Shown here: piece by piece, positions 1-64,000 of the stretch
How the letters are laid out: every line of letters starts with the position of its first letter
Position numbering within the stretch: position 1 is the stretch's first letter
From: an uncultured Candidatus Saccharibacteria bacterium
GTDB taxonomy: Bacteria; Patescibacteriota; Minisyncoccia; Phycocordibacterales; UBA9973
Assembly (NCBI GenBank): GCA_964496425.1
Contig: CAZBZO010000005.1
Span: 10,015-74,014 of the forward strand
DNA: 64,000 nucleotides
Direction: 5' to 3'
The notes under the pieces: generated by a model
What the model saw: the letters and a program-made list of their open reading frames with translations, nothing else
The model's database searches: none
Told to the model about the DNA's origin: nothing
Made by a program: the position numbers and the translations under genes

Positions 1-294
1 CCAGACGACAATATAGATAAGCGCTAAAATGCCGAAGATAATGAGAGTGGAGAGGGCAAAGGTCGAATGTATTTCCACAATATCTCGTAGGGTCCCAGGA
101 GGAATTCCTTCTTCAGCAATGTTTCCCGTAATAAGAGCAAGAATACTACTTGCTGATCCAACAATAACTAACGTGGCTTTGATATAAAACCAGTACGAGA
201 GCGCTATAAGTTTTTTGAAGCGCAAAAGCTCGAGGATGGCGTATATCGTAAGGAGCGCGATCGGAAAATGAACAAAAATTGGGTGAAGATTCAT
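1..294 (-). CDS. Partial membrane protein (DUF2231-like N-terminus MNLHPIFVHFPIALL); the rest lies outside the window
   Basis: Manual reverse-strand translation gives M-N-L-H-P-I-F-V-H-F-P-I-A-L-L followed by hydrophobic helices. The ATG (reverse complement) is at 292-294 and the ORF runs off the window edge. Confidence 0.45.
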   Translation of the reverse strand, partial: MNLHPIFVHFPIALLTIYAILELLRFKKLIALSYWFYIKATLVIVGSASSILALITGNIAEEGIPPGTLRDIVEIHSTFALSTLIIFGILALIYIVVW

Positions 295-444
295 GTAAAA
301 AGTATAACACATTTGTCACGAGAGGTTGGGATGTCCGTCATACTAATCAAAGGTCGTTTAGCAGAGCTATCTTTTATATATTATATGTGCGAAAAATAAA
401 AAATCTTCCTGCCTATCGGAGGATTTTTTATTTTTCGCCTTGCC

Positions 445-473
445 TTGATCACCTTTATCGAATCATGTATAAT
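445..473 (+). promoter_or_regulatory. Sigma70-type promoter: -35 TTGATC (445-450), 17-nt spacer, extended -10 TGtTATAAT (468-473), immediately upstream of the guaB ATG
   Basis: Near-consensus hexamers with ideal 17-bp spacing. The -10 ends 5 nt before the ATG at 479, which implies a leaderless or near-leaderless transcript. Confidence 0.55.
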
Positions 474-478
474 AGTGT

Positions 479-1942
479 ATGGCAAAAGTAGTCACTACTC
501 TCGAAGAAGCATTGACGTTTGACGACGTCCTCCTCGTGCCGGCGGCAAGCGATGTATTGCCTCGTGAAGTTTCTATTAAAACCCGTCTTTCAAGGCGGAT
601 TTCTTTAAATGTACCTCTTGTATCTGCTGCTATGGATACAGTTACCGATGCTCGCATGGCCATAGAGATGGCACGTTTGGGTGGCATTGGATTTCTCCAC
701 AAAAATATGTCGATTGCTGACCAAGCGCGTGAAGTACGTAAGGTCAAGCGAAGTGAAAATGGTCTCATTACTGATCCGATCACACTTTCCGACACTGCGA
801 TCGTTGGTGATGCAGTGATCATCATGCGGGAATTTCAGATCAAGGGTATCCCGATTGTCGATGACAACAAAAAACTTGTTGGTATTGTGACTCATCGCGA
901 TCTTCGCGAAAAACAACCGCTCGACAAACCAATCCGCGATATCATGACGACCCAGCTCGTTACTGCGCCCGAAGGTACTTCGCTCTCCGCTGCTCAAGAT
1001 ATTCTCCAAAAACATAAAATCGAAAAACTTCCTATCGTCAATAAAAAGAATGAACTTGTTGGCCTCATTACCTATCGTGATATTTTGAAAGTCCAAACAT
1101 ATCCACATGCAGCAAAAGATACAAAAGGAAGACTCTTGTGTGCAGCCGCAGTGGGTGTGACGTCCGACATGATTGACCGCATAGGTGCACTTGTAAAAGA
1201 AGGTGTCGATGTGGTGTGTATCGACACAGCCCACGGACACTCGAAAGGTGTCCTCAATGCTGTTCGCCAGGCTAAAAAAGCATTTAAAACTATTGATATT
1301 ATCGGCGGGAACGTGGCGACCGAAGAAGGCGCGAAAGCTCTTATCGACGCAGGCGTTGATGCCGTCAAAGTTGGCGTGGGTCCGGGCTCGATCTGTACGA
1401 CGCGGGTGGTGGCGGGTATTGGCGTGCCGCAGCTCTCGGCTATTATGGGTGCGGCACGTGCCTGTAAAAAAGCTGGTGTACCGCTCATCGGCGACGGCGG
1501 TATTCGTTATTCGGGAGATATTGTCAAAGCGCTGGCATCTGGAGCTGATACGGTGATGGCAGGAAGCATATTTGCTGGAGTTGAAGAATCTCCGGGTGAG
1601 ACAATTATTTTTGAAGGACGAAAATTTAAAACTTATCGTGGCATGGGATCCGTAGAAGCTATGAAACAAGGATCAAAAGATCGCTACTTCCAAGACGCTG
1701 AAGATGATTTGAAAAAACTCGTGCCGGAAGGTATTGTTGGTCGCGTCCCGTACAAAGGTACTCTTGCTGAAGAAATGACTCAAATGGTAGGAGGTTTGCG
1801 TGCCGGTATGGGCTACTGCGGAGCAAAGGATATCATGACACTTAAAAAAGCTAAATTTGTAAAAATCACTCAAGCCGGCAAAGCTGAAAGTCACCCCCAT
1901 GATGTGACTATCACGAAAGAAGCGCCAAACTATAGTAGCTAA
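479..1942 (+). CDS. guaB: Inosine-5'-monophosphate dehydrogenase
   Basis: 487 aa. N-terminus [10 protein letters not shown], two CBS domains, catalytic loop [11 protein letters not shown], and [14 protein letters not shown]. Confidence 0.95.
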
Positions 1943-2207
1943 AGGCTCGCTTGGCTCTGCTTTTTGGAAAACACATAAATTTCTGCAGAAATTTCGTTCC
2001 CTGCCTACCGGCAGGCAGGCTGCTCAGCTCGCCAGCTTCCGCAAGTTTCCAAAAAGCAGGCCTGCGTTCGCTATTTATTTCGAGCGCGCTATACTAGGAG
2101 TATCTCTTCCTGGGCGTCACGGATGTCTCTATCCGCTCGTCTATATGAGATGTAAGACGCAATGTCTTACCTTATAAATAATGAGGAATAAATAGGAAAG
2201 AAAAAAT

Positions 2208-2633
2208 ATGAAAAACAAGATTATTGTTGGACTTCTCGCTCTCGCATTTTTGGTTGGTGGTTCTCAGGCTCATGCTCAGACTCCAGCGGCTACACGAACT
2301 CCAGGAGAAATTATTAGTCGCATGGATGATATCTACGCACGGGTAGGTGATTTTCTAAATAGATTGAGTGCTATTTCGGACAAACTCGAAGCAAATGGCC
2401 GTGATGTTTCAGAAATCGATACTGCAATAAGTGTTGCTGGAAATCTCCGAAGTAAAGCTCAAACAGAAATTAATGAATTTAAAGCTGCGCGTACTGCTGC
2501 AGGTGACGTAATGAATGCTTCTGTCATGAAAGAAGGCCGTGAAGCAAAACAAGCTATTATTGACTTTCTTCAAGCAGTAAAGGCGATCCACACTAAAGCG
2601 CTCGCGACTTTTGGTGATCGCGCTCAGAACTAA
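2208..2633 (+). CDS. Secreted hypothetical protein (signal peptide)
   Basis: N-terminal MKNKIIVGLLALAFLVGGSQAHA signal-peptide-like segment. The remainder is alpha-helical and charged. No family recognised. Confidence 0.5.
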   Translation: MKNKIIVGLLALAFLVGGSQAHAQTPAATRTPGEIISRMDDIYARVGDFLNRLSAISDKLEANGRDVSEIDTAISVAGNLRSKAQTEINEFKAARTAAGDVMNASVMKEGREAKQAIIDFLQAVKAIHTKALATFGDRAQN

Positions 2634-2684
2634 ATTTATTAGTAATATACGTGCTCATCCGAGTACGTATCCTAAATAATTTCT

Positions 2685-2936
2685 ATGGATAATACACAAA
2701 AAAGTAATAATGGTCTCATTTGGGCAGTTGTTATTATCGTCTTGGTGATTGTTGTTGGGGTTTTCGCTATGAAAGGTAAAAACTCTACAATGAATTATGG
2801 TAACAACACAGGTACAGATCAAGTAGGGGGATCGGCTTCGACCGATGCTGAAGTACAAGCTGAGCTCAATTCAATTGGGTCAGGTCTCGGCCAAACAGAG
2901 AGTGAAGCGAACACAGTTGATGGTGGGACTCTCTAA
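2685..2936 (+). CDS. Small membrane-anchored hypothetical protein
   Basis: Single TM helix LIWAVVIIVLVIVVGVFAM, then a Gly/Thr/Ser-rich tail. Confidence 0.4.
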   Translation: MDNTQKSNNGLIWAVVIIVLVIVVGVFAMKGKNSTMNYGNNTGTDQVGGSASTDAEVQAELNSIGSGLGQTESEANTVDGGTL

Positions 2937-3080
2937 ATAACCTACTCTTAAACTGAAATTTGATGCAAAAACCACCATTCTATGGTGGTTTTTGCTTGTG
3001 TGAGTATGAAGAGTTGGGTCGCTTGTGGCTTTCCTTTAAATTTTGGAACAAAATCTACTAGCATGTATACTGTACGTGTT

Positions 3081-4385
3081 ATGAAAAATACTCACACTGT
3101 TGATGTTGTGCTCGGACTCCAATGGGGCGATGAAGGTAAGGGGAAAATCGTCGATGCGCTTGCTCGTGACTACGATCTCGTGGCGCGCTTTCAAGGTGGG
3201 CCGAACGCTGGGCATACGCTCGAATTTGATGGCAAACACATCGTCCTCCACACTATTCCGTCTGGAGTATTTGTTGGTGCGACCAACTTGATTGGTGCCA
3301 ATGTCGTGCTTGATCCAATAAGTTTTGTAGAGGAGCTTGCCCAGGTGGAGCCGCTCGTCAAAAATATTCGCGAGGTTCTCCTCATTGCCCGTGAAGTCAA
3401 CATTATTATTCCGACCCATAAAATTCTCGACAAGGCTGCAGAAGTGGCTAAAGGTGAAGCTAAAATCGGCACAACTTTGCGAGGAATCGGGCCGGCATAT
3501 ATGGATAAAACCGGCCGCAATGGACTTCGCATTGGATACATCAGCGCGCCTGACTTTGCTACTCGATACGAAATGCTTAAAACCAAACACTTGAAACTAC
3601 TCGAAGCTCAAGGGTTTCTTGTGGATGCGGAGCTACTTTCAAAAAACGAAAAGGAATTTTTTGAAGCTATTGAAGTCATTAAAACATTTACACTTGCTAA
3701 CTGCTCCACGTATATGAATACTGCAATTGATGCTGGTAAGAAAATTTTAGGTGAAGGAGCACAGGGAAGCATGCTTGATATCGATCATGGATTTGTCTAT
3801 CCATTTGTGACCTCGTCGAGCACGACGTCGGCTGGCATGTGTACTGGGCTTGGTATTGCACCGCAGAAAATCGGTCGTGTGATCGGCATTACCAAAGCCT
3901 ACTGCACTCGCGTGGGTTCTGGTCCGTTTCCAACAAAGCTCACTGATGAATGGGGAGAAAAATTAAGACAGATTGGCCATGAATTTGGTGCGACGACCGG
4001 CCGACCGCGCGACTGCGGCTGGATCGATCTGCCTGTCCTCAAAAAAGCAATTTTACTCTCTGGTGTGACCGAAATCGCTATTACCAAGCTCGACATTTTA
4101 GATACTTTTGAAGAGATCAAGGTTTGCACGGCCTACTCTATAGATGGAGTGGAAACGACCGAGCTGCCGTTTGACCCAAATCTTTCTGTTATGACGCCAG
4201 TTTATAAAACCTTCCCTGGTTGGCAGACGTCGATTAAAGCGGCGACATCGTATGAGGCATTGCCAGAGAATTTAAAAACATTTGTTTCGTATCTTGAAAC
4301 CGAGCTTGGTGTACGGGCGACGTATCTTTCTACGGGCCCTGAGCGGGAAGCGACCATTATTCGCAATCGTACTGAAGTGGCATGA
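3081..4385 (+). CDS. purA: Adenylosuccinate synthetase
   Basis: GDEGKGK P-loop, GPNAGHT, and the TTGRPR..GW motif. Start chosen at MKNTHTV (3081) for a 434-aa protein; the track ORF starts at 2982. Confidence 0.92.
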   Translation: MKNTHTVDVVLGLQWGDEGKGKIVDALARDYDLVARFQGGPNAGHTLEFDGKHIVLHTIPSGVFVGATNLIGANVVLDPISFVEELAQVEPLVKNIREVLLIAREVNIIIPTHKILDKAAEVAKGEAKIGTTLRGIGPAYMDKTGRNGLRIGYISAPDFATRYEMLKTKHLKLLEAQGFLVDAELLSKNEKEFFEAIEVIKTFTLANCSTYMNTAIDAGKKILGEGAQGSMLDIDHGFVYPFVTSSSTTSAGMCTGLGIAPQKIGRVIGITKAYCTRVGSGPFPTKLTDEWGEKLRQIGHEFGATTGRPRDCGWIDLPVLKKAILLSGVTEIAITKLDILDTFEEIKVCTAYSIDGVETTELPFDPNLSVMTPVYKTFPGWQTSIKAATSYEALPENLKTFVSYLETELGVRATYLSTGPEREATIIRNRTEVA

Positions 4386-7351
4386 TTTCGAGAATTGATA
4401 TTCTAACCATCGGTTCCGACGGACGAGCGCTCGTCAAAGAGAAATTATTTTCCAATGTTGTAGGGCGACCCTTAGCTGTCACTATACTCAACTCATATCT
4501 TATCGAAGCTTCACTTTCTGATTCAGCCCTTTCAAAAGTAGCCATACTACTCACCAACCCAGTCCTTGAAGAGGCATACGTAAATAAAAATCCGCTTAAA
4601 AATAAATTTTCATATGCGATTGAAATCGGATTTTTGCCAGGCGTAACAGATAATGTCGCAGCGACAGTCCGCGAGACGATCGAGGACGCTTTGAAGAGAA
4701 AATTTAAACCAAGTGAAGGAGTGTATACAAGCACAGTTTTTATTATTTCAGGTGTATTTTCGCAAGAGGATGTAGAAAAAATCGCTAGTGCACTCTACAA
4801 TCCACTGATTGAGCGTGCCAGTATTATTCCATATCAAGAATTTTCCAAAACAAAAAAGTTTCCTACTCGCGTGGCAAAAGTGAAGCTTCATGATACTGCG
4901 AGTGCTGACCGTGTCGATCTTGACGTGTCTGATGCTGAGCTTGCTCGTATCGGCAAAGAAGGCGTCGCCAACGCCGACGGGACGCGCCGCGGACCATTGG
5001 CGCTCGGACTTTCTGAAATGAAAGTAATCCAAGAATATTTTCGTGCCGCAAAACGTAAACCGACTGATATCGAACTTGAATCTTTAGCACAGACGTGGAG
5101 CGAGCACTGCAAGCATACGATTTTCGCTTCACCACTGGATGAAATAAAAGACGGACTGTATAAAACATATATCAAAGGTGCGACCAATCAAATCCGAAAG
5201 AAAAAAGGGAAGAGTGATTTCTGTGTCTCAGTATTTTCTGACAATTCAGGCGCCATAGTTTTCGATGAAAAATATTTGATCACGCACAAAGTCGAAACTC
5301 ACAATTCGCCATCAGCGCTCGATCCCTTTGGTGGAGCGATCACGGGTATTGTTGGGGTCAATCGCGATGCTATGGGATTTGGTCTGGGTGCTAAGCCGAT
5401 CGCTAACACGTATGGATTTTGTTTAGCTCTGCCTGCCGATACTCGGCCACTGTATCGCGATAGTGCTCTCACGCAAAAAATGTTGCCACCCGCGCGGATC
5501 ATGGAAGGTGTGATCAAAGGCATCAATGCTGGTGGCAATTGCTCCGGGATTCCGACACCTGACGGATTTGTATTTTTCGATGAACGTTATCGCGGCAAAC
5601 CCCTTGTATTTGCCGGTACCGTCGGACTGATTCCCCGAAAAATTCATGGTAAACGCTCAGATATCAAAAAAGCTAAAGCAGGAGACTTGATTGTAATGGT
5701 CGGGGGACGAGTCGGTGCCGATGGTATTCACGGCGCTACATTTTCTTCGGTGGAAATGGACTCTGGTTCTCCCGCTACCGCAGTCCAGATCGGAGACCCG
5801 ATCACTGAGAAAAAATTCTCCGATGCCTTAGTCAAAGAAGCTCGCGATCAAGAGCTCTACCATAGTATTACCGACAACGGTGCTGGCGGACTTTCTTGTT
5901 CGGTTGCGGAAATGGCAAAAGAATGTGGGGGAGCGATTGTTGATCTTGAAAAAGTACCACTGAAATATCCAGGGCTTGCGCCATGGGAGATTTGGATCTC
6001 CGAATCCCAAGAGCGCATGACGCTTGCGGTGCCGAAAAGTAAATGGAAAGCATTTAAGGCTCTCATGGATCGCCGTGGCGTGGAAGCAACAGCGATTGGC
6101 ACGTTTACTGCTTCCGGTTGTTGTGTTGTTAGCTATCAAAAAAAGAAAATCATGGATATTCCGCTCTCATTTCTGCATGACGGATTGCCTTTAAGGCATC
6201 TCGTGAGTAAAGAAGAGAAGAAGATACACCCTGAGCCGCCAAAGCAAAACAATTCATCACTTACTACTGTGCTTACTCATATGTTGGCGCGACCAAATAT
6301 TGCGAGTCGGGCATTTATAACCACGCAATACGATCATGAAGTTCAATCAGGATCGGTTGTGAAGCCATTGGTCGGAGCTGGTAGCGTCGATAACGACGGA
6401 GCAGTGATAAAGCCAGTACTTTCTTCTCGTCGTGGCGCCGTGCTTTCTCATGGCATAGTGCCGGTGTATTCGGACATCGATACCTATCATATGGGAGCAG
6501 CTGCTATTGATACAGCAGTGCGTAATGCCATCGCTCTTGGTGCGTCACTCGACTACCTCGCCATCCTCGACAATACTTGCTGGTGCAGTTCGGATGACCC
6601 TGTGCGGCTCTACGAGCTTAAACAGGCTATCAAAGCGTGCTATGACTATGCACTCATCTACGGCACGCCATATATCTCCGGCAAAGACAGTATGTTCAAC
6701 GATTTTAAAGGTTACGACGAAAAAGGTAGCCCGATAAAAATTTCTATTCCGCCAACACTTTTGATTTCATCTATCGGCGTGATAAAAGATATTCGAAAAG
6801 CTATTACCCTTGATCCAAAAATGCCGGGTGACTTAGTGTATCTCCTTGGCGAAACACATGACGAACTTGGCGCCTCGGAATACTTTGCGTTTATTTCAGA
6901 TATGGCTAAGAAAAAATATGTTGGCAACAATATTCCGGAAGTTGATGGTGTACGAAACAAAAAACTCTATCAATCATTTGAAAAAGCTGGAGCAAGTGGG
7001 CTAATTGCTTCAGCCATATCCGTCGGTCGGGGAGGGCTCGGTGTAGTGCTTTCAAAAATGGCGATTGCAAGTGGGCTAGGACTTGAAATTAGCCTGAAAG
7101 GTATCCCAGGCAAAGTATCGCAGAACGATTTTGCACTTTTCTCCGAATCCCAAGGTCGCATCGTGGTGACGATTGATCCGAAAAATAAGAAGAAATTTGA
7201 AGCACATTTCAAAGGCCAAGCGATTAAACTCATTGGGAAAGTACGAGCGGATAAAAAAGTGACGATAGCAGGCCTCTCAGGACGAAATACGGTTGATACT
7301 ACGGTTTCCGCACTCGATCAGGCATACAAAAAAACTTTCAAGAATTACTAA
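4382..7351 (+). CDS. purL: Phosphoribosylformylglycinamidine synthase subunit PurL with a ~190-aa N-terminal extension (possibly a fused PurS-like domain)
   Basis: 989 aa. The SEHCKH motif and AIR-synthase-related domains are present. ATGA overlap with the purA stop. No separate purS ORF in the cluster. Confidence 0.9.
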   Translation: MISRIDILTIGSDGRALVKEKLFSNVVGRPLAVTILNSYLIEASLSDSALSKVAILLTNPVLEEAYVNKNPLKNKFSYAIEIGFLPGVTDNVAATVRETIEDALKRKFKPSEGVYTSTVFIISGVFSQEDVEKIASALYNPLIERASIIPYQEFSKTKKFPTRVAKVKLHDTASADRVDLDVSDAELARIGKEGVANADGTRRGPLALGLSEMKVIQEYFRAAKRKPTDIELESLAQTWSEHCKHTIFASPLDEIKDGLYKTYIKGATNQIRKKKGKSDFCVSVFSDNSGAIVFDEKYLITHKVETHNSPSALDPFGGAITGIVGVNRDAMGFGLGAKPIANTYGFCLALPADTRPLYRDSALTQKMLPPARIMEGVIKGINAGGNCSGIPTPDGFVFFDERYRGKPLVFAGTVGLIPRKIHGKRSDIKKAKAGDLIVMVGGRVGADGIHGATFSSVEMDSGSPATAVQIGDPITEKKFSDALVKEARDQELYHSITDNGAGGLSCSVAEMAKECGGAIVDLEKVPLKYPGLAPWEIWISESQERMTLAVPKSKWKAFKALMDRRGVEATAIGTFTASGCCVVSYQKKKIMDIPLSFLHDGLPLRHLVSKEEKKIHPEPPKQNNSSLTTVLTHMLARPNIASRAFITTQYDHEVQSGSVVKPLVGAGSVDNDGAVIKPVLSSRRGAVLSHGIVPVYSDIDTYHMGAAAIDTAVRNAIALGASLDYLAILDNTCWCSSDDPVRLYELKQAIKACYDYALIYGTPYISGKDSMFNDFKGYDEKGSPIKISIPPTLLISSIGVIKDIRKAITLDPKMPGDLVYLLGETHDELGASEYFAFISDMAKKKYVGNNIPEVDGVRNKKLYQSFEKAGASGLIASAISVGRGGLGVVLSKMAIASGLGLEISLKGIPGKVSQNDFALFSESQGRIVVTIDPKNKKKFEAHFKGQAIKLIGKVRADKKVTIAGLSGRNTVDTTVSALDQAYKKTFKNY

Positions 7352-7352
7352 T

Positions 7353-9104
7353 ATGGAAACTCGTACCTGTCAAAACTGCAAATCTGATTTTTCAGTTGAA
7401 TCAGATGATTTTGCATTTTATGAAAAAATCAAAGTTCCTCCGCCGACGTTTTGTCTGCTGTGTAGATATAAGCGACGTATTATTTGGCGCAATGTCCGAC
7501 ATTTATTTCGAGGTATAGATGCAATAACAAAAAAAGAGATATTTACGGGGATTCCTCCCGAAGCCAATCATACTTTATACGAGCAGTCATATTGGAATAG
7601 TGATAATTGGGATCCTTTGGATTATGGAAAGGAATATGATTTTTCTACTCCTTTTTTCCAACAATTGCACGATCTGTATTATTCGGTTCCGTGTCCAGCA
7701 AAATCTATGCAGCGATGTATCAATTCGGATTATTCGAATCAATGCGACGATATGAAGAACACGTATCTTTGTTTTAACGCTACTTTTATGGAAGATAGCG
7801 CATATTGTTGCAATGGAAGTGTTTTGAAAAACTGTTTTGATCTCACAAGTTGTTATAACAGTGAATTTTGTTACGACAATGTCCGGGTGGACAAAAGTTA
7901 CCACACAATAGGATCTATTACGTGCGAGAGTTGTGTTGATGTATGGTTCTCAAAAAATTGCATAGGATGTACTGATTGTTTTGGGTGTGTAAATCAACGA
8001 AATGCGACATATCGAATTTACAACAAACAATATTCCAAAGAAGATTATTTCGAAAAAATTAAATCTTTGAATCTTAATACGTGGTTAGGTTTTTCTGCTG
8101 CGCAAAAACAAGCTGAAGATTTTTGGAATACATTTCCCCTTAAATACATGCTAGGATTTCGGAACCAGGATGTATTAGGTGAAGATATTAAAGATAGTAA
8201 GAATGTAAAATACTCTTATATTGTCCAACGGGGCGAGAATTTAAAATACGTTCAAGATGTCCCATTTGGTGGTGCCAGCAATTCATATGATTATACATCG
8301 TGGGGAGTGAGCGCATCTCAACTCTATGAATGTATGGTTTGTGGTGAACAAGTGGATAAGCTGAAATTTTGTTTTGAATGTTGGCCAGGTTGTCAAGAAC
8401 TTGAATACTGTATCCATGTACGTCGTTCAAAAAATTGTTTTGGCTGCGTCGGGGTGAAAGATAAACAATATTGCATTTTCAATGTTCAGTATTCTAAAGA
8501 AGAATATGAAAAGCTCGTTCTAAAAATAAAAGAGCATATGGATCAAATGCCATATAAAGATAAAAGAGGTAACACATATACATATGGTGAATTTTTCCCG
8601 AGTGAATTTTCTCCTTTTTCCTACAATCAAACACTTCTCAATGATCAATTTCCATCTACTAAGAAGGGTACTGAAGAAGAAGGATTTCTCTGGCGCGATA
8701 CTCTCGGTCGGGAGTATGAAACCACAATGAAAGCAGGAGATCTTCCAGAGAGAATTTTAGACGTAGGAGAGGATATCACCAAAGAACTTATTGCTTGTGT
8801 TTCTTGTAGTAAGGCGTATCGGATTATTGCAAATGAATTTCAATTTCTTAAAAATCTTTCCTTGCCACTTCCACGAATGTGTGTAGACTGTAGGTTCGCA
8901 CGGCGTCAAACGTTTATGGTGCCGCCGGTTTTGCATGAAGAAACATGTCACTGCGGCGGGTCTCGCTCGATAAATCAAGAATACCAAAATACCGAAATAC
9001 ATTTTCATGGCGCCGGCAAATGTCCCAATACTTTCCAAACAGCGTATGATCCAGAGAAAGAGATAATTTATTGCGAAGATTGTTATAAGAAAGAAGTATT
9101 TTAA
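7353..9104 (+). CDS. Cysteine-rich protein, paralogue A (N- and C-terminal CxxC zinc-ribbon-like motifs; internal duplicated CFGCVG..KQYCIFN.QYSKEEYE repeat); function unknown
   Basis: 583 aa from METRTCQNCK, more than 40 Cys in CxxC knuckles. Start 1 nt after the purL stop. Homologous along its length to the 10878-12590 ORF. Confidence 0.8.
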   Translation: METRTCQNCKSDFSVESDDFAFYEKIKVPPPTFCLLCRYKRRIIWRNVRHLFRGIDAITKKEIFTGIPPEANHTLYEQSYWNSDNWDPLDYGKEYDFSTPFFQQLHDLYYSVPCPAKSMQRCINSDYSNQCDDMKNTYLCFNATFMEDSAYCCNGSVLKNCFDLTSCYNSEFCYDNVRVDKSYHTIGSITCESCVDVWFSKNCIGCTDCFGCVNQRNATYRIYNKQYSKEDYFEKIKSLNLNTWLGFSAAQKQAEDFWNTFPLKYMLGFRNQDVLGEDIKDSKNVKYSYIVQRGENLKYVQDVPFGGASNSYDYTSWGVSASQLYECMVCGEQVDKLKFCFECWPGCQELEYCIHVRRSKNCFGCVGVKDKQYCIFNVQYSKEEYEKLVLKIKEHMDQMPYKDKRGNTYTYGEFFPSEFSPFSYNQTLLNDQFPSTKKGTEEEGFLWRDTLGREYETTMKAGDLPERILDVGEDITKELIACVSCSKAYRIIANEFQFLKNLSLPLPRMCVDCRFARRQTFMVPPVLHEETCHCGGSRSINQEYQNTEIHFHGAGKCPNTFQTAYDPEKEIIYCEDCYKKEVF

Positions 9105-9105
9105 T

Positions 9106-10881
9106 ATGGAATCTAAAGTAGAAACAACCAAAACAGAACATTTTTCTTGGCTCGATGTGCCGAAGGCGATTTGGTATTTTCTTGATAAAGATAAAGCGAA
9201 ATTTGGCGTTTTCTTTTTTATTTTACTCGGTATTTTTTTCTACGATCTCGTACCTGTATATATTGTAGGAAAGATCGTTGATTTTTTTACTGCGTATACA
9301 CCAGGGCAATCTCTCAATTTGTTCTACTTCTATTCCTTTTTTGTTGGCTCTACGTGGATACTTGCCGCAATAATTCGCAATTATGCAAAAAATAGAATAA
9401 TGAGAATAGGTCAACATGCTCGATCAAATGCACGGATATGGGGGTTTGAGCGTCTTACAGAATTTTCACTTGAATGGCACAACAAGGAAAATACTGGCAA
9501 TAAACTTCAGCGAATTTTCACGGGCTCAGATGCGATTTACGAATTGATGAAAATAATACGAAGCAGATTGTTAAAAATTGCTTCAAGTATCGTGGGGGTA
9601 TTGGCGGTTTTCGTTTTTACAGATATAAAATTTGTCGTGCTAGTTTTTATATATAGTGCTGTATATTTATATGCTGAGTTTATTATCAGTAAGAGAATTT
9701 TTAGATTGAGTAATGAATTTAATACTCTAAATCAGTCAGCAAGTGGAACATACATGGAAAGTGCAGGCAACATACTCTCAGTGAAAGCGCTCGGTGGAGA
9801 GAGCGGTATCGTCAATCGTGTAATGAATAGAGAAATTCTTTCGAGGAACATTTCTATAAAAAAACTCAATGCGAACAGTTTTAAATGGCGAGTCTTAAAC
9901 GTTATTAGCGGCGCTGCGATCGGAGTATTCTTATTAATGACAGGATTTTCTGTACTTTCATCAGCGTTGACTTTAGGAATGGTTCTTGTGTTTTACACTT
10001 ATTTCTCAAAACTCGGTGAATCATTGGCAGATATGAGCGATTTACATTCTGACATGCTAGACGTGCGGTCAAATTTGGCACATATGATGCCGATATTTCG
10101 TGAGACGGAATTTATTAAAACCGGTAATGAAAGTTTCCCAGAATATTGGAATGCGATCAAGATAAATAACATTTCGATGGATTATGGATCAGGCCAGCAT
10201 GGACTCAAGGATTTTAGTTTAGAAATCGCACGTAATTCTAAAGTGGGCATTGCTGGGACCTCCGGCTCGGGTAAGTCGACGCTTGCGAAAATTATTTTGG
10301 GACTCTATAAAATCAAATCGGGTGGAATTCATGTAGGTGAGAGGGATTATTATGATATTTCCCACAACGACATGCTCGATCATATTACTGTTGTCCTCCA
10401 AGAAACCGAGCTTTTTAATCTTTCACTTCGCGAAAACATTACTATGATGCGGACCGAAAATAGCGAGCTTTTAAATCGTGCTGTAGAAATCTCCGAGCTC
10501 GGCGCGGTGATCGACCGTTTGCCTGAAGGTCTCGATGCCAAAATCGGGGAGAAGGGCTACATGCTCTCCGGCGGCGAACGCCAACGCCTCGGTATTGCTC
10601 GAGCGATTTATAAAAATGCCCCGATTATTCTCCTTGACGAAGCCACCTCAGCGCTTGATAGTGAGACTGAAGGCAAGATCATGGCAAAGCTTTTGGGTGA
10701 GTATGGCAAGGATAAGACATTTGTTATTATTGCTCACAGGCTAGGTACATTACGCTACACGGACCGCATTGCCGTGGTAGCCGATGGCAGCGTGGTGGAA
10801 GAGGGGAATTACACCGAACTCATGAGTAAACCGAAGTCATATTTTTCTCGGATGAATCAAGAGAAAAGTCAGAATATATGA
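9106..10881 (+). CDS. ABC transporter, fused permease/ATPase (type-I exporter half-transporter)
   Basis: N-terminal 6-TM domain, Walker A GTSGSGKST, signature LSGGERQRLGIARA, Walker B ILLDEATSALD. No C39 peptidase domain. Confidence 0.9.
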   Translation: MESKVETTKTEHFSWLDVPKAIWYFLDKDKAKFGVFFFILLGIFFYDLVPVYIVGKIVDFFTAYTPGQSLNLFYFYSFFVGSTWILAAIIRNYAKNRIMRIGQHARSNARIWGFERLTEFSLEWHNKENTGNKLQRIFTGSDAIYELMKIIRSRLLKIASSIVGVLAVFVFTDIKFVVLVFIYSAVYLYAEFIISKRIFRLSNEFNTLNQSASGTYMESAGNILSVKALGGESGIVNRVMNREILSRNISIKKLNANSFKWRVLNVISGAAIGVFLLMTGFSVLSSALTLGMVLVFYTYFSKLGESLADMSDLHSDMLDVRSNLAHMMPIFRETEFIKTGNESFPEYWNAIKINNISMDYGSGQHGLKDFSLEIARNSKVGIAGTSGSGKSTLAKIILGLYKIKSGGIHVGERDYYDISHNDMLDHITVVLQETELFNLSLRENITMMRTENSELLNRAVEISELGAVIDRLPEGLDAKIGEKGYMLSGGERQRLGIARAIYKNAPIILLDEATSALDSETEGKIMAKLLGEYGKDKTFVIIAHRLGTLRYTDRIAVVADGSVVEEGNYTELMSKPKSYFSRMNQEKSQNI

Positions 10882-12590
10882 AGAAAGAAACGAAACAATG
10901 TAAGAATTGCGCAAAAGATTTCACTATAGAGTCGGATGACTTTGATTTTTATGAAAAGGTAAAGGTTCCGCCGCCAACGTTTTGTCCGGAGTGTCGCATG
11001 ATCCGCAGATTTCAGCTTCGCAACGAACGCACCTGGCATCGTCGTGTCTGTGATGCGACTGGCAAACCTCTGCTTTCTATGTTTGCATCTGATGTGCCAT
11101 ACAAAGTCTATGAGCTCAATTATTGGAAGAGTGATGCCTGGGATCCGATGGAATATGGGCACGTCTATGACTCGTCGCGCTCCTTTTTTGCCCAATTCGA
11201 CGAGCTCATGCGTGCGGTGCCGCATGCCAACTTGATTCAGAAAAACAACGCCAATAGTGACTATTCAAATGCGACGCTCAATGCCAAGAATTGTTACTAT
11301 TGTTCAAGTCTTGATACGGGGGAGGATTGCAGTTATTGCTTTACTGGCAACATTCGTATAAAAAATTGCCTTGACCTGCATCAATCTATCGATGACGAAT
11401 TCTCGTATGAGCTTGTGGATTGCCTCAAATGCAACCGGCTTTTATTTGGACAAAATTGCGAAGGATGCGTAGATTCGATGTTTTTGTATGATTGTCGCAA
11501 CTGCACCAATTGTTTCGGTTGTGTGGGACTTCGCAATAAACAGTACTGTATATGGAATGAGCAGCATTCGCGTGAGGACTATCTTGAGCAAATGAAACAG
11601 CTGCGAGCGGGAAGCTATCAGACTCTACTCGCGGCTAAAGAAAAATTTGAAGAACTGAAGCTCCGGGTGCCGCGAAAATTTGCTGTCATTCAAAAAGCTG
11701 AGAATGTTTCCGGTGACGATATTTTAAATGCTCGCAACTGCCACCAATGCTTCGTCGTGCGAAATAGCGTAGAGAACTTAAAGTACTGCTATCGTGTCTG
11801 GGAAAACTCTAAAGATATTTGGGATGGGTTTGTGGCCTGGCGTGGATCAGAAATGATGTACGAAGTAGTGAGCTGTACTGGTCAGCGTATTTATTTCTCC
11901 GCCTATATTTGGGGCGGCAATGACATTTTTTATTCGTACAATTGTTTCGATTGCAACAATATCTTTGGCTGTGTCGGTCTCCGAAGCAAATCGTACTGCA
12001 TTTTTAATACCCAATACTCGAAAGAAGAGTATGAAGTATTGATAGCGCAAATCATTGAAAAAATGAAAATAGATGGTGAGTACGGAGAATTTTTCCCTGC
12101 AAGCATTTCGCCCTTCGCGTACAATGAAACAGTAGCACAGGATTATTTTCCCAAAATCAAAGATGATGCACAGGCGAGTGGGTATCGATGGCGAGACGCG
12201 GAAGAAAAAAACTACAATGTTACGATGAAAAGCGAGGCGATCCCAGACGGTATCGCCGAAGCAAGCGACGATATTTTAAAAGAAGTGATCGAATGCGCAC
12301 ACCAAGGAGTATGTAGCGAACAATGCGCGACGGCGTTTCGTCTTACCTCTGACGAGCTCGTTTTTTACCGTACCATGAAACTTCCACTCCCACGACTCTG
12401 TCCGTCATGTCGCCACTATGGTCGGGTCAAGCTCAAAAATCCGCTTCGGCTTTGGAATCGCACCTGTACGTGCGAGCGGGATACTCATACTCACTCGGGA
12501 CCTTGTTCCAATACATTTCAAACGCCGTATTCACCGGAGCGCTCGGAGATGATATATTGCGAAGAATGTTACAATGCGGAAATAGTTTAA
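10878..12590 (+). CDS. Cysteine-rich protein, paralogue B (same architecture as 7353-9104)
   Basis: 570 aa. MKKETKQCKNCAKDFTIESDDFDFYEKVKVPPPTFCPEC matches the paralogue A N-terminus. 4-nt overlap with the ABC gene stop. Confidence 0.8.
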   Translation: MKKETKQCKNCAKDFTIESDDFDFYEKVKVPPPTFCPECRMIRRFQLRNERTWHRRVCDATGKPLLSMFASDVPYKVYELNYWKSDAWDPMEYGHVYDSSRSFFAQFDELMRAVPHANLIQKNNANSDYSNATLNAKNCYYCSSLDTGEDCSYCFTGNIRIKNCLDLHQSIDDEFSYELVDCLKCNRLLFGQNCEGCVDSMFLYDCRNCTNCFGCVGLRNKQYCIWNEQHSREDYLEQMKQLRAGSYQTLLAAKEKFEELKLRVPRKFAVIQKAENVSGDDILNARNCHQCFVVRNSVENLKYCYRVWENSKDIWDGFVAWRGSEMMYEVVSCTGQRIYFSAYIWGGNDIFYSYNCFDCNNIFGCVGLRSKSYCIFNTQYSKEEYEVLIAQIIEKMKIDGEYGEFFPASISPFAYNETVAQDYFPKIKDDAQASGYRWRDAEEKNYNVTMKSEAIPDGIAEASDDILKEVIECAHQGVCSEQCATAFRLTSDELVFYRTMKLPLPRLCPSCRHYGRVKLKNPLRLWNRTCTCERDTHTHSGPCSNTFQTPYSPERSEMIYCEECYNAEIV

Positions 12591-12605
12591 ATAGTAAGTA
12601 GAAAA

Positions 12606-13403
12606 ATGCAAACAAAAGGCAAAAAGCAACGAATAAAACCAAAAGTCATCGTCATGTCTGGCTACGGGCTCAACTGCGAAGAAGAGACCAAGTACGCTTT
12701 CGAATGGGCTGGCGCGGTGGCTGACATCGTCCATATCAATGACCTGATCGACGGACGCAAAAAGCTCAAGGGCTATCAGATCTTAGCGGTACCAGGTGGA
12801 TTTTCGTACGGTGACGACACAGGGTCTGGCAAAGCCTATGCCAATAAAATGAAAAATCACCTCATGGATGATCTAGAGAATTTTATTGCTCGCGATACGC
12901 TCATGATCGGTATATGCAATGGCTTTCAAGTGCTCACCTCAGCTGGCTTTCTACCTGGCGCGCTGACCTACAATGAAAGTGCGCGATATATCGACCGTTG
13001 GGTAGATCTCAAAATCGAAAATCAAAGAAGTCCCTGGCTCTCTGGCATTACCACGCTTTCCGTACCTATTGCTCATGGTGAAGGTAAATATATTTTTGAT
13101 GCAAAGATAAAAAAAGAACTTGAGCGTGATAATAGTATCGCACTTCGCTATACCAAAGGCGACATGTGTAAGTATCAAAATTTACAAGCCAATCCAAATG
13201 GTGCTATGGAAGACATAGCAGGCGTGACGGCAAAAAATGGTAGAATACTCGGCATGATGCCGCACCCAGAACGAGCCATGTTTTCTCATCAATTGCCAAA
13301 CTTTTCGCTTGAAAAAGAAAAAGCCAAGCGTGCCGGAAAAGAAATTCCCGAAGAAGGACCAGGACTCCAGATTTTTAGAAACGCTATAAAATATTTTCAA
13401 TAA
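12606..13403 (+). CDS. purQ: Phosphoribosylformylglycinamidine synthase glutaminase subunit
   Basis: Class-I glutamine amidotransferase features: GICNGFQ nucleophile elbow and a PHPER-containing C-terminus. Confidence 0.88.
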   Translation: MQTKGKKQRIKPKVIVMSGYGLNCEEETKYAFEWAGAVADIVHINDLIDGRKKLKGYQILAVPGGFSYGDDTGSGKAYANKMKNHLMDDLENFIARDTLMIGICNGFQVLTSAGFLPGALTYNESARYIDRWVDLKIENQRSPWLSGITTLSVPIAHGEGKYIFDAKIKKELERDNSIALRYTKGDMCKYQNLQANPNGAMEDIAGVTAKNGRILGMMPHPERAMFSHQLPNFSLEKEKAKRAGKEIPEEGPGLQIFRNAIKYFQ

Positions 13404-13406
13404 TAT

Positions 13407-14846
13407 ATGCACGACCTTACAGAAAAATGCGGTATTTTCGGCATCTATGGTCGCGACATGGATGTGTCACGCTTGGCCTTCTTCGGCCTCTTTGCGCTCC
13501 AGCATCGCGGACAAGAAAGTTCGGGTATGTCGGTCGGCGATGGCGAAAAAATAATTTCCTATCGTGGTGCAGGACTTGTGTCAGCAGTGTATAACGAGCA
13601 AAACCTAAAACGCCTGCAAGGGCATATTGCCATCGGCCACAATCGTTACTCGACCTCTGGTGCATCGGTCCTCTGTCATTCTCAGCCGATCGCGATCGGA
13701 GAAACATTTGATTTTCAAAATGAGATGCGTGAGGGAAGTATCGGCGGCTTAGTCGCTTTTGCTCACAATGGCAACTTGCCATCAGTCACGGCGCTTACAG
13801 AGTTTTTGAAAGACAAAGGTGTTTTGCTTGATGAACGTTCGGACTCTGAACTTATGGCCGAAGCGATTTTGTATTATGTAAAAAATGGCAAAAGCCTGCC
13901 GGAAGCTATGCGCGAAGCCTATCCGCTTTTTACCGGAGCATTTTCGCTGGTGGTAGCAACCAAAGATACTTTAGTCGCTGTGCGTGATAGCTGTGGTATT
14001 CGTCCGCTTTCGCTTGGGAAACTCAACGGCGGTCATATCGTAGCATCGGAGACCTGCGCATTTAAAACGATTGGTGCGGAGTTTGTACGTGATATTTTGC
14101 CAGGTGAAATGGTAGTGATTGACGATACAGGCGTACAGTCGATCCAGATCGTTCCGCCAAACCCTAAGCTTGATATTTTTGAATTTGTCTATTTCGCCCG
14201 AGCGGACAGTACAATTGACGGACAGTTGGTCTATGAAGTCCGTAAGCGCTGTGGGGAAGAGTTGGCACGAGAATATCATATTGAGGCTGATATCGTGATC
14301 CCAATCCCAGAGACGGCTATACCGGTCGCTATCGGCTACGCCAATGTCTCCAAAATCCCGATTGAAATGGCACTGGTGAAAAACCGTTACGTGCATCGAA
14401 CCTTTATCGAGCCGGAACAACACTCACGCGATCTCGGCGTGAAGCTCAAACTCGTGCCCTTGCCTGAAATGATCACTGACAAGCGTGTGGTGGTCATGGA
14501 CGACTCTATTGTGCGTGGTACAACTTCACGACAGATCGTGGCAATGCTCTTTGAAGCTGGAGCCAAAGAAGTACATTTTCTGATCAGCTCGCCGCCGGTC
14601 CGCTTCCCAGACTTTTATGGTATCAATACGCCTGATCAAAAAGATCTGATCGCTTCGCAAAAAACCGTGGAAGAAATCCGCGAATACCTCGGCGCCACCT
14701 CGCTTGGCTATTTGTCACTCGACGGCCTCGTGAAATCCACGGGTCTCCCGAAAGATCACTTTTCAATGTCGTGCTTTACCGGTGAGTATCCGATCGATCT
14801 CCACGAGCGCGCACACGATTTCTCGCACGATGTGCCAAAAAATTAA
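13407..14846 (+). CDS. purF: Amidophosphoribosyltransferase
   Basis: Ntn nucleophile at MHDLTEKCGIFGI. C-terminal phosphoribosyltransferase motif VVMDDSIVRGTT. Confidence 0.93.
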   Translation: MHDLTEKCGIFGIYGRDMDVSRLAFFGLFALQHRGQESSGMSVGDGEKIISYRGAGLVSAVYNEQNLKRLQGHIAIGHNRYSTSGASVLCHSQPIAIGETFDFQNEMREGSIGGLVAFAHNGNLPSVTALTEFLKDKGVLLDERSDSELMAEAILYYVKNGKSLPEAMREAYPLFTGAFSLVVATKDTLVAVRDSCGIRPLSLGKLNGGHIVASETCAFKTIGAEFVRDILPGEMVVIDDTGVQSIQIVPPNPKLDIFEFVYFARADSTIDGQLVYEVRKRCGEELAREYHIEADIVIPIPETAIPVAIGYANVSKIPIEMALVKNRYVHRTFIEPEQHSRDLGVKLKLVPLPEMITDKRVVVMDDSIVRGTTSRQIVAMLFEAGAKEVHFLISSPPVRFPDFYGINTPDQKDLIASQKTVEEIREYLGATSLGYLSLDGLVKSTGLPKDHFSMSCFTGEYPIDLHERAHDFSHDVPKN

Positions 14847-14861
14847 TTTTACATAAAAAAA

Positions 14862-14897
14862 GGGCGGTCTGATAATTCAGACCGCCCTTTCAATTTT
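14862..14897. terminator. Rho-independent terminator (GGGCGGTCTGA-TAAT-TCAGACCGCCC then T-run)
   Basis: Perfect 11-bp GC-rich stem followed by TTTCAATTTTTAATT. Lies between the convergent purF (+) and the downstream minus-strand genes. Confidence 0.8.
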
Positions 14898-14906
14898 TAA
14901 TTAGAT

Positions 14907-15266
14907 TCAGAATTTAATCTGATCTAAGCCGATTAAACCTGCAACTGTACCACCATTTTTGAGAAAGTAGTATCCCATCATTACCAATGCCAACAAAACT
15001 CCAGAAAGCCATCCGTCAAGGAATTCTTTCGTTTGCATAAATTTTGGGATTATTCTTTCGGAGAAACGTTCCAGTTTATTTCTGAAAATAATAAATAGAA
15101 TTGCTAACCCAATGATTCCCCAAAGCCAATACCAAAGTATTCCAATTTGAAACATTTTGTAATAGAGGGGAATGATTGCCAAAGTAGTTACTCCCATGAA
15201 TACTGGTGTTAATAATCCGGTTGACCATCCCAGAAAACGATTGCGGAATTGAATTGCAGTGATCAT
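14907..15266 (-). CDS. Small integral membrane protein, hypothetical
   Basis: 119 aa with 3-4 predicted TM helices. No recognisable family. Confidence 0.5.
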   Translation of the reverse strand: MITAIQFRNRFLGWSTGLLTPVFMGVTTLAIIPLYYKMFQIGILWYWLWGIIGLAILFIIFRNKLERFSERIIPKFMQTKEFLDGWLSGVLLALVMMGYYFLKNGGTVAGLIGLDQIKF

Positions 15267-15447
15267 GATTGTTGATTTTTGAGTTTAGAAATTAGTTTGT
15301 GAAAAGCTCTGTTTACCACAGGGGATAGACAAGGCTTTTCACAAACCGACTCAAAACTAATTTTTGTCAGAGAACAGTTATTAATAGTAATTATAGCAAA
15401 AATATCCTTATTTGTCAAGGATAAAAAACCTTGTATTTAAATGGTTT

Positions 15448-16158
15448 TTAATGCTCGTGGGGAATAAGTATCAAAATTGCCGAGAGAAGAATAGCTCCAA
15501 CGACAAATCCCCAAATGGTATTTTGGGTCCATTTCGTATGGCGAATGTCGGTACTCACTTTCCAAGAAATGATTCCGGCTGAAAGCGCAATGAGAATACT
15601 TTCAAGTGCCGCTCCATTTTTCAGGAAAAGTGCTAAGAGTACGCTTAAAGAAACAAAAAATGAAATGAAAAGTGCACGCTTTGGCTTGATACCGCTATCC
15701 ACCAGGAGTACTTGCTGTCCGCTTTGTTGGACCATTTGATGACCGATGATGCCGGCAAGGGAGGTCAGTCCCACTCCGATACTAAAACCAAATCCCGAAA
15801 TGATAGCGATACCGTCGACGATATTGTGGAGGAAATCAGAAAGAAGGATCCGCCAGGTACTGGCTTTGGTGTGATGATGTTTTCCCTCGGCACTTTCGTG
15901 GTGGTGGTGGAATTCTTTGAAATACACGCCGATCAAAATACTTATGATGAGCCCGGCAAGCGCCCAGAGGGAAGCAGGAAGTACGCCACGTTGCTCAATG
16001 GCTTCCCGGAGAAGTAAAATAACGAGCGTCGCATAGACACCGAGACCAAAGCCGCGGACTGCGCTTTTTTGGAAAAATTCTCGATTGCGAGGCAAAAGCA
16101 ACACCAAAGCCATTGGTACCAGTGCCGCAGCAAGTAAATATAAAATAATATGTGTCAC
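15448..16158 (-). CDS. zupT: ZIP-family metal (zinc) transporter
   Basis: Eight-TM topology, His-rich loop HHHHESAEGKHHH, and conserved HNIVDGIAI and GHQ motifs of the ZIP family. Confidence 0.8.
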   Translation of the reverse strand: MTHIILYLLAAALVPMALVLLLPRNREFFQKSAVRGFGLGVYATLVILLLREAIEQRGVLPASLWALAGLIISILIGVYFKEFHHHHESAEGKHHHTKASTWRILLSDFLHNIVDGIAIISGFGFSIGVGLTSLAGIIGHQMVQQSGQQVLLVDSGIKPKRALFISFFVSLSVLLALFLKNGAALESILIALSAGIISWKVSTDIRHTKWTQNTIWGFVVGAILLSAILILIPHEH

Positions 16159-16307
16159 CAGATTAGTATAAACATTATTGGAGAAGTCACAAGTATGGGG
16201 TATAAATAGGGAGTTTGGAATTACAAATTAGTAATTACTAATTACAAATTGAAATAATAACTACTAGGACGAGTATTCATTTGTAATTTTTAATTCAGCA
16301 TTATTTT

Positions 16308-17027
16308 ATGCGCATTGCATTACTTATATCTGGTAGTGGAACAACAGCCGAAGCGATCATCAAAGCTTGCACGAGCGGGCGGCTTTCGGGTGTCGAGCCA
16401 GCTCTTGTGATCGCCAGCCGTGCCGACAGTGGCGGTATTGTCCGAGCCAAAGAAGCCGGCATAAAAGAGGAAGATATCGTAGTCATTGATCCAAAAACAT
16501 TTGCGGGCAGTGAAGAGTTCGGTCAGGCGATTATTGTTGAATGCAAAAAAAGAAATGTGGATTTTGTCGGCCAGTACGGCTGGATGATAAAAACACCAGA
16601 AAATGTGATTCGTGAATATGAAGGCATGATGACCAACCAACATCCGGGACCGCTTGATCCTGGCCGTGCAGACTTCGGCGGAGTAGGAATGTACGGTATG
16701 CGAGTACATCAGGCACGACTGTGCTTTGTGAAGAAAACTGATAGGGAATATTGGAGTGAAGCCACGGCCCAACGAGTGGCAGTGCATTTCGATGAAGGTG
16801 CTGTGGTTCACAGCAAGCGTGTAGAGATACTTCCTGACGATACTGCCGAAACACTTGCCGCTCGCATGCTTCCGATCGAACATGAAGTGCAGATTGAAAC
16901 CTTACAAATGTTTGCAAATAAAGCCGTAAAGGAAATTATTCGCGATACACCATTCGTCTTCCCTGGGGAGGAAGGAATTCTTAAAGTATGTAAAAAAGAA
17001 GCTGTTCAGTTATATCCAAATGGGTAG
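16308..17027 (+). CDS. purN: Phosphoribosylglycinamide formyltransferase-like (PurN-type formyltransferase)
   Basis: N-terminus MRIALLISGSGTTAEAIIKA resembles the PurN start. N-x-H (NQHPGPL) and a downstream Asp are present. Divergent, 239 aa. Confidence 0.55.
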   Translation: MRIALLISGSGTTAEAIIKACTSGRLSGVEPALVIASRADSGGIVRAKEAGIKEEDIVVIDPKTFAGSEEFGQAIIVECKKRNVDFVGQYGWMIKTPENVIREYEGMMTNQHPGPLDPGRADFGGVGMYGMRVHQARLCFVKKTDREYWSEATAQRVAVHFDEGAVVHSKRVEILPDDTAETLAARMLPIEHEVQIETLQMFANKAVKEIIRDTPFVFPGEEGILKVCKKEAVQLYPNG

Positions 17028-17029
17028 AA

Positions 17030-17070
17030 TTTTATAAAAAAAGCGACCTTAAGTTGATAAGGTCGCTGAT
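17030..17070. terminator. Bidirectional terminator hairpin (GCGACCTTA-AGTTGA-TAAGGTCGC) with flanking A/T runs
   Basis: Perfect 9-bp stem. The reverse-complement side is followed by TTTTTTTT. Confidence 0.7.
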
Positions 17071-17088
17071 TGTGACTAATTTTAGTCT

Positions 17089-17502
17089 TTATTTTTGAGA
17101 AACTACTACCAGGAGTTTATTTTGTGTACGGTTTTTTTTCTTTGCTTCATGACCATCTTGAGTCAGAAATTCTATGCTTTCTTCAAGCATTTCTTTCATT
17201 TGTGGCCCCGCGAAAGCTATCATGTAGGAATGCGCAGGAAGCTCTATAAATTTACCAGTACTTTTACCATTTTTTATACCTAAATCTTCGGTACCTATAC
17301 CAAATACATTCCCCAAAAATTCTGGATTTGTTTTCTCGTATCCTTCAGTCTGAGCCTTTTCAGAATTCTCCATTACAGCTTGACGGATATTTGTTTCATT
17401 TACGCCATAGTGATTTAGTTTGATTAATAAATAGCCCGTAAGCCATTTTTTCTCGTTCCGGTCATGTTTTTCGGAGAGTGAACCAAGATTTATAGTTTTC
17501 AT
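17089..17502 (-). CDS. Hypothetical protein
   Basis: 137-aa ORF. No motif recognised. Confidence 0.45.
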   Translation of the reverse strand: MKTINLGSLSEKHDRNEKKWLTGYLLIKLNHYGVNETNIRQAVMENSEKAQTEGYEKTNPEFLGNVFGIGTEDLGIKNGKSTGKFIELPAHSYMIAFAGPQMKEMLEESIEFLTQDGHEAKKKNRTQNKLLVVVSQK

Positions 17503-17592
17503 TTTTTTAAATTATTTTTTCGATATTAACACTAAATTTTAAATAAGTCAAATTTTCTACTATTTTAAATTTAGTTGTGTTACTATTCCGGC

Positions 17593-18879
17593 ATGAATGA
17601 AAAGCTTACGGTTTTGCTCGTAGGAGGGGGAGGTAGGGAGCATGCGCTCGCCAAAAAAATCTCCGAATCCCCACGACTCGGTAAGCTCTATATTGCTCCT
17701 GGGAACCCTGGCACTGCCACCCTAGGCGAAAATATTCCTATCAAGGCCACAGCTCTCAATGAGCTTGGCGACTTTGCAGAACAAAATCATGTTGATCTCA
17801 CTATTGTCGGCCCCGACGATCCGCTTGCGGAAGGTATCGTCGATCTCTTTAAAGCTCGCGGACTTCGAATATTTGGCCCAGAAAAAAGTGCAGCAAAACT
17901 TGAAAGTTCAAAAGCTTTTGCTAAAGACTTCATGAATGCCCATGCCATACCGACAGCATCGTTTGAAGTGTTCAATGAATACGATAAAGCTCGTGCCTAT
18001 ATCGAAACGCAGATTTTCCCGCTGGTGGTGAAAGCCAGTGGTTTGGCACTTGGCAAAGGCGTCTTCATTTGCAAAACACTCGAGGTGGCTGAAGAGGCAC
18101 TCAAAAAAATAATGATTGACCAGGCATTTGGAGAAGCTGGAAGTCAGGTAGTGATCGAAGAATATTTGGACGGTATGGAAATTTCTACGCATGCATTTTG
18201 TGACGGTAAAACATTTCGCATGTTTCCAACCTCGCAAGATCATAAGCGAGTACTGGACGGTGATCAAGGTGAAAATACTGGTGGTATGGGTACGATCGCA
18301 CCGCTTCCGTTTGTAAGTGACGCTGAAATCGAAATTATCGCTGAAAGTGTTGTTCGACCTACTCTCGCAGGTATGAAAGAAGTAGGGGCGCTGTATACCG
18401 GTGTGCTGTATCCTGGGCTGATGATGACTACCCGTGGCCCGCGCGTACTTGAATTCAACGCTCGCTTCGGTGATCCAGAAACACAAGTCTATATGCGGCT
18501 TTTGAAGACTGATATTTTAGATATTGTCGATGCGTGTATAGATGGTACGCTTTCTGAGGTTGCTATTGAATGGTATCCAGGTTTTGCTGCCTGTCTGGTC
18601 CTTGCATCAGGCGGCTATCCAGGAGTGTATGCAAAAGGAAAAAAAATTACCGGTATTTCGAAAGCGGAAGCATTACCGGAAGTGGTGGTGTTTCATGCTG
18701 GGACGAGTATGGAAAAAGGCAAACTTGTTACTTCAGGCGGTCGCGTGCTTGGAGTCACCGCTGTAGCTGATACACTAGAAGAAGCCTTGGCGCGAGCGTA
18801 TCAAGCAGCAGCGCTCATACATTTTGACGACATGCAGTACCGGAGAGATATAGGGAAACGGGCTTTGGACAGTAAGTAG
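17593..18879 (+). CDS. purD: Phosphoribosylamine--glycine ligase
   Basis: LTVLLVGGGGREHALAKK N-terminus and ATP-grasp domain. Start chosen at MNEKL (17593). Confidence 0.92.
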   Translation: MNEKLTVLLVGGGGREHALAKKISESPRLGKLYIAPGNPGTATLGENIPIKATALNELGDFAEQNHVDLTIVGPDDPLAEGIVDLFKARGLRIFGPEKSAAKLESSKAFAKDFMNAHAIPTASFEVFNEYDKARAYIETQIFPLVVKASGLALGKGVFICKTLEVAEEALKKIMIDQAFGEAGSQVVIEEYLDGMEISTHAFCDGKTFRMFPTSQDHKRVLDGDQGENTGGMGTIAPLPFVSDAEIEIIAESVVRPTLAGMKEVGALYTGVLYPGLMMTTRGPRVLEFNARFGDPETQVYMRLLKTDILDIVDACIDGTLSEVAIEWYPGFAACLVLASGGYPGVYAKGKKITGISKAEALPEVVVFHAGTSMEKGKLVTSGGRVLGVTAVADTLEEALARAYQAAALIHFDDMQYRRDIGKRALDSK

Positions 18880-18934
18880 TGAGTAGTAAATAGTAAGTAG
18901 GGGCGCAAATTTCTAATAGTAAACTTAGAAAAGA

Positions 18935-20173
18935 ATGAAAATAATTTTTTACGAAACAAAAAAAGTACAAAATCTCTGGCCGATCGTAGCTACTCGGCCG
19001 GCTTCAGAAATATTTTGCGGTGGCGCGACGCTTTGCGATCTAGTCGGCCGGCAATTTCCTAAAATTTCACCCTCGTTTATCGTTCGTCCATATCTTGAGT
19101 CTCTTGCGTACGAACGCCATCCACGCTCGGCTCGAATAGGTAAAATTGACGATGATGTATTATTTTTAAATACAGCCATGGTGCCTGATATCAGCCTATT
19201 TGTAGAGCTTGCTCGTTCTTTCAAGGGGAAAAGTGTACGGTTTGTAAATGGCTCTCAAGTGATCGGTGCTTACCTCACAAAAAAAGATGCATTGGCAGTG
19301 TCGGAGAAGCTGGAGAAGCTTACGTTTGGCACAGTTGAACGCACTATCAAAAGTCTAGACCTACTCGAACGCAAAACTGACGCCCGTCTTTTTGAGTTTG
19401 GGTATCAAGTCGTGTCAGAAAATCAGCAGATACTTTCTTCCAATATTTCAATTCTCAAAAAAGGTCTTCGTGAATCTCGCCGCGGAGTGTATGTCGGCAA
19501 AAATGTCCGCGTCGCACAAAACGTATTCTTTGATACAAAGCATGGGCAGATTATTCTTGAAGAAAATGTTGTAGTAAAACCATTTGCGTATTTGAAAGGC
19601 CCGATCTATGTCGGACGTGATTCAGTCATCAATGAATTTTCAAGTATCAAAGAATATACGGCACTTGGGCCGGTATGTAAAGTTGGTGGTGAAATCGAAG
19701 CCTCTGTGATTCAAGGCTATTCCAACAAACAACACTACGGCGGACTTTTTCATAGCTATGTCGGCCGCTGGGTCAATATGGGTGCTGGTACTAATACGTC
19801 GAATTTAAAAAATACCTATGGCACGGTGCGGGTCCTCGGTGAGGATACCGGGGAACAATTCTTCGGCGCCATCATCGCTGACTATGTGAAGACAGCTATT
19901 AACACTGCTATTTATACAGGGAAAGTGATTGGCCCCTCTGCGCACATCTATGGAGCAGTGACGTCTGATGTTCCGGGTTTTGCAAGCTATGTGTCGGTCG
20001 GCTCGCAGTACGAGCTACCACTGCCGCTTGCAGAGAAGATTCAGAAAGCTATGGCGAAACGAAGAGACATCCCATATAATCAAACAGATGAAAAGTTACT
20101 TCTTCATCTGTTTAATGAAACAGCAACGGATCGTAAAAATGCTAAAGTCAAAAAAGGGAAGTTGCAATTCTGA
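18935..20173 (+). CDS. Putative sugar nucleotidyltransferase with C-terminal left-handed beta-helix (GlmU-like alternative family)
   Basis: N-terminus MKIIFYE..LWPIVATRPASEI and long hexapeptide-repeat region (VGKNVRV..VVVKPFAYLKGPIYVGRDSVI..). Confidence 0.5.
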   Translation: MKIIFYETKKVQNLWPIVATRPASEIFCGGATLCDLVGRQFPKISPSFIVRPYLESLAYERHPRSARIGKIDDDVLFLNTAMVPDISLFVELARSFKGKSVRFVNGSQVIGAYLTKKDALAVSEKLEKLTFGTVERTIKSLDLLERKTDARLFEFGYQVVSENQQILSSNISILKKGLRESRRGVYVGKNVRVAQNVFFDTKHGQIILEENVVVKPFAYLKGPIYVGRDSVINEFSSIKEYTALGPVCKVGGEIEASVIQGYSNKQHYGGLFHSYVGRWVNMGAGTNTSNLKNTYGTVRVLGEDTGEQFFGAIIADYVKTAINTAIYTGKVIGPSAHIYGAVTSDVPGFASYVSVGSQYELPLPLAEKIQKAMAKRRDIPYNQTDEKLLLHLFNETATDRKNAKVKKGKLQF

Positions 20174-20214
20174 TAAACTCTAAAAACTAAACTCTAAGCT
20201 CTAAATAAGTTCAA

Positions 20215-20577
20215 ATGATAGAAGATCAAAACACGCAAAAGAAATACGATCTTGATGAGCGAACTTTTATTTTTGCGAAAGATGTGAGAGAGTTTGCTAG
20301 AACATTACCAAGAGATATATATGTTATAGATGACATAAAACAGTTTATTCGATCCTCAGGATCAGTCGGGGCAAATTATATTGAAGCAAGCGAAGCATTC
20401 AGTAAGAAAGATTTTTTAATGAGAATAAAAATTTGTCGAAAAGAAGCAAAAGAAACTTGTTATTGGCTGAAACTCCTAGAGATCACAGATGCTTCACTTT
20501 CGAATAATCGTGATAGATTATTACAAGAAGCAACTGAGCTTATGAAAATTTTTGGTTCAATCGTTTCAAAAAGTTGA
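20215..20577 (+). CDS. Four-helix-bundle protein of the 23S rRNA intervening-sequence protein family
   Basis: 120 aa. Characteristic SGSVGANYIEA..SKKDFLMRIKICRKEAKETCYWLKLL pattern. Confidence 0.75.
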   Translation: MIEDQNTQKKYDLDERTFIFAKDVREFARTLPRDIYVIDDIKQFIRSSGSVGANYIEASEAFSKKDFLMRIKICRKEAKETCYWLKLLEITDASLSNNRDRLLQEATELMKIFGSIVSKS

Positions 20578-20635
20578 GTTTTGAATTTAGTATTTATTAG
20601 GGTGTAGAGTTTAGTATTTAGAGCTTATAAAATTT

Positions 20636-21580
20636 ATGTCAAAAATTCTTATTATGGGCGCGTGCGGACAAATCGGAGTCGAGCTCACACTTGCACTTCG
20701 AAAAATTCACGGCGGTGAAAATGTGTTAGCTATCGATATTCGCGAAGAGCATCCGCTCTTGGTAGGCACTGGACCGTATGGCAAACTCGATGCCATGGAT
20801 GCCGAAGCGACACGTGCGCTCGTAAAAAAAGAAGGCATTACCGAAATATATCTCCTCGCTGCGCTGCTTTCTGCGACAGGGGAGAAAGACCCGAAGCTTG
20901 CGTGGGATCTCAATATGGGAAGTTTGCGACAAATCCTTGAGCTCGGGGTGGAAGAAAAATTGAAAATATTCTGGCCAAGTTCCATCGCTATTTTTGGTCC
21001 CACAACGCCGCGCGACAATACTCCACAGAAAACTATTATTGAACCATCGACCATGTACGGTATCACTAAGTACGCTGGTGAGCTTTTGTGTCAGTATTAC
21101 AATCGGCGTTGGGGACTTGATGTGCGAAGCGTGCGATACCCAGGGCTTATCAGCTGGAAAACTCCACCAGGCGGCGGCACGACCGACTATGCTGTGGAAA
21201 TATTTTACGAAGCCATCCAAAATGGAAAATACAGTTGTTTCCTTTCAGAAAATACCTATCTACCGATGATGTATATGGATGATGCCATCCGGGCGACGAT
21301 CGAGCTTATGCAAGCACCGGCGGAAAAGATACACACACATATGTCCTACAATCTCTCTGCGATTAGCTTTTCACCGAAAGAGGTAGCTCTGGAAATAAAA
21401 AAAGATATTCCAAATTTTGAAATATCGTATGCGCCCGACCATCGCCAAGCTATTGCCGACTCTTGGCCTGCGTCAATCGATGACAGTGTGGCGCGCGCCG
21501 AATGGGGCTGGAAGCCGGAGTACGATCTTCCAAAAATGACCGCGGATATGCTCGCGCATTTGAAAGAAAAATTAAGATAA
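20636..21580 (+). CDS. tdh: NAD-dependent epimerase/dehydratase-fold L-threonine 3-dehydrogenase (GalE-like TDH)
   Basis: ILIMGACGQIGVELTLALR Rossmann start and YGITKYAGE catalytic YxxxK. Lies in the same insert as a kbl homologue (about 1.9 kb downstream, opposite-strand genes in between). Confidence 0.65.
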   Translation: MSKILIMGACGQIGVELTLALRKIHGGENVLAIDIREEHPLLVGTGPYGKLDAMDAEATRALVKKEGITEIYLLAALLSATGEKDPKLAWDLNMGSLRQILELGVEEKLKIFWPSSIAIFGPTTPRDNTPQKTIIEPSTMYGITKYAGELLCQYYNRRWGLDVRSVRYPGLISWKTPPGGGTTDYAVEIFYEAIQNGKYSCFLSENTYLPMMYMDDAIRATIELMQAPAEKIHTHMSYNLSAISFSPKEVALEIKKDIPNFEISYAPDHRQAIADSWPASIDDSVARAEWGWKPEYDLPKMTADMLAHLKEKLR

Positions 21581-21595
21581 CTATTTTAATTGAAA

Positions 21596-21630
21596 AAGAG
21601 CAATCGATTTTGTTGATTGCTCTTTTTATT
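21596..21630. terminator. Hairpin terminator AGAGCAATC..GATTGCTCT followed by TTTTTATT
   Basis: 9-bp stem then U-run, after the tdh stop. Convergent with the minus-strand gene. Confidence 0.6.
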
Positions 21631-21645
21631 ACTTTTGCTTTTTAT

Positions 21646-22035
21646 TCATACTCCGGATAAATGCCCTTCCATAAAATCATGTTGGATCTCTTCTGCGAAA
21701 CTTATTTTTCCAAAACCGGATCGGCTGCTTAAGCTTGCATAAAAATACAGAGGTTCATTAAGCACTATTATTTGTTCTCTGAAAATAATTTCTTTGCACT
21801 TCCCAGTAAAAATCATTGTGAAGTGCTCCTTCTTCGACCAAGTCGAATTTTGTGTAAAAATTTTTAAAGTGATTTCCTGGGAGAGGGTAAGATCAAAAAT
21901 TTGATCACCGCCCACATACTGGAAACCACGTTGGAGTTCCTGTAGGCTTTCACGAGTGTTGGTGTGTGCGAAATCCATGATAATTGTTTTTACAGCAGCT
22001 CCGAGAGCCTGATGAATGCTGAGTAAGTCTTTCAT
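21646..22035 (-). CDS. Hypothetical protein
   Basis: 129-aa ORF. No family recognised. Confidence 0.4.
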   Translation of the reverse strand: MKDLLSIHQALGAAVKTIIMDFAHTNTRESLQELQRGFQYVGGDQIFDLTLSQEITLKIFTQNSTWSKKEHFTMIFTGKCKEIIFREQIIVLNEPLYFYASLSSRSGFGKISFAEEIQHDFMEGHLSGV

Positions 22036-22115
22036 AGTGGAGTAGTTTTTAAATTGTTTATATTATAATAACACTAAAATTTATTATAGTCAAATTTGAT
22101 ATAAAAAAATATGCC

Positions 22116-22141
22116 CACCGGTTGATTCCAGTGGGCGGTTG
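22116..22141 (-). terminator. Hairpin GCCCACCGG-TTGATT-CCAGTGGGC followed by a T-run on the minus strand
   Basis: 8-bp stem including a G-U pair. The minus-strand RNA is followed by AUAUUUUUUUAUAUC. Downstream of the 22156-22749 gene. Confidence 0.55.
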
Positions 22142-22155
22142 CAAAATAAGATTTA

Positions 22156-22749
22156 TCATGCGGTATTTTTGATTGCTGAAAGATTTTTTTTCTTGTCTGG
22201 AAAGAATGATTCCTTACTGAAAACCTTGCTGGCATTTGTGCCTGGTTTTGTGACAGTAATTTCTTTTCCCCCATCACTGATTTTGTTACTGATTTTGCAA
22301 GAATAACCAAGTTTCTTGAGTCCTTCTTCAAAAGCCGTAAGAGCGTTTTCATTGCCAATACATTTTTTTTCCAGCTCATTAATTGTAGTCCAAAAATCTT
22401 TTTGTGGTGTAACAGAATCTGGTTTCGTAATCGGTGGATCAATATTTACAGGCAGTGCTTGCTCAAGAGATGGTTGAGCTAATGCGGTAACTTTCTTCAG
22501 CTCGGAAAATCGTTTTACGACTTCTTCCACGACGGTATCCAGACGAGTACCCAGTTGCTCCCAATCTTTTGGGTTTTTTATCTTAAAACAATAAAGGTAA
22601 ATTGCCCCGGCAACTATAAATATGAGGCCCATTCCCATAAAGTCCATGTAATGGAGAAATAAGCCGGTGAATGAAGCTATTAGACCAATAATCATTATGA
22701 CTACGGGTACTACGGTAAAGATGAGCAAATCAAGTTTGTTTTTCTTCAT
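22156..22749 (-). CDS. Membrane protein, hypothetical (N-terminal 2 TM helices plus soluble domain)
   Basis: 197 aa. Hydrophobic N-terminus, charged C-terminal domain. Confidence 0.5.
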   Translation of the reverse strand: MKKNKLDLLIFTVVPVVIMIIGLIASFTGLFLHYMDFMGMGLIFIVAGAIYLYCFKIKNPKDWEQLGTRLDTVVEEVVKRFSELKKVTALAQPSLEQALPVNIDPPITKPDSVTPQKDFWTTINELEKKCIGNENALTAFEEGLKKLGYSCKISNKISDGGKEITVTKPGTNASKVFSKESFFPDKKKNLSAIKNTA

Positions 22750-22870
22750 ATGTTCGGATTTTGAAAGGTTTAGAATTTTGCTTACAATACCAACAATTTA
22801 CGTTATAGTCAAATTTTTTTTGAGATTGCAAGTACCTATTAAAAAGAAAGGTGAGTTTAAAAAAAATTAG

Positions 22871-22898
22871 CCCGACGGTTGATCCGACGGGCTTTTTC
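22871..22898. terminator. Bidirectional hairpin GCCCGACGG-TTGATC-CGACGGGC flanked by A-run and T-run
   Basis: Stem-loop with T-run on plus and, via upstream AAAAAAAA, on minus. Downstream of the minus gene 22922-23413. Confidence 0.55.
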
Positions 22899-22921
22899 AT
22901 ATAAATACCTTTTGATTTACT

Positions 22922-23413
22922 TTACTGAAGATTTGCAAAGACCTCTTTTGCCCGGGTAAAATAAGATTCGGGTAGTGTTTTACTTTTACCCCAAATATCT
23001 TTTCCGTATGACCAATATAAGCCAGTGAACCTGTCTTCATCAACGGTTATCAACTTTCCGGTCTGGTCAACGATGTATGTACAGATCTTTTCATTTCTGT
23101 CATTGTATTCGTGAATAAATAATAACTTGTGCTTTCGGAAGCCTTTTGTATATTTCTCTACATACATCTGAAAAGCAACATGACAATCCTCACTGATCTG
23201 GATATAGTTGACCTTTATACGGAAGCGTTTGTCACCATAGATTTTCGTTACATACTGCACTTTTTGGCCTGATCCGCAGTTGCAGATATTATTGTTCTGG
23301 AATTGCTTTATTATTTTGCAGACCTGGTCTGCTGTGGTGATTTGGAAGCTTTCCTGTGCAACAACTACGTGAGAGACGAGGGTCGCAAAAAAGACTATAA
23401 ATAACTTTTTCAT
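22922..23413 (-). CDS. Secreted Cys-containing hypothetical protein (signal peptide)
   Basis: MKKLFIVFFATLVSHVVVAQ signal peptide. Track ORF extends to 23437. Confidence 0.5.
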   Translation of the reverse strand: MKKLFIVFFATLVSHVVVAQESFQITTADQVCKIIKQFQNNNICNCGSGQKVQYVTKIYGDKRFRIKVNYIQISEDCHVAFQMYVEKYTKGFRKHKLLFIHEYNDRNEKICTYIVDQTGKLITVDEDRFTGLYWSYGKDIWGKSKTLPESYFTRAKEVFANLQ

Positions 23414-23516
23414 TTTCAAGGAGGGCATTTGAGACACCTCGGGAGAATTTAATCATAAAATTTGTTTACTGTCAAGGCATTTCGATTTAAACTTTATTCT
23501 GTTAAAGTTAGCACAT

Positions 23517-24740
23517 ATGTATTCGTCTGAATTTATTAAGAATATTGAAAAAGAGCTTGAAGCTTTGAAGCAAGCAGGGAAGCTCAAGGTAGAGAGGGAG
23601 CTTGCAAGTGCGCAGGGGCCGGAGGTGGAGCTTGCTGGAAAACCTGTGCTTATGTTTGCTTCAAATAATTATCTTGGTTTGGGAAACCATCCAGAAATCC
23701 TTGCGGCAGCTGAAAAGGGAATGAAAGAATATGGCTACGGTTTAAGCTCGGTGCGCTTTCTTTCTGGCACCCAGACGATTCACCGACAGCTTGAGCAAAA
23801 GCTCGCCGCGTTTCTCGGTACCGAAGATGTGATACTCTACTCGACCAATTTCATGGCCAACCTCGGCTTCTTTGCGAGCATCGTAAATGAAGGAATGGGA
23901 AGCACAGAGTGGAAAGATGTGATCTACAGTGACGAGCTCAATCATGCGTCCATCATCGATGCCTTCAAACTTTGTAAAAAAGAAAATCTTGAGAAACGGA
24001 TTTACAAACACGGAAATCTCGAGGAACTTGAGAATTTTTTGAAAGCAGATGAAGCTAGTAATTATAGAAATAAAATTATTGTGACTGATGGTATTTTTAG
24101 TATGGAGGGAAGTATGGCTGATCTGCCAAAGCTTGTAGAGCTCGCGGAAAAATATCAAGCACTTCTATTTGTCGACGACGCACACGCTGTCGGCGTGCTC
24201 GGAGCAACCGGTGCTGGTACTCCCGAGCGTCTCGGAGTGAAGGGAAAAATTGATGTGTATTCGGGTACCTTCGGCAAAGCGCTCGGTGGGGCAGTCGGTG
24301 GCTATATTGCCGGGAAAAAATCTCTCACTGAATTTCTCCGCCAAAAATCCCGCACCTATATGTTTTCAAATACCGTGCCGCCATCTGTTGTCATTGCTTC
24401 TATGAAAGCGCTCGACATGCTCCGCGAAAAACCAGAATTACTCAAGAATCTGAAAGATAACAGTGCGTATTTTCGAGAAAAAGTTGCAGCGCTCGGATTT
24501 ACTCTGATCCCAGGCGAGCATGCCATTGTGCCTATCATGCTCGGTGATGCCAAAGTGGCACAGGATATGAGCCGAGCATTACTTGCCGAGGGACTCTATG
24601 TGGTGGGACTATGGTTTCCGGTGGTCCCAGAAGGATCGGCACGCCTTCGCTTCCAAATATCTGCTGCGCATACCAAAGAGCATCTTGATCGTGCGATCTC
24701 TATACTTGGAAAAATCGGAAAGGAAATGAAAATTATTTAG
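23517..24740 (+). CDS. kbl: 2-amino-3-ketobutyrate CoA ligase (glycine C-acetyltransferase), class-II PLP aminotransferase
   Basis: 407 aa. SNNYLGL, DELNHASIIDA, DDAHAVGVLG, and the PLP-lysine region TFGKALGG. Confidence 0.85.
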   Translation: MYSSEFIKNIEKELEALKQAGKLKVERELASAQGPEVELAGKPVLMFASNNYLGLGNHPEILAAAEKGMKEYGYGLSSVRFLSGTQTIHRQLEQKLAAFLGTEDVILYSTNFMANLGFFASIVNEGMGSTEWKDVIYSDELNHASIIDAFKLCKKENLEKRIYKHGNLEELENFLKADEASNYRNKIIVTDGIFSMEGSMADLPKLVELAEKYQALLFVDDAHAVGVLGATGAGTPERLGVKGKIDVYSGTFGKALGGAVGGYIAGKKSLTEFLRQKSRTYMFSNTVPPSVVIASMKALDMLREKPELLKNLKDNSAYFREKVAALGFTLIPGEHAIVPIMLGDAKVAQDMSRALLAEGLYVVGLWFPVVPEGSARLRFQISAAHTKEHLDRAISILGKIGKEMKII

Positions 24741-24776
24741 CATTCTCTATTTACTATTTACTACTAACTATTTACT

Positions 24777-25901
24777 ATGCAAAAAATCGGCATTGTCGGC
24801 GGAGGACAACTTGGGCGTATGCTTGTTGAAGCTGCAGATCAGCTTCACTTTGAGACGATTGTCCTTGATCCGACACCACGCGCTCCTGCTGGGCAGGTTG
24901 CAACCGAGCAGATCATAAAAAGTTTCAAAGATCCTGAAGCGATTCGTGAGCTCGCCGATCGCGTGGATTTTCTGACCTTTGAAATTGAGCAAGTGCATGC
25001 CGAAGTGCTGGAAGAGATTGCAAATGATGGCAAGCCGGTCAATCCATCGCCTTCCACATTGAAAATAATCAAAGACAAATTTGAACAGAAAGCGTTTTTG
25101 CAAAACGCTGATATTCCGGTGACAGATTTTGCATTGATCGAAACCAAGCACGATGTCTGGGAGCAAGCCAAAATCTTCGGCTACCCATTTCTTTTGAAAG
25201 CTCGTTTTGATGCCTACGATGGTCGCGGCAATGCGCTCATCAAAAGCGAAGACCAAATCGATTTTGCGTACGAGCATCTTTCCAAAAGCCCACTCTATGT
25301 TGAGCGGTTTGTACCGTTTGTCAAAGAGCTCTCGGCGGTGGTGGTGCGCGGAATGGACGGCGATATAAGATCATATCCGATCGTTGAGACGATTCATCGC
25401 AACAACATTTGCCATGAAGTCTTTGCGCCTGCACCTGTGGCAGAAGATGTGCGTGAGCGTGCTGAAGCACTTGGTCGCCAAACTCTGGAGCATTTGGGTG
25501 GAGTAGGAGTGTATGCGATAGAAATGTTTCTCACAGAAAATGGAAAAATCTTGGTCAATGAAATCGCGCCGCGCGTCCACAACTCGGGCCATCATACGAT
25601 TGAAGCCTGCGCCACGAGCCAATTTGAAAATCATATCCGTGCTATCACAAGCATGCCGCTTGGGAGTACTGATATGATAGTACCGAGGGCGGTGATGGTG
25701 AATATTTTGGGGGATCGGAGTGGGGAAGTAAAGCCTGAAGGTATAGAAGAGGCCGAAGCTTTGGGTGGAGTGGCAGTGCACATGTATGGTAAGATGGAAA
25801 CGCGACCGGAGCGGAAAATGGGGCATATTACAGCTATTGGGAGTACTCTCGAAGAAGTTCAAGCCAAGGCGCGGAAGGCGAGGAGTTTGATTACAATTTA
25901 G
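24777..25901 (+). CDS. purK: N5-carboxyaminoimidazole ribonucleotide synthase
   Basis: MQKIGIVGGGQLGRM ATP-grasp N-terminus. 374 aa. Confidence 0.9.
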   Translation: MQKIGIVGGGQLGRMLVEAADQLHFETIVLDPTPRAPAGQVATEQIIKSFKDPEAIRELADRVDFLTFEIEQVHAEVLEEIANDGKPVNPSPSTLKIIKDKFEQKAFLQNADIPVTDFALIETKHDVWEQAKIFGYPFLLKARFDAYDGRGNALIKSEDQIDFAYEHLSKSPLYVERFVPFVKELSAVVVRGMDGDIRSYPIVETIHRNNICHEVFAPAPVAEDVRERAEALGRQTLEHLGGVGVYAIEMFLTENGKILVNEIAPRVHNSGHHTIEACATSQFENHIRAITSMPLGSTDMIVPRAVMVNILGDRSGEVKPEGIEEAEALGGVAVHMYGKMETRPERKMGHITAIGSTLEEVQAKARKARSLITI

Positions 25902-26053
25902 TTTATTTTTTGGTACTTATCTTTGTGAGTCGCATAAATTTCTGCTGAAATTTTGCTCCCTCTCGACTCGTCGGGCCTATCGGTATTGATAGGCACCTGT
26001 AGACGGCCTGCAAGAGACTCCCAAAGACAAGTACCCAGAGTGTAAAGATTCAA

Positions 26054-26578
26054 ATGCAAAAAAAACCAATTGTGGGAATAATTATGGGTTCGGATTCGGA
26101 TTTACCGGTCATGCAGGAAGCAGCGGACATGCTCGAGAGTTTTGGTGTGCCGTATGAGATCACGGTGGTCTCCGCACACAGAACGCCAGATCGTTTGTTT
26201 GCATACGCAGTGAGCGCGAGCAAGCGCGGGATGAAAATTATTATTGCTGGTGCGGGTGGTGCTGCGCATTTGGCCGGTATGACCGCGAGTATGACGACGC
26301 TGCCAGTCATCGGTGTGCCCGTCAAAACCAAAACCATGGACGGGCTTGATTCGCTTCTTTCTATCGCTCAAATGCCGCCAGGGATACCTGTGGCGACTGT
26401 GGCGATTAATGGTGCCAAAAATGCTGGACTCCTTGCTGTGGAGATCTTGGCACTCGTGGATGTAAAACTTTCTACGAAACTTAGTAGTTATCGCGACCGC
26501 ATGAATGAAGAAGTAAAAGCAAAGGCTGAGAAATTAAAAAAGATAGGTGGCAAGAAATATTTGCAATCGAAAAAGTAA
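26054..26578 (+). CDS. purE: N5-carboxyaminoimidazole ribonucleotide mutase
   Basis: [32 protein letters not shown]. Classic PurE. Confidence 0.95.
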
Positions 26579-27693
26579 TGAACGAATACGCCAAAGCTGG
26601 AGTGGACTATAGTGTACTTGAGCCGTTTAAAGAACGGATGATTGCTGCGGGTAAGAAGACAACGACATTTCCAAATAAGCGCGACGTCTATATCAACCAA
26701 GACGTCATGCATTCGCACGGCGCTATTTTCGAATACCGCGGCACCGCGTCGCATATCTGGTGCAACACCCAAGAAGGCTTGGGCAATAAAAACTGGATCG
26801 CCGAGTGGATGTACATGCATGACGGCACTGGCCGGACGCACTACGATACGATGGCGATCGATACCGCACTCATGGCCGTGAACGATGTTATCGCTCAAGG
26901 CGCCATGCCTGTGGTCTTTACAGATGAAGTGGCAGTCGGAGATAGTGCGTGGTTTGCAGACACAAAGCGCGCGGAGGATCTCGCGCGCGGATTTCTCTCA
27001 ATATGCCAAGAAGTTGGTATGGCGCTTCCGGCCGGTGAGACACCAGCACTTAAGTATTTACTCAAGTCCGAAGCACCGATCGCGGCTGCGCCATCACTCT
27101 CTGGTTGTGTGACTGGAATCATTGCGCCAAAAGATCGCCTCATCACAGGTCGCGATCTTTCTGTCGGCGATCATATCATCGGTGTGGCTTCAAGCGGACT
27201 TCATGCTAATGGCGTGTCGCTTGTCATCAAGAAAGCACTTGAGCTTCCCGATAAATTTTTGACCAAACTCCCCGGAGGCACCACACTCGGCGATGAAGCG
27301 TTGATCCCGACACGTTCATACGTAGCGCTTATTGAAGCGCTCCTTGAAGCACAAGTAAAAATCAGCGCGCTTTTGCCAGGCACCGGAAGCGGTGTGGCAA
27401 AAATCGCGTTTGATAAACGACCAATGTCATACCGTATTCATTCATGGCTTTCAGTGCCCCCACTTTTTCAATATTTTAGAAATGGAATCGGCCTTGATCT
27501 TGAAACCTGTCTTCGGACATTTAACTGGGGTGTGGGCTACTATATTTTTGCACCAGCATCGGAAGTGGACCGTATAATAAAAATCGGCGAACAGTGTGGA
27601 TACACGCTCGCCGATATTGGTGTGGTTGAGGCCGGAGATCGAAAAGTGATCTTCGAGCCGGAAAATATTACACTGGCACCACCTGGAGAATAG
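26578..27693 (+). CDS. purM: Phosphoribosylformylglycinamidine cyclo-ligase (AIR synthase), divergent
   Basis: AIR-synthase-related N and C domains with the SSGLHANGVSLV motif. Position between purE and purC. Confidence 0.75.
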   Translation: MNEYAKAGVDYSVLEPFKERMIAAGKKTTTFPNKRDVYINQDVMHSHGAIFEYRGTASHIWCNTQEGLGNKNWIAEWMYMHDGTGRTHYDTMAIDTALMAVNDVIAQGAMPVVFTDEVAVGDSAWFADTKRAEDLARGFLSICQEVGMALPAGETPALKYLLKSEAPIAAAPSLSGCVTGIIAPKDRLITGRDLSVGDHIIGVASSGLHANGVSLVIKKALELPDKFLTKLPGGTTLGDEALIPTRSYVALIEALLEAQVKISALLPGTGSGVAKIAFDKRPMSYRIHSWLSVPPLFQYFRNGIGLDLETCLRTFNWGVGYYIFAPASEVDRIIKIGEQCGYTLADIGVVEAGDRKVIFEPENITLAPPGE

Positions 27694-27707
27694 TGTATTA
27701 TTGACCT

Positions 27708-28679
27708 ATGATCCCAAAAGAAACACTCGAGGCTCATGTGGATTACACGCTCGCGGAGACTCATTTTGACGGCTTAGGTGAGCGACGGCAGGGGAAAGTA
27801 CGGGATATCTATACCGAGCCAGATAAGCTCATTTTGGTCGCTACTGACCGCTATAGTGCCTTTGACCGCAACCTTGCTCTTGTGCCTTTTAAAGGTGCTA
27901 TGCTTACCGCTATTAGCCATTTTTGGTTTGAACAAACTGAAGATATCATTTCCAACCATCTCATGGCCTATCCCGATCCCAACGTTGTGGTTGCCAAAAA
28001 GTGCTCGGTGGTGCCGATCGAAGTGGTAGTGCGCGGCTATATTACTGGTGTGACCGGGACGGCACTTTGGACTTTGTATCAAAAAGGCGAGCGCGACTTT
28101 GGCGGCTTTGTATTGCCAGAAGGTATGAAGAAAAATCAAAAGCTCGAAACACCATTACTCACACCGACCACCAAGTCCGACGAACATGACCGACCGATCA
28201 CTGAACGTGAGATCGTGGAAGAAGGCATCGTGCGTGAAGATTTGTGGAAAGAGATACGCACCACAGCGCTTGCACTGTTTGCTCGCGGGCAGGAAATTGC
28301 TGCGGAAAAAGGATTGATACTTGTTGATACGAAATATGAATTCGGTATCGATGAGCGTGGCAAGCTCGTTTTGATTGACGAGATCCACACACCGGACTCG
28401 TCGCGATATTGGAAAAGTGGTAGCTATGAAGAACGTTTCGCAAATGGCGAGGAGCCTGAGTATTTTGATAAAGAATTTTTGCGTCTCTGGTTTAAGGCCA
28501 ACTCTGATCCCTACAACGACGTCGTCTTGCCAGAAGCGCCAAAAGAAATGGTAGCTGAACTTTCTCGGCGATATATTGAAATATATGAAATGATTACTGG
28601 GAAAATATTTGAAGCGGATTTTAATGAAAATATACAAGAACGTATTTTAAAAAATATCAAACCATATGCAATCAATTGA
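27708..28679 (+). CDS. purC: Phosphoribosylaminoimidazole-succinocarboxamide synthase (long form)
   Basis: GKVRDIY..LVATDRYSAFD motifs. 323 aa. Confidence 0.9.
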   Translation: MIPKETLEAHVDYTLAETHFDGLGERRQGKVRDIYTEPDKLILVATDRYSAFDRNLALVPFKGAMLTAISHFWFEQTEDIISNHLMAYPDPNVVVAKKCSVVPIEVVVRGYITGVTGTALWTLYQKGERDFGGFVLPEGMKKNQKLETPLLTPTTKSDEHDRPITEREIVEEGIVREDLWKEIRTTALALFARGQEIAAEKGLILVDTKYEFGIDERGKLVLIDEIHTPDSSRYWKSGSYEERFANGEEPEYFDKEFLRLWFKANSDPYNDVVLPEAPKEMVAELSRRYIEIYEMITGKIFEADFNENIQERILKNIKPYAIN

Positions 28680-30030
28680 TGCCATCAGTCCGATCGATGG
28701 ACGATATAGTGAAAAAACCAAAGAACTTACGCAATTTTTTAGCGAAGCGGCCCTTATGCGCTATCGCGTGATCGTGGAAGGTGAGTACTTGATTGCGCTT
28801 TCACTTTCCGGCAAAACGCATGTTCGCAAATTCTCAGCTCTCGAGCAGGATAAGATTCGAAGTTTGTATGATCTCTCTTCTGCTGATGTGCTCGCGATCA
28901 AAAAATACGAAGCTACTACAAACCATGACGTGAAGGCGGTGGAATATTTTTTGAAAGATAAACTCGGCAAGACATCACTTAAAGACAGCATTGAATGGAT
29001 CCATTTTGCCCTGACTTCCGAAGATACCAACAATAGTGCTTACGCCCTAATGCTTTCGCATGGACTTGGCAAAGTAATACTTCCGAGCCTAGAGGAACTG
29101 CAGAAAACCTTTGATGGATTTGCCAAACAATACGCCAAGCTCCCCATGCTTGCTCGCACACATGGCCAGTCTGCTTCCCCAACAACGCTTGGCCATGAGT
29201 TCGGCGTCTTTGCATTTCGATTGAAGCGGCAGATTGGGCAATTGAAATCACACTCAATGCTGGTGAAGCTCTCCGGCGCTACCGGCAACTATAATGCTCA
29301 CATGGTTGCCTATCCAAACGTGGATTGGAAAGCATTCACAAAAAATTTTGTTGCGGATCTTTCAAAACGTGAAGGTGCGCGGCTCGAAGCCAACTTCATG
29401 ACGACTCAAATCGAATCCCATGATACCTACGCCGAACTCTTCGATATCATGCGCCGAGCCAATACTATACTCATTGGTTTTGATCAGGATATGTGGCGAT
29501 ATATTTCAGACAGCTGGCTCACACAAAAGCCTAAAGCAGGGGAAGTTGGTTCGTCCACTATGCCGCACAAAATCAATCCGATTGATTTTGAAAACAGCGA
29601 AGGTAATTTGGGTATTGCTAATGCTTTATTTACTCATTTTTCTACCAAGCTTCCGATCTCTCGTCTTCAGCGTGATCTTTCAGACTCAACAGTCGAGCGC
29701 AATTTCGGCGTAGCGTTTGCCCACTCACTTCTCGCGTATCAATCGACGCTGAAAGGTTTATCAAAAATCGCCGTCAATGAAACTAAAATCCTTGAAGTAC
29801 TCGACGATCATCCAGAAGTCATCGCTGAGGCGATCCAGACTGTTCTCCGCCGAGAAGGTGTGGCTGTGCCCTATGAAAAACTCAAAGAGCTTACCCGCGG
29901 CAAAAAAGTCACCTTAGCTGATTTTCATACATTTATTGATGGTCTTTCAGTATCTGCGAAAGTCAAAACTGAACTCAAAAAATTCACTCCAAGAAACTAT
30001 ATTGGACTGGCAGGTAAATTTTACAAATAA
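28666..30030 (+). CDS. purB: Adenylosuccinate lyase
   Basis: SPIDGRYS N-terminus and the fumarate-lyase signature GSSTMPHKINP. Confidence 0.92.
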   Translation: MQSIDAISPIDGRYSEKTKELTQFFSEAALMRYRVIVEGEYLIALSLSGKTHVRKFSALEQDKIRSLYDLSSADVLAIKKYEATTNHDVKAVEYFLKDKLGKTSLKDSIEWIHFALTSEDTNNSAYALMLSHGLGKVILPSLEELQKTFDGFAKQYAKLPMLARTHGQSASPTTLGHEFGVFAFRLKRQIGQLKSHSMLVKLSGATGNYNAHMVAYPNVDWKAFTKNFVADLSKREGARLEANFMTTQIESHDTYAELFDIMRRANTILIGFDQDMWRYISDSWLTQKPKAGEVGSSTMPHKINPIDFENSEGNLGIANALFTHFSTKLPISRLQRDLSDSTVERNFGVAFAHSLLAYQSTLKGLSKIAVNETKILEVLDDHPEVIAEAIQTVLRREGVAVPYEKLKELTRGKKVTLADFHTFIDGLSVSAKVKTELKKFTPRNYIGLAGKFYK

Positions 30031-30032
30031 AA

Positions 30033-30072
30033 ATGTCCGATCAGAAGTTACTCTGACCGGACATTTGTTTGG
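30033..30072. terminator. Hairpin ATGTCCGATCAG..CTGACCGGACAT between convergent purB and a minus-strand gene
   Basis: 11/12-bp stem. A-run upstream and T-rich downstream. Confidence 0.55.
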
Positions 30073-30076
30073 CTTA

Positions 30077-31111
30077 CTATGAAAGTCCGAAGATTTGCTT
30101 CGGGTAATCAACAATCATTTTTACCATTGCCTCAATTTCTTCTTTACTGTCCCCAATCCTGCAATTCTCGAGGACTGTTACAAACCCTTTTTTTAAGGAA
30201 GCTGCCGTATGAGGACAGAATGTATCGGTGACATTGGCAAGACCTGTTGGTGTTACCAATACTCCGTGATTATACATTTCCATAATATTCGGCAGGCTGT
30301 TTCGCATGTTAATTGGGGGCATTATTTCTTCACCAAACTTCTCACGCCAGGCCATGTAGTCTATGTCTTTCCACTCTTTCCACTTGGTAGTGATCTGAGC
30401 TTTTGGGCAAACAATTAACCCGGTTTTATGGTCTACCATTCTTTGGTAAACATCAAACCTTTTTTGCTCCGAATACGCGCCGATTGAAGTACCGTATATG
30501 AAATGTACTTTACCATCAAAATCTTTTCCTGCAGTATCCATGAAATCAAGGACAGCGATGGTTTCTTCCTCGCGGAAATCATTGGCTTGATCAACCTGGA
30601 AAAATAATTTTTTGCCGGTTTTCGCACTCAAATTGAAAAAGAATTCCAGGCTCTGCTGCAGATTATCCGCTTCAATTTCGCGAAACAATGCCGGACTGAA
30701 AGCATCAAGTAACGGTGCAATTTCAAGGTAAAGAGCGCGGAGTGCGGGATTTTGTACCGATTCGAGATGATGGCCCAGTAGGATAACTTTTATAAGCGGG
30801 TGTCTTGACTTAAGATTATCCAGTGCGTTGATAGTTTTTTTTCCGATTGTTGTGTGGATGTCAACAGCGAATGCCATTGTGTTGCAGTTGCGGTCGATAA
30901 GGTCAATGGCCAAATTATTTGCATTAAAGTATATGCTTTCTTCGCTCAATCCCTGAAGAATACTCAATGCTGTTGGACGTTTATCCGGCATAGATGTATT
31001 GCTGGGAGTATATGCCATGTCGGCAGTATATGCCCGGCAAGCATACGTAAAGGTACACATTAAGCTGCCTTGTGACTTAACTTTTTCCATGATTTGTTGA
31101 ATCGCGTACAT
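30077..31111 (-). CDS. Amidohydrolase-superfamily paralogue with degenerate metal-binding motifs (putative pseudo-enzyme)
   Basis: Aligns with the 32842-33828 protein (GLIVCPKAQ vs GIAVVCCPTAA; FFQVDQ vs HVHIDQ), but HxH and Asp ligands are replaced. Confidence 0.5.
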   Translation of the reverse strand: MYAIQQIMEKVKSQGSLMCTFTYACRAYTADMAYTPSNTSMPDKRPTALSILQGLSEESIYFNANNLAIDLIDRNCNTMAFAVDIHTTIGKKTINALDNLKSRHPLIKVILLGHHLESVQNPALRALYLEIAPLLDAFSPALFREIEADNLQQSLEFFFNLSAKTGKKLFFQVDQANDFREEETIAVLDFMDTAGKDFDGKVHFIYGTSIGAYSEQKRFDVYQRMVDHKTGLIVCPKAQITTKWKEWKDIDYMAWREKFGEEIMPPINMRNSLPNIMEMYNHGVLVTPTGLANVTDTFCPHTAASLKKGFVTVLENCRIGDSKEEIEAMVKMIVDYPKQIFGLS

Positions 31112-31289
31112 AATTTTCTTTAGTTTTAAATCGTTAACAATTTTGATCTATTTCTATAACATTTTTCTATTTTTGTCAATAAGGAAATATTTCTTATTTT
31201 GCTTTGTTTTTTAGAATATGCGTAAGATTTCCACAGACTTGTACGGTGGATTCTTGCAAACCCAATTTCCCGTTATAAAATTTAAATAT

Positions 31290-32774
31290 ATGAAGAAACT
31301 ACTCATTATTGCCTTGTTTAGTTTGTCTTTTTTCTTATCCATAAATCGTGCTTTTGCCGCAGTTTCTATTAGTGAAATTATGTACGATCCAGACGGATCT
31401 GACACCAACCGTGAGTGGGTAGAGCTCTACAACGATGGTTCTGGAAGTGTCGATCTCTCCGGCTGGAAATTTGTTGAAGCTGATACAAACCATGGCTTGA
31501 CCAGCTATTCCGGCGGCGCTTCAATCTCTGCTGGGGGCTATGCCATCATTGCTCTTGATCCTGCAACATTTTCTAGTGAATGGAGCGCAGGATCGGTGCC
31601 ACTTTTTGATGCGAGCTTTTCACTCGGCAATGCGACGGGGGAATCACTTTCTCTAAAAAATAGTGCTGGCGAAATTGTTTTTACAGTGACCTATGATCCG
31701 ACACTTGGTGCATCTGATGATGCGAACAGCTTGCAGAAATATAGCGGCTCATGGGTGGCGGCTGATCCGACGCCTGGGAAAACTAATAGCAATAAAGATG
31801 CAGAAGGATCAAACGATGATACTGGCGGCGGGAACACTGATGATGACGATGATGGCAATTCAAATGATGATTCAAATACCAGCGAAAGCGCAGCGCAGGA
31901 AGTGACAGATGAGAAAGTAGAAATCCATGATGAGTGGCAGCTTGCACTCACTGCAGAGTCGTATGGCGTAGTCGGTAGCCCTTCGACGTTTACTACAGAA
32001 GTAGAAAATCTTTTTGGGAACACTGTTCGGCCGGGGCGCTATGTCTGGAATATGGGTGATGGCATAATCTATGACGGTACTCAATATCAAAATGTCACTC
32101 ACACATACGAATATCCAGGTGAGTATGTCATCGTGCTTGATTACTGGCGTACGGGAGCATTTGAAAAAGAAGTCTCAGTTAGGCACACGTTTAGCGTAAA
32201 ATCTTCAACAATGACTATCGCCGCGAAAGCGACTCCCGAAGGTATGCTCGACGTTACGCTCACCAACACTACTGCCAATGAAATCGATCTCACTGGCTGG
32301 CAACTTCTCACTGCAACACATTTTTATAATATCCCACCTTCAACAATTATTCTCGCTAACAAATCGCTCACGCTCACTGCACGCAGTACAGGGTTTGTGG
32401 CAGCAGAAGAATCATCACTGCGGCTTGTAGATCCAAGTAGCAACACCATTGCTTCAGTAATTACAGTATTGCCACCAGTGGTTGCTGTAGCAAAAGTTTC
32501 TAGTATAACTCTTCCACCAGTTGCGATAGCTGTTCCATTGAAACTAGCGCCAACTTCAAATGCTAATTTCGCAGATATTAAAATACCAAATGAAACTTTG
32601 GTAGCTCAAGCAGTCAAGATCCCTGAAACGTCAAAGTCATATCTTTCATGGTTCTTGCTTGCTGCGCTTATCATCCTAGGAGCAAGCAGTATTATTTTCT
32701 TGAGACGCGCACGAACAACTGAGGACGAGTCTCCATCACTTACCGAAGCTGACAAGATCCAAATAATAGAATGA
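31290..32774 (+). CDS. Secreted lamin-tail-domain (LTD) protein with acidic low-complexity linker and C-terminal TM anchor
   Basis: Signal peptide MKKLLIIALFSLSFF. LTD signature ISEIMYDPDGSDTNREWVELYN..GWKF. D/N/G-rich stretch. C-terminal hydrophobic helix. Track ORF starts at 31218. Confidence 0.7.
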   Translation: MKKLLIIALFSLSFFLSINRAFAAVSISEIMYDPDGSDTNREWVELYNDGSGSVDLSGWKFVEADTNHGLTSYSGGASISAGGYAIIALDPATFSSEWSAGSVPLFDASFSLGNATGESLSLKNSAGEIVFTVTYDPTLGASDDANSLQKYSGSWVAADPTPGKTNSNKDAEGSNDDTGGGNTDDDDDGNSNDDSNTSESAAQEVTDEKVEIHDEWQLALTAESYGVVGSPSTFTTEVENLFGNTVRPGRYVWNMGDGIIYDGTQYQNVTHTYEYPGEYVIVLDYWRTGAFEKEVSVRHTFSVKSSTMTIAAKATPEGMLDVTLTNTTANEIDLTGWQLLTATHFYNIPPSTIILANKSLTLTARSTGFVAAEESSLRLVDPSSNTIASVITVLPPVVAVAKVSSITLPPVAIAVPLKLAPTSNANFADIKIPNETLVAQAVKIPETSKSYLSWFLLAALIILGASSIIFLRRARTTEDESPSLTEADKIQIIE

Positions 32775-32841
32775 TAAGAATTTTTTGAGGTAATGGATCC
32801 ACACTGTCTCCACTCGACTTTTTTTATTGCCATGCTAGGAT

Positions 32842-33828
32842 ATGACCAGTATGGAAACTAACCCTTGGGACCTCAAATCTCGCATGCTCGCCGCAATAGC
32901 GGAAAAAGGCGGCTTTGCCAACTGCCACGCTCACTTCGATAAGGCATATTACATTACCAAAGACGGTCTTGATAAGGCTATGGTCGACATGGAACAGAAA
33001 TGGCTCATGTCGGACGATATTAAAAGGAATTCCTCCCAAGTAGAGATCGAAGAACGGATTCGCCGCGGGCTGGATATGTTGGTCGCCCAAGGCTGTACTT
33101 ATACCTGCACATTTGTGGATGCTTATGACGCTGTGGACCACCGAGCGATCGACGCTGGACTCAAAGTAAAAGAAGAATACAAAGATAAAATAAAAGTGAA
33201 GCTTATTACTCAGCCACTCGGCGGCCTGCTCGACGAAAAAGCACGAGCACTCTACGAAGCGATCACCGCCAAAGCTGACATTGCTGGCGGCTTGCCGAGC
33301 AAAGACCGTCCACGTGATGACGAGAACTACGATGTACTCTTTGGTATTGCCAAAAATCTCAATAAGCCGCTTCATGTCCATATCGATCAAGAAAACAATC
33401 CTGACGAACGTGATAGCGAGAAACTTATCGCGGCAGTGAAGCGTCATGGATACGAAGGCCGCACGGTGGCGATCCATGCGATATCTGTTTCTGCCCAACC
33501 AAAAGCTTACCGCGCGGATATTTACAAAAAATTCGCTGACCTTGGTATAGCTGTGGTTTGTTGTCCAACAGCAGCGCTTTCAATGCGCCAGCTCGACGAT
33601 AAAACTGGACCAATACACAACTCGATCGCAAACGTACCAGAAATGCTGGAAGCGGGAGTGACCGTCGGCCTTGGAGTAGATAATGTCCTCGACTTTTACG
33701 AACCGTTTGTGGATGGGGATATGTGGACTGAACTTCGATTTTTGCAGGAAGCCTGCAGATTTTATGTATTCGATCCGCTTGTTGATATTGCATCTACAAA
33801 CGGCAAGAAGATTTTGGATTATATGTAA
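32842..33828 (+). CDS. Metal-dependent amidohydrolase (cytosine-deaminase-like TIM-barrel hydrolase)
   Basis: NCHAHFD (HxH), HVHIDQ, AIHAIS, GVDNV(L)D. The canonical amidohydrolase metal-ligand set. Confidence 0.7.
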   Translation: MTSMETNPWDLKSRMLAAIAEKGGFANCHAHFDKAYYITKDGLDKAMVDMEQKWLMSDDIKRNSSQVEIEERIRRGLDMLVAQGCTYTCTFVDAYDAVDHRAIDAGLKVKEEYKDKIKVKLITQPLGGLLDEKARALYEAITAKADIAGGLPSKDRPRDDENYDVLFGIAKNLNKPLHVHIDQENNPDERDSEKLIAAVKRHGYEGRTVAIHAISVSAQPKAYRADIYKKFADLGIAVVCCPTAALSMRQLDDKTGPIHNSIANVPEMLEAGVTVGLGVDNVLDFYEPFVDGDMWTELRFLQEACRFYVFDPLVDIASTNGKKILDYM

Positions 33829-33858
33829 ACACGAAACATGCGTTTCGTGTTTTTTATT
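33829..33858 (+). terminator. Rho-independent terminator ACACGAAAC-ATGC-GTTTCGTGT followed by TTTTTTATTATT
   Basis: Perfect 9-bp stem with a 4-nt loop and a U-run, directly after the stop of the amidohydrolase gene. Confidence 0.8.
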
Positions 33859-33881
33859 ATTACTTAAATAACTAATTTTTT

Positions 33882-35168
33882 ATGGCAAAACTTTGGCAAG
33901 CAAAAGGCACCGCACTTCATCCACTCGTGGAAAAATATACTGTCGGCAATGATTATGAGCTCGATAAGCGTCTCTTGCCGTATGACATCGAAGCGTCGAT
34001 TGCTCACGGGCAAGCGCTGGTAAAACTGAAAATCCTCACAAGGGCAGAATTCACAAAACTCAAAGGTGGCTTGCTGGAAATCCTCAAGCTCCACAAAGCG
34101 GGGAAGTTTGAAATAAAACAATCAGACGAGGATTGCCACACCGCAATCGAGAACTATTTGGTAGCAAAGTTAGGAGGACTTGGAAAGAAAATCCACACCT
34201 GTCGTTCACGAAACGATCAAGTGCTTGTCGCTACGCGTCTCTATACGCGCCACAAGCTAAAGCAAATCAGTATCGAACTCATCAAGACACAAAAAGTATT
34301 TTTGGCGATGGCTAAAAAATATGAATTTCTACCAATGCCCGGCTATACTCACACTCGCCGTGCCATGCCAAGCTCGGTTGGTCACTGGGCCGCTGCGTAT
34401 GTGGAAGAACTCATCAATGATCACATGCTTTTGGAATCTGCCTACAAACTAAACGATCAAAACCCAATGGGTGCAGCGGCTGGATTTGGTATCAATTTGC
34501 CTTTGGATCGAGAGTATACCAGTAAGCTGTTAGGCTTTGGGCGCACTCAGGTCAATTCGCTCTACGCCGTGAATAGTCGTGGGCCAACAGAGAGTTATAT
34601 TCTTTCAGTTCTTACGAAAGTCGTGATGACACTCGGCCGCCTTTCAAACGAAATGATTTGGTTTACGACGCCGGAGTTTCAATTTTTCTTTTTGCCAAAT
34701 GAATTTACGACTGGCTCGTCTATCATGCCGCAGAAGAAAAATCCTGATGTTTTCGAAATACTTCGCTCCAACGTCAACGTCATCGTGGCACTTCAGACGC
34801 AAGTCAAAGATATTTCCAAAAATCTTATCTCTGGCTACAACCGCGATACGCAGCTCACCAAAGAGCCACTGATCAAAGGTATGGGCATTGCTCGTCGTTC
34901 ACTTGAAATCGCATCTTTAGTGATGGCTAAGGTGAAGCCAAACAAAGAAAAACTCATGAAGTCCCTCGAACCGGAATTCTTTGCAGTGCATGAAGCCAAT
35001 AGACTTGTAAAAGAGGGTATGCCGTTTCGCGATGCCTATACGCATGTCAAAGAACATCTCCATGAGCTCAAAGTAGGGGATCCAGTGAAAGCCATCAAGG
35101 AAGTAGTATCCTTGGGCGGCCCCGGCAATCTCCAGCTCGATAAATACAAAATCTCAAAGCCCTTGTAA
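33882..35168 (+). CDS. argH: Argininosuccinate-lyase-family protein
   Basis: HTCRSRNDQV and GSSIMPQKKNPD signatures. N-terminus parallels ArgH. 428 aa. Confidence 0.75.
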   Translation: MAKLWQAKGTALHPLVEKYTVGNDYELDKRLLPYDIEASIAHGQALVKLKILTRAEFTKLKGGLLEILKLHKAGKFEIKQSDEDCHTAIENYLVAKLGGLGKKIHTCRSRNDQVLVATRLYTRHKLKQISIELIKTQKVFLAMAKKYEFLPMPGYTHTRRAMPSSVGHWAAAYVEELINDHMLLESAYKLNDQNPMGAAAGFGINLPLDREYTSKLLGFGRTQVNSLYAVNSRGPTESYILSVLTKVVMTLGRLSNEMIWFTTPEFQFFFLPNEFTTGSSIMPQKKNPDVFEILRSNVNVIVALQTQVKDISKNLISGYNRDTQLTKEPLIKGMGIARRSLEIASLVMAKVKPNKEKLMKSLEPEFFAVHEANRLVKEGMPFRDAYTHVKEHLHELKVGDPVKAIKEVVSLGGPGNLQLDKYKISKPL

Positions 35169-35260
35169 AACGGTGTTTGACGTAAGATTATTGACATACT
35201 AATAAAAAGTATGTTATTTTGTATTGGACAAAAACCTACATTTACAAAAAATAGAAAAAA

Positions 35261-35764
35261 ATGAGAAAACAACTGATTACAGACCCCAAGGTATCTGAAG
35301 TCCTTGTGGAAGCTACCAGCGAATTAGTTTCAAGACTGGTAATGATTGCAGAAAGCAGGAAAGGCGAATTAGCCCCAAAGAATTTTAGGAAAATTAATTA
35401 TGTTTTAATCTGGATTCCGAAGTTGCTAAAAGAGTTTCAATGGGACCTCGAAAATGACTGGCAAAAACCATTCCACCATTTTTTTCAATGTGTTGTTATC
35501 AACCTTCAAATGTTGTGCAAGATTTATGAAGATGATGAATGTTCCAAGCTTCATTCTGTTGTAAAACTTCACTTCAAGGAAAAATTTGAAGAATATTATC
35601 GTGCACAGGAAAAAGGACGACGCGTCTCATTAAGGGAAATCGAAGCCCAATATCTCGGAGATGGTTTTATGCATGGAGGTGAATTTAGGAAGATTACCAC
35701 CCAGATTGAAAATTCCATTTATTCTGATACAGAGTGGTATAAAACAAAAGGTTGGCAGGCGTAA
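35261..35764 (+). CDS. Hypothetical protein
   Basis: 167-aa ORF. No family recognised. Confidence 0.4.
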   Translation: MRKQLITDPKVSEVLVEATSELVSRLVMIAESRKGELAPKNFRKINYVLIWIPKLLKEFQWDLENDWQKPFHHFFQCVVINLQMLCKIYEDDECSKLHSVVKLHFKEKFEEYYRAQEKGRRVSLREIEAQYLGDGFMHGGEFRKITTQIENSIYSDTEWYKTKGWQA

Positions 35765-35810
35765 CGCAAGGAGTTTTCTTTTGGGGCTACAAAATATTTG
35801 TAGCCCTTTT

Positions 35811-37424
35811 CTAATGCCCAAAAAAGCCGCGGGCGAGGGGGTCGGGGATGAGGTAGAGAGGAACATTGTTTTTCTGGCAGACTTCAATGGATTTTGGATC
35901 GTTGACTGAACCGGATTCAGAAAATATTGCTTTTACTCCGGCGGTGATCAATGTCTCCGGTGCATCAGGAAACGGGAAGAAGCTGTCGCTATAAGCTACA
36001 GCACCATTGATATCATGTCCGGCATCAGTGGCACGAGAGAGTGCAAGCTTAGCAGCTCCCACGCGGTCTTGTTGGCCGACGCCATTGCCGATGAGCATAC
36101 CGTCTTTTACAAGTGAGATAGTATTTGAGTTCGATGTTGAGCCGATGGCCCAGGCCAAAAGTATATCTTTTTCTTGTTCCAGACTTGCTGTTCCATGTTT
36201 CTCAAGTTCCACTTGTTTAAAATCAAGCACAAAAGTGTAGTTGGGTTGGATGAGGAATCCGCCGCGGACATAGCGGAAGCGATGGTCAGTATCGAGTGAA
36301 TCTTTTGATAGTGTTGAAAGGGCAGGGTTGGCAAGGAAACGACACCTGTCGCCTTTGCGGCGAAGCGTAGTGATCGCCGAGTCAGAAAATGATGGAGCAA
36401 TAATACCGTCGAGAATCCTGCGGCCACTTTCCATACCATAGGAGAGAAGTATTTCTGCAAGTGTTTCGTCTATTTCAAAATTGGTCATCACTAAACCACC
36501 AAAGATCGCTCGCTTGTCACCATCTACCATTTTTTTAAGCACCTCTTCTTTGGAGTCTCCAAAGGCTGCTCCACAGGCATTGCCATGTTTGACGGCGATA
36601 GCCACAAACGGCACGGAGCCATAATTGATATCAAAGCCAGCGGCGATATGGGTGATAGTGATGAGGAGGCGATCAATGTCAGCGTAGTTGTTAAATGATG
36701 GCGGTGTACCCTCGATCAGTTTGAAATTTTCTAATGCTAAGGGATCAGCAGTATTTTTTTTATATAAAAAAGCCGGCTTTTGATATCCATTTTCACCATA
36801 TTTACACTCGGCGATTTGTTCGCCGACAAAGCCCTCATATTTATTTTTTCCATGATACCGAGCCGATGTGAGAACGTATGAAGCGACAATATGTTCAGCT
36901 TTGGCGGCAAGTGCGCCAAGGAAGATTTCTTTCTCAGGCTCACCCGCTGAAAGCCATTCAATGACTTTACTACGATCACTTGGATCACAAATTACGATTC
37001 GTCCAGCCTTCGCTGCGCCGCGGATCATTGTCGGTCCGCCAATATCAGTTTGCTCGATTACAGACTCTTTTGTGCTTTCAGGTTTAGCAATTTCTGCCGC
37101 CAAGGGATACATATCACAGCAGACCAGATCAATGAAGCGAATACTTCTATCGGCGAGCTCTTTTCGATCCTCAGATGTGTCTTTGGCTAAAATACCCGCG
37201 TGAATTTCACGTGAAAGAGTGACAACACGATGCCCGAGTATGGGCTCACCGACAATACTGCCGACGTCTGTGACCACAATATTATTCTCAGTGAGGATTT
37301 TAGCTGTACCACCAGACGCAAGAATTTCCCAGGAATAATTTTTGTCAGCTAAAAGTGCCTGGGCAAAGTCTACAATGCCAGTTTTGTCGTATACGGAAAT
37401 AAGTGCAACACGTGATGGTTTCAT
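35811..37424 (-). CDS. purH: Bifunctional AICAR transformylase / IMP cyclohydrolase
   Basis: MGS-like N-terminus ALISVYDKTGIVDFA..LASGGTAKIL..GHRVVTLSREIHAGIL plus the AICARFT domain. 537 aa. Confidence 0.9.
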   Translation of the reverse strand: MKPSRVALISVYDKTGIVDFAQALLADKNYSWEILASGGTAKILTENNIVVTDVGSIVGEPILGHRVVTLSREIHAGILAKDTSEDRKELADRSIRFIDLVCCDMYPLAAEIAKPESTKESVIEQTDIGGPTMIRGAAKAGRIVICDPSDRSKVIEWLSAGEPEKEIFLGALAAKAEHIVASYVLTSARYHGKNKYEGFVGEQIAECKYGENGYQKPAFLYKKNTADPLALENFKLIEGTPPSFNNYADIDRLLITITHIAAGFDINYGSVPFVAIAVKHGNACGAAFGDSKEEVLKKMVDGDKRAIFGGLVMTNFEIDETLAEILLSYGMESGRRILDGIIAPSFSDSAITTLRRKGDRCRFLANPALSTLSKDSLDTDHRFRYVRGGFLIQPNYTFVLDFKQVELEKHGTASLEQEKDILLAWAIGSTSNSNTISLVKDGMLIGNGVGQQDRVGAAKLALSRATDAGHDINGAVAYSDSFFPFPDAPETLITAGVKAIFSESGSVNDPKSIEVCQKNNVPLYLIPDPLARGFFGH

Positions 37425-37430
37425 AGTTTT

Positions 37431-37790
37431 TTAAGCAGCTTCTCTCATAGAATTGGTAATGTCCCTGATGTCTTTTTTGGGGACATCATTCGGTTGGAGT
37501 TTCTTAATGACCGTTTTTATATCATCTATCTGCATCCAGGTAAGCAGGGTATCTATTGTTTGTTGTTTGCTTGCTTCACTAGAAATAGATGCAAACTGCT
37601 GTTTGAGTTGAGAGAAAAATTCTAAAATATCGCTCTGATCTTCATGTGAAAGAAATTCTGAAATAATTTTCTTATTGTCAGTCGATATCGTATCTCCAAA
37701 AGTATCCTTTAGATCGGCAGCAATTTTTAGTTCAATTTCTCCTACTTTACCTCTTATTTTTTCCCCCTCATACCAAGCTTCTTTTGACAT
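37431..37790 (-). CDS. Hypothetical protein
   Basis: 119 aa, acidic and helical. Operonic with purH. Confidence 0.4.
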   Translation of the reverse strand: MSKEAWYEGEKIRGKVGEIELKIAADLKDTFGDTISTDNKKIISEFLSHEDQSDILEFFSQLKQQFASISSEASKQQTIDTLLTWMQIDDIKTVIKKLQPNDVPKKDIRDITNSMREAA

Positions 37791-37817
37791 AGTCCTTATA
37801 CTAGCACAGGGAATATC

Positions 37818-38447
37818 TTAATGGGAACCTTTGTTCCAGGAGACTAATTTCCCGGCTTTTATTTCCACTTGATCTGCTTTTCGGAGTCCTGTAACCATCT
37901 TTTTTGTTAAGATCTGCTCATGTGGTGATTCATCAAGTGCCTCGATGATGTAATAGAGATCATGTTCGCTCGTTATCCAGTTTTTCTTGTTATATTTTGC
38001 CAGGTTGAATGGTCGCGAGAAACTGCGAAGCGTTTTTGTACCATCGTTGAGGAAATATTCATGGAAGTATGACATGGCAAGCTCTCGAGGTGTTTTATAT
38101 ACAGGCTCTCGATAGCGAAGGACGGCGTGGTTGGTTTTGGAAATGGCGCCCCAATGCCCATGGCGCTTGAAGAGTGTAACGACATGATCGAAGTCTTTGA
38201 GATTGCTGGGCGAGACTTTGAGATCCATGAGGAGCGCCGGCTCGCCATGGAAGCTAAGAATGGCCGCCGCCAAGAGCGCTCCTTCCGCACAATGGGCTTT
38301 CTTTTTTTGAAGTACCGTACGCGGCGATCTGCATGTTTCACCATCTTCTTCAAAATTGATCGGTAACGTTTCCAGAAAATCTTGAATTTTCTTCGGAGTA
38401 TTGAGCTTCTTGAACAAAGCTTTTTCTTGTTTGGTTAGATCAAGCAT
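37818..38447 (-). CDS. Hypothetical protein with possible Cys/His/Asp hydrolase (transglutaminase- or papain-like) core
   Basis: KKAHCAEGALLAAAIL..H..D pattern. Weak evidence. Confidence 0.35.
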   Translation of the reverse strand: MLDLTKQEKALFKKLNTPKKIQDFLETLPINFEEDGETCRSPRTVLQKKKAHCAEGALLAAAILSFHGEPALLMDLKVSPSNLKDFDHVVTLFKRHGHWGAISKTNHAVLRYREPVYKTPRELAMSYFHEYFLNDGTKTLRSFSRPFNLAKYNKKNWITSEHDLYYIIEALDESPHEQILTKKMVTGLRKADQVEIKAGKLVSWNKGSH

Positions 38448-39217
38448 CAGTAGATAAATATAAAAAAGAAAATAATTGAAATCACAATTCGGTACCAGCC
38501 AAAAGCTGTGAATGAATGACTGCGGACGTATCTTAAGAGCCAGGTAATAGCGAGAAGGGCAACGAGGAAAGAAACAATAAACCCAATGAGAAGGAGTGGA
38601 ATGTTATTTTTTGTGAATGTATCGATATTTTTTATGAGGTCGAGTCCAGTCGCGGCGATCATGGTTGGGACAGCGAGGAGAAATGAAAATCGCACAATCG
38701 TTTCGCGCGAGAGCCCAAGCGAAAGTCCGCCGACAATGGTGGCTGCAGAGCGTGACACTCCAGGGATAATGGCGATAGATTGGAAAAGGCCGATAATGAA
38801 AGCGTTTTTATACGTGATTTCCTCGCTGGCTTCTGCTGCCATATTTTTCTTTTTGTAGAGCATTTCAAATATGATAAGCGCAATGCCGCCGCCGACGAGC
38901 GCGCCTAAAACAACGAAAACATTGCCGATAAGGTATGTTTTGATAAATCGATAGAGTAAAAAACCGACAAGAGCTGTAGGAATGAACGCGACGAGAAGTT
39001 TTTTAATCATACTCACATTCCAGAGTGATTTGAAGTAGAGGACAATAACAGCCAAGATTGCGCCGAGCTGAATAATGACCTCAAAACTTTTAAGGAAGTT
39101 GGTCTGCGGAAGTTGTAAGACATGGCTTACGAGTATGAGATGTCCGGTTGAAGAAATCGGCAAAAATTCACTGATACCTTCCACGACGCCGAGAAGTAAT
39201 GCATGAAATACAGTCAT
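38447..39217 (-). CDS. uppP: Undecaprenyl-diphosphatase
   Basis: GISEFLPISSTGHL and PGVSRSAATI motifs. 8 TM helices. Confidence 0.9.
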   Translation of the reverse strand: MTVFHALLLGVVEGISEFLPISSTGHLILVSHVLQLPQTNFLKSFEVIIQLGAILAVIVLYFKSLWNVSMIKKLLVAFIPTALVGFLLYRFIKTYLIGNVFVVLGALVGGGIALIIFEMLYKKKNMAAEASEEITYKNAFIIGLFQSIAIIPGVSRSAATIVGGLSLGLSRETIVRFSFLLAVPTMIAATGLDLIKNIDTFTKNNIPLLLIGFIVSFLVALLAITWLLRYVRSHSFTAFGWYRIVISIIFFFIFIY

Positions 39218-39218
39218 T

Positions 39219-39836
39219 TCATTTGGAAAGGTTTTTAGTTTTTATATTAAAGAGCCAGCGGTTGAGAAACTGCAAGAGAGAAATCAAAAGTATAATTCCC
39301 ATAGCGATCAATATGAGATTGTGCGCTTTTCCGACGCCACTTACGATGTCTTCCACTCGATTTCTAAAATATGCTCCAAGCCAAACCAAGAGCGGTACAT
39401 AAATAACAATTGCAGCGAGTTCGTACATGAGAAATTTTTTAAATGGAACCTTGAGGTGACCAGCCATAAAAGGGCCAAGAAACCGCAGTTGCATGAGAAA
39501 GCGCGAAAAGAAAATGACTTTATAAATATGTGTCTCTATCCACGCTTGTTTGGTTTTGAGGCGTTTGGCAAAAAATTTATTGTAGAAAAAAGTAATGATA
39601 CGGTTGCCTCTGCGCGCCAGCACATACATGGCGATGTCACTTACCAGAAGTCCGGCCATAATGAGAGGAACCAAGATAAATACGTTTAGTTTTCCAGTGC
39701 CAGCAAGGTAGCCAAACGCCAGAAGAACCACTTCCTCGGGTACAGGAATAACAACGTTTGAAAGCATAGCCACGACGAATATCCCAACATACGAAAGAGT
39801 GCCTAGATGGCCGAGTAAAACTTGAGTTTCTGACAT
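39219..39836 (-). CDS. DedA/SNARE-associated family membrane protein
   Basis: 205 aa, multi-TM, DedA-like core. Confidence 0.7.
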   Translation of the reverse strand: MSETQVLLGHLGTLSYVGIFVVAMLSNVVIPVPEEVVLLAFGYLAGTGKLNVFILVPLIMAGLLVSDIAMYVLARRGNRIITFFYNKFFAKRLKTKQAWIETHIYKVIFFSRFLMQLRFLGPFMAGHLKVPFKKFLMYELAAIVIYVPLLVWLGAYFRNRVEDIVSGVGKAHNLILIAMGIILLISLLQFLNRWLFNIKTKNLSK

Positions 39837-39948
39837 AAAATATCGAAATTGTTCTTAAACGCTTACAGTATAACACGTTTTCACCGTTCTTGCGCAGTTT
39901 TTTGAGGAATTATTAGCGAATAAATAACCGCTCCAGTATACTAATGCT

Positions 39949-41790
39949 ATGACATTTCTAATTATTTCATTTATTGCTGGCATACTAACCGTGCTTGCGC
40001 CGTGTATTTTGCCGCTTCTGCCGGTGATTGTCGGCGGCTCGATCGTCGAAGGTGAAAACAAACATAAGTCCTTTGTTATTATCGGAGCACTTATGCTCTC
40101 TATTATTATTTTTACTCTCATCCTTAAGTGGAGTACAACTTTTATCAACGTGCCACAGTATGTCTGGACACTTATTTCCGGTTCCATTTTGATTCTTTTT
40201 GCAATCTCCATGATTTTTCCCGGACTCTGGGAACGACTTCCGTTCACAAGCGTCCTTTCATTGAAAAGTAACAAATTACTCGGTACGGGGTATCAGAAAA
40301 AGAGTCTCTGGGGCGATATTATTATGGGTGCGGCGCTCGGGCCAGTCTTCTCATCATGTAGCCCGACTTATTTTGTCATTCTCGCTACAGTCTTGCCACA
40401 GAGTTTTAGTAAAGGATTGCTCTATCTCCTCGCGTATGCTCTGGGGCTTGGACTTTCACTTTTGATAATTGTATTTGTCGGACAGAAAATTATTGGGCGC
40501 ATCGGTGCAGTGTCGGATCCACGAAGTATTTTTAAGCGTTCGATCGGAATCTTATTTCTTTTAGTTGGTATCGCAATTCTTACAGGCTATGACAAAAAAA
40601 TAGAAGAGAAGCTTTTGAATGGAACATTTGATATTACCAAAATTGAAACTAAGCTTTTGCAACAAGCCGATAAAACCACATCACTACTTTCGGACCCTTT
40701 GCCTCCTACAACACAGAGTGTCTCAGAAGATATGCCAGATATACTTGCAGAGGCTTTACCCACTGCCTCAGGTATGCCAACTGCGAAGCAATTTATGACC
40801 CTCATCGACAAAGCAAAAAAATATCCACAGTATACAGAAATTACCAATCCATCTGGATTTGTAAATACAGACGGTTTACCGATTACGATTGCGGAGCATG
40901 TCGGTCGCGAAGTTATTATGATTGATTTTATGACGTATAGCTGTATTAATTGTAAGCGAACATTTCCATACTTAAATACGTGGTATGAAAAGTATCAGGA
41001 TGACGGTTTTCTGATTATCGGCATTCATACACCAGAATTCGCTTTTGAAAAGAACATTGGCAATGTAACTGACGCTATGGCTGACGCAGGGATTATGTTT
41101 CCGATCGTGCTTGATAATGACTACGGCACATGGAATGCGTATAAAAATAGTTACTGGCCACGCAAATATCTCATTGATATTGATGGCTATGTGGTCTACG
41201 ATCATATTGGTGAAGGGGAGTATGAAAAGACTGAAGCAAAAATTGTAGAATTATTAGCTGAGCGAGCAGTGCGGCTCGGTATGACGGCTCCTCAAAATGA
41301 AAACGGCAGCGATACGATCACTCCTGTATCAATTCTCACGAGTAGTCCCGAAACCTATCTCGGAAGTGCGAGGCAGGGTAATTTTGTAAATGAAAATACT
41401 GCTAGTGGTTGCAAAGCTGGTGCATGCATATACACCCTTCCCGCAACTATTCCCCAAAACAGTTTTGCGTTAGGCGGCACATGGAGTGCGTCGGACGAAT
41501 TTATGACATTAACAAGTCCAAGCGGAAGCATCCAATATCACTTCATTGCTTCAAAAGTATACCTAGTGGCTTCCAATAGTAGTGGGCCTGTTGATGCTGA
41601 TATATTAATTGATGGGCGTCCAATAGCCGAAGGTGAAAAAGGAAGCGATGTGGATGCACAAGGCCATATACGTATCGATGGGGCCAATCTATACAACATT
41701 GCTGATTTTGGAGGAACGATGGCTGAACATACGATTGAAATCCGCGCTAATAATGCGGGGCTTGAAGCCTACACTTTTACATTTGGTTAG
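39949..41790 (+). CDS. DipZ-like fusion: CcdA/DsbD transmembrane domain + thioredoxin-fold (CxxC) domain + C-terminal beta-rich domain
   Basis: LAPCILP CcdA motif, TM array, thioredoxin-like YSCINCKRTFP, extra C-terminal domain. Confidence 0.75.
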   Translation: MTFLIISFIAGILTVLAPCILPLLPVIVGGSIVEGENKHKSFVIIGALMLSIIIFTLILKWSTTFINVPQYVWTLISGSILILFAISMIFPGLWERLPFTSVLSLKSNKLLGTGYQKKSLWGDIIMGAALGPVFSSCSPTYFVILATVLPQSFSKGLLYLLAYALGLGLSLLIIVFVGQKIIGRIGAVSDPRSIFKRSIGILFLLVGIAILTGYDKKIEEKLLNGTFDITKIETKLLQQADKTTSLLSDPLPPTTQSVSEDMPDILAEALPTASGMPTAKQFMTLIDKAKKYPQYTEITNPSGFVNTDGLPITIAEHVGREVIMIDFMTYSCINCKRTFPYLNTWYEKYQDDGFLIIGIHTPEFAFEKNIGNVTDAMADAGIMFPIVLDNDYGTWNAYKNSYWPRKYLIDIDGYVVYDHIGEGEYEKTEAKIVELLAERAVRLGMTAPQNENGSDTITPVSILTSSPETYLGSARQGNFVNENTASGCKAGACIYTLPATIPQNSFALGGTWSASDEFMTLTSPSGSIQYHFIASKVYLVASNSSGPVDADILIDGRPIAEGEKGSDVDAQGHIRIDGANLYNIADFGGTMAEHTIEIRANNAGLEAYTFTFG

Positions 41791-42394
41791 TATTTCTCCA
41801 TGGTCCCCAAAGATTGATATGGAAATATATCGCACCCAGGCGTAGTGCGTACGCTGCTAGTAGAATTCCATACAATACGAAAGGATTTTTAAGATACGAC
41901 GAAAAAATGACATACAGTAGTCCTAAAAATATTGCAGGTGAGGCATAAAAATCTTTATAAAAAATCTGGGGAGTTTCGGCAATTGCAATGTCACGTAAAA
42001 GACCTCCACCAACTGCGCTTACTGTTGCGAGGAATATTATCGCAATTGATCCAAGGCCCGCAACATGAGCTGCTGATGCACCAATAAGGGCAAATGTTAC
42101 TAAACCGAGCGCATCTATAGCGAGCGCAAAACGATTGATTTTAGAAAATACTGGATACAAAATAATCGCTAAAAAGGTGCCACATAATATAGCAATGCAG
42201 TACGACATATCATAAAAATACTGCGGTGTGTGGCCGAGCAATATTTCTCGGATGGTCCCGCCGCCTACAGCGGTGAGGAATGCAACGATAAAAATACCAA
42301 AGATATCAAATTTTCTTTGAATGCCAATATAGGCGCCATAGAAAGCGAACGTAATCGTGCCGAGGAGGTCGAGAAGATAAATTTCAAAACCCAT
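41777..42394 (-). CDS. UPF0126/TRIC-like membrane protein (duplicated GGGxxRD motif)
   Basis: AVGGGTIREILLG and AVGGGLLRDIAIA repeats in a 7-TM protein. Confidence 0.7.
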   Translation of the reverse strand: MGFEIYLLDLLGTITFAFYGAYIGIQRKFDIFGIFIVAFLTAVGGGTIREILLGHTPQYFYDMSYCIAILCGTFLAIILYPVFSKINRFALAIDALGLVTFALIGASAAHVAGLGSIAIIFLATVSAVGGGLLRDIAIAETPQIFYKDFYASPAIFLGLLYVIFSSYLKNPFVLYGILLAAYALRLGAIYFHINLWGPWRNTNQM

Positions 42395-42434
42395 GTCTGT
42401 ATCCTAGCATAGGAGACCGTATCGTTACAGCTTT

Positions 42435-43355
42435 TTAGTCAAAAATCGCTGCGAGGTAGGCGTCGATATCACGCTGGTCCATGTCGTAAAAATTCTTTAG
42501 ATCTTTGTGGAGTTTGCCGGCAAGCGCGACTCCGACAAATCTCCAGTGCCATGGTTCATACGTATAGTAAGTGTTGTTTTTTGGATATGAAAGTACAAAA
42601 CCGTATTTATTGGCATTACCAACGAGCCAGGAATAGGCGATGGTCGAATCAAATCCTGAAAATGGCGTAGCTTCATCGCTTGTGAAATCAATCGCAGTCC
42701 CCAGCTGATGTTCTGAATATCCTTGATCGGCAGAAAATTGATTGGCAGTGCCAGCTCCGTAGATCACTGTGTAGTTTGATTTGAGCGCGGCTTGTTCACC
42801 GAACGATCGATAGGCTGATACAACAGAGAGATCTACCCCGTCTGTTTTCGCATGCGCGAACATGTCTTCAAGAAACGGTAAAACACTGACATGTATTTCT
42901 TGAGGATTGGACGTGTCGTAGAGATCATCCTCGTCGATGTCTGCTAACCCTGATGGTGTATAATTTTCGTTCAGAAAATATATTTTAGAATATTTCTGCA
43001 AAAGTTCAGGATCTGTGTTTTCAAGTTTTTGAAGTGTGCCGACGGTACCGGTGACCTGTTCAATACTTGCTCCAAAATTTTCTATTTGGTTTTGAAATGC
43101 ACTTGCTTGATTACGCAATGAGTCTGTAATACTGGTGTTTTGGTCCTGGGTAACCGAAATATTGTGTTCAAGCTCGCCGAGCTTGGTCGCATACTCAGAT
43201 TGAGTTTTCGTGGTCATAGCTACCTGGTCTTTCATGCTATTGGCAACGACATGAACACGGTAGAGGCTATAGATACTTATACCCAGAACGACTAACACAA
43301 TGGCACCAAGAATTATAAGAGCTTTTTGAGATACGATCATAGAATCATTTTTCAT
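42435..43355 (-). CDS. VanY-like M15 D-alanyl-D-alanine carboxypeptidase with N-terminal TM anchor
   Basis: SAYRSFGEQAAL..SEHQLGTAIDF..EPWHWRF metal-binding motifs. Confidence 0.8.
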   Translation of the reverse strand: MKNDSMIVSQKALIILGAIVLVVLGISIYSLYRVHVVANSMKDQVAMTTKTQSEYATKLGELEHNISVTQDQNTSITDSLRNQASAFQNQIENFGASIEQVTGTVGTLQKLENTDPELLQKYSKIYFLNENYTPSGLADIDEDDLYDTSNPQEIHVSVLPFLEDMFAHAKTDGVDLSVVSAYRSFGEQAALKSNYTVIYGAGTANQFSADQGYSEHQLGTAIDFTSDEATPFSGFDSTIAYSWLVGNANKYGFVLSYPKNNTYYTYEPWHWRFVGVALAGKLHKDLKNFYDMDQRDIDAYLAAIFD

Positions 43356-43456
43356 GTCTGGATTCTACCATATTCGATAAAATCTCAAAACGATACCAAG
43401 AGACGACTGGTTTCTCAAGACAAAAATACAAAATCGTATGCTATAGTATAAAAACT

Positions 43457-44410
43457 ATGCCAGAAGCAATCATTACAATAAAGAACCTCACGAAATCATT
43501 TAAAAATGTTGAAGTTTTGAAAGGTATCAATCTCGAAGTGGAAAAGGGGACTATGCTTGCACTTTTGGGACCAAATGGTGCCGGTAAAACGACGACGGTG
43601 CGTATTTTAAGCACGCTTTTATCACCAGACGGTGGTGAAGTGCGAGTACGTGGTCTCGATATTGTACGTGATGCTGATCACGTCCGCGCTTCGATCGGGC
43701 TCACCGGTCAGTATGCCGCAGTGGACGAATATTTAACGGGCGAAGAAAATCTCATCATGATGGGGCGGCTCTACCATTTGAAAAAAGATGCAGCTAAAAT
43801 ACGTGCAAAAGAATTGCTCGAAGAATTTGATTTAACAGAAGCAAAAGATCGCATCGCCAAAACATATTCGGGTGGCATGCGTCGAAGACTGGATCTCGCC
43901 CTTTCGCTCATTGCGACACCACCTATTTTGTTTCTTGACGAACCGACCACTGGTCTCGATCCGCGGAGCCGCATTAAGATTTGGGAAATTATAAAAAAAC
44001 TTTTAGCGAGCGGTACCACAATTCTTCTCACCACTCAGTATCTTGAAGAAGCAGATAAGCTCGCTGACAAAATAGCTGTGCTCGACCACGGGGTGATTAT
44101 TGCGTACGGCACAGCCAACGAACTCAAAGAACGAGCAGGTAAAGAGCGCCTAGAGATTCGTATTGATAAAGAAAATAATTTTGCTGATGCAGTGGCCGCA
44201 ATCCTAGGCAGCAATAAACAAGTAGACGAATACGAGCGTCGTATCAGTATTGAAACTGATGGTAGCGTGGCAAGTGTTAAAGGTGTACTTGATGCTCTAG
44301 CGCACGCCCGCATCGAAGTCGAAACTTTGTCTCTTCATAAACCTACCCTCGACGATGTGTTTTTAACACTCACCGGTCACGCTGCTGAAACAGTAAAAAC
44401 TGAACAATAA
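43457..44410 (+). CDS. ABC transporter ATP-binding protein (DrrA-like)
   Basis: GPNGAGKTT, LSGGMRRRLDLA, LFLDEPTTGLD. Confidence 0.9.
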   Translation: MPEAIITIKNLTKSFKNVEVLKGINLEVEKGTMLALLGPNGAGKTTTVRILSTLLSPDGGEVRVRGLDIVRDADHVRASIGLTGQYAAVDEYLTGEENLIMMGRLYHLKKDAAKIRAKELLEEFDLTEAKDRIAKTYSGGMRRRLDLALSLIATPPILFLDEPTTGLDPRSRIKIWEIIKKLLASGTTILLTTQYLEEADKLADKIAVLDHGVIIAYGTANELKERAGKERLEIRIDKENNFADAVAAILGSNKQVDEYERRISIETDGSVASVKGVLDALAHARIEVETLSLHKPTLDDVFLTLTGHAAETVKTEQ

Positions 44411-44412
44411 TT

Positions 44413-45222
44413 ATGGAACCACACATTCAACAATCTAAAAAGTTTGATTCGCCAATCTCGTGGGCCGTTTCTGATACCTTGGTATTAGTTGAGCGCAGTT
44501 TGCGGCATATTTTTAAAAATCTCGATCAACTTTTGTCGATTATTATTTCTCCGGTCATGTTTATGCTGTTGTTTCGCTATGTCTTCGGCGGGGCGATTGC
44601 AACCGAGGGTACCACATACGTCAATTATCTCGTGGCGGGTATTTTAGTGCAGACTGCTGCTTTTGGGGCGCTCACCACATCGCTCTCTGTGGCCAATGAT
44701 TTAAAACAGGGGATCATCGAGCGATTAAAAACGCTCCCGATCGTAAGCTCGGGAGTGCTTATGGGTCACGTGGTAGCGGATTTGGTACGAAATATTCTCT
44801 CATCGATTGTGATGATCGGTATTGCACTTCTGGTTGGCTTTCGGCCGAATGCGACGATTATCGAATGGATTCAAATACTTGGTATACTTTTGCTTTTTAC
44901 TTTTGCGATCTCATGGCTCTCAGCGATTATGGGTCTCCTTGCAAAGTCTGTGGAAGCAGTGCAATGGCTTGGCTTTGTGGCGATTTTTCCGCTTACCTTT
45001 GCTTCAAGTGCATTTGTACCAACAGATGGTATGCCACGAGCACTTAAATTTTTCGCTGAAAATCAACCAATCACGCATGTGATCGAATCAATCCGCTCAC
45101 TCATGATCGGCACCCCGATCGGCAACCATGCCACCATGGCAGTACTCTGGTGTGTAGGATTTATTGTGATTGCTATTCCTCTTGCCTCATATCTTTTCCG
45201 AAAACACAAAGGTAATCGATAA
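44413..45222 (+). CDS. ABC-2 type transporter permease
   Basis: 6-TM ABC-2 permease downstream of the ATPase. Confidence 0.8.
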   Translation: MEPHIQQSKKFDSPISWAVSDTLVLVERSLRHIFKNLDQLLSIIISPVMFMLLFRYVFGGAIATEGTTYVNYLVAGILVQTAAFGALTTSLSVANDLKQGIIERLKTLPIVSSGVLMGHVVADLVRNILSSIVMIGIALLVGFRPNATIIEWIQILGILLLFTFAISWLSAIMGLLAKSVEAVQWLGFVAIFPLTFASSAFVPTDGMPRALKFFAENQPITHVIESIRSLMIGTPIGNHATMAVLWCVGFIVIAIPLASYLFRKHKGNR

Positions 45223-45242
45223 TTTTCCCTTAACTCTCGTTT

Positions 45243-46064
45243 TTAAAACGTATTACATGCGGACACAAGGCCCGTATCGTATCCACGAGTAAACCAAAAT
45301 ACCCTCTCTTCAGAGGACCCATGAGTAAACGTCTCAGGTCGAATGCTTCCGGTCGTTGTTGCTTGGATATTATCGTCGCCAACTGCAGCAGCAGCATCGA
45401 GTGCTTCCTTGATTTCTCCTGGCAAAAACACGTCTTGGTCTTTTATTGAATTTGCCCAAAGTCCACCATAGCAATCGGCTTGAAGCTCGAGCTTAACCGA
45501 AAGTTCGTTTTCATTTTTGTTTGTGATTTGGCTATCTACAGCTTCCATTGTTCCCTGTAAATTTTGAACATGATGGCCGACTTCATGGGCGATCACGTAT
45601 GCTTCTGCTACGTCGCCTCCTTCGGCACCGAAGCGACTTTGGAGTTCATCGAAAAATGTTTCATCGAGATATATTGTTTGGTCAATCGGGCAATAATGAG
45701 GACCTATGTCAGATGTGGCAACTCCGCAGCCGGACTCTGTGGCGTTTCGAAAGAGTACTAAAGTCGGAGGAATATAGGATTCATTATCTTTTGCAAATGT
45801 CGCAGCCCACAGGTCGTTGTTTGAGCCGAGAACAGTAGAGGCGAATACCTCATACGAGTCCATGCCTTCAAAGTCTGCGCTGTTTTCACTTGGTACCTCG
45901 ACTTGGCTGAGGATAGGAAGTAAGTCAGAAACATTGCCACCACTGAGAAGTGTAAATACTACGACGATAGCAACGCCGCCAAGACCCAAACCACCAAACC
46001 CCACCGAGCTAGCTCGGCGGTCTACTACATTTCCACGACTCAGTATTTTGTTCCAACGCGCCAT
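45243..46064 (-). CDS. YpfJ-family putative neutral zinc metallopeptidase (membrane-anchored)
   Basis: GPHYCP..IYLD..AYVIAHEVGHHVQ..ELQADCYGG motifs. Confidence 0.75.
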   Translation of the reverse strand: MARWNKILSRGNVVDRRASSVGFGGLGLGGVAIVVVFTLLSGGNVSDLLPILSQVEVPSENSADFEGMDSYEVFASTVLGSNNDLWAATFAKDNESYIPPTLVLFRNATESGCGVATSDIGPHYCPIDQTIYLDETFFDELQSRFGAEGGDVAEAYVIAHEVGHHVQNLQGTMEAVDSQITNKNENELSVKLELQADCYGGLWANSIKDQDVFLPGEIKEALDAAAAVGDDNIQATTTGSIRPETFTHGSSEERVFWFTRGYDTGLVSACNTF

Positions 46065-46151
46065 ACACAAGTAGACGATTGATGAGAGTTATTGTAACGA
46101 TGTATATGTTTACAATCGCACGTAGTCCAGCGTACGTTTTACAGTTGATAA

Positions 46152-47087
46152 TTATCCTTGGCTCATATTGTATCGTCCTTGATCTAAAATAAGAGTACTT
46201 CGGATCGCGTCAAATTCTAAAAGTAAAGCATCCTTATCAAAAGCAGGAGTAGTTCCGGGGTCATAATTTTCAATAACAGTATAATGAACAACATACCGAA
46301 TGGCTATGCATGGATTGGTGCCCGGTATGGCGTATATTGTCTCCTCGTAGCGGCTGCCGAGACCGGCGTTGGAAGATGTTGCGACTGAGTATGTCACGTC
46401 ATTTTGTGTTTTCTCTGTTGCTGGGTGGATGCCATCCAAAAATATATTGGCAGTGCATGAGTCTGTTTGTGGAATGCTCTCGATGCTAATGTACGTGTCA
46501 CTAGAAAGATTGGGGCCTTCGGTTGGTGGGGGAGGAATAGTAAAAGCAACTCCAGCGATTTTTTTCCCTGGCGCGAGCTGGTATGCATGCGAGGTATTTA
46601 CGCTGTATCCTTCTGGATAACGGATTGAAAATCCTTCTGTGCCGTTTACATATATTTCTGTGAGATTTGATTCTTCTGGTACATCTGCTACTCTCACGCA
46701 GCCAATAAAAGTTTTTTCCTCATTATTTTCGAGTACCAATGCGCCGTTGCCCTTGCTCCAGAATATAAAAGATTCATCTTCTGTCGCATAGCGTGTACCG
46801 TCCGCAGAAATTGTTTGGGGAATAGCAACAAAACGACCACCACTTAATTTGAGGCTTACGCTGCCACCAGGAGTAGGTGGTAAGTTGGGACTTGTCGCAG
46901 GTTTTGATTCTCCTTTAAAAAAGGTTGCCGTGATTTTCTTATTGTTGTTGCATGCGTACGTAATAGTTTGCGGCGCTTTATTTCCGTCTAAGCCCAGCAT
47001 TTCAATACTCTCTGGATGCGACACGAAAAACCAGCCAGCCAGAACGAGGATTACAATTACAGCAAAAATCACCAAGAATTTCTTCAT
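46152..47087 (-). CDS. Secreted/anchored hypothetical protein
   Basis: N-terminal TM/signal MKKFLVIFAVIVILVLAGWFF. 311 aa. Confidence 0.5.
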   Translation of the reverse strand: MKKFLVIFAVIVILVLAGWFFVSHPESIEMLGLDGNKAPQTITYACNNNKKITATFFKGESKPATSPNLPPTPGGSVSLKLSGGRFVAIPQTISADGTRYATEDESFIFWSKGNGALVLENNEEKTFIGCVRVADVPEESNLTEIYVNGTEGFSIRYPEGYSVNTSHAYQLAPGKKIAGVAFTIPPPPTEGPNLSSDTYISIESIPQTDSCTANIFLDGIHPATEKTQNDVTYSVATSSNAGLGSRYEETIYAIPGTNPCIAIRYVVHYTVIENYDPGTTPAFDKDALLLEFDAIRSTLILDQGRYNMSQG

Positions 47088-47154
47088 ATTCTTATTATAG
47101 TCTAGGAATTCTAAAAACGAAATTTTCTATCTTTTTCAGGAGGATATTCTATTT

Positions 47155-47922
47155 TTATTGATACCAATTAAGTAACACAACATCAATGCTTGGATTACTA
47201 GCATTCACAAGCTCTTTGAAATGATTGATGTCACTTAAGCCATTTTCTCCACGATAATGGTAGGGGTAGATATGAGCAGGTGCAAAATCAAGTACGGCAT
47301 CTGCTGCTTCTTCGACGCTCATGGTGAAAGGAAGATTCATTGGAATAAGTGCGATATCGATGTCTCTAAGGGCACGCATTTCGGGTATACCAGAAGTATC
47401 TCCTGCTACGTATACATGGAATCCATCTCGCTCGATCACATAGCCATTGCCACGGCCTTTTGTGTGTCGACTCTCGGGTGTCTCGGGAAGATTGTACATT
47501 GGTATGGCTGTGATTTGGAAACCTTGCTCCGTTATAGTTTCTCCATTTGCAAGGACAATAGCGCGCGGCAGGAGATCTTCCGGTAGCAAATCTTTGACAG
47601 CTTGTGGAACAATAATATTGGCATCTCCAATTACGGCTTGAAGCGTCTCCGCATTAAAATGGTCACCATGAATATCAGTGACAAGAATAATATTAGCAGG
47701 GGACTGGTTTGTAAATGCTGCTACCCCGCCGGTTGGATCAGTGTAAAGCGTCATACCAGCCCAACTAAGCACGGCAGTGGCATGGGAGATTGGAGTGATC
47801 GTTACCGGTGCGGTATTTGCCACCTCCATTGAAGTCGGAGAAGTATTTTCTTTTTTATTGAATATAAAAAATAAAACTCCAAGACCGATAATAGCGATAA
47901 TAATCCAAAGAATTGTTTTCAT
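47155..47922 (-). CDS. Secreted MBL-fold metallo-hydrolase
   Basis: Signal/TM N-terminus. ILVTDIHGDH metallo-beta-lactamase-type motif. Confidence 0.65.
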   Translation of the reverse strand: MKTILWIIIAIIGLGVLFFIFNKKENTSPTSMEVANTAPVTITPISHATAVLSWAGMTLYTDPTGGVAAFTNQSPANIILVTDIHGDHFNAETLQAVIGDANIIVPQAVKDLLPEDLLPRAIVLANGETITEQGFQITAIPMYNLPETPESRHTKGRGNGYVIERDGFHVYVAGDTSGIPEMRALRDIDIALIPMNLPFTMSVEEAADAVLDFAPAHIYPYHYRGENGLSDINHFKELVNASNPSIDVVLLNWYQ

Positions 47923-47937
47923 AATATTGTTTTTTAT

Positions 47938-48375
47938 TTAATCTGGTAAAAATAAACAAGTACTATTTGAATCAACTATCAAATTTTCTTGATCCTGACT
48001 AATACCCTTAAAATTTCCCAACGAATCAACGCAAATATATTCCTGTCCACTCCATTTTTCTAAAAGTTTTGTAGACGAGACCCAACTATTTTCATCACTG
48101 AAGCATTTAACTACAGCATTTTCTGCGTTTCTTTCGTCTATCAAAGCAATATTTTCTTGCGTAACAGTATCTGTGCAGAAGTTTGCGTACGATGTATTTT
48201 CCTGGTAAAAAACTGGTGCTTGGCGACGAAAATCAGAAAGAAGAGATAGTGTTGCTGCATCAGGATTTTTCGGATGTCCATCTGGGATGATAAATGAATA
48301 TACGATAAAAGCCACTACAAATACGATAATAACAATGGCGAGTGGTATAAAAATCCATTTTAATATTTTTTTCAT
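47938..48375 (-). CDS. Membrane-anchored hypothetical protein
   Basis: TM helix IFIPLAIVIIVFVVAFIVYSFII. Start trimmed to MKKILKW to avoid overlap. Confidence 0.4.
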   Translation of the reverse strand: MKKILKWIFIPLAIVIIVFVVAFIVYSFIIPDGHPKNPDAATLSLLSDFRRQAPVFYQENTSYANFCTDTVTQENIALIDERNAENAVVKCFSDENSWVSSTKLLEKWSGQEYICVDSLGNFKGISQDQENLIVDSNSTCLFLPD

Positions 48376-48376
48376 A

Positions 48377-48880
48377 TTATCCTTTATACGCTTCCTCAAG
48401 TTTGGCAATATCTATCTTTTTCATTTGCATCATGGCGTGCATTGCCCGGGCGTTGCCTTCCTTGTCTGAACCATTTAAGTATTGCTCCATTGGTGGTGCG
48501 ATCTGCCAAGAAAATCCCCACTTGTCTTTGCACCAGCCACACTGGCTCTCTGCACCCTCCTTGGTAAATGTATTCCAAAAGTGATCGATTTCTTCTTGGG
48601 TTTTGCATTCAATCATAAATGATACTGATTCATTGGGTTTAAAGAGTGGGCCACCGTCAAGACACATAAATTTTTCTCCAGCCAGGCTAAAGACTCCCGT
48701 GAGGACCTTGCCCTCCATGCCTTTCAAGTGCTCTTCGTTTGAACCCTCAGGGTAATACTTAATAGTTATTACTTTTGATTCAACGCTTTGACCCGGTGCG
48801 GTATTAAATGTTTCAACATAAAAATTCATTGCGTCCTTGGCATCTTTGTCGAACCATAAAAACGGGGTGATTTTTTGCAT
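48377..48880 (-). CDS. VOC/PhnB-like (3-demethylubiquinone-9 3-methyltransferase domain) protein
   Basis: MQKITPFLWFDKDAKDAMNFY N-terminus typical of this family. Confidence 0.7.
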   Translation of the reverse strand: MQKITPFLWFDKDAKDAMNFYVETFNTAPGQSVESKVITIKYYPEGSNEEHLKGMEGKVLTGVFSLAGEKFMCLDGGPLFKPNESVSFMIECKTQEEIDHFWNTFTKEGAESQCGWCKDKWGFSWQIAPPMEQYLNGSDKEGNARAMHAMMQMKKIDIAKLEEAYKG

Positions 48881-48987
48881 AAAATAAATTTTAAAATTTG
48901 GGTATTAACCAGTAATATAAAAAGTATAGCACGGTCTACTTTGTATAAAGTAAACGCATGAGTTTGCTTTTTCATGCGAAGAATTTG

Positions 48988-49476
48988 TTAGGAATGAAGG
49001 TAATACACTTTTGTCACCCAATGGGTTGGGTGTGTGTCAGACATACTGTCGACAACATATTCCTCAACAGCGAGTACTGATGATCCGCCTTTGTCATAAT
49101 TCTTTTCTTTGGCGTACGCCATAAGTGAACGATGAATATCGCCGAGTCCACTATATGGACCGTGGAGTGAGTCAGTAAACGCTTTACAGGGGGCAATATC
49201 AACTAGCTCTAGTTCCGGATCACCAACATTTCCTATTCCCTCTACGGGAAATGAGATACCAAGCTCAGCCTGACCTGCCGCTTGATCCCATTTAAAATAA
49301 AGTACTGTCCACGGACCAGCCGGGTTGATGTTATGTGTTTTTAAATATCCGCCGAGTTTCTTTCCCGCTTCGTCGTACAGGGCATGGTCACTGACCTGAC
49401 TAATGGCGATTGATTTTCTCAATGTGAGGTATCGTTTTGGCCCAAATGTTGTTTCTTGAATTGACATATTATTCAT
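48988..49476 (-). CDS. GyrI-like small-molecule-binding domain protein
   Basis: Size and pattern consistent with AraC effector-binding/GyrI-like fold. Moderate confidence. Confidence 0.45.
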   Translation of the reverse strand: MNNMSIQETTFGPKRYLTLRKSIAISQVSDHALYDEAGKKLGGYLKTHNINPAGPWTVLYFKWDQAAGQAELGISFPVEGIGNVGDPELELVDIAPCKAFTDSLHGPYSGLGDIHRSLMAYAKEKNYDKGGSSVLAVEEYVVDSMSDTHPTHWVTKVYYLHS

Positions 49477-49733
49477 TTCTGTTTTATGTTGGTAATTTTG
49501 ACCACGTTGCCCATTGCATCATACGTAATCCAATCGGCGATTTGCTTACCGTTTTTAAAATGACCCGAACGCATTTTACTCCCATCTTTCCTAAACCATT
49601 CCCAATAGCCTTCGCATACACCATCTACCATTTTCCCTTTGGCCCACACGCTTCCGTCTTTGTGGTAGATGGTATGTTGTTTTGCTGGTGTTTTCTTAAG
49701 CATGTAAATGTATTTTAGCGCATTTGTATTCAT
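49473..49733 (-). CDS. MORN-repeat (YwqK-like) small protein
   Basis: YHKDGSVWAKGKMVDGVCEGYWEWFRKDGSKMRSGHFKNGKQ repeat units. Confidence 0.5.
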   Translation of the reverse strand: MNTNALKYIYMLKKTPAKQHTIYHKDGSVWAKGKMVDGVCEGYWEWFRKDGSKMRSGHFKNGKQIADWITYDAMGNVVKITNIKQK

Positions 49734-49774
49734 CGGTATAGATCTTTACAGTAATAGTTGTATACTGAAGATAT

Positions 49775-50212
49775 ATGAAACACATTACTTTTTTATTACT
49801 ACGTTTTGGTATGGCCTTCATCTTTTTGTGGGCATTTTTTGATAAAACGTTTGGGCTTGGTTTTGCGACGACAGCCGATAAAGCGTGGATCAATGGCGGG
49901 TCGCCGACAACAGGGTTTCTTATGCATGGAACACATGGGCCTTTGGCCGTGGTATTTCAGTCGCTTGCAGGACTTCAAATTGTAGACTGGCTCTTTATGC
50001 TCGGTCTCCTCTTTGTCGGCCTAACACTCTTAACCAATAAATTTGTAAAATGGGGGAGTATCGCTGGTTCAGCCATGCTCTTTTTAATGTATCTTGCGGT
50101 CCTGCCGCCAGAAAACAACCCTCTGATTGATGATCATATTATATATATATTGGTCTTATGTTTACTCGCTGTAAAATCTTCACCCGAGAACAATGAGCAA
50201 AGCATATCTTGA
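49775..50212 (+). CDS. DoxX-family membrane protein
   Basis: LLRFGMAFIFLWAFFDK start and 4 TM helices. Confidence 0.65.
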   Translation: MKHITFLLLRFGMAFIFLWAFFDKTFGLGFATTADKAWINGGSPTTGFLMHGTHGPLAVVFQSLAGLQIVDWLFMLGLLFVGLTLLTNKFVKWGSIAGSAMLFLMYLAVLPPENNPLIDDHIIYILVLCLLAVKSSPENNEQSIS

Positions 50213-50570
50213 GGTACTAGGTACGATCCTCTTCGTCACATTTGCAACTATTGCGGCGTATAGCCAACTAGCGGAAGTTGCATTCTTTTGGAATGAACAA
50301 CTTGCATGGAGCATCGCGCTTATTTTATGCTGGGCAGTTGTTTCGGCTGGGTATTTTCATCAAGGACTCATCATTCGCAAAGCGCGAAGTGCAACACATG
50401 TCTCAATCATTCTTCCGATCGCAGTATTCATCGTGCAGTGCATCTTGTTTGTGAAAGGCATCTACTACAAAGATTTCTCATTGATACTTGGCGCCGTCAT
50501 GGTGAATTGCGGTGTGACATTCAATCTCTATCAAATTTTTAAATTTAAAAGTAGAAGTTCCTCGTCATAA
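50193..50570 (+). CDS. Membrane protein, hypothetical
   Basis: 125 aa, 3-4 TM helices. Overlaps the upstream gene by 20 nt. Confidence 0.45.
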   Translation: MSKAYLEVLGTILFVTFATIAAYSQLAEVAFFWNEQLAWSIALILCWAVVSAGYFHQGLIIRKARSATHVSIILPIAVFIVQCILFVKGIYYKDFSLILGAVMVNCGVTFNLYQIFKFKSRSSSS

Positions 50571-50644
50571 ACACCCTTACACCTATTGGGTAAGCCGTTA
50601 TATTTATATCCCACATCTTCTACCTACGAACGTTGTAGGATTCT

Positions 50645-51061
50645 CTATTGTGTTTCTGTGTACGTTTTGAAATTGTCTAGTATGGATTGCCAACCAGCGC
50701 GCTGCACTTCGATCGGGTTTTCATTCTCGGGATCAAATGTTTCGATAATCTTTATACCCTCTGGTGTATTCATGAATTCTATTTTGACATGCCGCTGGTC
50801 TGCATCCATATCATATTCAATGAGTGCATGTTCTATGACATCGGTATATGTTCCCGTAAAATCAAATCCGGCCGATCCATCTTTAGCTTCCATGCGGGTC
50901 ATAAATTTTCCACCGACCCGTACATCGTTTTCGGCGCGCGGTGCATGCCAAAGAGGGGAGGCGTTACACCACTTGGCGATATGCTCTGGGTTTATCCAAT
51001 ACCGCCAAATCTTTTCAATTGGTGCATTGACTGAGGTTTCTACTGTGATTTTTTCTGCCAT
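50645..51061 (-). CDS. SRPBCC-superfamily (Aha1-domain) protein
   Basis: ITVETSVNAPIEKIWRYWINPEHIAKW pattern. Confidence 0.7.
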   Translation of the reverse strand: MAEKITVETSVNAPIEKIWRYWINPEHIAKWCNASPLWHAPRAENDVRVGGKFMTRMEAKDGSAGFDFTGTYTDVIEHALIEYDMDADQRHVKIEFMNTPEGIKIIETFDPENENPIEVQRAGWQSILDNFKTYTETQ

Positions 51062-51063
51062 AG

Positions 51064-51453
51064 CTATGCTTTCGGGACATCACTTACAAACACAGGATGA
51101 AGCTTGTGATATGAAGTGTAGGAGAGGACAAGGATGACCAGGGCGACGACCGGCAAAGCCAGTGCGCCGGAGAAGCCGCCAACTACCCAAATACTTATAA
51201 ACGCACAGATAAAATCGAAACCAAATCCAGCATATGCCCATTCTTTTACGCGTGGAGGTACCTGAGGAATAATGAGGGCAAGGGAACCAAGCACTTTAAA
51301 TGCGACAATAATTGTTACAAAGTAGAGGGGATAGCCGAGACCGGTAATACCCGCAACCGACATTTCACTGTGTCCAGTAAGCGCTGACATCACACCTTCG
51401 AGTAAAAAAATGAGCCCTGTAAACACCCAAAAAATTATTTTGTATTTTTTCAT
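51064..51453 (-). CDS. DoxX-like membrane protein
   Basis: 4-TM small membrane protein. Confidence 0.5.
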   Translation of the reverse strand: MKKYKIIFWVFTGLIFLLEGVMSALTGHSEMSVAGITGLGYPLYFVTIIVAFKVLGSLALIIPQVPPRVKEWAYAGFGFDFICAFISIWVVGGFSGALALPVVALVILVLSYTSYHKLHPVFVSDVPKA

Positions 51454-51522
51454 ATGTCGAAATAATACCCTGGGTTAGGATTTTTTACAAGGCGGAAACT
51501 ATAATATAGAAAGAAGTCGGGG

Positions 51523-51732
51523 CTATAATTTGCCGTTGAGGTACTTACTGGCGACGCTAAGAGCAAATGACGGTAGGATGATAAATACAGTGGCAAAGAG
51601 AAGGCGAATCAGCATTTCGCTTATAGGTGTATCTGGCGTGTCCGGCCCTCCTGCTGTCAAAACAATCAAGATCCCAACGATTCCAAAGGCAATGGATGAG
51701 TAAATAAAAACTTTTGTGGCTATTTTTTGCAT
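51523..51732 (-). CDS. Small two-TM membrane protein
   Basis: 69-aa hydrophobic ORF. Confidence 0.35.
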   Translation of the reverse strand: MQKIATKVFIYSSIAFGIVGILIVLTAGGPDTPDTPISEMLIRLLFATVFIILPSFALSVASKYLNGKL

Positions 51733-51769
51733 AATTCTATAGATATCAATTAATACTATTATTCACTCA

Positions 51770-52159
51770 TTAGGCTTCGACGATCGATTGAAATCCTCCA
51801 ACTGCGAATCGCTTCATATCAAATGGCATAGGCATGTTTTCATATTTCTTTTTATTTTCAGGACTATCCATTTCTTTCATGACTTTTTTATTGACTTCGT
51901 CGCGGTGTTTGCGGGATTTATACACGATCCATGAAAAGGCTACGGTCTCTCCAGGTTTGAGCTTAGCAAGCTTGCCGAACCCTTGCCCCATTCCTTTTTG
52001 CACTTTCAAATCGTCCCCGATGGATTCATAGTATTCAAGCGCGCCGTATTTCATCCATGTCTTTGCTCCCCACTCTGCCATTTTCTTGTATGCAGCGACA
52101 TCTTTCTTTTTAAGTGGTATCACAAACCCATCTACGTATTTTTTACTATTTGTTTTCAT
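51770..52159 (-). CDS. DUF1428-like hypothetical protein
   Basis: YVDGFVIPLKKKDVAAYKKMA N-terminus resembles the DUF1428 family. Confidence 0.45.
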   Translation of the reverse strand: MKTNSKKYVDGFVIPLKKKDVAAYKKMAEWGAKTWMKYGALEYYESIGDDLKVQKGMGQGFGKLAKLKPGETVAFSWIVYKSRKHRDEVNKKVMKEMDSPENKKKYENMPMPFDMKRFAVGGFQSIVEA

Positions 52160-52221
52160 ATATAGTTTGAATAAATGATTAACTTTTTAATATATGACTT
52201 ATTTTATCATTAAATTATATT

Positions 52222-52566
52222 TTGTATATTGCCAGAGTTATACTCCAAAAGATTTGGTACAATGAGTATATGGTCAATACGCCACACAAGATGCCGGAGG
52301 ATTTGCGAAGGGCTATTGCTTCTTCCCCAAAGGCGACTGTAGTGTGGCAAGATATCACACCCCTTGCTCGCAATGAATGGATCTGCTGGGTGATTTCCGG
52401 TATGAAAGCAGAGACGCGAAGTATTCGCATCAAGAAAGCTCTCTCAAAACTTAGTAGCGGCATGCGTCGCCCGTGTTGTTGGATAGGATGTGTGCATCGG
52501 ACGGATAAGCCAATCAGCTCATCGCAAAAGTACATACTCGGTAAACTCTCCAAAAAGAGACCGTAA
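52222..52566 (+). CDS. YdeI/OmpD-associated family-like protein
   Basis: Basic 114-aa ORF. Weak family resemblance. Start may be an internal Met (52267). Confidence 0.35.
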   Translation: MYIARVILQKIWYNEYMVNTPHKMPEDLRRAIASSPKATVVWQDITPLARNEWICWVISGMKAETRSIRIKKALSKLSSGMRRPCCWIGCVHRTDKPISSSQKYILGKLSKKRP

Positions 52567-52592
52567 ACAGTAACTTCGTTACTTTACGGATT

Positions 52593-52892
52593 TTACCAAA
52601 CTTTATAGATTTCTCTCGAACCGGATACATACATATCATTCATATCCTTAAACTTATCCATCATCGCTTTTTCTTCAGCGCTTTGGTTTTCCATCATGTT
52701 CTTTATATCCTCTTCATACGCAGCGAGAGAAGCGTGATTGGTGGCAATGATGACTCTATGGAATTGCCCCGTCATGTCAGTCATGACATAGGTATTCTTT
52801 TCAGGCTTAATATCTGCCCATTCCTTAAAAAGCTTCGCCATCTTTGAAGCATTACCTGGCTTACAAACAAAAATATCGTGTACGATTATCAT
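52593..52892 (-). CDS. Hypothetical small protein
   Basis: 99-aa ORF. Confidence 0.4.
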   Translation of the reverse strand: MIIVHDIFVCKPGNASKMAKLFKEWADIKPEKNTYVMTDMTGQFHRVIIATNHASLAAYEEDIKNMMENQSAEEKAMMDKFKDMNDMYVSGSREIYKVW

Positions 52893-53011
52893 AGATTTTT
52901 ACTCTAATTATCTTAGCTTTTAATCTCCTGGATTCATTATAGCTGTTTTAAAACTGTTAGCCTATCTTGTGATAGTGCTCTAAACGCCAAGCAGGGAGAT
53001 AACTTTTGATT

Positions 53012-53386
53012 TTATTTCTTACTGCGCTTCAAGTAGTCGATGATCCCCCATATTTCAAGACAAAGAGCAATACTCCCTACAATGACCGGAATATACCAAT
53101 ACATGGTGCCATGCCAGGCATAGACATAGAGTTGGGCGAGGAAAAAACCGGCGTAGTCGACAATGACGTCACTCACACGGTTGGCAGCTTGTTCATGAAT
53201 TTCGGCAAAATACTCAAAAATTTCCCAAGTAGTAAACATTCCAACCGCGATGGCGCAGGCGAGGTATGGAGTGAGATGAAAATATAGAAATGCGCCACCG
53301 ATGGCGAAGCATGCAAAAAAGTGCACAAGTGACCAAAGGTCAATAAATTCTCTTTCTTTCCAAGGACCTGTTGTGGTTTCTGACAT
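53012..53386 (-). CDS. Membrane protein, hypothetical
   Basis: 124 aa, 3-4 TM helices. Confidence 0.45.
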   Translation of the reverse strand: MSETTTGPWKEREFIDLWSLVHFFACFAIGGAFLYFHLTPYLACAIAVGMFTTWEIFEYFAEIHEQAANRVSDVIVDYAGFFLAQLYVYAWHGTMYWYIPVIVGSIALCLEIWGIIDYLKRSKK

Positions 53387-53436
53387 AATTTTATTGTATA
53401 ACTTTTTACCTCGAATTTGGGAAAATATTAGTATGG

Positions 53437-53838
53437 TTATACTTTCTTGATAATATAATTATTTCCGTCTGAATAACCCTCGATCACTTTCACTTCTTCT
53501 TCGTCAAAATATTCTATGGCATTAGAAGCTATGGCTTTTTCAAATAGTATCTTTGAGTAGAGCGGGGGAGCATTATCTGCTCGAGATAGAGTGATGTGAG
53601 GGTATGTATTCTTTGATTTCGAGTTCTCGACAAGTAGGTCATCTCCCCATTCATCATACGCACGTCCGATTATTTTTATACTATATTCTTTTCCTATTTC
53701 TATTCCATCTAAACTATGTGGTTCAAATTCGATTGTCGAATGATGTCCAAAAATTTTCTCGTGTTTAGGAGGGAATCTTTTCAATAAATCCTCTCTGTCT
53801 TTTACAAAGAGAGCGGTAAATTTTATTCCTTTCTCCAT
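53437..53838 (-). CDS. Putative 2H-phosphoesterase (LigT-like) family protein
   Basis: Two HxTx motifs (HSTI and HITL) about 60 aa apart in a 133-aa protein. Confidence 0.4.
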   Translation of the reverse strand: MEKGIKFTALFVKDREDLLKRFPPKHEKIFGHHSTIEFEPHSLDGIEIGKEYSIKIIGRAYDEWGDDLLVENSKSKNTYPHITLSRADNAPPLYSKILFEKAIASNAIEYFDEEEVKVIEGYSDGNNYIIKKV

Positions 53839-54386
53839 ATTTTATATTATACACAAAAATAATTTAGGTTCGAACTTCCTAAGGAGGCAAGTTTAGAATT
53901 CATAAAAGAAAAAATCCACCTAGTAGTAGATTTTTTTCTACCACGAAGTGGATTAGTTTTTATTGATTCATCCAGTAGGAAATTTTTCCCCACCAGGTCA
54001 ATTCTGATCTATGTTTTTTCCAAAGGAAATCCAGTAGCCCCAGAATTGAATTGACTTTCGTTTCGGGCATTACTTTTTCGCCCGTTGACAAGGTTAAATT
54101 CATTAACTCACCTGTCTGTTTCGACCAGGTGGCTTGTGATTTGTAGTCAGCAAACATGTTCATTTTTGGTTATTTTATTGTGAGTAAAAATTATTTATTA
54201 AGTTCTCTCAATCTCCATAAAGAAACTGGGAGAACCTAATAAAAACTAACAATAAAATCCAAATATCAAAGAACTACACAACTCTTTACATTATAGCATA
54301 ATAGGACCTATTTGTCAAATGTTGCTCCGAACTTGGGATGATGCTCGAAAGAGTATTCTAGAGATAAAATAAGATCAATAAAGTAT

Positions 54387-54815
54387 TTATTTTCCGGGAG
54401 AAAATTCGATTATCCACTCAATACCGTATTTATCTCTAAACATCCCCGCATAGGTACCCCACGGACTATCGCCCATAGGTCCTTCCATTTCTCCTCCAGC
54501 CGAAAGACCATTGAATAACCTATCAGCTTCTTCTTTGCTTTCTGTGCTTATCACAATTTTACTTCGGTTTTCATTCTCATTTACTTTCCCCATAAACTCA
54601 GGCACGTCGTTGGCTATCAGTATATTATCTTTACTAATAGGCAAAGCAATATGCATTATTTTATTTTCTTCCTTCTCTGCCACTGGGAATTCAGTGCTCG
54701 CCAGATCTTTGAAACGTATAATTTTTGTAAACTCACCGCCAAAAACTGATTTGTAAAAGGTGAGTGCTTCTTCGGCATTACCGTTGAAGTTAATCCAAGG
54801 ATTTATTGTTGTCAT
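54387..54815 (-). CDS. VOC (glyoxalase/bleomycin-resistance) family protein
   Basis: PhnB-like pattern INPWINFNGNAEEALTFYKSVFGG. Confidence 0.65.
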   Translation of the reverse strand: MTTINPWINFNGNAEEALTFYKSVFGGEFTKIIRFKDLASTEFPVAEKEENKIMHIALPISKDNILIANDVPEFMGKVNENENRSKIVISTESKEEADRLFNGLSAGGEMEGPMGDSPWGTYAGMFRDKYGIEWIIEFSPGK

Positions 54816-54972
54816 AATTTAAGGGTAGCAAATTAAAGGAGTTTGATAAAGCGGTTGATTTGGCTCCGAACTTGGGATGAAGTTCGAAATGCAATTTTGA
54901 ATAATTAAACAAAAGAAAATCCGCAGTCTTGATAACTACGGATTTATTCTAGAGAATTAATTCTTCTGTCTT

Positions 54973-55473
54973 TTAATCAAAATACGCTATACGATAGAAT
55001 AAGTGATTTTCTTTAAAGATGTGAATGAGCTGAGATGCTACTACCTGCCATTGTTTTGTATCGGCTTTCCAATGAAAGCTAAATTGTAAAACATAACCAG
55101 GATCATTAGGAGCTTCCATGTTCCCGATGATATGCGTTCCAGTTTCAAGAGATACTTTGCCAGGTTGTCCATCCATTTGATTCTCTAACAATTGTAGAAT
55201 TCTTTCCACAATTGTGTTTGCTGAATCTAAATATTCGCAACACAATAACGCAGAAATCCCTTTATGATCTGTACCATCTACAACCAAATCCTCAACAAGG
55301 ATTTCGTTATCAGTTTTTTCATCGGTAATCAGTTGTTCAATTTCCCAGACACGTGTTAGAAGGAATCTTTCATCACTTAATGCTTTTCTACGATTCTCAC
55401 GTGCTAGCCCCTTAATGAAGTATGTGTTGAGAAGCTGGCAGCCCGTATGTCTTTTTTGATTTAAGTTTTGCAT
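54973..55473 (-). CDS. Hypothetical protein
   Basis: 166-aa ORF. Confidence 0.4.
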   Translation of the reverse strand: MQNLNQKRHTGCQLLNTYFIKGLARENRRKALSDERFLLTRVWEIEQLITDEKTDNEILVEDLVVDGTDHKGISALLCCEYLDSANTIVERILQLLENQMDGQPGKVSLETGTHIIGNMEAPNDPGYVLQFSFHWKADTKQWQVVASQLIHIFKENHLFYRIAYFD

Positions 55474-55953
55474 GGTTTTTTATTTAAAATGAGATTATTG
55501 AGTTGTCTCTAATCCCAAGCAGGGAACAGGGAAAACCCAACAAATCAACAATAAATAACCAAATATTTCAAAGGACTATTACTGAGAAAATAATAGCATA
55601 AAATATACAAAAAGTCAAATGCTCCGCGGATAGGAATTTCTCGGCTTACTGCCGCAGGTACTTTTCAATCTCGCAAGCTCGATAATGAAAAGTCTTTCGA
55701 ATCCTAACGCGAGTGAAGTAGTTCACTCGCTCCCGCAGGAGAGGTCATCAAAACAAAAACACCCGCAAGGGTGCTTTGTTTTGTGATGCTCCGAACCTGG
55801 GATGATGTTCGGAAGGCTATTCTTGAAAGTGGAAGGCAGTTTTGAGCTTGGAAATAAGGTCTTTAGGAGAAGGATACTCAATAGACCCGCTAACTTTTCA
55901 TATTTATTTTATTGAGTCAAAACCTATGCGCGAATGAGTGGGAAATGTTATAG

Positions 55954-56466
55954 TTAGTCTTTTAAAACCCCTAAATCTTTTAGGATAAAATTTGCCATTT
56001 GTTCAATACTCAATACCCCCGAATCAAAGGTAGTATTACTTTGATGTATATTCTTGTTATATGTCTCTGAGAACTTATCTAGGGTTTCTTGCGATGGTAT
56101 CGGCTTATTCTCCTTGTAAGCCCTTTTCGTAATTCTTTCCTTCCGAATATCTTCATGAATTTCCACCCTATATAAGAAAAAATCTACACAATACTTTTCT
56201 GCAATTTCTTTATATTTATCCACTTCTTCATTGGTCATATTTTTATCTACAATAACAGAAATATTATTTTTAAAATATTCTTTGGTCATAGCGTAAGTAA
56301 CATTTACACTTGTTTGTTTGTGTGAATACACTTCTTTGAATTGAGAAACAAAGCTCTTAATATTATCGTAAGCCACATGAGCTGTGTTAGCTAATTGATT
56401 TTTCAAAAACTCAGCAAGGGTGGTCTTGCCCGCCCCTGAGGTACCTATTATAACAACCATAAACAT
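55954..56466 (-). CDS. P-loop NTPase / small-molecule kinase-like (AAA_33-type)
   Basis: Walker A GTSGAGKTT near the N-terminus. Start chosen at MFMVVIIG. Confidence 0.6.
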   Translation of the reverse strand: MFMVVIIGTSGAGKTTLAEFLKNQLANTAHVAYDNIKSFVSQFKEVYSHKQTSVNVTYAMTKEYFKNNISVIVDKNMTNEEVDKYKEIAEKYCVDFFLYRVEIHEDIRKERITKRAYKENKPIPSQETLDKFSETYNKNIHQSNTTFDSGVLSIEQMANFILKDLGVLKD

Positions 56467-56557
56467 CTTGTCTCTTCTATACATAGCGAAAGTATACTTC
56501 ATGAGAAATGAAAATACCATCCAGCATTTGGATGTATCAGAGGCGTCTGTTCCTTCT

Positions 56558-56632
56558 TGGCTCCGCGGGTAGGATTCGAACCTACGACCAATCGCTTAAC
56601 AGGCGACCGCTCTACCACTGAGCTACCGCGGA
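56558..56632 (-). tRNA. tRNA-Asn (anticodon GUU) with encoded CCA
   Basis: The reverse complement folds as a cloverleaf. 7-bp acceptor stem UCCGCGG/CCGCGGA, D-arm GCUCAGUGGUAGAGC, anticodon loop CUGUUAA, T-arm GGUUCGAAUCC, discriminator G plus CCA. Confidence 0.9.
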
Positions 56633-56871
56633 ATAATATTATTCTGTTTGATAAATCTTCTCCCAGCTGCGCTCTTCAGGTATCTTTCCCTTTTGCGCGC
56701 TGTTTGAAGGTTTTCAAACTCTTCTGTGTATACCACAACCCATGGAATGTACCGTCTCGTAAAAGTATTCTTGCCACTGTTATGTTCTTGAAGTCGACGA
56801 TTGATATCAGTTGTACTGCCAACATATGTTATCAACCTTGATTCACTTTTCAGAATATACACAGTTGCCAT
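56623..56871 (-). CDS. GIY-YIG nuclease-domain small protein (YhbQ-like)
   Basis: VYILKSESRLITYVGSTTDINRRLQEHNSG..PWVVVYTEEF GIY-YIG motif. Its 3' end overlaps the tRNA by 10 nt. Confidence 0.65.
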   Translation of the reverse strand: MATVYILKSESRLITYVGSTTDINRRLQEHNSGKNTFTRRYIPWVVVYTEEFENLQTARKRERYLKSAAGRRFIKQNNIIPR

Positions 56872-57034
56872 AACGAGCTACCTGCCTCGACTTGCTGGCG
56901 CAAGCCCAGACAAGGCGGGCCGCGGAATACTATTCTTTCACTTGCAGAACCCACGAATCGTAACAAAAATAGCCTTAAAATGCAATTTGTGCTATTTCCG
57001 ATGACTTACCGTAATTTGCTATACTAGGGGCACT

Positions 57035-57862
57035 ATGAAGAAAATCTTCCAACTCGCTAAACTTTCTGTCCGACATTGGATGAAGCAAAATCCCACGAGC
57101 TCTGGTGCTGCTATTTCCTATTACACTATCTTTTCCCTTGCTCCACTCATATACCTCCTCATACTCCTCGCGGGCCTCATTTTAGGCCATACTATCGTGG
57201 AAGATCAGGTCTTAGCTTCGGTCGGCAATATGCTCGGAGAGGGAAGCCAAGAATTCTTGGGTGGGATATTGGGTAGCCAAGGCCAAGGTGCGACGGTCAC
57301 TGCAGCGTTGCTTTCGGGCGTAGGACTCATCCTTGGATCAATGGGTATATTTAATGAGCTCAATAATGCAGTCGATAAGATCTGGAGAGAGCATGATGCT
57401 CCGAAAAAAGTTGAGCGCGGTTGGAAAAAAATCAAAAGTATAATAAAAGAAAAAATGCTGGTCTTTTCTCTTGTCCCTTTCTTGGCTCTTTTGGTAGTAG
57501 TGGCTATCAGCGTCAATGTCATCATCAAAGCCTTACCATTTCCAGGTGCACTCGCCCTCGTCGCTCCTCTCGTTTCACTCTTTTTCCTCTGTGCTTTTTT
57601 TGCACTGATCTACAAAGTACTCTCACCGTCAAGACTGCGTTTCTCCACACTTCTTTTGGGAGCATTTGTTACCGCCATCCTTTTTCTTCTCGGTCAGCAG
57701 ATTTTGGGAATATTTTTAGTACGCGCCGCGCATCTTTCAGACTACGGGGCTAGTAGTGCGATCGTCGCTATCATGCTGTGGGTCTATTATTCCGCTCAAA
57801 TGTTTCTCTTAGGTGCTTCAACGACCTATATTCATTCTCGTCGGCGTGAATTACTCCTGTAA
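57035..57862 (+). CDS. YihY/BrkB-family membrane protein
   Basis: Conserved N-terminal region (SGAAISYYTIFSLAPL) and 6 TM helices. Confidence 0.75.
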   Translation: MKKIFQLAKLSVRHWMKQNPTSSGAAISYYTIFSLAPLIYLLILLAGLILGHTIVEDQVLASVGNMLGEGSQEFLGGILGSQGQGATVTAALLSGVGLILGSMGIFNELNNAVDKIWREHDAPKKVERGWKKIKSIIKEKMLVFSLVPFLALLVVVAISVNVIIKALPFPGALALVAPLVSLFFLCAFFALIYKVLSPSRLRFSTLLLGAFVTAILFLLGQQILGIFLVRAAHLSDYGASSAIVAIMLWVYYSAQMFLLGASTTYIHSRRRELLL

Positions 57863-57927
57863 ATTAAGCATCACCGCTGGCACTCTGTACAGTTGGCCGA
57901 TCATCCTTACGGATGTATACTCTATAT

Positions 57928-58302
57928 ATGCATATCAATTTAAAAGCCACCAATATTGAACTTACCGATACGATCCGTGAATACACCGAAAATGAAGTAA
58001 ATAGCCTCGATAAATTTATCCATGCCGATCCGGCAACGGTGATGGCCAACGTCGAAGTTGGCAAGACCACCCAGCATCATAAGAGCGGGGAAGTCTATCG
58101 TGCTGAAATCAACCTTACGATCGGATCACGAAAGCTTCGCACGGTATCAGAAAAGACTGATCTTCGCACGGCAGTCGATGATGCCAAAGCACAAATGGCT
58201 CGTGTGATCACGACTTCTAAAGATAAGCAGCGTTCGCTCTATAAACGTGGCGCCGCACAAGTCAAAGCACTCTTGAAGCGTATTCCTGGTTTTCGAGATT
58301 AA
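57928..58302 (+). CDS. hpf: Ribosome hibernation-promoting factor / ribosome-associated inhibitor
   Basis: MHINLKATNIELTDTIREY..KFIHAD pattern of RaiA/HPF. Start at the internal Met. Confidence 0.8.
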   Translation: MHINLKATNIELTDTIREYTENEVNSLDKFIHADPATVMANVEVGKTTQHHKSGEVYRAEINLTIGSRKLRTVSEKTDLRTAVDDAKAQMARVITTSKDKQRSLYKRGAAQVKALLKRIPGFRD

Positions 58303-58310
58303 AAATAAAA

Positions 58311-59168
58311 CTAAAGACCGCGTTCGAAGTCTTCATAGCTCATTTCTTTTTTACCTTCCGGTATGATACGGGTTATTTCGAGTTTTCCATCAGTGATCTG
58401 GGCATCTTTGATGATCACCCGGATCCGTTTGCCTTTGCGCTCGGTGAAAAAATATGTGCCTGGCCAGCCATCAAATGCTTTGATTTTTAGAAGATTTTGA
58501 TACGGGTCGCCTGCAAGATCTATCTCTCCGTCCTCTTTTTTAATTTTTTTACTGAAGGTAGCTTTTGTGTGATCTTGGGGGGTGGCTTTGATCTCGCTAC
58601 TAAGTAAGCGTGGCAAAGTCTCTGCAAGTAGGATACCTCCTTCGCGCGCCAGAAGCTCGTCGAGGATATGCCCTTCTGGTGGCCAGGAATCAACCGCCAC
58701 TTTTCTTTGAGCAAGGATTTCGCCCGTGTCCATGCCGCTATCGAGGAGCATGATAGTGACGCCGGTTTCTTTTTCGTCCTCTAAAATCGCTGAGCGGATT
58801 GGAGAAGAGCCGCGTAATCGTGGCAAGAGCGATGGATGAACATTTAAAACTCCAAGGCGTGGTATATCAAGCAATGCTTTTGGCAAGATTTTCCCATAGG
58901 ATGCCACAATAAAAATATCCCAAGGTGTTTTTGAGAGGTCAGCTGTGAATGCTTCACCTATCTTTTCAGGTTGAAGGACTGGTATACTTCGTGCGAGCGC
59001 CCAGATTTTCTCAACAGGTGAGACTAAGAGATCTTTGCGAGTATCTTTTTTGTCAGGTGCCGCCACAATGAGCGAAGGTATATATCCAGCGGACTCTAAG
59101 CTCGATAGAACATTTCCTGCTAATGGCTCAGTTCCAAAAAAAACAAATTTAATCTTATGCTCTTCCAT
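58311..59168 (-). CDS. fmt: Methionyl-tRNA formyltransferase
   Basis: KIKFVFFGT..LNVHPSLLPRLRG formyltransferase motifs. Downstream of def. Confidence 0.85.
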   Translation of the reverse strand: MEEHKIKFVFFGTEPLAGNVLSSLESAGYIPSLIVAAPDKKDTRKDLLVSPVEKIWALARSIPVLQPEKIGEAFTADLSKTPWDIFIVASYGKILPKALLDIPRLGVLNVHPSLLPRLRGSSPIRSAILEDEKETGVTIMLLDSGMDTGEILAQRKVAVDSWPPEGHILDELLAREGGILLAETLPRLLSSEIKATPQDHTKATFSKKIKKEDGEIDLAGDPYQNLLKIKAFDGWPGTYFFTERKGKRIRVIIKDAQITDGKLEITRIIPEGKKEMSYEDFERGL

Positions 59169-59174
59169 TATTTT

Positions 59175-59723
59175 TTATTTTTTGCCAGTGAAATCTTCTC
59201 CGACTGGCCCATCATGGATGTTTCTCGCTTTTTCAATAAATAAAATGCCGTCCAAGTGATCGGTCTCATGCTGGAAAATGTGAGCCAAAAGACCGCTCGC
59301 GCTTCGGGCAAACTTCTTACCCTTTTCATCGTAGGCGACTACCGCGGCTCGAGTGGAGCGTTCGACTTCTCCCCACAGCGGGCGCACTGATAGACAGCCT
59401 TCAAGCATCCATTTTTTTGTTTTGGATATTTTAGTGATGATGGGATTGATGAAGACCAGGTCTTCTTTTTTACTCTCTCTGCCATCTGGCAAGCCTTCGC
59501 CGCGAGTAAAATCATCCTCAAATATTTTTCCGGATACGACAAATATCCGAAGTGACACCCCGATCTGTGGAGCAGCAATAGCCACACCGTCGGCCTGGGT
59601 GCCAAGCGCTTGTTTCATTTCGCGCAATATTTTTTGTATCTCTGGCGACACGATATCTGCGAGTGCCACAGGCGCTGCGACAGTATGCAGAACTTTTTTT
59701 TCTTTTTGGAGGATAGTAACCAT
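59175..59723 (-). CDS. def: Peptide deformylase
   Basis: GVAIAAPQIG, EGCLS, HETDHLDG metal-binding motifs. Confidence 0.92.
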   Translation of the reverse strand: MVTILQKEKKVLHTVAAPVALADIVSPEIQKILREMKQALGTQADGVAIAAPQIGVSLRIFVVSGKIFEDDFTRGEGLPDGRESKKEDLVFINPIITKISKTKKWMLEGCLSVRPLWGEVERSTRAAVVAYDEKGKKFARSASGLLAHIFQHETDHLDGILFIEKARNIHDGPVGEDFTGKK

Positions 59724-59789
59724 GATTGTAGATTACGAATTATCAATTACGAATTGAGCAGAATCGCCCAATGTGCAACCATACTGTTC

Positions 59790-61088
59790 TTATTTCAAAT
59801 CCTTGAGGTATTCAGGTAGCTTTTTGAGAGAGACGGTTTCTTGCGAGCGATTGTTCATGCTTCGAACGATCACAGACTCTTCGAGGGCTTCTTTTTGGCC
59901 AAAGATAATAGTATAGGGTACATTGGCTTTTTCTGCTGCGGCGAGCTGGACAGAGAGGCTATCTTTCGATATTGATTGCATGATTGGGATATGGGCGCGG
60001 CGAAGGATCTCGATCACGTTTAAGCTCTTCAATCGTGCTTCAAAGCCAAGCTGGATGAAATATATTTTTGGCTTTTTCATGATGCGAGGGTTCAACTTCT
60101 TGTACCATGGAGAAACAATAATGCGATCTACGCCAATACCAACACCGATAGCTGGGACGTCTTTTTTGCTACCAATATGTCGTGCTAAATAATCATAGCG
60201 TCCGCCACCAGCGATGGTGAGCGGCGAGCCGTCTTCGGACCCGGTCGTATCAATGATTTCAAATACCGTGCGCGTATAGTAGGAAAGTCCGCGGACGAGA
60301 TTTTTATTTATCGTGTAGCTAATACCCATTTCTTCTAAGTATTCAAGCACTTCCTTGAAATGTTTTTTACAGTTCTGGCAGAGATAGGATACTGCGTCTG
60401 GCGCGCCTTCATTGATTTCTTTGGTTTTAGGATCCTTGGAATCAAGGATGCGTAGGGGATTGATTTTCAGCCGAGTGCGATCGATGCTTGAGAGCGAATT
60501 GACGTGTTTGCGGTAGTAGTTGACGAGCTCTTTGATGTAGGTGCCACGACATTCTTTGTCGCCGATCGAATTGATCTCGACTGAGAGATTGTTTGCTCCG
60601 GCTTCTTCAAGGATCATGAGAGTTGTTTTGATCACGAGGGCATCGACAATGCTTTTGTCAGAGCCGAGTGATTCGAGGCCAAACTGCCAAAACTGGCGAT
60701 AGCGCCCGCGCTGAGGATTGTCATGACGAAATATTGGTCCGTAAAAATAGAGCATGACGGGCTGCGGAAGATTTTGCATGCCGTGTTCGATATAGGCGCG
60801 CATAATACCGGCTGTTGGCTCGGGACGGAGCGCGAGTTTGTCTCCGCCTTTGGTGCGAAGCGTGTACATTTCTTTGTCGATAATATCGGTACCGATTCCC
60901 ACGCTCGAAGTAAAGACTTCTTCTTGTTCCATAATAGGCACTTCTATCGGCTTGAAGCCGTAGTACATGGCTACCTCTTGAGCTTTTTCAAAAAACCCCT
61001 GAAAGAGATAATATTCGTCGCCAATAATATCGCGCATGCCTTTTGGTGCCGTTGGAGCCTCTTTCTTTACTTTTTTTTCTTTTGACAT
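59790..61088 (-). CDS. hisS: Histidine--tRNA ligase
   Basis: PKGMRD motif and class-II aaRS core. 432 aa. Confidence 0.9.
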   Translation of the reverse strand: MSKEKKVKKEAPTAPKGMRDIIGDEYYLFQGFFEKAQEVAMYYGFKPIEVPIMEQEEVFTSSVGIGTDIIDKEMYTLRTKGGDKLALRPEPTAGIMRAYIEHGMQNLPQPVMLYFYGPIFRHDNPQRGRYRQFWQFGLESLGSDKSIVDALVIKTTLMILEEAGANNLSVEINSIGDKECRGTYIKELVNYYRKHVNSLSSIDRTRLKINPLRILDSKDPKTKEINEGAPDAVSYLCQNCKKHFKEVLEYLEEMGISYTINKNLVRGLSYYTRTVFEIIDTTGSEDGSPLTIAGGGRYDYLARHIGSKKDVPAIGVGIGVDRIIVSPWYKKLNPRIMKKPKIYFIQLGFEARLKSLNVIEILRRAHIPIMQSISKDSLSVQLAAAEKANVPYTIIFGQKEALEESVIVRSMNNRSQETVSLKKLPEYLKDLK

Positions 61089-61167
61089 CCTCTTTTAGGT
61101 ACGGTTATAAACCGCTCTTTACTTACTAATTAGTAATCTTTTAATTTTCTTTCTAGGCACTTTTATA

Positions 61168-61773
61168 TTACTCGGCTTGACTGTATTCTCCAGGTAAAAT
61201 TCCAAGTGTCTTAAGTGGTACGAGTCGCAAGAAAGCGCGGCCAACAATATTTTTTTCAGGCACGGGACCCCATTTGCGGGAATCATAACTAGCGGTGCGG
61301 TTGTCGCCAAGCGCAAAGTATTCTTTGTCGCCCAAAGTGACCGTCTGAGGAGTCCCATTACCGATATTTACGATATAGGGCTCGTCGAGAGTAAAACCCT
61401 GGGGATGGGAACTGTTAGTGATAGATATTTGTGTACTCGAAACGGTGACTGTTTCTCCTGGAAGTCCAATGACTCGCTTGATATAAAACTTTGTTGGATC
61501 AATCGGTGGTCGGAAAATGATCACATCGCCGCGCGCTGGTGTACCGAGGCGGTAGGAGAGCTCATCGACGATAAGGTACTGCCCATTTTGAAATGTCGGC
61601 ACCATAGAAGATCCAGACACGATAAAGGGCTGTGCGATAAAAAATCTGATCGGCAACACGATGAGCGCGGCAATAATCGCAAAACGCACAAGGTCCCACA
61701 GAGAATCCTTCTTCTCAATTTTTCGTTTCAAAGGTGCATTTGCTTGGGGTTGTTGTAGGTGTGTTTCTTCCAT
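61168..61773 (-). CDS. lepB: Signal peptidase I
   Basis: GSSMVPTF (Ser) and KRVIGLPGE (Lys) catalytic boxes, GDNR box. Confidence 0.9.
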   Translation of the reverse strand: MEETHLQQPQANAPLKRKIEKKDSLWDLVRFAIIAALIVLPIRFFIAQPFIVSGSSMVPTFQNGQYLIVDELSYRLGTPARGDVIIFRPPIDPTKFYIKRVIGLPGETVTVSSTQISITNSSHPQGFTLDEPYIVNIGNGTPQTVTLGDKEYFALGDNRTASYDSRKWGPVPEKNIVGRAFLRLVPLKTLGILPGEYSQAE

Positions 61774-61931
61774 GAACGTGCAGTCGTCTTAAGTGCTGCT
61801 ATTGTAGTATGGATATGCCCTTGACGGGAAGGGCCATGATGTGTTCTTTGGCGAGTATCGATATTTCCGATAGAAGATTTTTACCGAGAACTCCTATTTA
61901 CTATTTACCTCTTTCCACTTACTATAGGGAC

Positions 61932-62519
61932 ATGTTTACAATCGTAGGCCTCGGTAACCCTGGAGACGAATACACGCATACGCGCCACAATACCGGCCGG
62001 ATGATTTTGGAGCAGCTGGCGCTGAAGCTTGATTTTTCTCTGTGGAAAGAAGATATGAAAACAAAAGCGCTCGTGGCAAACGGCAAGATAGGAAAAGCCA
62101 AAGTTGTTTTCATGTTGCCAAACAATTTCATGAACAATTCTGGCAAAAGCGTGGCGCCCCTCATCAAGTCAAAAAAAGATTTAAGCCAGTTGGTCGTGGT
62201 ATATGACGATCTTGATTTGCCGATTGGCCGCATTAAAATATCCTTCAATCGAAGCGCTGGTGGTCACAACGGTGTTGGCTCAATCATTAAGGCTTTAAAA
62301 TCAGAAGAGTTTGTCCGCATCAGGGTAGGCATCTCGCCTCACACGCCAGGCGGCAAAACCAAGAAGCCAGCGGGGGAGAAAGCGGTACTAGATTTTCTGC
62401 TGAAAAATTTCCGTGAGCCGGAACTCGCGGAAATCAAAAAGCTTTCCAAGAAAATCATCGCCATACTCGAGACATTTACAAGCGAGGGATTGAATAAAAC
62501 GATGAGCATCCACAATTAA
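61932..62519 (+). CDS. pth: Peptidyl-tRNA hydrolase
   Basis: VGLGNPG..YTHTRHNTG N-terminus. Start chosen at MFTIVGLGNPG. Confidence 0.9.
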   Translation: MFTIVGLGNPGDEYTHTRHNTGRMILEQLALKLDFSLWKEDMKTKALVANGKIGKAKVVFMLPNNFMNNSGKSVAPLIKSKKDLSQLVVVYDDLDLPIGRIKISFNRSAGGHNGVGSIIKALKSEEFVRIRVGISPHTPGGKTKKPAGEKAVLDFLLKNFREPELAEIKKLSKKIIAILETFTSEGLNKTMSIHN

Positions 62520-62540
62520 TTGCGAGCACTCAATAATACT

Positions 62541-63290
62541 ATGATTAAAAGCAAAAAAGATTCACTCATTATTTTCGGTAAACATGCGGTGCGAGAAATG
62601 CTCGAGCGCGATCCGGGACATATTATAAAAATTTCTCTTCGCTCAGGTCTTGATGCGGAGCTCACACTTTCGATTAAAAATCTGGCTGCTGCTTCGCGTA
62701 TCGCCGTAGAAATGGTAAGCGCGCATACGCTCGATCATATGACTGACGGCGCAGTGCATCAAGGCGTTGCAGCCCGCGTGAGTCGCACGGAGTTTATGGA
62801 GCTCAAAGAATGGCTTGCCTCCGTGGAGAGCATTCAAAACCCATGCGTACTGATACTCGACGAGCTTGAAGATCCTCACAATGTCGGTGCGATTATTCGC
62901 ACGGCGACAGCACTTGGTGCACATGGCGTGATACTCGGTAAGTACAATCAGGCACAAGTGACAGGCACGGTATATAAAACGTCGGCCGGTACGATTGGCC
63001 GGATCCCGCTTATGCGTGTAGCAAACATCAATGACACTATTAAGAAACTCCAAGAAGCTCACTTTTGGGTCATTGGACTTGATGCTCGCGCTCCGAAGAA
63101 ACTTTGGCAAGAAAAATTTGATACAGCGACCTGTTTTGTGATCGGCGCCGAAGGCAAGGGGATACGAGATAAGACTGCAACGAATTGTGATTATACTGTT
63201 TCAATCCCGATGGACAACGACGTTGAATCCTTAAATGCGTCGGTCTCAGCCGCACTCGTGCTCTATGAATGGAAACGTAGTCGGAAATAA
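62541..63290 (+). CDS. rlmB: SpoU/TrmH-family rRNA 2'-O-methyltransferase (RlmB-like)
   Basis: LDELEDPHNVGAIIRTA, VIGAEGKGIR and SLNASVSAAL SpoU motifs. Confidence 0.8.
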   Translation: MIKSKKDSLIIFGKHAVREMLERDPGHIIKISLRSGLDAELTLSIKNLAAASRIAVEMVSAHTLDHMTDGAVHQGVAARVSRTEFMELKEWLASVESIQNPCVLILDELEDPHNVGAIIRTATALGAHGVILGKYNQAQVTGTVYKTSAGTIGRIPLMRVANINDTIKKLQEAHFWVIGLDARAPKKLWQEKFDTATCFVIGAEGKGIRDKTATNCDYTVSIPMDNDVESLNASVSAALVLYEWKRSRK

Positions 63291-63349
63291 GTTGCATTCT
63301 TAAAAAATAGGATCATACTTTAGATATTAAAAACTAATATCGCTATTTT

Positions 63350-64000
63350 ATGTTTAAAAGCCAAGAATTTAATTCACTTAAAATTGTTCTTATTATCATC
63401 ATCGTTGCTCTTGTGGGATATTTTGTATATACAAGCATTAGCAATAGAAATCTTTCCCAGGCAGGGCAGGTGGCAGGCATGGGTGATGAATCATTACTCT
63501 GTAATGGTCCGCTTCACAAAATAAAAGTGCTTTCGCCAAACGGCTTGGAGGTCTATAAAGCAGGCACGCAGATTCCTATAAAATGGAAGACATGCAATAT
63601 TCCTTCTAATACGACCGTAAATATTTCTATCGTCGATGAAGTGGGCACGGTGCTTTTGGCTCCTATTACTACTCCAAACGATTCTCAACAAATGATAATT
63701 GCACCCGCAACTTTCTCGAGTGCGAGTATCTATATGGTAAAAATGTGCGAAGTTGCCAATGGCTCGATTTGTGATTCTTCAAATCTTTCTTTTACTATTA
63801 GCCAAGCACCATATCACGCAGGTTGTACTTCATATGCTGGGTATAGTAATACGACCGGAGTATCTTGTAGTCCGCTTGAGGCTGGATGTTCGTCGTATAA
63901 ATATTACAGTACAACGACTGGCATGGAGTGTAATACTTCAGGGTCGCTCGATTCCGTGTGTGTAGCTGGCGGAGGATATAGCGGTACGACTGGTGCTGTG
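63350..64000 (+). CDS. Partial secreted/membrane-anchored Cys- and Ser/Thr-rich protein; continues beyond the window
   Basis: ATG at 63350. TM helix IVLIIIIVALVGYFVY. Open frame to the window end. Confidence 0.45.
   Translation, partial: MFKSQEFNSLKIVLIIIIVALVGYFVYTSISNRNLSQAGQVAGMGDESLLCNGPLHKIKVLSPNGLEVYKAGTQIPIKWKTCNIPSNTTVNISIVDEVGTVLLAPITTPNDSQQMIIAPATFSSASIYMVKMCEVANGSICDSSNLSFTISQAPYHAGCTSYAGYSNTTGVSCSPLEAGCSSYKYYSTTTGMECNTSGSLDSVCVAGGGYSGTTGAV

Follow-up and report, generated by a model that had tools for sequence, protein, structure and literature searches.

[quoted passage not shown] In cyanobacteria, intergenic DNA hosts heptanucleotide arrays, the short tandemly repeated repetitive (STRR) sequences, with several unit families per genome. 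The same two enzymes, with the same chemistry, are represented by the kbl-tdh operon of Escherichia coli and the SDR-type TDH of Flavobacterium frigidimaris (PDB 2yy7), their genes being normally adjacent. [quoted passage not shown] Finally, an independent preprint (bioRxiv 10.64898/2026.09.16.751625) describes a genus of Saccharimonadia in which tdh and kbl are enriched together with the de novo synthesis of purines.

The window analyzed here, a stretch of 64,000 nucleotides, belongs to an uncultured ultra-small Patescibacteria bacterium and harbors a purine supercluster with the order guaB, purA, purL, purQ, purF, purN, purD, [block], purK, purE, purM, purC, purB, purH. The block between purD and purK (Table 1) is, with a probability of roughly 70%, a native, conserved Patescibacteria metabolic module within this large purine-biosynthesis cluster and not a transposon-like insert.

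Table 1. Features of the purD-purK region and further copies of the array motif in the window.
Feature	Position	Strand	Support
purD (phosphoribosylamine-glycine ligase; glycine-consuming step)	17575..18879	+	TIGR00877 523 bits, cutoff 288
Left heptamer tandem array, AGTAAGT x4.3 (originally predicted left inverted repeat)	18871..18900	.	TRF; longest inverted pair
GlmU-like bifunctional sugar-1-phosphate nucleotidylyltransferase / left-handed beta-helix (LbH) acetyltransferase	18935..20173	+	TIGR03991 308 bits, cutoff 225
Four-helix-bundle cassette 5' arm, heptamer array TAAACTC x4.6	20174..20205	.	TRF; inverted pair with 3' arm
Four-helix-bundle protein (23S rRNA intervening-sequence protein / S23p family)	20215..20577	+	PF05635 52 bits; TIGR02436 69.5 bits
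Four-helix-bundle cassette 3' arm, inverted heptamer array (TAGAGTT units), adjoins tdh ATG	20597..20635	.	26/31 match to 5' arm
SDR-type L-threonine 3-dehydrogenase (tdh)	20636..21580	+	442 bits to PDB 2yy7; 495 bits to 5z76
Terminator-like hairpin, 16 pairs, after tdh	21593..21627	.	Consensus scan
Hypothetical 129-aa ORF, no hydrophobic segment	21646..22035	-	L140 homologue, 60% identical
Hypothetical 197-aa membrane protein, two N-terminal TM segments	22156..22749	-	L140 counterpart only 37% identical
Hypothetical 171-aa protein (168 from ATG), signal-peptide-like N-terminus	22922..23437	-	No L140 counterpart
kbl (KBL)	23517..24740	+	NF005394 521 bits, cutoff 460
Right heptamer tandem array, CTATTTA x4.6, fills kbl-purK spacer into purK ATG	24747..24778	.	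TRF
purK	24777..25901	+	TIGR01161 438 bits
Short extra array-motif copy ATAGTAAGTAG, right after stop of ORF 10878-12590	12591..12601	+	
Extra array-motif copy CTATTTA x2.1, spacer upstream of probable pth start (61933)	61894..61908	-	TRF

Enzymes of the block and the neighbourhood of kbl

The block was originally predicted to encode a GlmU-like nucleotidyltransferase, a four-helix-bundle protein, an SDR-type TDH and KBL, and profile and structure matches bear out all four calls. The GlmU-like protein matches TIGR03991 over its full length (positions 1-394 of 394), as well as PF13562 and Hexapep, and the match of its C-terminal half to PDB 5z09/2ggo lies in their acetyltransferase domain; it fits the alternative bacterial GlmU type of TIGR03991, a model that is only a "hypothetical equivalog", which makes its substrate putative. 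The tdh product aligns over its full length with solved SDR-type TDHs, displaying the NAD and YxxxK motifs (GACGQIG and YGITK). KBL lies just under the cutoff of TIGR01822 (489.7 vs. 493), carries the PLP-lysine motif TFGKA and DDAH, and its named nearest homologues are all from Patescibacteria. BioF, SPT and ALAS were rejected as identities for this protein, all those models scoring far below their cutoffs. [quoted passage not shown]

In such a pathway TDH would turn L-threonine into 2-amino-3-ketobutyrate, from which KBL, with CoA, would yield glycine and acetyl-CoA. Glycine could then be taken up as substrate by the adjacent PurD, and acetyl-CoA may act as co-substrate of the co-located GlmU-like acetyltransferase, in the N-acetylation of an amino sugar for the cell wall. 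The logic is the same as in mouse embryonic stem cells and trypanosomes, where it rests on physiology, whereas here it is read from gene neighbourhood in uncultured bacteria.

Neighbourhoods were counted in 56 foreign kbl loci, corresponding to 47 clusters or lineages at 90% KBL identity. TDH lies immediately upstream of kbl in 31/38, in two non-homologous types, SDR (19) and Zn-ADH (12), the latter having L-threonine 3-dehydrogenases as best NCBIfam and best PDB matches. The module's steadiest partners, overlooked by the original prediction, are glmS, found within ~6 kb of kbl in 26/35, and an acetyltransferase, present in 21/31 (12 LbH, 9 GNAT). It is the acetyltransferase that is the conserved partner: in most relatives the gene before tdh covers no more of TIGR03991 than its LbH acetyltransferase half. 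Directly downstream of kbl, purL, purE or purK is found in 17/43 loci, and tdh-kbl and pur genes are joined in many other Patescibacteria loci at differing positions (kbl to purL, kbl to purE, kbl to purK). Since the linkage recurs at differing positions, metabolic coupling is favoured; the suggestion that the placement beside purD reflects such a coupling gains support and is widened to a linkage recurrent in many Patescibacteria loci. As in the TDH-KBL pathway elsewhere, tdh and kbl are adjacent in most Patescibacteria relatives; what differs is the setting, since in the window the two genes lie inside a purine operon with a GlmU-like or other acetyltransferase as companion (in relatives, also glmS), 1.9 kb of antisense ORFs come between them, and relatives place a Zn-ADH type TDH at the same position.

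Synteny and composition

Two kinds of relatives allow for a comparison of gene order. The close relative L140 (89-92% nucleotide and 96-97% amino acid identity), compared as far as kbl, shows the order purN-purD-[same array]-glmU-tdh-...-kbl and keeps the left array with 2 substitutions; neither the four-helix-bundle cassette nor hyp137 is present in it, and it has a different set of antisense ORFs. In L175/L176, whose pur operon is collinear, purD is followed by ~500 nt and purK, and protein identity to the relative with this block-free junction is 58% (purD) to 64% (purK). Because purD and purK there lack the block, it is extra relative to the L175/L176 lineage. The question whether purK follows purD in relatives is thus answered with yes for L175/L176, across that ~500-nt spacer; the ~90%-identical L140 has both the gene order and the left array.

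The base composition does not single out an insert. GC and GC3 are 0.438/0.400 for the GlmU-like gene, 0.475/0.473 for tdh and 0.461/0.446 for kbl, as in the flanking pur genes (0.44-0.50), and only the four-helix-bundle gene (GC 0.325, GC3 0.223) and the small ORFs (GC 0.355-0.39) deviate. A foreign island was accordingly rejected, given the native GC and GC3 of the core genes and the Patescibacteria origin of all named KBL homologues.

A transposon or MITE-type element was likewise rejected. The multi-gene segment does lie between terminal inverted repeats (37 nt, 86% complementary), each arm being a heptamer array; in contrast to composite transposons and MITEs, however, the arms are low-complexity tandem repeats and the cargo is native in composition. 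Profile searches of the 7 ORFs of the block gave no transposase, integrase or other recombinase domain, and the flanks (..TTTGGAC / GCAAAAA..) have no common direct repeat that would mark a target-site duplication. No empty site is seen in a close relative, as L140, the only one, has the block and the left array, and no second copy of the whole unit was found, only the short motif recurring within the window and the end motif being absent from 175 foreign loci.

Heptamer arrays and the four-helix-bundle cassette

The predicted near-perfect inverted repeat is present: AGTAGTAAATAGTAAGTAG at 18882-18900 and CTATTTACTATTTACTACT at 24747-24765 are complementary at 18/19 positions, with coordinates shifted by 1-3 nt from those first proposed and with true arms that are longer (30-37 nt). 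A repeat search returns the arms 18864-18900 and 24747-24783 as the longest inverted pair of the region. According to TRF both are tandem heptamer arrays, summarised as (AGTAART)x4.4, and the two repeats are copies of one array family. In register, 27/30 positions of the left array agree with the right one read as its reverse complement, and both have the same variant second unit. The left array begins within the last three purD codons (AGT AAG TAG being the first unit) and has stop codons in all three plus frames, while the right one adjoins the purK ATG and has a stop in one plus frame only. The repeat goes beyond chance: with at most 1 mismatch allowed, 4 copies of the 12-mer AGTAAATAGTAA are present where 0.38 would be expected, a count reached by 0/100 shuffles, and among 2256 all-against-all comparisons of 48 window spacers the purD/purK pair ranks 3rd with a score of 22.5 (99th percentile, 13), being the top inverted spacer pair of the window.

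Of the claim that inverted repeats bound an insert, the extra block relative to L175/L176 stands; the repeats do not resemble the termini of a mobile element, being arrays of a kind common in spacers. Tandem heptamer arrays commonly fill spacers of this genome, as they do in many other bacteria. The AGTAART motif recurs at two further window spacers (12591 and 61894), and other heptamer arrays fill at least 5 more, with many more in other phyla. In the window, 5 arrays have period 7 and 5 have period 14 (2x7), compared to 0-1 for periods 5, 6 and 8-13 and to 0.27 in shuffles; in 2.13 Mb of foreign loci, 102 arrays have period 7 against 7-58 for other periods. The AGTAART end motif occurs in none of the 175 foreign loci, and in L175, L001, L004, L005 and L008 the spacer that follows purD, up to purK or purE, is free of arrays. 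Several arrays adjoin the next start codon with no Shine-Dalgarno sequence visible there, and in L137 a glmU-like gene itself lies between inverted arrays. As tandem intergenic 7-nt units enriched over other periods and with several unit families per genome, they resemble cyanobacterial STRR arrays, from which they differ in phylum, in units and in often forming inverted pairs around a gene, adjoining start or stop codons.

The four-helix-bundle cassette, 462 nt in length and one of the small mobile pieces of the region, is IVS-like, its ORF lying between its own inverted heptamer arms. These match at 26/31 positions, contain stop codons in all three plus frames, and are predicted to pair across 390 nt in both MFE and centroid folds (z = -2.7). 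Inverted heptamer arrays flank 8/8 homologous cassettes examined in several phyla; their inverted-repeat scores are 14.5-20.5, compared to 87 other genes that have a median of 7.5 and reach 15.5 at most. The likeness to the Coxiella burnetii IVS covers the PF05635 ORF, the terminal repeats, the heptameric arm and the polymorphism between relatives, the cassette being absent from L140; its site, by contrast, is an mRNA spacer running from the stop of the GlmU-like gene to the start of tdh and not a 23S rRNA helix, and the window has no rRNA.

Alternative readings and the antisense ORFs

Several facts count against the native module. The arrays resemble each other more closely than belonging to one family would explain (27/30; top inverted spacer pair), inverted heptamer arrays do bound a gained or lost unit in the four-helix-bundle cassette, pur linkage is seen in only 17/43 loci, and, to judge from the L175/L176 junction, a relocation into the purD|purK site did happen at some time. 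A rival, the original prediction's own reading, is that the glmU-tdh-kbl block was moved there by a recombination or cassette mechanism using the inverted arrays as ends, be they scars or active. The block-free L175/L176 junction and the 27/30 match of the top inverted pair speak for it. The module is found before purL or purE in other lineages and therefore has moved, arrays surround 8/8 four-helix-bundle cassettes, one of them an indel between close relatives, and the L137 gene is similarly enclosed. Relocation through the arrays is nevertheless unlikely: the copies at 12591 and 61894 flank nothing in particular, the arms run from purine-rich to pyrimidine-rich, opposite in polarity to those of the cassettes, recombinase and target duplication are lacking, composition is native, the five purD-purK/purD-purE spacers listed above have no arrays, and, with the motif in 0/175 foreign loci, no second block with these ends is known. 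A further reading would make inverted heptamer arrays the ends of a widespread, so far undescribed operon-spacer cassette system, in which paired arrays bound a unit that is looped out of the transcript, undergoes the processing of an rRNA intervening sequence and is acquired or lost whole, the purD/purK arrays being the surviving ends of the event that brought the threonine module into the purine operon and the four-helix-bundle (S23p/Avd-like) proteins the system's own factor. Such a system, to which the four-helix-bundle ORF (8/8 across phyla), the L137 glmU-like gene and possibly the whole glmU-tdh-kbl module may belong, is speculative and rather improbable.

The arrays could also act at the RNA level, either as unstructured, stop-rich insulators between cistrons or, prior to insertion of the antisense ORFs, through long-range pairing of the two arms into a stem, with the glmU-tdh-kbl message looped out and processed by RNase III, like rRNA/IVS stems. 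The stops in all three plus frames of the left array and both cassette arms, the arrays next to start codons, the predicted pairing of the cassette arms and the RNase III cleavage of the heptameric-repeat stem in Coxiella (PMC4990558) are consistent with such a role, and as tdh and kbl are adjacent and co-directional in relatives, one transcript probably carried both arms in the past. We nonetheless hold it to be quite improbable, given the terminator-like hairpin and three antisense units that now lie between the arms, the single stop-containing frame of the right array and a 5.8-kb pairing that is unlikely on translated mRNA. Very improbable, finally, is a role of AGTAART as a putative binding site for a regulator of the purine cluster: 3/4 copies are at gene boundaries inside it (12591, 18871, 24747), but the fourth is upstream of pth, two are located just after stop codons and not in promoter regions, arrays with unrelated units occupy unrelated spacers and other phyla, and the motif is not kept in the pur clusters of other Patescibacteria. 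The native metabolic module thus remains the preferred reading.

Concerning the minus-strand ORFs, all three originally taken as secreted or membrane proteins, the description suits 22156-22749 and 22922-23437 but not 21646-22035 (Table 1). They are small units set into spacers, each with its own predicted promoter and terminator, which now part tdh from kbl; consensus scans give 22156-22749 its own promoter-like and terminator-like sites. Together with the hairpin after tdh, the promoter-like antisense sites found in these scans suggest that the two arrays are now in separate transcription units. It is the four-helix-bundle cassette and these small antisense ORFs, overlooked as such in the original prediction, that are the indels between close relatives.

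Gene content of the block and the kbl neighbourhood

A purine supercluster takes up most of the window, running from guaB, purA, purL, three ORFs including an ABC protein, purQ, purF, purN and purD up to the block, i.e. the segment with the glmU-like, four-helix-bundle (4HB), tdh and kbl genes and the antisense ORFs, and continuing 3' of it with purK, purE, purM, purC, purB and purH. Every gene called for the block in the original prediction was upheld by profile or structure-database matches, collected in the table. The description of three minus-strand ORFs between tdh and kbl as secreted or membrane hypotheticals stands only in part: one encodes a two-TM membrane protein and one has a signal-peptide-like N-terminus, but the third shows no hydrophobic segment. 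None of the three has a Pfam or NCBIfam match, and their sole PHROGs match is a marginal one (E = 0.0037) of the 197-aa ORF to an unknown-function family. The best purD matches come from Patescibacteria MAGs at ~60% identity, and the named top KBL homologues are all from Nomurabacteria, Paceibacterota or Minisyncoccia. The purD start is ambiguous, with callers on identical contigs giving either 434 aa (TTG start) or 428 aa. No SHMT or glycine-cleavage genes were found among the annotated ORFs of the window (scan to about 45 kb), nor does the window contain glmS, a Zn-type threonine dehydrogenase (TDH) or a GNAT. The window also encodes a protein of the PF03458 'Gly_transporter' family, at a distance of 17 kb downstream from the block.

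Coordinates and best matches of the block genes, 4HB cassettes and spacer features (L-numbers denote loci from other contigs)
Feature	Locus	Coordinates	Match or remark
purD	window	start 17575 or 17593	TIGR00877, 523 bits
GlmU-like protein	window		TIGR03991 over full length, 308 bits (cutoff 225)
Four-helix-bundle protein	window		PF05635 / TIGR02436
SDR-type L-threonine 3-dehydrogenase	window		PDB 2yy7, 442 bits; strong PDB matches all TDHs
KBL	window		NF005394, 521 bits (cutoff 460); PLP-lysine motif TFGKA
purK	window		TIGR01161, 438 bits
4HB cassette	window	20174-20635
4HB cassette	L104	5987-6419
4HB cassette	L164	2885-3544
4HB cassette	L165	2963-3416
4HB cassette	L167	2963-3462
4HB cassette	L168	2867-3441
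4HB cassette	L170	2963-3401
4HB cassette	L173	108-657
PDDEXK_3 ORF	L168	4672-5100	PF13366
glmS-kbl neighbourhood (example)	L177	6583-11224
Originally predicted repeat strings	window	18882-18900 / 24747-24765	complementary 18/19
Outer inverted arms	window	18864-18900 / 24747-24783	37 nt, 86% complementarity
ORF with array-motif copy directly 3' of stop	window	10878-12590
pth-like gene, start region	window	61809-61935	longest ORF from 61809; ATG at 61933
ORF-less heptamer array	window	15266-15390	fold z-score -4.4
ORF-less heptamer array	window	16217-16300	fold z-score -1.7
Promoter-leader of hyp137, hyp129, hyp197	window	17503-17574, 22036-22110, 22750-22830
Structured spacer element	window	25902-26053 and 1943-2100	fold z-scores -4.3 and -4.4
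Direct-repeat spacers	window	53829-55473	upstream of minus-strand ORFs
Spacers with GC-rich hairpin	window	1943-2207, 56842-57034
Gly_transporter family protein	window	41777-42394 (-)	PF03458

The surroundings of kbl were compared in 56 foreign loci (KBL identity of at least 55%, 47 clusters at 90% identity). A threonine dehydrogenase lies just upstream of kbl in 31 of the 38 loci with enough sequence, being of the SDR type in 19 and of the Zn-ADH type in 12; the latter has L-threonine 3-dehydrogenase as best NCBIfam model (252 bits, under the cutoff of 380), and its best PDB matches are all Zn-dependent L-threonine 3-dehydrogenases. An acetyltransferase is found in 21/31 loci, either as the left-handed beta-helix (LbH) half of TIGR03991, with no nucleotidyltransferase domain (12), or as a small GNAT (9); glmS lies within ~6 kb in 26/35 (that of L177 matches TIGR01135 with 752 bits), and a pur gene stands directly 3' of kbl in 17/43. 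The most common layout is glmS-(TDH, acetyltransferase)-kbl-purL-orf-purQ-purF-purN-purD; the window's version has a full GlmU-like protein, and its module adjoins purD itself. Within the loci L084-L131, L177 and L178, most show glmS, TDH and acetyltransferase ahead of kbl. Non-orthologous displacement has occurred at both the dehydrogenase (SDR/Zn-ADH) and the acetyltransferase (LbH/GNAT) positions. That enzymes of one activity class but without homology replace each other at both, amid constant neighbours, speaks strongly for functional linkage.

The recurrence of this neighbourhood supports the originally proposed coupling of threonine-to-glycine conversion with the nearby purD, and it also supports extending that coupling to acetyl-CoA and the hexosamine pathway. 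In the simplest reading of the gene neighbourhood both KBL products would be used locally: glycine would serve PurD, and acetyl-CoA would serve to N-acetylate the glucosamine phosphate that GlmS produces. A literature search for tdh-kbl within pur operons returned only a 2026 preprint, which independently reports co-enrichment of tdh and kbl with de novo purine synthesis in a Saccharimonadia genus and does not note the linkage (bioRxiv 10.64898/2026.09.16.751625). The threonine-to-glycine pathway is well known; its embedding in a purine and hexosamine neighbourhood would be a new form of it. Patescibacteria (CPR) are thought to be host-dependent for most building blocks, and purine self-synthesis is unusual among their lineages. 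The neighbourhood, recurrent in dozens of lineages, ties threonine cleavage to glycine-using purine synthesis and, by way of glmS and the acetyltransferase, to amino-sugar acetylation, which would use the acetyl-CoA. This theme persists through non-homologous replacement of the dehydrogenase and acetyltransferase, an indication that threonine is a key precursor imported by these organisms for both nucleotides and cell wall.

Origin of the block and nature of its outer repeats

The block had been proposed to be an insert bounded by inverted repeats. Both repeat strings are present, and a repeat search extended them to longer arms that form the longest inverted pair of the region. This pair is no chance match: the core 12-mer has 4 copies in the window against 0.38 expected, a number reached in 0/100 shuffles, and in an all-against-all comparison of 48 window spacers the arms rank 3 among 2256 comparisons, with a score of 22.5 (99th percentile 13). 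Its reading as a mobile element was not supported. A transposon was rejected because no recombinase (Pfam, NCBIfam, PHROGs) and no target duplication were found and the composition is native, the three core genes (GC/GC3 of 0.438/0.400 for the glmU-like gene, 0.475/0.473 for tdh and 0.461/0.446 for kbl) matching the pur genes (0.44-0.50). The end motif also occurs outside the block and period-7 arrays are widespread, both of which count against a transposon-like element.

Gene order in L140, a close relative whose sequence ends inside kbl (89-92% nucleotide identity; 96-97% aa identity in purD, glmU-like, tdh and kbl), is that of the window, and its left array is the window's with two substitutions, which likewise counts against a transposon-like element. 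Loci L175/L176 (GCA_023267375.1; purK 64% identical) are collinear with the window but lack the block: purL-orf-purQ-purF-purN-purD is followed, after ~500 nt holding a 56-aa ORF and a terminator-like hairpin, by purK-purE-purM-purC-purB. In four other relatives purE comes directly after purD, and together these block-less junctions imply that the module took its position in the window's lineage. Heptamer arrays are absent from the purD-purE or purD-purK spacers of L001, L004, L005, L008 and L175, and nothing links the arrays to the event that placed the module between purD and purK. Three Logan contigs from this organism match the window at 100% identity across the region, hence array copy-number variation is not visible among them; the 90% cluster of purK holds only a 1-residue variant.

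Both outer arms are 7-nt tandem arrays, AGTAAGT x4.3 on the left, starting inside the final purD codons, and CTATTTA x4.6 on the right, occupying the 36-nt kbl-purK spacer and extending into the purK ATG. Shorter copies of the motif lie directly 3' of another ORF's stop and upstream of the probable pth start. The conserved N-terminus of the pth-like gene, MFTIVGLGNPG, begins downstream of the start of its longest ORF, and with the later start the CTATTTA repeat would fall in the upstream spacer. The motif occurs in 0/175 foreign loci. Most likely, the outer arrays both belong to a family of spacer heptamer arrays specific to this genome. A role in a cassette or in processing is a minority possibility, favoured by the close in-register similarity of the two arrays (27/30 identity) and by the heptamer arrays that bracket the 4HB cassette and also the glmU-like gene in L137, although the polarity of the outer arms is opposite to that of the 4HB-cassette arms and the extra motif copies flank nothing.

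At a threshold of 16 of 21 matches, with other periods and shuffles as controls, the window holds 5 period-7 arrays against 0-1 for periods 5, 6 and 8-13 and 0.27 in shuffles, as well as 5 of period 14 (2x7); at 18 of 21 matches it holds none. In 2.13 Mb of foreign loci, 102 period-7 arrays stand against 7-58 at other periods; contigs of Patescibacteria and Chloroflexi carry them frequently, and inverted pairs are common. Period-7 arrays are a general feature.

Heptamer-armed 4HB cassettes within operons

In L140 a 26-nt spacer separates the tdh ATG from the glmU-like stop; the window has 462 nt there, made up of the 4HB ORF and two heptamer arrays that enclose it in inverted orientation, TAAACTC x4.6 and the complement. 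These arms are predicted to pair, enclosing the ORF, in both MFE and centroid structures. The 4HB gene has no paralogue in the window. Seven further homologous genes were examined, the named sources being Doudnabacteria, Patescibacteria group, Chlorobiaceae and Desulfonatronum, and the proteins share 60-70% identity across these phyla. Counting that of the window, 8/8 4HB genes lie between inverted heptamer arrays whose units are related (CTAAAYY / CGAAAYY), giving flank inverted-repeat scores of 14.5-20.5 against a median of 7.5, a 95th percentile of 10.5 and a maximum of 15.5 for 87 other genes. The 6 loci with called neighbours on both sides show the 4HB gene co-oriented inside ordinary operons, at five distinct junctions (gatC|gatA, gatA|gatB, etfA|tyrS, icd|HMGL and Fic|PrgI).

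[quoted passage not shown] The present cassettes lie in mRNA spacers, whereas that of Coxiella lies in 23S rRNA; their layout looks like that of an rRNA intervening sequence, but set in mRNA. A literature search for heptamer-flanked 4HB cassettes outside rRNA gave only the same Coxiella paper (PMC4990558); the IVS type itself is known, and heptamer-armed 4HB cassettes in operons would be a new form of it. Through them, the long-unexplained 23S rRNA IVS and the heptamer repeats would both be connected with a single type of small mobile unit.

A small PDDEXK_3 ORF adjoins the 4HB cassette of L168 with an elevated flank inverted-repeat score of 12.5, and may represent a second kind of small ORF between inverted arms. 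Two further heptamer arrays of the window each fold into a local hairpin with an inverted partner close by and enclose no ORF; they could be forms of the 4HB-type cassette that lack the gene.

Antisense ORFs and other spacer elements

Relative to L140, the window also has an extra antisense ORF, hyp137, between purN and purD, and its antisense ORFs between tdh and kbl are another set than those of L140; in most other relatives tdh and kbl are adjacent. The segments that differ from L140 are exactly the low-GC genes. Consensus scans give each of the three tdh-kbl antisense ORFs its own promoter-like and terminator-like sites. Given these sites and a predicted 16-bp terminator-like hairpin directly 3' of tdh, the outer arrays probably now belong to different transcripts. 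The small ORFs hyp137, hyp129 and hyp197 have a promoter-leader in common (AAATTTGACT...TTAGTGTT...), and hyp129 and hyp197 also share terminator-like sequences. These three ORFs, which differ between the window and L140, behave like self-contained gene cassettes placed in spacers of the pur operon.

The only known RNA family in the window at Rfam gathering thresholds is tRNA-Asn; a riboswitch as explanation of the spacers was rejected, none being detected at these thresholds. A structured element of ~110-140 nt without Rfam match is repeated in the window, one copy lying in the purK-purE spacer; its outer stem is long and differs between copies in a compensatory way, and it also has two hairpins, an inner one, AAATTTCTGCNGAAATTT, and one that is GC-rich. 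Similar elements are present in L116, L125, L126, L093 and L104, in their glmU|tdh and tdh|kbl spacers. A direct repeat of 27-43 nt, GCTCCGAACTTGGGATGATGCTCGAAA, is common to three spacers upstream of small minus-strand ORFs, which are the top-scoring spacer pairs of the window. Finally, a GC-rich hairpin of ~36 nt (CCTGCCCGCAATGCTACGC..GCGTTGCAGGCGGGC) lies near the start of the ORF after kbl in L102 and L106, is missing from the otherwise similar L109, L111 and L123, and has counterparts in two window spacers.

What the first reader, a model, noticed from the sequence alone, without database searches (positions are those of the whole stretch)
20174..20630. Four-helix-bundle (23S rRNA IVS-protein family) gene sits inside an inverted-repeat cassette outside any rRNA
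The 120-aa ORF belongs to the family normally encoded inside 23S rRNA intervening sequences. Here it lies between protein-coding genes. It is flanked by imperfect inverted repeats: AAACTCTAAAAACTAAACTCTAA at 20174-20196 against GTAGAGTTTAGTATTTAGAGCTT at 20604-20626, about 20/23 complementary. This is reminiscent of the RNase III-processed stem that brackets rRNA IVSs. It suggests an IVS-like cassette that moved, or can move, to non-rRNA sites.
Basis: partly seen in the sequence, partly recalled or inferred. Interest (0 to 1): 0.5.

Follow-up and report, generated by a model that had tools for sequence, protein, structure and literature searches.

The report
Hairpin-bracketed four-helix-bundle gene cassette
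A small gene of the "rRNA intervening-sequence protein" family sits here in a ~465-base unit bracketed by two mirror-image arrays of 7-base repeats; the same unit recurs between ordinary genes in more than 15 bacterial phyla, so it looks like a widespread, seemingly undescribed, mobile cassette.

Summary
The 120-aa ORF (20215-20577) is a PF05635/TIGR02436 four-helix-bundle protein. Its flanks are inverted repeats (39 nt, 79% complementary) that close a ~40-bp stem (arms-only fold z = -6.9).

Each arm is an array of about 4.5 heptamers (TAAAYTC type).

- Eighty relatives (55-67% identity) from more than 15 phyla share the layout: heptamer array, ~10 nt, ATG, ORF, inverted array, ~500 nt in all.
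- They sit in short spacers, co-oriented with both neighbours in 58 of 68 loci. None lies within 4 kb of rRNA.
- The variable heptamer base covaries between the two arms (50 of 56 loci).
- Other PF05635 subfamilies carry other heptamers.
- ORF-less ~150-nt hairpins with the same arm sequence are common in metagenomes.
- A related genome (~90% DNA identity) has the two flanking genes 26 nt apart with no cassette.
- The cassette is 30.5% GC against 43% for the window.

I read it as a horizontally mobile, promoterless cassette, of which rRNA intervening sequences are a special case. RNase III processing of the stem and binding of the arms by the protein are inferred, not shown. Arm mismatches show no G·U bias, so a DNA-level role stays open. 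I found no paper linking heptamer arrays to this family.

The parts
20166..20214 (+). Left arm. Heptamer array TAAACTC TAAAAAC TAAACTC TAAGCTC TAAATAA (20174-20208), then GTTCAA and the ATG. The inverted repeat starts inside the last codons and stop codon of the upstream gene. No Shine-Dalgarno-like sequence.
   Evidence: I1, D9; TRF: period 7, 4.6 copies, 20174-20205.
20215..20577 (+). 120-aa four-helix-bundle protein gene (PF05635 / TIGR02436; Avd-like fold).
   Evidence: AF2 model pLDDT 90.8 with four helices. Foldseek hits: 2RLD, 2GSC, 4DWL (Avd), 8UBE. PDB profile hit to 2RLD, E 2.5e-18.
20578..20635 (+). Right arm, the reverse complement of the left arm. Read on the - strand: TAAGCTC TAAATAC TAAACTC TACACCC TAATAAA TACTAAA TTCAAAAC. 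It ends directly at the ATG of the downstream gene.
   Evidence: (I1-I3, I8, D1).
18935..20173 (+). Upstream host gene, alternative GlmU-like (TIGR03991). Its stop codon abuts the left arm.
   Evidence: ~90% DNA identity to L006 up to 20169.
20636..21580 (+). Downstream host gene, NAD-dependent epimerase / L-threonine dehydrogenase-like. Its start codon abuts the right arm. The only terminator-like hairpin of the unit follows at 21593-21627.
   Evidence: Homology to L006 resumes exactly at 20636.

Best explanation
Window 20166-20635 is one copy of a pan-bacterial, horizontally mobile, promoterless gene cassette.

Anatomy: an Avd-like four-helix-bundle gene (PF05635) bracketed by two inverted arrays of about 4.5 heptamer repeats. 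It is inserted in the sense orientation in the spacer between two co-transcribed host genes.

SHOWN:
- The anatomy, and its conservation in 80 relatives from more than 15 phyla.
- Covariation of the two arms.
- Subfamily-specific heptamers.
- ORF-less derivatives carrying the same arm sequence.
- An empty site in a related genome.
- Low GC of the cassette.
- Strong co-orientation with neighbouring genes.
- No sigma-70-like promoter or terminator of its own.
- Absence from rRNA neighbourhoods.

INFERRED:
(1) The cassette is transcribed by read-through from the host operon.
(2) In the transcript the arms pair into a ~40-bp imperfect stem with the ORF as the loop, and RNase III cuts this stem. 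This is documented for IVSs of the same protein family in 23S rRNA. Cleavage would free the ORF RNA and separate the flanking cistrons.
(3) The protein, probably a pentamer like BT_0352, Xcc0516 and Avd, binds the heptamer arrays of its own cassette and of ORF-less hairpins, and so serves maintenance or spread.

How the DNA moves is unknown. rRNA IVSs that encode this protein would be the special case in which such a cassette landed in an rRNA helix.
For: Anatomy and statistics in the window.

Empty site: L006 (Tdh-like protein 97% identical, DNA ~90%) has glmU-like and Tdh-like genes 26 nt apart. Homology stops at 20169 and resumes at 20636. The more distant orthologous loci L007 and L008 are also empty.

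Family-wide architecture: in 77 relatives the flank inverted-repeat score has median 21, against 8 for 360 control genes in the same loci (p 1e-31). 84% of relatives exceed the control 95th percentile. Flank periodicity peaks at 7 (0.64 against 0.39).

Array and element size: arrays peak at 4.5 copies, 31-32 nt. Element length has median 497 nt.

Arm covariation: the heptamer type (CG, TA or CA) agrees between arms in 50 of 56 loci with no CG/TA discordance (chi-square p 2.5e-15). Same-locus arm pairs are more complementary than cross-locus pairs (p 5e-11).

Other PF05635 subfamilies carry other heptamers: GGAAAGC, CTAAGGG, AATTAGC, CTAGGTT, AATTCAA.

Orientation: 67/73 upstream neighbours, 67/74 downstream neighbours and 58/68 both neighbours are on the same strand. 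Gaps have medians of 62 and 80 nt.

No + strand promoter-like site between 19557 and 21012, and no terminator before 21593.

Horizontal spread: protein identity is 62.3% within a phylum and 60.3% between phyla. Cassette GC is 30.5% against 43% for the window.

ORF-less hairpins of 130-190 nt with the same arm motif: 67 of 81 sites.

Protein fold.

RNase III processing of IVS stems, and the old idea that the ORF serves mobility: PMC4990558. PF05635 genes wedged between cas genes: PMC3936711.
Against: - Arm mismatches show no wobble bias: 109 G·T against 114 A·C. Complementarity may therefore be kept at the DNA level, or each arm may be kept for its own sequence, rather than for an RNA stem.
- There are no transcript data and no RNase III test.
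- Identical proteins were found only at one locus per lineage, and ORF GC tracks host GC (r 0.90). Movement is therefore rare, not ongoing.
- No target-site duplication is visible. In the window the whole 26-nt spacer is replaced rather than interrupted. At 90% identity a diverged spacer, or a deletion in the relative, cannot be excluded.
- Heptamer arrays also occur at other spacers of this window without such an ORF, so they are not exclusive to the cassette.
- Binding of the arms by the protein is pure inference.
Confidence: 0.6

Rival explanations
1. DNA transposon-like element. The heptamer arrays are terminal inverted repeats made of iterated protein-binding sites. The 4HB protein, or a host or trans-acting enzyme it recruits, mobilises both the ORF-bearing (~500 nt) and the ORF-less (~150 nt) versions as DNA, like an autonomous element and its MITEs. 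RNA pairing of the arms would be incidental.
For: - No G·U over A·C bias in arm mismatches.
- Abundant ORF-less hairpins with the same arm sequence.
- Heptamer sequence differs between protein subfamilies.
- Sharp array-length optimum of 4.5 units.
- Insertion polymorphisms of both an ORF-bearing and an ORF-less element between the window and L006.
Against: - A 120-aa helical bundle has no known catalytic motif. Its only characterised homologue, Avd, is an RNA- and RT-binding accessory protein.
- No target-site duplication is seen.
- One copy per 64-kb window, and single loci per lineage.
- No transposase or recombinase lies next to the cassette (gene table).
- The 92% co-orientation with host genes would need a secondary explanation.
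Confidence: 0.25
2. Ordinary accessory gene in a genome whose spacers generally carry heptamer arrays. The arrays would be a host-level translation or RNA-processing signal, like the TAACTGA repeats found directly upstream of start codons. The inverted repeat would then arise simply because the arrays before and after any gene resemble each other.
For: - Other ~4.5-copy heptamer arrays lie in neighbouring spacers of the window: 16219-16250, 18871-18900 and 24747-24778. The last abuts the purK ATG.
- In the 80 loci, 122 period-7 arrays lie away from the 4HB gene.
- Precedent for heptamer repeats ending 1 nt before start codons: PMC4679880.
Against: - Control genes in the same loci have no flank inverted repeats: median score 8 against 21.
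- The arm sequence and the order of heptamer variants travel with the ORF across phyla.
- The arms are absent, together with the ORF, from the empty site.
- Each array in the window has a different unit.
Confidence: 0.1
3. A chance inverted repeat in AT-rich, low-complexity spacer DNA around an unremarkable small ORF.
For: The spacers are AT-rich (cassette 30.5% GC). Many weak inverted repeats are listed in the region.
Against: - Arms-only fold z -6.9, with 0 of 200 shuffles as stable.
- 98.9th percentile of control genes.
- The same architecture in 84% of 77 relatives.
- Covariation of arm type.
Confidence: 0.02

Closest known systems
ORF-containing intervening sequences (IVS) of 23S rRNA (Leptospira, Coxiella burnetii; 'S23p' ORF)
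   Same: Same protein family (PF05635). Similar size: the Coxiella IVS is 428-444 nt, this cassette is 462-469 nt. Terminal inverted repeats form a long stem around the ORF. No promoter of its own, and sense orientation in a host transcript. Sporadic distribution suggesting horizontal transfer. ORF-less short versions exist. Source: PMC4990558.
   Different: This one is not in an rRNA gene, and neither are any of the 80 relatives. Heptamer-repeat structure of the arms has not been reported for IVSs in the papers I could read. RNase III excision is shown for IVSs and only inferred here.
Avd, accessory variability determinant of diversity-generating retroelements (PDB 4DWL; DGR RNP 8UBE/8UB8)
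   Same: Four-helix-bundle fold: TM-score 0.68-0.73 to 4DWL and 0.66-0.72 to 8UBE. Small basic protein of ~110-130 aa. The related crystal entries 2RLD and 2GSC each contain five chains.
   Different: Only ~17% identity. No reverse transcriptase gene within 10 kb (gene table), and no template or variable repeat pair. Avd genes are not described as bracketed by heptamer arrays.
Correia/NEMIS elements of Neisseria and other intergenic MITE-like palindromes (ERIC, RUP). Comparison from my own knowledge.
   Same: Works like them: short inverted-repeat elements inserted in operon spacers and co-transcribed with host genes. For NEMIS, the hairpins are cut by RNase III. The ORF-less 130-190-nt hairpins found here are the closest analogue.
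   Different: Those elements have no ORF-bearing partner of this kind, have target-site duplications (TA for Correia), are multi-copy within one genome, and are restricted to narrow taxa. Here the arms are heptamer arrays and the range spans phyla.
Intergenic heptamer direct repeats: TAACTGA repeats of Beggiatoaceae, Cyanobacteria and Bacteroidetes (PMC4679880); cyanobacterial STRR heptamers (from memory)
   Same: Tandem 7-nt repeats of 2-6 copies. They are intergenic, in 'forward' orientation, and often end within a few nt of a start codon. Their patchy cross-phylum distribution suggests horizontal transfer. Their function is unexplained.
   Different: Those are described as direct repeats upstream of diverse genes, with only one inverted case in 170 sets. 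They have not been linked to PF05635 or to hairpin cassettes.

Membership tests
PF05635 / TIGR02436 (23S rRNA-intervening sequence protein; four helix bundle protein) | Scores above the curated cut-off of the family HMMs | tested here: met
   PF05635: 52.3 bits against cut-off 33.8. TIGR02436: 69.5 bits against cut-off 24.
PF05635 / TIGR02436 | Four-helix-bundle fold like BT_0352 (2RLD) and Xcc0516 (2GSC) | tested here: met
   AF2 pLDDT 90.8, helices 14-29, 35-59, 64-87 and 93-119. Foldseek to 2RLD: E 7e-5, TM 0.72-0.81. 2GSC is also hit.
PF05635 / TIGR02436 | Conserved motif GxxRxxxSxxxNxxE (PMC3936711, citing the Xcc0516 work) | tested here: inconclusive
   R46, S50, N54 and E57 are present and invariant in the subfamily. 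The first position is an invariant Q43 instead of G.
rRNA intervening sequence (IVS) element | Inserted in a helix of a 23S (or 16S) rRNA gene | tested here: not met
   No rRNA in the window. The cassette lies between two protein genes. None of the 80 relatives is near rRNA.
rRNA intervening sequence (IVS) element | Terminal inverted repeats that form a long stem enclosing the element | tested here: met
   39-nt arms at 79% complementarity. A ~40-bp stem at -36.3 kcal/mol, z -6.9.
rRNA intervening sequence (IVS) element | Excised from the transcript by RNase III without religation | not testable with these tools
   Needs RNA end mapping. Shown for Coxiella in PMC4990558.
Diversity-generating retroelement (Avd component) | Adjacent reverse transcriptase and a template/variable repeat pair | tested here: not met
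   The gene table of the identical contig, 10 kb on each side, has no RT family. The repeats found are the cassette arms only.
Classical transposon / MITE | Terminal inverted repeats | tested here: met
Classical transposon / MITE | Target-site duplication flanking the element | tested here: not met
   No direct repeat is visible outside the arms in 44 loci inspected. In the window the 26-nt spacer of the empty site is replaced.
Classical transposon / MITE | Transposase (autonomous) or many near-identical copies per genome (MITE) | tested here: not met
   No transposase family next to the cassette. One copy in the 64-kb window. Identical proteins occur at one locus only. The whole genome was not available.
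Integron gene cassette | A single attC at the 3' end, an array next to an integron integrase, and attI | tested here: not met
   Arms lie on both sides of the ORF. No integrase in the locus. The cassette is single and embedded in a purine / threonine-catabolism gene block.
Intergenic heptamer tandem repeats (TAACTGA / STRR type) | Tandem 7-nt units, intergenic, forward orientation close to a start codon | tested here: met
   TRF: period 7, 4.6 copies, 20174-20205, ending 9 nt before the ATG. Family-wide, the distance from array end to ATG has median 12.5 nt.
Known anti-phage defence, phage protein or RNA families | Match to PADLOC, PHROGs or Rfam models | tested here: not met
   No hits. No relative in IMG/VR. 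Two weak hits in GenBank phages.

The most novel reading that the evidence does not exclude
PF05635 genes with their inverted 4.5 x 7-nt arrays, together with the ORF-less ~150-nt hairpins that share the same arms, form a previously unrecognised pan-bacterial class of mobile element. An Avd-like pentamer would recognise its own heptamer arrays, roughly one subunit per heptamer, and promote their spread or retention. The classical rRNA intervening sequences, and at least part of the unexplained intergenic heptamer repeats (STRR / TAACTGA type), would then be manifestations of this one system.
Probability: 0.3. Interest if true: 0.85.

Novelty: new variant of a known kind. Interest (0 to 1): 0.68.

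Why it matters
The function of the 'IVS protein' and the origin of rRNA intervening sequences have been open since the early 1990s. The family is large: 11,495 clusters at 50% identity. It is annotated only as 'four helix bundle protein'.

Three points make the question testable:
- These genes come as a fixed cassette with inverted heptamer arrays.
- The cassettes sit in operon spacers rather than in rRNA.
- They have ORF-less derivatives.

The resulting tests are direct: does the protein bind its heptamers, and does RNase III cut the stem.

The finding also offers an explanation for some of the enigmatic intergenic heptamer repeats. It matters for annotation too, because such cassettes split operons, including CRISPR-Cas loci (PMC3936711). 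Finally, it gives a non-DGR context for the Avd fold.

Tried and rejected
1. A second copy of the ORF or arms in the window: none.
2. rRNA context: no rRNA in the window. blastn of the E. coli rrn operon against L009-L088 and L090-L186 gave nothing. This genome's own rRNA could not be reached.
3. Recent transposition, tested by looking up identical proteins in different contexts. P0027 (18 contigs) and P0053 (4 contigs) always sit at the same locus. The three identical copies on Nostoc flagelliforme plasmids lie in duplicated plasmid backbone, not at independent insertions.
4. Phage vector: no relative in IMG/VR and two weak GenBank phage hits. No PHROG or PADLOC family.
5. RNA-level selection through a G·U against A·C mismatch asymmetry: no bias, 109 against 114.
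6. Orientation of ORF-less hairpins relative to host genes. This is uninformative, because a palindromic element reads the same arm first on both strands.
7. Target-site duplications: none seen.
8. Rfam: no family for the cassette or the ORF-less hairpins.
9. Literature: six searches, including literal repeat strings, found no paper linking PF05635 with heptamer repeats. Ralph & McClelland 1993 (PMC47033) is not held.
10. I first took L006 for a sister strain. DNA identity is only ~90%, so the empty site is in a related species.

Full report
**1. The observation**

The ORF at 20215-20577 (+) encodes 120 aa. It matches PF05635 (23S_rRNA_IVP; E 7.6e-14, above the curated cut-off) and TIGR02436 'four helix bundle protein' (E 2.5e-19).

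It lies between an alternative GlmU-like gene (18935-20173) and an NAD-epimerase/Tdh-like gene (20636-21580), all on the + strand.

The left one starts at 20175, one base later than stated. The repeat is in fact longer: 20166-20204 against 20597-20635, 39 nt at 79%, with a perfect 13-mer core.

- The minimum-energy fold of 20160-20645 is closed by this stem (z -2.9).
- The two arms joined by a tetraloop fold to -36.3 kcal/mol. Dinucleotide shuffles give -16.9 +/- 2.8 (z -6.9).
- The window holds no rRNA, only tRNA-Asn. It holds no second PF05635 ORF and no second copy of the arms.

**2. What the arms are**

The left arm reads TAAACTC TAAAAAC TAAACTC TAAGCTC TAAATAA GTTCAA ATG. It is a tandem array of 7-nt units (TRF: period 7, 4.6 copies). 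It starts at the stop codon of the upstream gene and ends 9 nt before the ATG.

The right arm is the mirror image and ends at the ATG of the downstream gene. The cassette therefore fills the whole intergenic space. No Shine-Dalgarno-like sequence precedes the ORF.

The consensus scan finds no + strand promoter between 19557 and 21012. It finds no terminator until 21593-21627, after the Tdh-like gene.

**3. Host and empty site**

The neighbours' closest homologues are from Patescibacteria of the Paceibacteria/Nomurabacteria type. The identical locus occurs in several Logan assemblies and in GCA_013558355.1.

A relative, L006 from GCA_013558375.1, has a Tdh-like protein 97% identical and flanking DNA about 90% identical. 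It keeps the order purN-purD-glmU-like-Tdh-like, but the last two genes are separated by only 26 nt (TTACTACTAGTAAGCGAAATCACATC). Homology to the window stops at 20169 and resumes exactly at 20636.

Two more distant orthologous loci, L007 and L008, are also empty.

The cassette has 30.5% GC against 43% for the window. That places it in the lowest 0.2% of windows of equal size.

The simplest reading is a gain in the window's lineage. At 90% identity a loss in the relative cannot be strictly excluded. The spacer is replaced rather than interrupted.

**4. Relatives**

The protein has thousands of homologues. The nearest outside its own locus are only 66-70% identical, and they come from Patescibacteria, Chlorobi, Desulfonatronum and others.

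A profile search of 1.84 billion cluster representatives finds 11,495 at E <= 1e-3 and 212 at E <= 1e-30.

A scan of one genome per species returned 80 loci, with protein identity of 55-67%. They come from Patescibacteria, Planctomycetota, Verrucomicrobiota, Desulfobacterota, Gammaproteobacteria, Chloroflexota, Bacteroidota, Armatimonadota, Omnitrophota, KSB1 and others.

Protein identity is 62.3% within phyla and 60.3% between phyla. The nearest neighbour lies in another phylum for 39 of 71 proteins. ORF GC is about 8 points below the host locus but tracks it (r 0.90).

Together these results point to horizontal spread followed by long residence.

**5. The architecture is a family trait**

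Printing the flanks of all loci shows the same design almost everywhere. Upstream there are 3-6 heptamers of the type CGAAATY, CTAAAYY or CAAATAA. These are followed by roughly AAACAAATTCAA and the ATG. Downstream lies the reverse complement.

| Measure | 4HB relatives | Control genes in the same loci |
|---|---|---|
| Flank inverted-repeat score, median | 21 (n = 77) | 8 (n = 360; 95th percentile 13) |
| Share above the control 95th percentile | 84% | - |
| Flank self-similarity at period 7 | 0.64 | 0.39 |

The difference in flank score has p 1e-31.

Arrays next to the ORF peak sharply at 4.5 copies, 31-32 nt (25 of 48 upstream and 28 of 52 downstream).

The element, measured from outermost pair to outermost pair, has a median of 497 nt (IQR 474-535). 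The window copy is 469 nt.

The variable base of the heptamer covaries between the arms. Of 56 typed loci, 24 are CG/CG, 18 TA/TA and 8 CA/CA, and none is CG/TA (p 2.5e-15). Same-locus arms are more complementary than arms from different loci (p 5e-11).

**6. Context**

None of the 80 loci has similarity to the rrn operon within 4 kb.

The 4HB gene is on the same strand as its upstream neighbour in 67 of 73 cases. The same holds for its downstream neighbour in 67 of 74 cases, and for both in 58 of 68. The gaps have medians of 62 and 80 nt.

The cassette is thus a sense-oriented passenger of operon spacers. This agrees with the published observation of such genes wedged between cmr3 and cmr2 and in other cas loci (PMC3936711).

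In CPR bacteria the family has been seen inside 16S and 23S rRNA insertions. There homing-endonuclease families account for 159 of 177 (16S) and 274 of 278 (23S) annotated ORFs, so this family is a small minority (PMC11270868).

**7. Beyond this subfamily**

More distant PF05635 genes in the same loci have the same bracket but different heptamers:
- GGAAAGC / GCTTTCC and GCTAAGG / CCCTTAG in L041 (PF05635 E 1e-36 and 2e-23).
- AATTAGC in L023 and CTAGGTT in L087.
- (AATTCAA)4 / (TTTTGAA)4 around the RefSeq 'four helix bundle protein' of the Nostoc flagelliforme plasmids.

One small GIY-YIG gene (L044) is bracketed in the same way.

Of 81 sites, only one adjoins a 4HB ORF and 67 have none within 650 nt. 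Where a clear partner arm could be aligned (29 of 59 testable sites), the site is an ORF-less hairpin of 130-190 nt. L090 shows such mini-hairpins on both sides of a 4HB gene.

This pairing of ORF-bearing and ORF-less forms mirrors the long and short IVSs of rRNA, and autonomous against non-autonomous transposons.

**8. The protein**

AlphaFold2 gives a confident four-helix bundle (pLDDT 90.8).

The best structural matches are BT_0352 (2RLD, 'S23 ribosomal protein family'), Xcc0516 (2GSC), Avd of the Bordetella phage DGR (4DWL; TM 0.68-0.73) and Avd in the DGR ribonucleoprotein (8UBE, 8UB8). The 2RLD and 2GSC entries contain five chains.

No RT gene lies within 10 kb. There is no PADLOC or PHROG match, no relative in IMG/VR, and almost none in GenBank phages. 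Plasmid hits are mostly Nostocales.

**9. Mechanism**

Shown: the anatomy, conservation, covariation, orientation, empty site, ORF-less derivatives and lack of own signals.

Inferred:
- Read-through transcription from the host operon.
- Pairing of the arms into a stem of about 40 bp.
- RNase III cleavage, as demonstrated for IVSs of this family in Coxiella and reported for Leptospira (PMC4990558).
- Binding of the arrays by the protein.

A direct test for RNA-level selection was negative. Transition mismatches in the arms are 109 G·T against 114 A·C. A DNA-level role, with the arms as terminal repeats made of iterated binding sites, therefore remains a serious rival.

Several results argue against a classical transposon. 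No target-site duplication is seen. Identical proteins always sit at one locus. No enzyme gene accompanies the cassette.

The rival that heptamer arrays are merely a general spacer feature of such genomes has some support, because other arrays exist in the window. It fails on the control-gene comparison and on the empty site.

**10. Known or new**

IVS elements with this ORF, their terminal repeats, their RNase III processing and the idea that they are mobile are all known (PMC4990558). The fold and the Avd relationship are known. Intergenic heptamer repeats close to start codons are known but unexplained (PMC4679880).

Four things appear in no paper I could search and in no Rfam family:
- The fixed cassette design with inverted arrays of ~4.5 heptamers.
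- Its subfamily-specific repeats.
- Its pan-phylum occurrence in operon spacers.
- Its ORF-less derivatives.

The library lacks most subscription journals, so prior description elsewhere cannot be excluded. I therefore file it as a new variant of a known kind. There is a substantial chance (~0.3) that it is a distinct, unrecognised class of mobile element.

**11. Verdict**

But rRNA is not its normal home, and the direction 'from rRNA' is unsupported. Interest 0.68.

Noticed in passing
window 18864-18900 and 24747-24783: A second, outer pair of inverted heptamer arrays: AGTAAGT-type against CTATTTA-type, 37 nt, 86% complementary, 5846 nt apart. It is the best inverted repeat in 16150-24850. 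It brackets the block glmU-like + 4HB cassette + Tdh-like + three hypothetical (-) ORFs + kbl, which interrupts the purine genes between purD and purK. The right array runs straight into the purK ATG (24777) with no Shine-Dalgarno sequence. The left array is conserved in L006 (3672-3702).
   Followed up: partly
window 16217-16307: A 91-nt insertion directly in front of the purN start codon relative to L006. It consists of a heptamer array (AATTACW x 4.6), a loop and a partial inverse (ATTTGTAATTTTTAATT), with no ORF. It is a second heptamer-array indel between the two genomes. The predicted fold is only weakly better than shuffles (z -1.9).
   Followed up: partly
L107-L186 (e.g. L107 2500-2640): ORF-less hairpins of 130-190 nt carry the same arm sequence as the 4HB cassettes (AAATCCGAAATTCGAATATCGAAATCCGAAACAAA...). 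They are far more frequent among exact motif matches in metagenomes than ORF-bearing cassettes: 67 against 1 of 81 sites. Some keep the ATG and the first codons of the lost ORF.
   Followed up: partly
L006 4975-5000 (empty site): The 26-nt spacer of the empty site contains a small palindrome, TTACTA-C-TAGTAA, of the same heptamer type as the outer arrays (AGTAAGT). It also contains one canonical CGAAATC unit. This may be a footprint or a preferred target, or it may be chance.
   Followed up: no
L009-L088 (TRF summary): Tandem repeats of period 7 dominate these loci: 238 arrays, against 19 of period 6 and 51 of period 8, with further peaks at 14 and 21. Arrays far from any 4HB gene also peak at 4.5 copies (40 of 135), often as inverted pairs a few hundred nt apart.
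   Followed up: partly
L062 4566-5239; L086 4481-5046: Downstream of the 4HB gene there are tandem series of arm blocks (TTTCGGA arrays every ~55/109 nt or every 132 nt). In L086 they include truncated copies of the ORF start (MTETPGDRQYGLEDR). This looks like local amplification of cassette ends.
   Followed up: no
L044 2548-3247; L090 1989-2279; L050 4001-4853: Other small cargo in or near such brackets. A 104-aa GIY-YIG gene lies between inverted heptamer arrays (25 nt, 84%) in L044. A 96-aa GIY-YIG gene lies two genes upstream of a 4HB gene in L090, without an inverted repeat. In L050 a NOV_C (restriction-endonuclease-like) ORF shares the bracket with the 4HB gene.
   Followed up: partly
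window 17089-17502 (-): A 137-aa ORF on the opposite strand between purN and purD. It has no Pfam match and is absent from L006, where purN and purD are adjacent. This is another indel between the two genomes.
   Followed up: no

Follow-up and report, generated by a model that had tools for sequence, protein, structure and literature searches.

The purK-purE spacer and a second copy behind guaB

The window, by which we mean the whole stretch of 64,000 nucleotides analysed, carries purK (24777-25901; ATP-grasp, PurK_C) and purE (26054-26578; AIRC), both on the + strand. The start of purE is ambiguous: the longest open reading frame begins at 26054 and encodes 174 amino acids, while public gene calls begin at 26084, as does the identical public protein P0001 (164 amino acids). 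Depending on the start codon, the spacer between the two genes is 152 nt (ATG at 26054, the first) or 182 nt long (ATG at 26084, as in the public calls).

This spacer is filled by a 124-nt structured element (copy 2, 25912-26035), which matches R1, the covariance model of its family described below, with 63 bits on the - strand. Its outer stem, P1, begins 10 nt after the purK stop codon and pairs GGTACTTATCTTTGTGAGTC (25912-25931) with GACTCCCAAAGACAAGTACC (26016-26035), both arms being given as read on the + strand. An earlier note on this DNA had described an outer stem of CTTTGTGAGTC (25921-25931) and GACTCCCAAAG (26016-26026), in which 10 of 11 positions do pair; at its full length the stem is 20 bp long, has two mismatches and encloses two hairpins. 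What is an A·C mismatch of P1 on the + strand is a G·U pair on the - strand.

One of the two enclosed hairpins, P2 (25932-25956), corresponds to what the note had called the core palindrome. On the - strand it reads GCA and AAAUUUC, an AGCA loop, GAAAUUU, a bulged A and UGC, and 10 of its 10 pairs covary across the family. The core sequence, CATAAATTTCTGCTGAAATTTTGCTCCCT, is present at 25933-25961, one base away from its estimated position. P2 is joined by a GGA junction strand (25957-25959; TCC on the + strand), invariant in the alignment of 47 sequences, to the P3 arm (25960-26015), which on the - strand has a 3-bp base helix CUU/GAG, then a conserved internal loop GCA/GA and then a distal stem. 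In copy 2 the distal stem is enlarged by an extra hairpin at about 25974-25995, and this includes the inner hairpin CCTATC (25976-25981) and GATAGG (25988-25993) that had been pointed out earlier. Folding energies relative to shuffled sequences are -49.8 kcal/mol (z -5.8) for the + strand and -58.3 kcal/mol (z -7.2) for the - strand, which is the better of the two. The element is identical in six further contigs of the same organism from different samples.

A diverged paralogue, copy 1 (1953-2062; 42.6 bits on the - strand), lies directly after guaB (479-1942, + strand; IMP dehydrogenase, IMPDH), the stop codon of which is 10 nt ahead of it. Here P1 is formed by 1953-1970 with 2046-2062, P2 by 1973-1997 and P3 by 2020-2045, with an extra hairpin at 2001-2019. 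The earlier proposal of a second core copy, and of a genuine structured, palindrome-containing element present twice, was borne out: the only other match to the core in the window with at most three mismatches is at 1974-2002, where zero are expected from shuffles, and R1 run over the 64 kb returned exactly two sites, 25921-26025 (63 bits) and 1962-2054 (42.6 bits), both on the - strand. The two copies have the core in common and unrelated outer stems, which gave a first hint of selection for pairing. Both are atypical of the family, copy 2 in its extra hairpin within P3 and copy 1 in the one between P3 and P2.

The window holds further repeats and hairpins. Other long simple hairpins, with arms of 14-21 bp, loops of 3-10 nt and no three-way-junction head, are found at 389-438, 2965-2995, 14859-14890, 15295-15346 and 30031-30066, and may be terminator-like structures. 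Repeat family D1, an AT-rich motif of 35 nt with TATAGTCAAATTT or AAGTCAAATTT at its end, occurs three times (17521-17555, 22063-22097 and 22782-22816) and might serve as a common promoter or operator motif. Another repeat, GCTCCGAACTTGGGATGATGCTCGAAA, is 32 nt long; its three copies are 84-88% identical and lie at 54319-54350, 54858-54889 and 55783-55814, with spacings of 539 and 925 nt. The - strand carries a tRNA gene at 56561-56632. Both GC skew and AT skew are positive from 1 to about 44 kb and negative from about 44 to 60 kb, and the change of sign near 44 kb suggests a switch in replication or gene-strand orientation.

Common architecture and the folding strand

Members of the family are hairpins of 90-150 nt. 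On the strand complementary to the pur mRNA, they all display a long, sequence-variable P1 and a three-way junction with P3 and P2, in the order P1, a single U, P3, the GGA junction strand, P2 and the return strand of P1. P1 spans 13-43 bp (median 26) and is free in sequence, with a conserved C-G pair at its end. At the base of P3 is a helix of 2-3 covarying pairs; above it come an internal loop with G-N-A opposite G-A and a distal stem, usually with a GACG loop. The strand between P3 and P2 is GGA, or NGA in diverged copies. In P2, three pairs are followed by seven and the loop is AGCA, replaced by ANNA in diverged members, with a bulged A on the 3' side of the helix.

We built R1 from 47 members. 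In its alignment, which was fitted to the model so that covariation counts lean towards structure, 96.1% of cells pair (75.7% in shuffles), 17 of 19 pairs have changed on both sides, and sliding the partner columns lowers pairing to 30-61%. RNAalifold, run on an alignment fitted to no structure, recovered P2 and P3, with double changes in 8 of 15 predicted pairs. The most persuasive evidence for a conserved fold comes from diverged paralogues with compensated stems: two contigs carry a copy with an AU-rich P2 beside one whose P2 is wholly GC, for example GCG CUGCGAG AGCA CUCGCAG A CGC, and these GC-rich paralogues keep the loop and the bulged A. Across the family, structure is kept far better than sequence.

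Searches of Rfam 15 with both window copies and two typical members returned no family at the gathering score and none at E up to 10; the sub-threshold matches were to miRNA precursors only and involved the long stem. Full-text literature searches found no published description of the element, which is apparently uncatalogued. A small open reading frame (GGAG, hairpin, AUG) was rejected, as neither the AUG nor the downstream frame is conserved.

The two P1 arms of 71 non-redundant elements were aligned with scoring symmetrical for both strands. The wobble pairs in these alignments are strongly asymmetric: 110 positions are G·U on the - orientation (A·C in the + reading) and only 34 are the reverse, and by element 43 favour the - orientation and 8 the + (p = 7e-7; 71 non-redundant elements). 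Known replication- and transcription-linked deamination biases predict the opposite asymmetry, and we therefore infer that selection acts on a single strand, the complement of the pur mRNA. The - strand also has the lower minimum free energy in 14 of the 17 elements first examined, and the conserved unpaired residues are all purines on this strand. In a large subgroup, P1 is surrounded by GCTCG...CTCGC, which is 5'-GCGAG/CGAGC-3' on the - strand. There it forms two Watson-Crick pairs and a tandem sheared G·A at the base of P1, in place of the C·U mismatches of the + strand. The strand that appears to be selected for folding is thus the complement of the one on which the element had been read before, and in the window it is antisense to guaB and to the pur operon.

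Distribution, placement and turnover

With a strict core pattern, 15 loci were detected in genome assemblies (Paceibacterota, Minisyncoccia and MAGs labelled 'Saccharibacteria'), and with a looser one 81 in metagenomes, about 75 of them true. Wherever the record names the organism, these 15 genome and approximately 75 metagenome loci all belong to Patescibacteria. Pattern scans and the covariance model together yield about 100 copies in Patescibacteria contigs; R1 gave 107 matches in about 750 kb of loci, including diverged extra copies within the same loci. One 8.5-kb locus has four copies, and inverted pairs are found back to back, about 50 nt apart, at L015:4240-4434, L091:134-330 and L029:7701-7902, the last two of which correspond, with the arrangement conserved between these two contigs. 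In the sampled DNA there is roughly one copy beyond the seed match per 56 kb; the 64 kb of the window contain two copies. A genome of 0.6-1 Mb would probably contain roughly 10-30 copies, and this is probably a lower bound because R1 favours AU-type P2. A phage origin was rejected: a scan of viral contigs gave only chance matches and an unrelated phage gene.

The genes next to the element are diverse. They include those for the pilus ATPase, uvrD-ksgA, uvrC-ddl, rpmE-prfA, rpoD, rpsI, secY-adk-map, S10-tuf, gatB-obg and alr/murB/eno/pyk, and one site lies upstream of dnaA; none of the 15 genome-collection loci has a purine gene as neighbour. The earlier note had placed the element in the purK-purE spacer and raised the question of termination or attenuation there. 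Its relatives adjoin dozens of unrelated housekeeping genes in both orientations, and this dispersal behind unrelated genes argues for a genome-wide repeat or small-RNA family rather than a regulator of the purine operon.

Position and orientation were counted for the 44 elements with credible open reading frames on both sides. Co-directional gene runs account for 34 of them, 23 with the window's + reading in mRNA sense and 11 in the opposite orientation, while 7 lie between convergent and 3 between divergent genes. The median distance from the edge of the element is 12.5 nt to the adjacent stop codon and 51 nt to the adjacent start codon. Relative to local GC skew, the elements divide only 31:19 by orientation, and a replication-oriented element was rejected for this reason. 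Neither a U-tract terminator nor a promoter is found at either window copy, which speaks against a terminator role between purK and purE. Across the family, a T-rich tail follows the element in 5 of 70 cases on one strand and in 2 of 70 on the other. A search for a sigma-70-like signal, the promoters of these bacteria being uncharacterised, showed no enrichment of a -10-like box on either side. On the gene strand of L007 and L013, the element has a classical bidirectional terminator behind it and so lies, in the window's + reading orientation, within the rpoD 3' UTR.

Near-identical whole elements, arms included, are found with sharp boundaries at unrelated loci within one metagenome. Such duplicates extend over 147 nt at 98% identity (L081/L086), 120 nt at 96% (L029/L084) and about 114 nt (L017/L096 and L032/L070). 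Target-site duplications were sought at the boundaries of nine sharp-bounded pairs, and no direct repeats were present. The GCTCG...CTCGC 'direct repeat' was rejected as such a duplication, being the tandem G·A helix extension of the - strand. Terminal inverted repeats are conserved within sub-lineages (L081/L086, L029/L084 and the GCGAG-end group), not family-wide. In the adk-map spacer, the whole element lies in opposite orientations in L009 and L014, and the wobble positions of the arms flip along with the head.

Conservation at the purK-purE site is not supported by two relatives, in whose purK-purE spacers the element is absent or decayed. The spacer of L150, which encodes an 80% identical PurE, contains at 2858-2945 a hairpin with arms of about 24 nt and the 27-nt head CTCGGATCTCCTCGCTACGCTCGGCCA, without P2, that looks like a decayed copy of the element. 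L151 (77% identical PurE) has a 43-nt spacer with neither element nor bare hairpin. The uvrD-ksgA spacer is similarly variable: it is occupied by the element in L002, L012 and L058, by a Y1_Tnp gene in L153, and by a different multi-hairpin element in L154. The latter (L154:2370-2480) has an outer stem AACCTCACC/GGTGAGGTT around two GC-rich hairpins; more than one family of complex intergenic hairpins, and probably several, seem to be present in these genomes. The idea that a small core was inserted into terminator hairpins already in place was rejected, as the whole hairpin including its arms is the repeated unit in several lineages; it is also disfavoured by the empty site of L151, which has no bare hairpin, and would imply that pre-insertion sites were loop-less 32-bp palindromes.

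Where copies are retained at orthologous sites, their cores are 98.6% (L002/L012) and 100% (L007/L013) identical, and the flanking coding DNA is 73-87% identical. That the core is better kept than the coding DNA beside it points to purifying selection or gene conversion acting on individual copies.

HUH Y1 transposases, which could be candidates for mobilising the element, are common in these lineages. The one in the uvrD-ksgA spacer of L153, where related genomes carry the element, is a 225-residue Y1_Tnp (IS200-like, HUH) protein encoded at 1778-2455; it passes the Pfam threshold (27.9 bits, cut-off 23), and its gene is flanked on both sides (1741-1762 and 2461-2482) by the palindrome TAGACACCAGGTGTCTA. 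Through a homologue in L059, more than 1,200 relatives of about 220 residues were traced in Patescibacteria. A RAYT-like gene of about 220 codons is syntenic in three lineages (methyltransferase / Y1 / gyrA), an order that recurs across several lineages of Paceibacterota, and a single-copy, vertically inherited pattern of this kind is described for RAYTs (PMC5581495). The Y1_Tnp genes of L158 and L163-L165 are flanked by a short hairpin of their own, TTCGGGTTTCGTAAACCCGAA, seen only around them in our sample. The short hairpin TTCGGGTTTNNNAAACCCGAA has four copies around each RAYT-like gene, one of them inside the gene (L158:2968-2988, 3156-3176, 3677-3697 and 3724-3744), and is found also in L163, L164, L165 and L059 (38-58), but at no other place in the loci sampled. 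R1 detected no element within 3 kb of the RAYT-like genes at eight loci (L158-L165; best score 11.6 bits), nor any match on L153 at E up to 1. An association with RAYTs is not supported: in the five Y1_Tnp loci inspected, which represent two RAYT lineages, the Y1_Tnp genes are flanked by hairpins other than the element, and R1 places no element near the RAYT-like genes.

Readings of the element and known systems

In the reading that we find best supported, though tentatively, the element is a dispersed palindromic element of REP- or MITE-like character that acts as a folded single strand; we give this reading a probability of roughly 0.4. The observed basis for it is the family with its structure, folding strand and distribution, the sharp-bounded duplicates, and the gain, loss and inversion at orthologous sites. 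It is also in keeping with the negative searches for independent transcription and intrinsic termination, and with how common HUH Y1 transposases are in these lineages. The element would lack autonomy and reach new intergenic sites by being copied in the form of a folded single strand, with the conserved unpaired purines of its head as the recognition feature for a putative trans-acting protein. Copies would survive only at harmless sites, just past stop codons, and the location between purK and purE would consequently be incidental. The pur mRNA contains the complement, in which a stem of about 20 bp is still able to form; this stem might influence transcript processing or stability, without purine sensing. 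Both mobility and a protein partner are what we infer from these patterns, and the folding strand may be DNA or RNA.

Several findings count against this reading. No transposase is linked to the element, there is neither a target-site duplication nor a family-wide end motif, and the asymmetric centre is conserved while the arms vary, which is opposite to the pattern of REPINs and MITEs. Old paralogues keep the fold by means of fully compensated stems, and the orientation relative to GC skew, as given above, is only weakly biased. A three-way junction, G·A pairs, a bulged A and tetraloops are, moreover, typical of functional RNAs. The constraint that individual copies appear to be under exceeds what a purely selfish repeat needs.

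A family of structured small RNAs, or of RNA modules with a host function, produced from the window's - strand and bound by a conserved protein, is the main alternative, possible though doubtful. The protein would contact the GNA/GA loop, the bulged A and the tetraloops, and the long P1 would provide stability or an RNase III processing site. Strong covariation in every helix, conserved nucleotides that are unpaired purines, and G·U and tandem G·A pairs that favour one strand are all consistent with such RNAs, as are within-genome paralogues that keep the fold with entirely different stem sequences, orthologous cores far better conserved than adjoining coding DNA, and a family that spans deep Patescibacteria lineages. 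The difficulty lies in transcription: upstream there is no enrichment of a -10-like box, the element is not followed by a U-tract, and the spacers that flank it are often shorter than 50 nt, which leaves no room for a promoter. In two thirds of the co-directional gene runs, such an RNA would run antisense to both neighbours, and the terminator at L007 and L013 is on the opposite strand, so the strand that is certainly transcribed there is that of the mRNA. Decayed and missing orthologous copies argue in addition against an essential role per locus.

Rather unlikely is an undescribed, Patescibacteria-specific class of multi-copy structured RNA with a three-way junction, G·A motifs and tetraloops that has a conserved protein partner or is a ribozyme, and whose transcripts would mostly lie antisense to housekeeping genes at their 3' ends. 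If true, it would add a new ncRNA to these reduced genomes, and with it perhaps a further layer of regulation or RNA processing.

Patescibacteria (candidate phyla radiation) make up a large, mostly uncultured share of bacterial diversity and have tiny, tightly packed genomes, in which, to our knowledge, almost no regulatory RNAs and very few non-coding elements are known. The element, conserved, structured, 100-150 nt in length, recurrent behind core genes in many lineages and with a core better kept than the coding DNA beside it, is either a long-lived intragenomic replicator or a new functional RNA. The replicator would be of unusual design, with a conserved centre and free arms, and either answer informs genome evolution, mRNA 3'-end biology or RNA-protein machinery in these bacteria. 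R1 is a direct means of taking a census of the family.

A new small self-cleaving ribozyme, present like twister or hammerhead in many copies and varied contexts, we regard as improbable. It would fit a multi-copy element that is independent of context and orientation and whose three-way junction combines conserved junction and loop nucleotides with variable stems, and it agrees with the lack of an Rfam match, by which the element belongs to no known ribozyme class. However, similarity to any ribozyme model is absent even at E up to 10; small ribozymes do not typically have P1 stems as long as the 20-36 bp seen here, a conserved candidate for a cleavage site did not emerge, and the problem of transcription is the same as for a small RNA.

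In a further alternative, a double-stranded DNA site, a dimeric protein would bind AAATTTC-N4-GAAATTT as its operator or as a parS-like site, perhaps with a cruciform presenting it. We consider such a site very improbable: the wobble asymmetry between strands cannot stem from selection on duplex DNA or on a cruciform. The palindrome is near-perfect and highly conserved in many copies, including the one upstream of dnaA, but its half-sites covary rather than being fixed (AAUUUUC, AUUUUUC and fully GC-rich variants exist), the bulged base breaks its symmetry, and P1 and P3 covary too. Finally, cis-acting control by an RNA, through termination or attenuation in the purK-purE spacer and behind guaB and perhaps with purines as the signal, can practically be dismissed: although both window copies adjoin purine-nucleotide genes and the mRNA-sense strand folds stably too (-49.8 kcal/mol), purine-gene neighbours number 0 of 15 in the genome collection, both orientations occur, there is no U-tract, the purK-purE spacers of close relatives are without the element, the strand under selection is the antisense strand of the operon, and no purine, ZTP or PRPP riboswitch model matches. 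In annotation, the element should not be labelled a purine riboswitch or attenuator.

Among known structured RNAs, 4.5S/SRP RNA, 6S RNA, Y RNA and phi29 pRNA resemble the element in combining a long terminal helix of free sequence with a conserved apical or junction domain that has non-canonical purine pairs. The element differs from them in having no Rfam match, several to many diverged copies per genome, and no promoter or terminator that we could find.

Among repeats, REPINs consist of two inverted, highly conserved REP ends with a less conserved spacer between them, and REP hairpins are kept by compensatory changes (PMC3116915); one end of the REP palindrome bears a conserved tetranucleotide tag, GTAG or CGTC (PMC3733652). 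The cognate RAYT (Y1_Tnp) gene has the repeat on its flanks. Like REPs and REPINs, which form their hairpins in ssDNA or mRNA, the element is extragenic, dispersed, located at gene 3' ends in either orientation, hairpin-forming, subject to compensatory changes and without target-site duplication, and single-copy syntenic Y1_Tnp genes occur in the same bacterial group. Unlike in REPINs, it is the asymmetric P2/P3 centre that is conserved and the outer arms that vary. A GTAG or CGTC tag is absent from the ends of the element, CGTC being present only as the complement of the P3 loop. The RAYT-like genes here adjoin other short hairpins instead of the element, and its copy number is modest, roughly one per 30-60 kb.

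With the MITE-like repeats of enterobacteria and neisseriae (ERIC, Correia, BOX and RUP), the element shares the character of an intergenic palindromic unit of 100-150 nt that is co-transcribed with its neighbours in either orientation, and it has sub-lineages with near-identical whole units at different loci. MITEs carry target-site duplications, whereas the element has none and lacks a family-wide terminal inverted repeat; its paralogues are related by structure-preserving compensatory changes, not by plain sequence identity.

Integron attC sites are similar in that sequence varies while the fold is kept, in their position directly after open reading frames, in an apex that can branch and in a folding strand that is the complement of the upstream open reading frame. 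The attC boxes R'' (RYYYAAC) and R' (GTTRRRY) were found in 0 of 71 elements in either orientation, and the element, unlike attC, has a conserved core of about 65 nt. An attC site was rejected, there being no boxes, cassette arrays or integrase and the neighbours being core housekeeping genes. The element is thus a member of none of the REP/REPIN, MITE and attC families, but it is these that it behaves most like.

Follow-up and report, generated by a model that had tools for sequence, protein, structure and literature searches.

Genes and features downstream of tRNA-Asn

The window (the whole 64,000-nucleotide stretch of DNA analyzed here) carries a tRNA-Asn(GTT) gene on the minus strand at 56558..56632, found by ARAGORN and scoring 75 bits with the Rfam tRNA model. 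This gene anchors an array of at least five cassettes, all on the minus strand, in which three copies of a 41-nt repeat unit occur. The array region lies 0.7 to 2.3 kb downstream of the tRNA gene and has a G+C content of 36.5 to 38%, compared to 41 to 49% as typical for the rest of the window.

Cassette 1 consists of a 188-aa ORF at 55954..56520, encoding a P-loop kinase of the AAA_33 or Zeta_toxin-like type according to Pfam, and of motif copy 3 at its 3' end (55787..55827; 58.4 bits), the GGAGC of which ends at 55788. Cassette 2 has no ORF. It is made up of a bidirectional intrinsic terminator (55756..55777, from the terminator scan), situated between copy 3 and a structured element that resembles tRNA-Asn, and of that element itself (55621..55745, from nhmmer and RNAalifold), which we refer to as class C; the cassette ends in ...CCTATCCGCGGAGC, again with GGAGC, at 55621, and the next cassette begins there. 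Cassette 3 opens with a promoter, TTGACT-17-TATTAT (10/12 in the promoter scan), and a structured leader, here called class A, which together occupy 55474..55618. A 166-aa ORF at 54973..55473 follows, then an intrinsic terminator at 54917..54945 (terminator scan), upstream of motif copy 2 (54862..54902; 56.9 bits; GGAGC ending at 54863), which closes the cassette. Cassette 4 carries a 142-aa ORF of the VOC / 3-dmu-9_3-mt family (Pfam) at 54387..54815 and ends in motif copy 1 (54323..54363; 56.7 bits), an exact match to the originally predicted pattern, in which GGAGC ends at 54324 and the junction falls between 54324 and 54323. A sigma-70-type promoter with a 12/12 score, TTGACA-17-TATAAT with TG, follows directly and shares the interval 54164..54318 with a second class A leader; these begin cassette 5, with its 67-aa ORF at 53960..54163. 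The ORFs of cassettes 3 and 5 are taken from the ORF list, and neither has a Pfam family.

Beyond cassette 5 lies an intergenic module without the motif, class B, at 53847..53959, with a hairpin and T-run, then TAGGAAGTTCGAACCT and then TGTGTATAAT. Modules of this type elsewhere follow most motif copies and many tRNA-Asn genes, and relatives of this one, in loci L002 and L003, are 89% identical to it. Cassette-type genes without motif sites continue down to about 51 kb in the window; these further cassettes have lost their sites, and what survives intact of the array is the three-copy repeat.

Two of the noncoding elements are conserved as structures. For the class C element, a search of the window and related loci with nhmmer gave 10 copies, and RNAalifold finds 15 of 37 pairs with compensatory changes. 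The element copies stems of the resident tRNA and sits directly 3' of tRNA-Asn in loci L065 and L048; it has no match in Rfam. In the alignment of the class A leader, 15 of 26 pairs show compensatory changes.

The repeat unit and its arrays in Patescibacteria

A search with the originally predicted consensus, with up to three mismatches allowed, returned exactly three copies, each with no mismatch, at 54324-54350, 54863-54889 and 55788-55814 (plus-strand coordinates), compared to none in 100 dinucleotide shuffles, and the repeat is therefore real. Copy 1 lies about 10 nt to the right of the predicted 54313-54345. Read on the minus strand, the 41-nt unit comprises an AT-rich flank, nAnAATAnCnA, in which one A is nearly invariant, followed by TTCGAAC-ATCATCCCAA-GTTCGGA and then GC; the motif ends in ...GTTCGGAGC. 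With a covariance model of the unit (R1), the three window copies score 56.7 to 58.4 bits, and the next best match in the 64 kb has 13 bits. The inverted repeat TTCGAAC/GTTCGGA forms seven pairs, including one G-T, around a 10-nt loop and not around the 7-nt spacer first proposed; it is present in all three copies and weaker in copy 1, where the arm reads TTCGAGC. The wider similarity that had been noted between copies 1 and 3 extends over 52 nt, at 79% identity, rather than over some 42 nt.

All three copies are intergenic, between small minus-strand ORFs, and none lies in coding sequence. Copies 1, 2 and 3 are located 24, 71 and 127 nt past the upstream stop codon and are found 160, 47 and 314 nt ahead of the next start codon. 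There is thus no fixed distance from gene starts.

The motif is not confined to this genome. An exact-pattern scan with one genome per species yielded 61 loci, almost all of them labeled Saccharibacteria, Paceibacterota, Nomurabacteria, Azambacteria, Minisyncoccia or “Patescibacteria group,” and the covariance model (E<1e-3) found 142 copies in 62 sequences, i.e., the window and these loci, again almost all from Patescibacteria. Among the copies found with the model, the loop variants ATCGTCCCAA and ATCCTCCCAA are common. The hairpins are weak, at -1.1 to -6.4 kcal/mol as DNA, with z-scores from +0.7 to -4.0. Across the 142 copies, 95.7% of stem positions are able to pair, and no pair shows compensatory changes; changes in the 3' arm, T34G in nine cases and C35T in 14, are uncompensated. 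Since pairing is kept without any compensatory change, the inverted repeat is conserved as sequence.

The arrays contain up to seven copies in 8 kb, and in none of the 36 multicopy loci are the copies on mixed strands. The 79 intermotif intervals are 271 to 3293 nt long, with a median of 879 nt, and 43 of them contain one ORF. The longest ORF is cooriented with the motif in 61 of the 79 intervals and reversed in the remaining 18 (23%), while the motif keeps the orientation of the array. The cargo is very diverse: hardly any of the 571 ORFs of the array loci cluster together, and 185 Pfam families are represented in the 150 largest, none of them shared by more than four. Typical products are VOC, OmdA, DUF1428 and DoxX proteins and P-loop kinases, together with NUDIX, NYN, NADAR, HNH and DUF167 proteins.

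The arrays are anchored in the same way as in the window. All 16 sequences that contain a tRNA-Asn 3' end, a count that takes in loci whose tRNA was missed by ARAGORN owing to an intron in the anticodon loop, have it cooriented with the motifs, with no copies upstream of the tRNA and 34 downstream. When the motif was compared with Rfam 15, only tRNA reached its gathering score and there was no meaningful match below threshold, and a known RNA family was rejected as an identity for the motif. There was likewise no match in the phage and plasmid collections IMG/VR, INPHARED and PLSDB, and a phage or plasmid origin was set aside on that ground. No description of the motif or the arrays was found in Rfam or in the literature searched. 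The family of cassette-boundary sites is large, Patescibacteria-wide and apparently undescribed.

The suggestion of a small REP-like element was roughly in the right direction because the repeat is real, extragenic and palindromic; the copies, however, are not dispersed and are found only in ordered arrays behind tRNA-Asn. We rejected REP, MITE and DNA-uptake sequences as identities for the repeat, since there are three copies in 64 kb and all lie within 1.5 kb. Among the 150 largest ORFs from the 61 loci, no Y1 transposase family was found in the set of families that recur at least twice.

Position of the junction and variation among strains

The two sides of the motif differ in what they share with other copies. 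DNA that follows the motif belongs to a few recurrent modules, namely, class A (consensus promoter plus conserved leader), class B (an AT-rich hairpin with a T-run, then TAGTAGAAGTTCGAACCT and an extended -10) and class C (terminator plus tRNA-like element), and identical modules begin directly after the GGAGC(C)(A) of tRNA-Asn; the promoter-leader of cassette 5, for example, has copies in loci L003, L009, L011 and L045. DNA 5' of the motif is almost never common to different copies. In 165 pairs of copies for which only the downstream flanks are homologous, the variable positions of the motif match at background levels, with the exception of position 41, the first base after GGAGC, which matches at a frequency of 0.70 compared to 0.46. 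In 15 pairs, several of them within one genome, for which only the upstream flanks are homologous, positions 1 to 12, 16, 25, 31 and 34 match more often. Cassette starts have no common sequence beyond position 41.

Comparisons of individual copies place the joint at the same point. Paralogous copies are identical through GGAG(C) and diverge abruptly after it, and locus L059 is 97.5% identical to window positions 55866-55786 through GGAGCAT and unrelated beyond. Lying between copies 2 and 1, the VOC cassette recurs in other arrays (loci L025, L028 and L052) at 73 to 78% identity, with 73% for window positions 54324-54888 against positions 3827-4381 of L025. From the linkage, the paralogues, L059 and the recurrence of the VOC cassette together, it follows that the motif forms the 3'-terminal part of the upstream cassette, with the joint immediately after GGAGC. 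Where the tRNA meets the first cassette, the breakpoint follows the equivalent GGAGC of tRNA-Asn, formed by the acceptor end, the discriminator G and C74.

Strain variation points to the same position. Five contigs of related strains (L062 to L066) were found by means of an identical neighboring BrkB protein, and all match the window with 100% identity on the right-hand side. Two of them, L063 and L064, end inside or beside tRNA-Asn. In the window, the tRNA-Asn 3' end reads ...CCTACCCGCGGAGC|CA, and the strain variants diverge right after the C at 56560: in L062 and L066 the 100% identity stops at 56560, and in L065 at 56559, i.e., at or one base past the C of GGAGC. There are three alleles after the GGAGC of tRNA-Asn. 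In the window it is GGAGC|CAAGAAGG, leading into the kinase cassette, which is missing from L062, L065 and L066. In L065 it is GGAGC|CCAAAAACATT, with a terminator and class C element, other DNA and then the VOC cassette at 93.5% identity, and in L062 and L066 it is GGAGC|ACGATAGGATGAGAGGG. The alleles give direct evidence that one defined position is a hot spot for insertion in the population. Linkage mapping, paralogous pairs and strain variants all put the breakpoints within 1 to 2 nt after GGAGC.

We consider it probable, at roughly 60%, that each copy of the motif is the 3'-terminal att-type recombination site of a small cassette and that the cassettes are stacked head to tail behind tRNA-Asn. 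Cassettes would then be inserted, lost or exchanged by site-specific recombination right after GGAGC, with the motif as a half-site brought by the incoming DNA. The arrays of motifs behind tRNA-Asn point to an undescribed hot spot of gene capture.

A plain fragment of the tRNA 3' end, i.e., an att scar, was rejected as an identity for the motif, since the acceptor part differs from that of the resident tRNA and the similarity is modest.

The same data bear on three other ways of accounting for the motif. If cassettes were exchanged passively after natural transformation, by RecA and with the motif and the leaders as homology arms, no dedicated enzyme would be needed. In favor of such exchange, most cassettes are flanked by conserved sequence, with the motif to the left and a class A, B or C module to the right, and Saccharibacteria are reported to be naturally competent. 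The breakpoints at GGAGC are sharp, however, and crossovers spread over the homology would link motif positions 25 to 35 to the downstream flank, a linkage that is not seen and the absence of which argues against exchange through homology. The tRNA, moreover, has only about 6 nt in common with the motif and yet is joined at the same junction. We regard passive exchange as very improbable.

A role in RNA is somewhat easier to entertain and still unlikely. The motif would then be a tRNA-acceptor-like mini-helix at the end of cassette transcripts, a processing or stability signal of the kind provided by RNase P/Z or CCA-adding punctuation, and a passenger of the cassettes rather than their mover. 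The 7-bp stem followed by G and C does resemble an acceptor stem with discriminator and C74, the motif often sits between an ORF and a terminator, as in copy 3, and the two noncoding elements adjoining it are clearly structured. The motif itself, on the other hand, lacks stem covariation, with T34G and C35T left uncompensated, and matches no Rfam family. The terminator of the upstream gene precedes the motif in many copies, e.g., copy 2; the motif remains array oriented in the 23% of intervals in which the longest ORF is opposite; and its conservation ends exactly at the DNA breakpoint.

The original prediction favored a shared operator, perhaps of a regulon of stress or detoxification genes, and this or a promoter element we now hold to be the least credible of the explanations, with very little chance of being correct. 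In its favor, all copies lie between genes, a perfect -35 box starts 5 nt past the end of copy 1, and a -10-like AnAAT is present in the 5' flank. Against this, the distance to the start codon or promoter varies, and for most related copies the next promoter is separated from the motif by an intrinsic terminator or a complete noncoding element; the orientation is set by the array and not by the gene; and the variable positions of the motif covary with the upstream cassette and not with the downstream one. The most conserved base of the flank, A8, is not the key position of a -10 box. There is no regulator gene near the array. AnAAT was also rejected as a -10 promoter element in its own right: its invariant base is off the key position, there is no -35, and ECF-type spacing fails when inspected by eye.

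Candidate enzyme and comparison with known systems

In strains L062 and L066, GGAGC is followed by the 3' end of a gene for a 523-aa protein with Resolvase and Recombinase domains, i.e., a large serine recombinase (LSR), and in L062 this gene converges on tRNA-Asn and overlaps the tRNA end. Its best 120 matches are 48 to 96% identical, and the named relatives among them come from Paceibacterota, Kaiserbacteria, Nomurabacteria, Wolfebacteria and Collierbacteria. Homologues with 55 to 96% identity are found at the same tRNA-Asn junction in contigs of other Patescibacteria, namely, L067/68, L069, L072, L074, L076, L077 and L079. The flank of the LSR gene at the junction is conserved as AnnATAGGATGAGAGGGCACGAAAGTGC in L067/68, L069, L072 and L074; a scan for it returned only tRNA-Asn junctions and added L076, L077 and L079. 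More distant relatives of the LSR, in L070 and L073, are located elsewhere. The LSR island of L067 is 9.4 kb long, carries a restriction-modification system and an OLD-family nuclease, and has at its distal end two motif-like hairpins in the orientation of the tRNA. In L071, an LSR flank comes after a motif-like ...TCGTCCATAGTGCGGAGC (also given as ...TTCTAAACTCGTCCATAGTGCGGAGC).

The motif and the tRNA-Asn end both have CGGAGC where the junction lies, both contain ATCC in the same register, and both contain TTCGA(A); their overall similarity is modest, with a shuffle p of about 0.005 to 0.12. In the motif, the start of TTCGAA is 26 nt away from the junction, and in tRNA-Asn it is 21 nt away, a sequence reading that concerns one motif in one half-site. 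In LI integrase, the zinc-ribbon-domain motifs of the attP and attB half-sites are displaced by 5 bp (PMC3783163), and the 5-bp displacement of TTCGAA, for this one motif on one half-site, equals that shift. In such a scheme, CGGAGC beside the crossover would be the common contact of the recombinase domain, and TTCGAA would be the motif of the zinc-ribbon domain, in attP-type register in the repeat and in attB-type register in the tRNA.

That the motif is a recombination site at the ends of cassettes has good support; from the shared junction and the resemblance of the half-sites, we infer that the LSR is the candidate enzyme for the motif. A Patescibacteria-wide LSR would act in trans on cassettes that lack an LSR of their own, as Ccr does in composite islands of the staphylococcal SCC type. 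No recombinase gene of any kind is present in the annotated part of the window (49.8 to 61.8 kb), and none was seen among the translations of positions 1 to 49.7 kb, which were read by eye and look like purine biosynthesis and housekeeping genes; no recurrent recombinase family occurs within 8 kb around the 61 array loci. A GIY-YIG nuclease gene beside the tRNA was rejected as the source of the enzyme, since it is present only in the window and L040.

Several observations count against the LSR or sit awkwardly with it. Sites of LSRs normally have two recognizable half-sites, and repeated insertion at one attB is not their canonical behavior. The small cassettes have no second, roughly symmetric half-site to the right of the junction, whereas the LSR elements do have a conserved right flank. 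Metagenome contigs gave no match for the LSR flank directly after the canonical motif, and within the stretches of DNA available no canonical motif was found at the distal ends of the LSR elements in L062, L069, L072, L074 and L079. Sequential insertion beside the tRNA needs an attL-like site acting as attB, which also counts against the LSR.

The boundary site may instead be used by another enzyme, either an unlinked tyrosine recombinase of the integron kind or an HUH/Y1 nuclease that reads the single-stranded hairpin and cuts just 3' of it, in which case the LSR elements would merely use the same tRNA hot spot. This is not likely, yet we rate it above a role in RNA. The architecture resembles integron arrays, the arms close with AAC and open with GTT in the manner of attC R boxes, the junction is 2 nt beyond the hairpin as at HUH nick sites, and a canonical motif flanking an LSR element was never seen. 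Against it, the families that recur at least twice among the 150 largest ORFs from the 61 loci include neither Phage_integrase nor Y1 transposase, and the crossover cannot be at G|TT, since tRNA-Asn keeps its own acceptor sequence. L boxes are absent, the site (27 to 41 nt) is too short for attC, and the stem shows no compensatory changes. An integron attC proper was rejected for the lack of IntI and of R/L boxes and for the wrong crossover position.

Returning to the att-type site, the array may be said to work, by analogy, in the manner of integron arrays and SCC composite islands; in architecture its closest analogue is the Ccr/SCC system, and in anchoring the tRNA-linked tandem islands. 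In the SCC composite islands of staphylococci, with Ccr and an ISS/att at the 3' end of rlmH/orfX, a conserved housekeeping gene likewise has elements stacked in tandem at its 3' end, and every boundary has a direct repeat of a short site, a likeness of architecture only; an LSR is carried by some elements, and the others are presumed to be served in trans. The array here, known from sequence alone, differs in that its anchor is a tRNA gene, its units are mostly single genes of about 0.9 kb, its site is a 41-nt unit that contains an inverted repeat and is conserved across a superphylum, and its LSR family is unrelated in context.

With integron arrays and CALINs, the array shares small accessory genes that are in the same orientation, mostly single and very diverse, a palindromic site at the end of each cassette, one fixed insertion point at the array head, and the occurrence of cassettes without an ORF and of cassettes with their own promoter. 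Unlike integrons, it has no linked IntI and no other tyrosine recombinase: none was found in the annotated part of the window, nor is there one among the families that recur in the 150 largest ORFs from the 61 loci. The attC site is built as R''-L''/L'-R' over 57 to 141 nt with extrahelical bases, whereas the site here has a single 7-bp stem and a conserved 10-nt loop in 27 to 41 nt. The junction comes after the hairpin (GGAGC|) and not at G|TT, and the head is a tRNA 3' end instead of attI.

The tycheposons of Prochlorococcus are tRNA-anchored islands that result from tandem integration, with kilobase-sized elements, tyrosine recombinases and repeats that are literal partial copies of the tRNA. 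The present arrays agree with them in having a variable island directly downstream of a tRNA, boundary repeats that resemble the tRNA 3' end and a mixture of elements with and without a recombinase. They differ in the distinct conserved motif, which has only CGGAGC, ATCC and the 5-bp-shifted TTCGA in common with the tRNA, and in the candidate enzyme, a serine recombinase.

Resemblance to the sites of large serine integrases (A118/LI, Bxb1 and phiC31; PMC3783163) extends to the short site (≤50 bp), the fixed crossover, the integrase gene abutting the junction, the target inside or at the end of a host gene, and perhaps the distal motif being 5 bp further from the crossover in one partner. In contrast to these systems, the small cassettes have one conserved half-site, conservation reaches about 33 nt from the junction, and accretion at the one attB would be in tandem.

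A broader proposal, which we put forward tentatively and at less than even odds, is that Patescibacteria (CPR) possess a phylum-wide platform for gene capture, an analogue of the integron with a distinct mechanism. Half-sites of 41 nt and of the attP type, mimicking the 3' end of tRNA-Asn and each closing a single-gene cassette, would allow serial insertion behind that gene; a conserved LSR would shuffle the cassettes in trans; and noncoding cassettes (the tRNA-Asn-like element and the promoter-leader modules) would travel along with the others. Patescibacteria have tiny genomes and depend on hosts, and little is understood of the ways in which they gain and exchange accessory functions. A conserved and easily recognized cassette boundary would allow their mobile gene pool to be cataloged from metagenomes, would define a “landing pad” at one base of tRNA-Asn, and would give a candidate pair of recombinase and site, possibly for the genetic manipulation of hard-to-culture Patescibacteria. 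It would also add a counterpart based on a serine recombinase to integrons and SCC islands. The cassette hot spot explains the breaks in assemblies at tRNA-Asn in these organisms.

We also note that a shared regulatory element adjoins two of the motif copies and is a different sequence from the motif, namely, the consensus promoter with its conserved structured leader.

Promoter-leader and hairpin modules of the cassettes

A near-consensus promoter (TTGACA-17-TATAAT, with a preceding TG) and a conserved leader downstream of it form a module, class A, that is common to many unrelated cassette genes. It is present twice in the window (54164-54318 and 55474-55618, minus strand) and again in the related loci L003, L009, L011, and L045, with three copies in L045. 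The leader holds AGTTCTTTGATATTTGG and a hairpin of ~24 bp, and 15 of its 26 pairs have compensatory changes. We regard the leader as a candidate cis-regulatory RNA, and it may be this module that is the true “shared regulatory element” among the cassette genes.

The second module, class B, consists of a terminator hairpin followed by TAGGAAGTTCGAACCT and then by TGTGTATAAT. At other loci it comes after most copies of the 41-nt motif that ends each cassette, as well as after many tRNA-Asn genes; the class B module at 53847-53959 (minus strand), upstream of the ORF at 53437-53838, is without a motif copy. Its palindrome, AGTTCGAACT, is similar to the motif arms and may stand in for a -35 element, act as an operator, or be a relic of recombination.

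The motif itself has an AT-rich 5' flank (motif positions 1 to 14; window 54350-54363, 54889-54902, and 55814-55827), with a nearly invariant A ~32 nt from the cassette junction. A typical serine-integrase half-site does not extend that far, and the nearly invariant A is accounted for by none of the explanations considered.

The tRNA-Asn gene and a structured element resembling it

A structured tRNA-Asn-like element of ~125 to 140 nt, class C, lies at 55621-55745 (minus strand) in a cassette that has no ORF and is preceded by a terminator. Further copies of the element are found in L029 (3413-3540), L048 (1302-1442 and 3053-3194), L031 (4798-4939), L058 (3231-3372), and L025 (1746-1863). The acceptor-like and T-like stems are a copy of those of the resident tRNA-Asn, but the interior is unlike tRNA-Asn, with a single 9-bp hairpin and an insertion of ~80 nt at the place of the T-loop. 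Compensatory changes were seen in 15 of the 37 predicted pairs, and there was no match to the element in Rfam. It may be an RNA or the relic of a tRNA, or it may serve as a decoy attachment site.

The tRNA-Asn gene is itself interrupted in some Patescibacteria by an insertion in the anticodon loop (L048 865-1259, where the insertion is ~330 nt; L046 ~3830-4153; L069 ~11590-11990), and ARAGORN misses the genes that carry it. Judged by sequence features such as ...GATATAGTCC..., the insertion looks like a group I intron. In the window, a stand-alone GIY-YIG nuclease ORF of 82 aa (56623-56871, minus strand) has its 3' end within the 5' end of tRNA-Asn. L040 is the only other locus in which a homologue was seen at this position, and the nuclease is therefore probably outside the cassette system.

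The wider island, defence genes, and a cysteine-rich pair

The island goes on at 51064-53838, on both strands, with more small accessory genes: OmdA (52222-52566), DUF1428 (51770-52159), DoxX (51064-51453), and three ORFs of no family. Motif copies were not detectable among these genes. Homologues of OmdA and DUF1428 lie within the motif arrays of five and three other loci, respectively, and the genes of this stretch look like cassettes with decayed sites.

Large serine recombinase elements inserted at tRNA-Asn hold defence genes (L067 3732-7637, L062 580-1662, and L074 1-6374), namely, an HpaII-type restriction-modification pair, an OLD-family nuclease, a type I restriction-modification system, and a FokI-like nuclease. 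Defence islands, too, are thus taken up at this hot spot.

Elsewhere in the window, two paralogous cysteine-rich proteins of ~570 to 600 aa (7293-9104 and 10878-12590, plus strand) have in common the N-terminal motif CxNC...DFxFYEKxKVPPPTFCxxCR, with an ABC transporter gene sitting between them. Their surroundings, read by eye from the translations, look like a purine-biosynthesis cluster.
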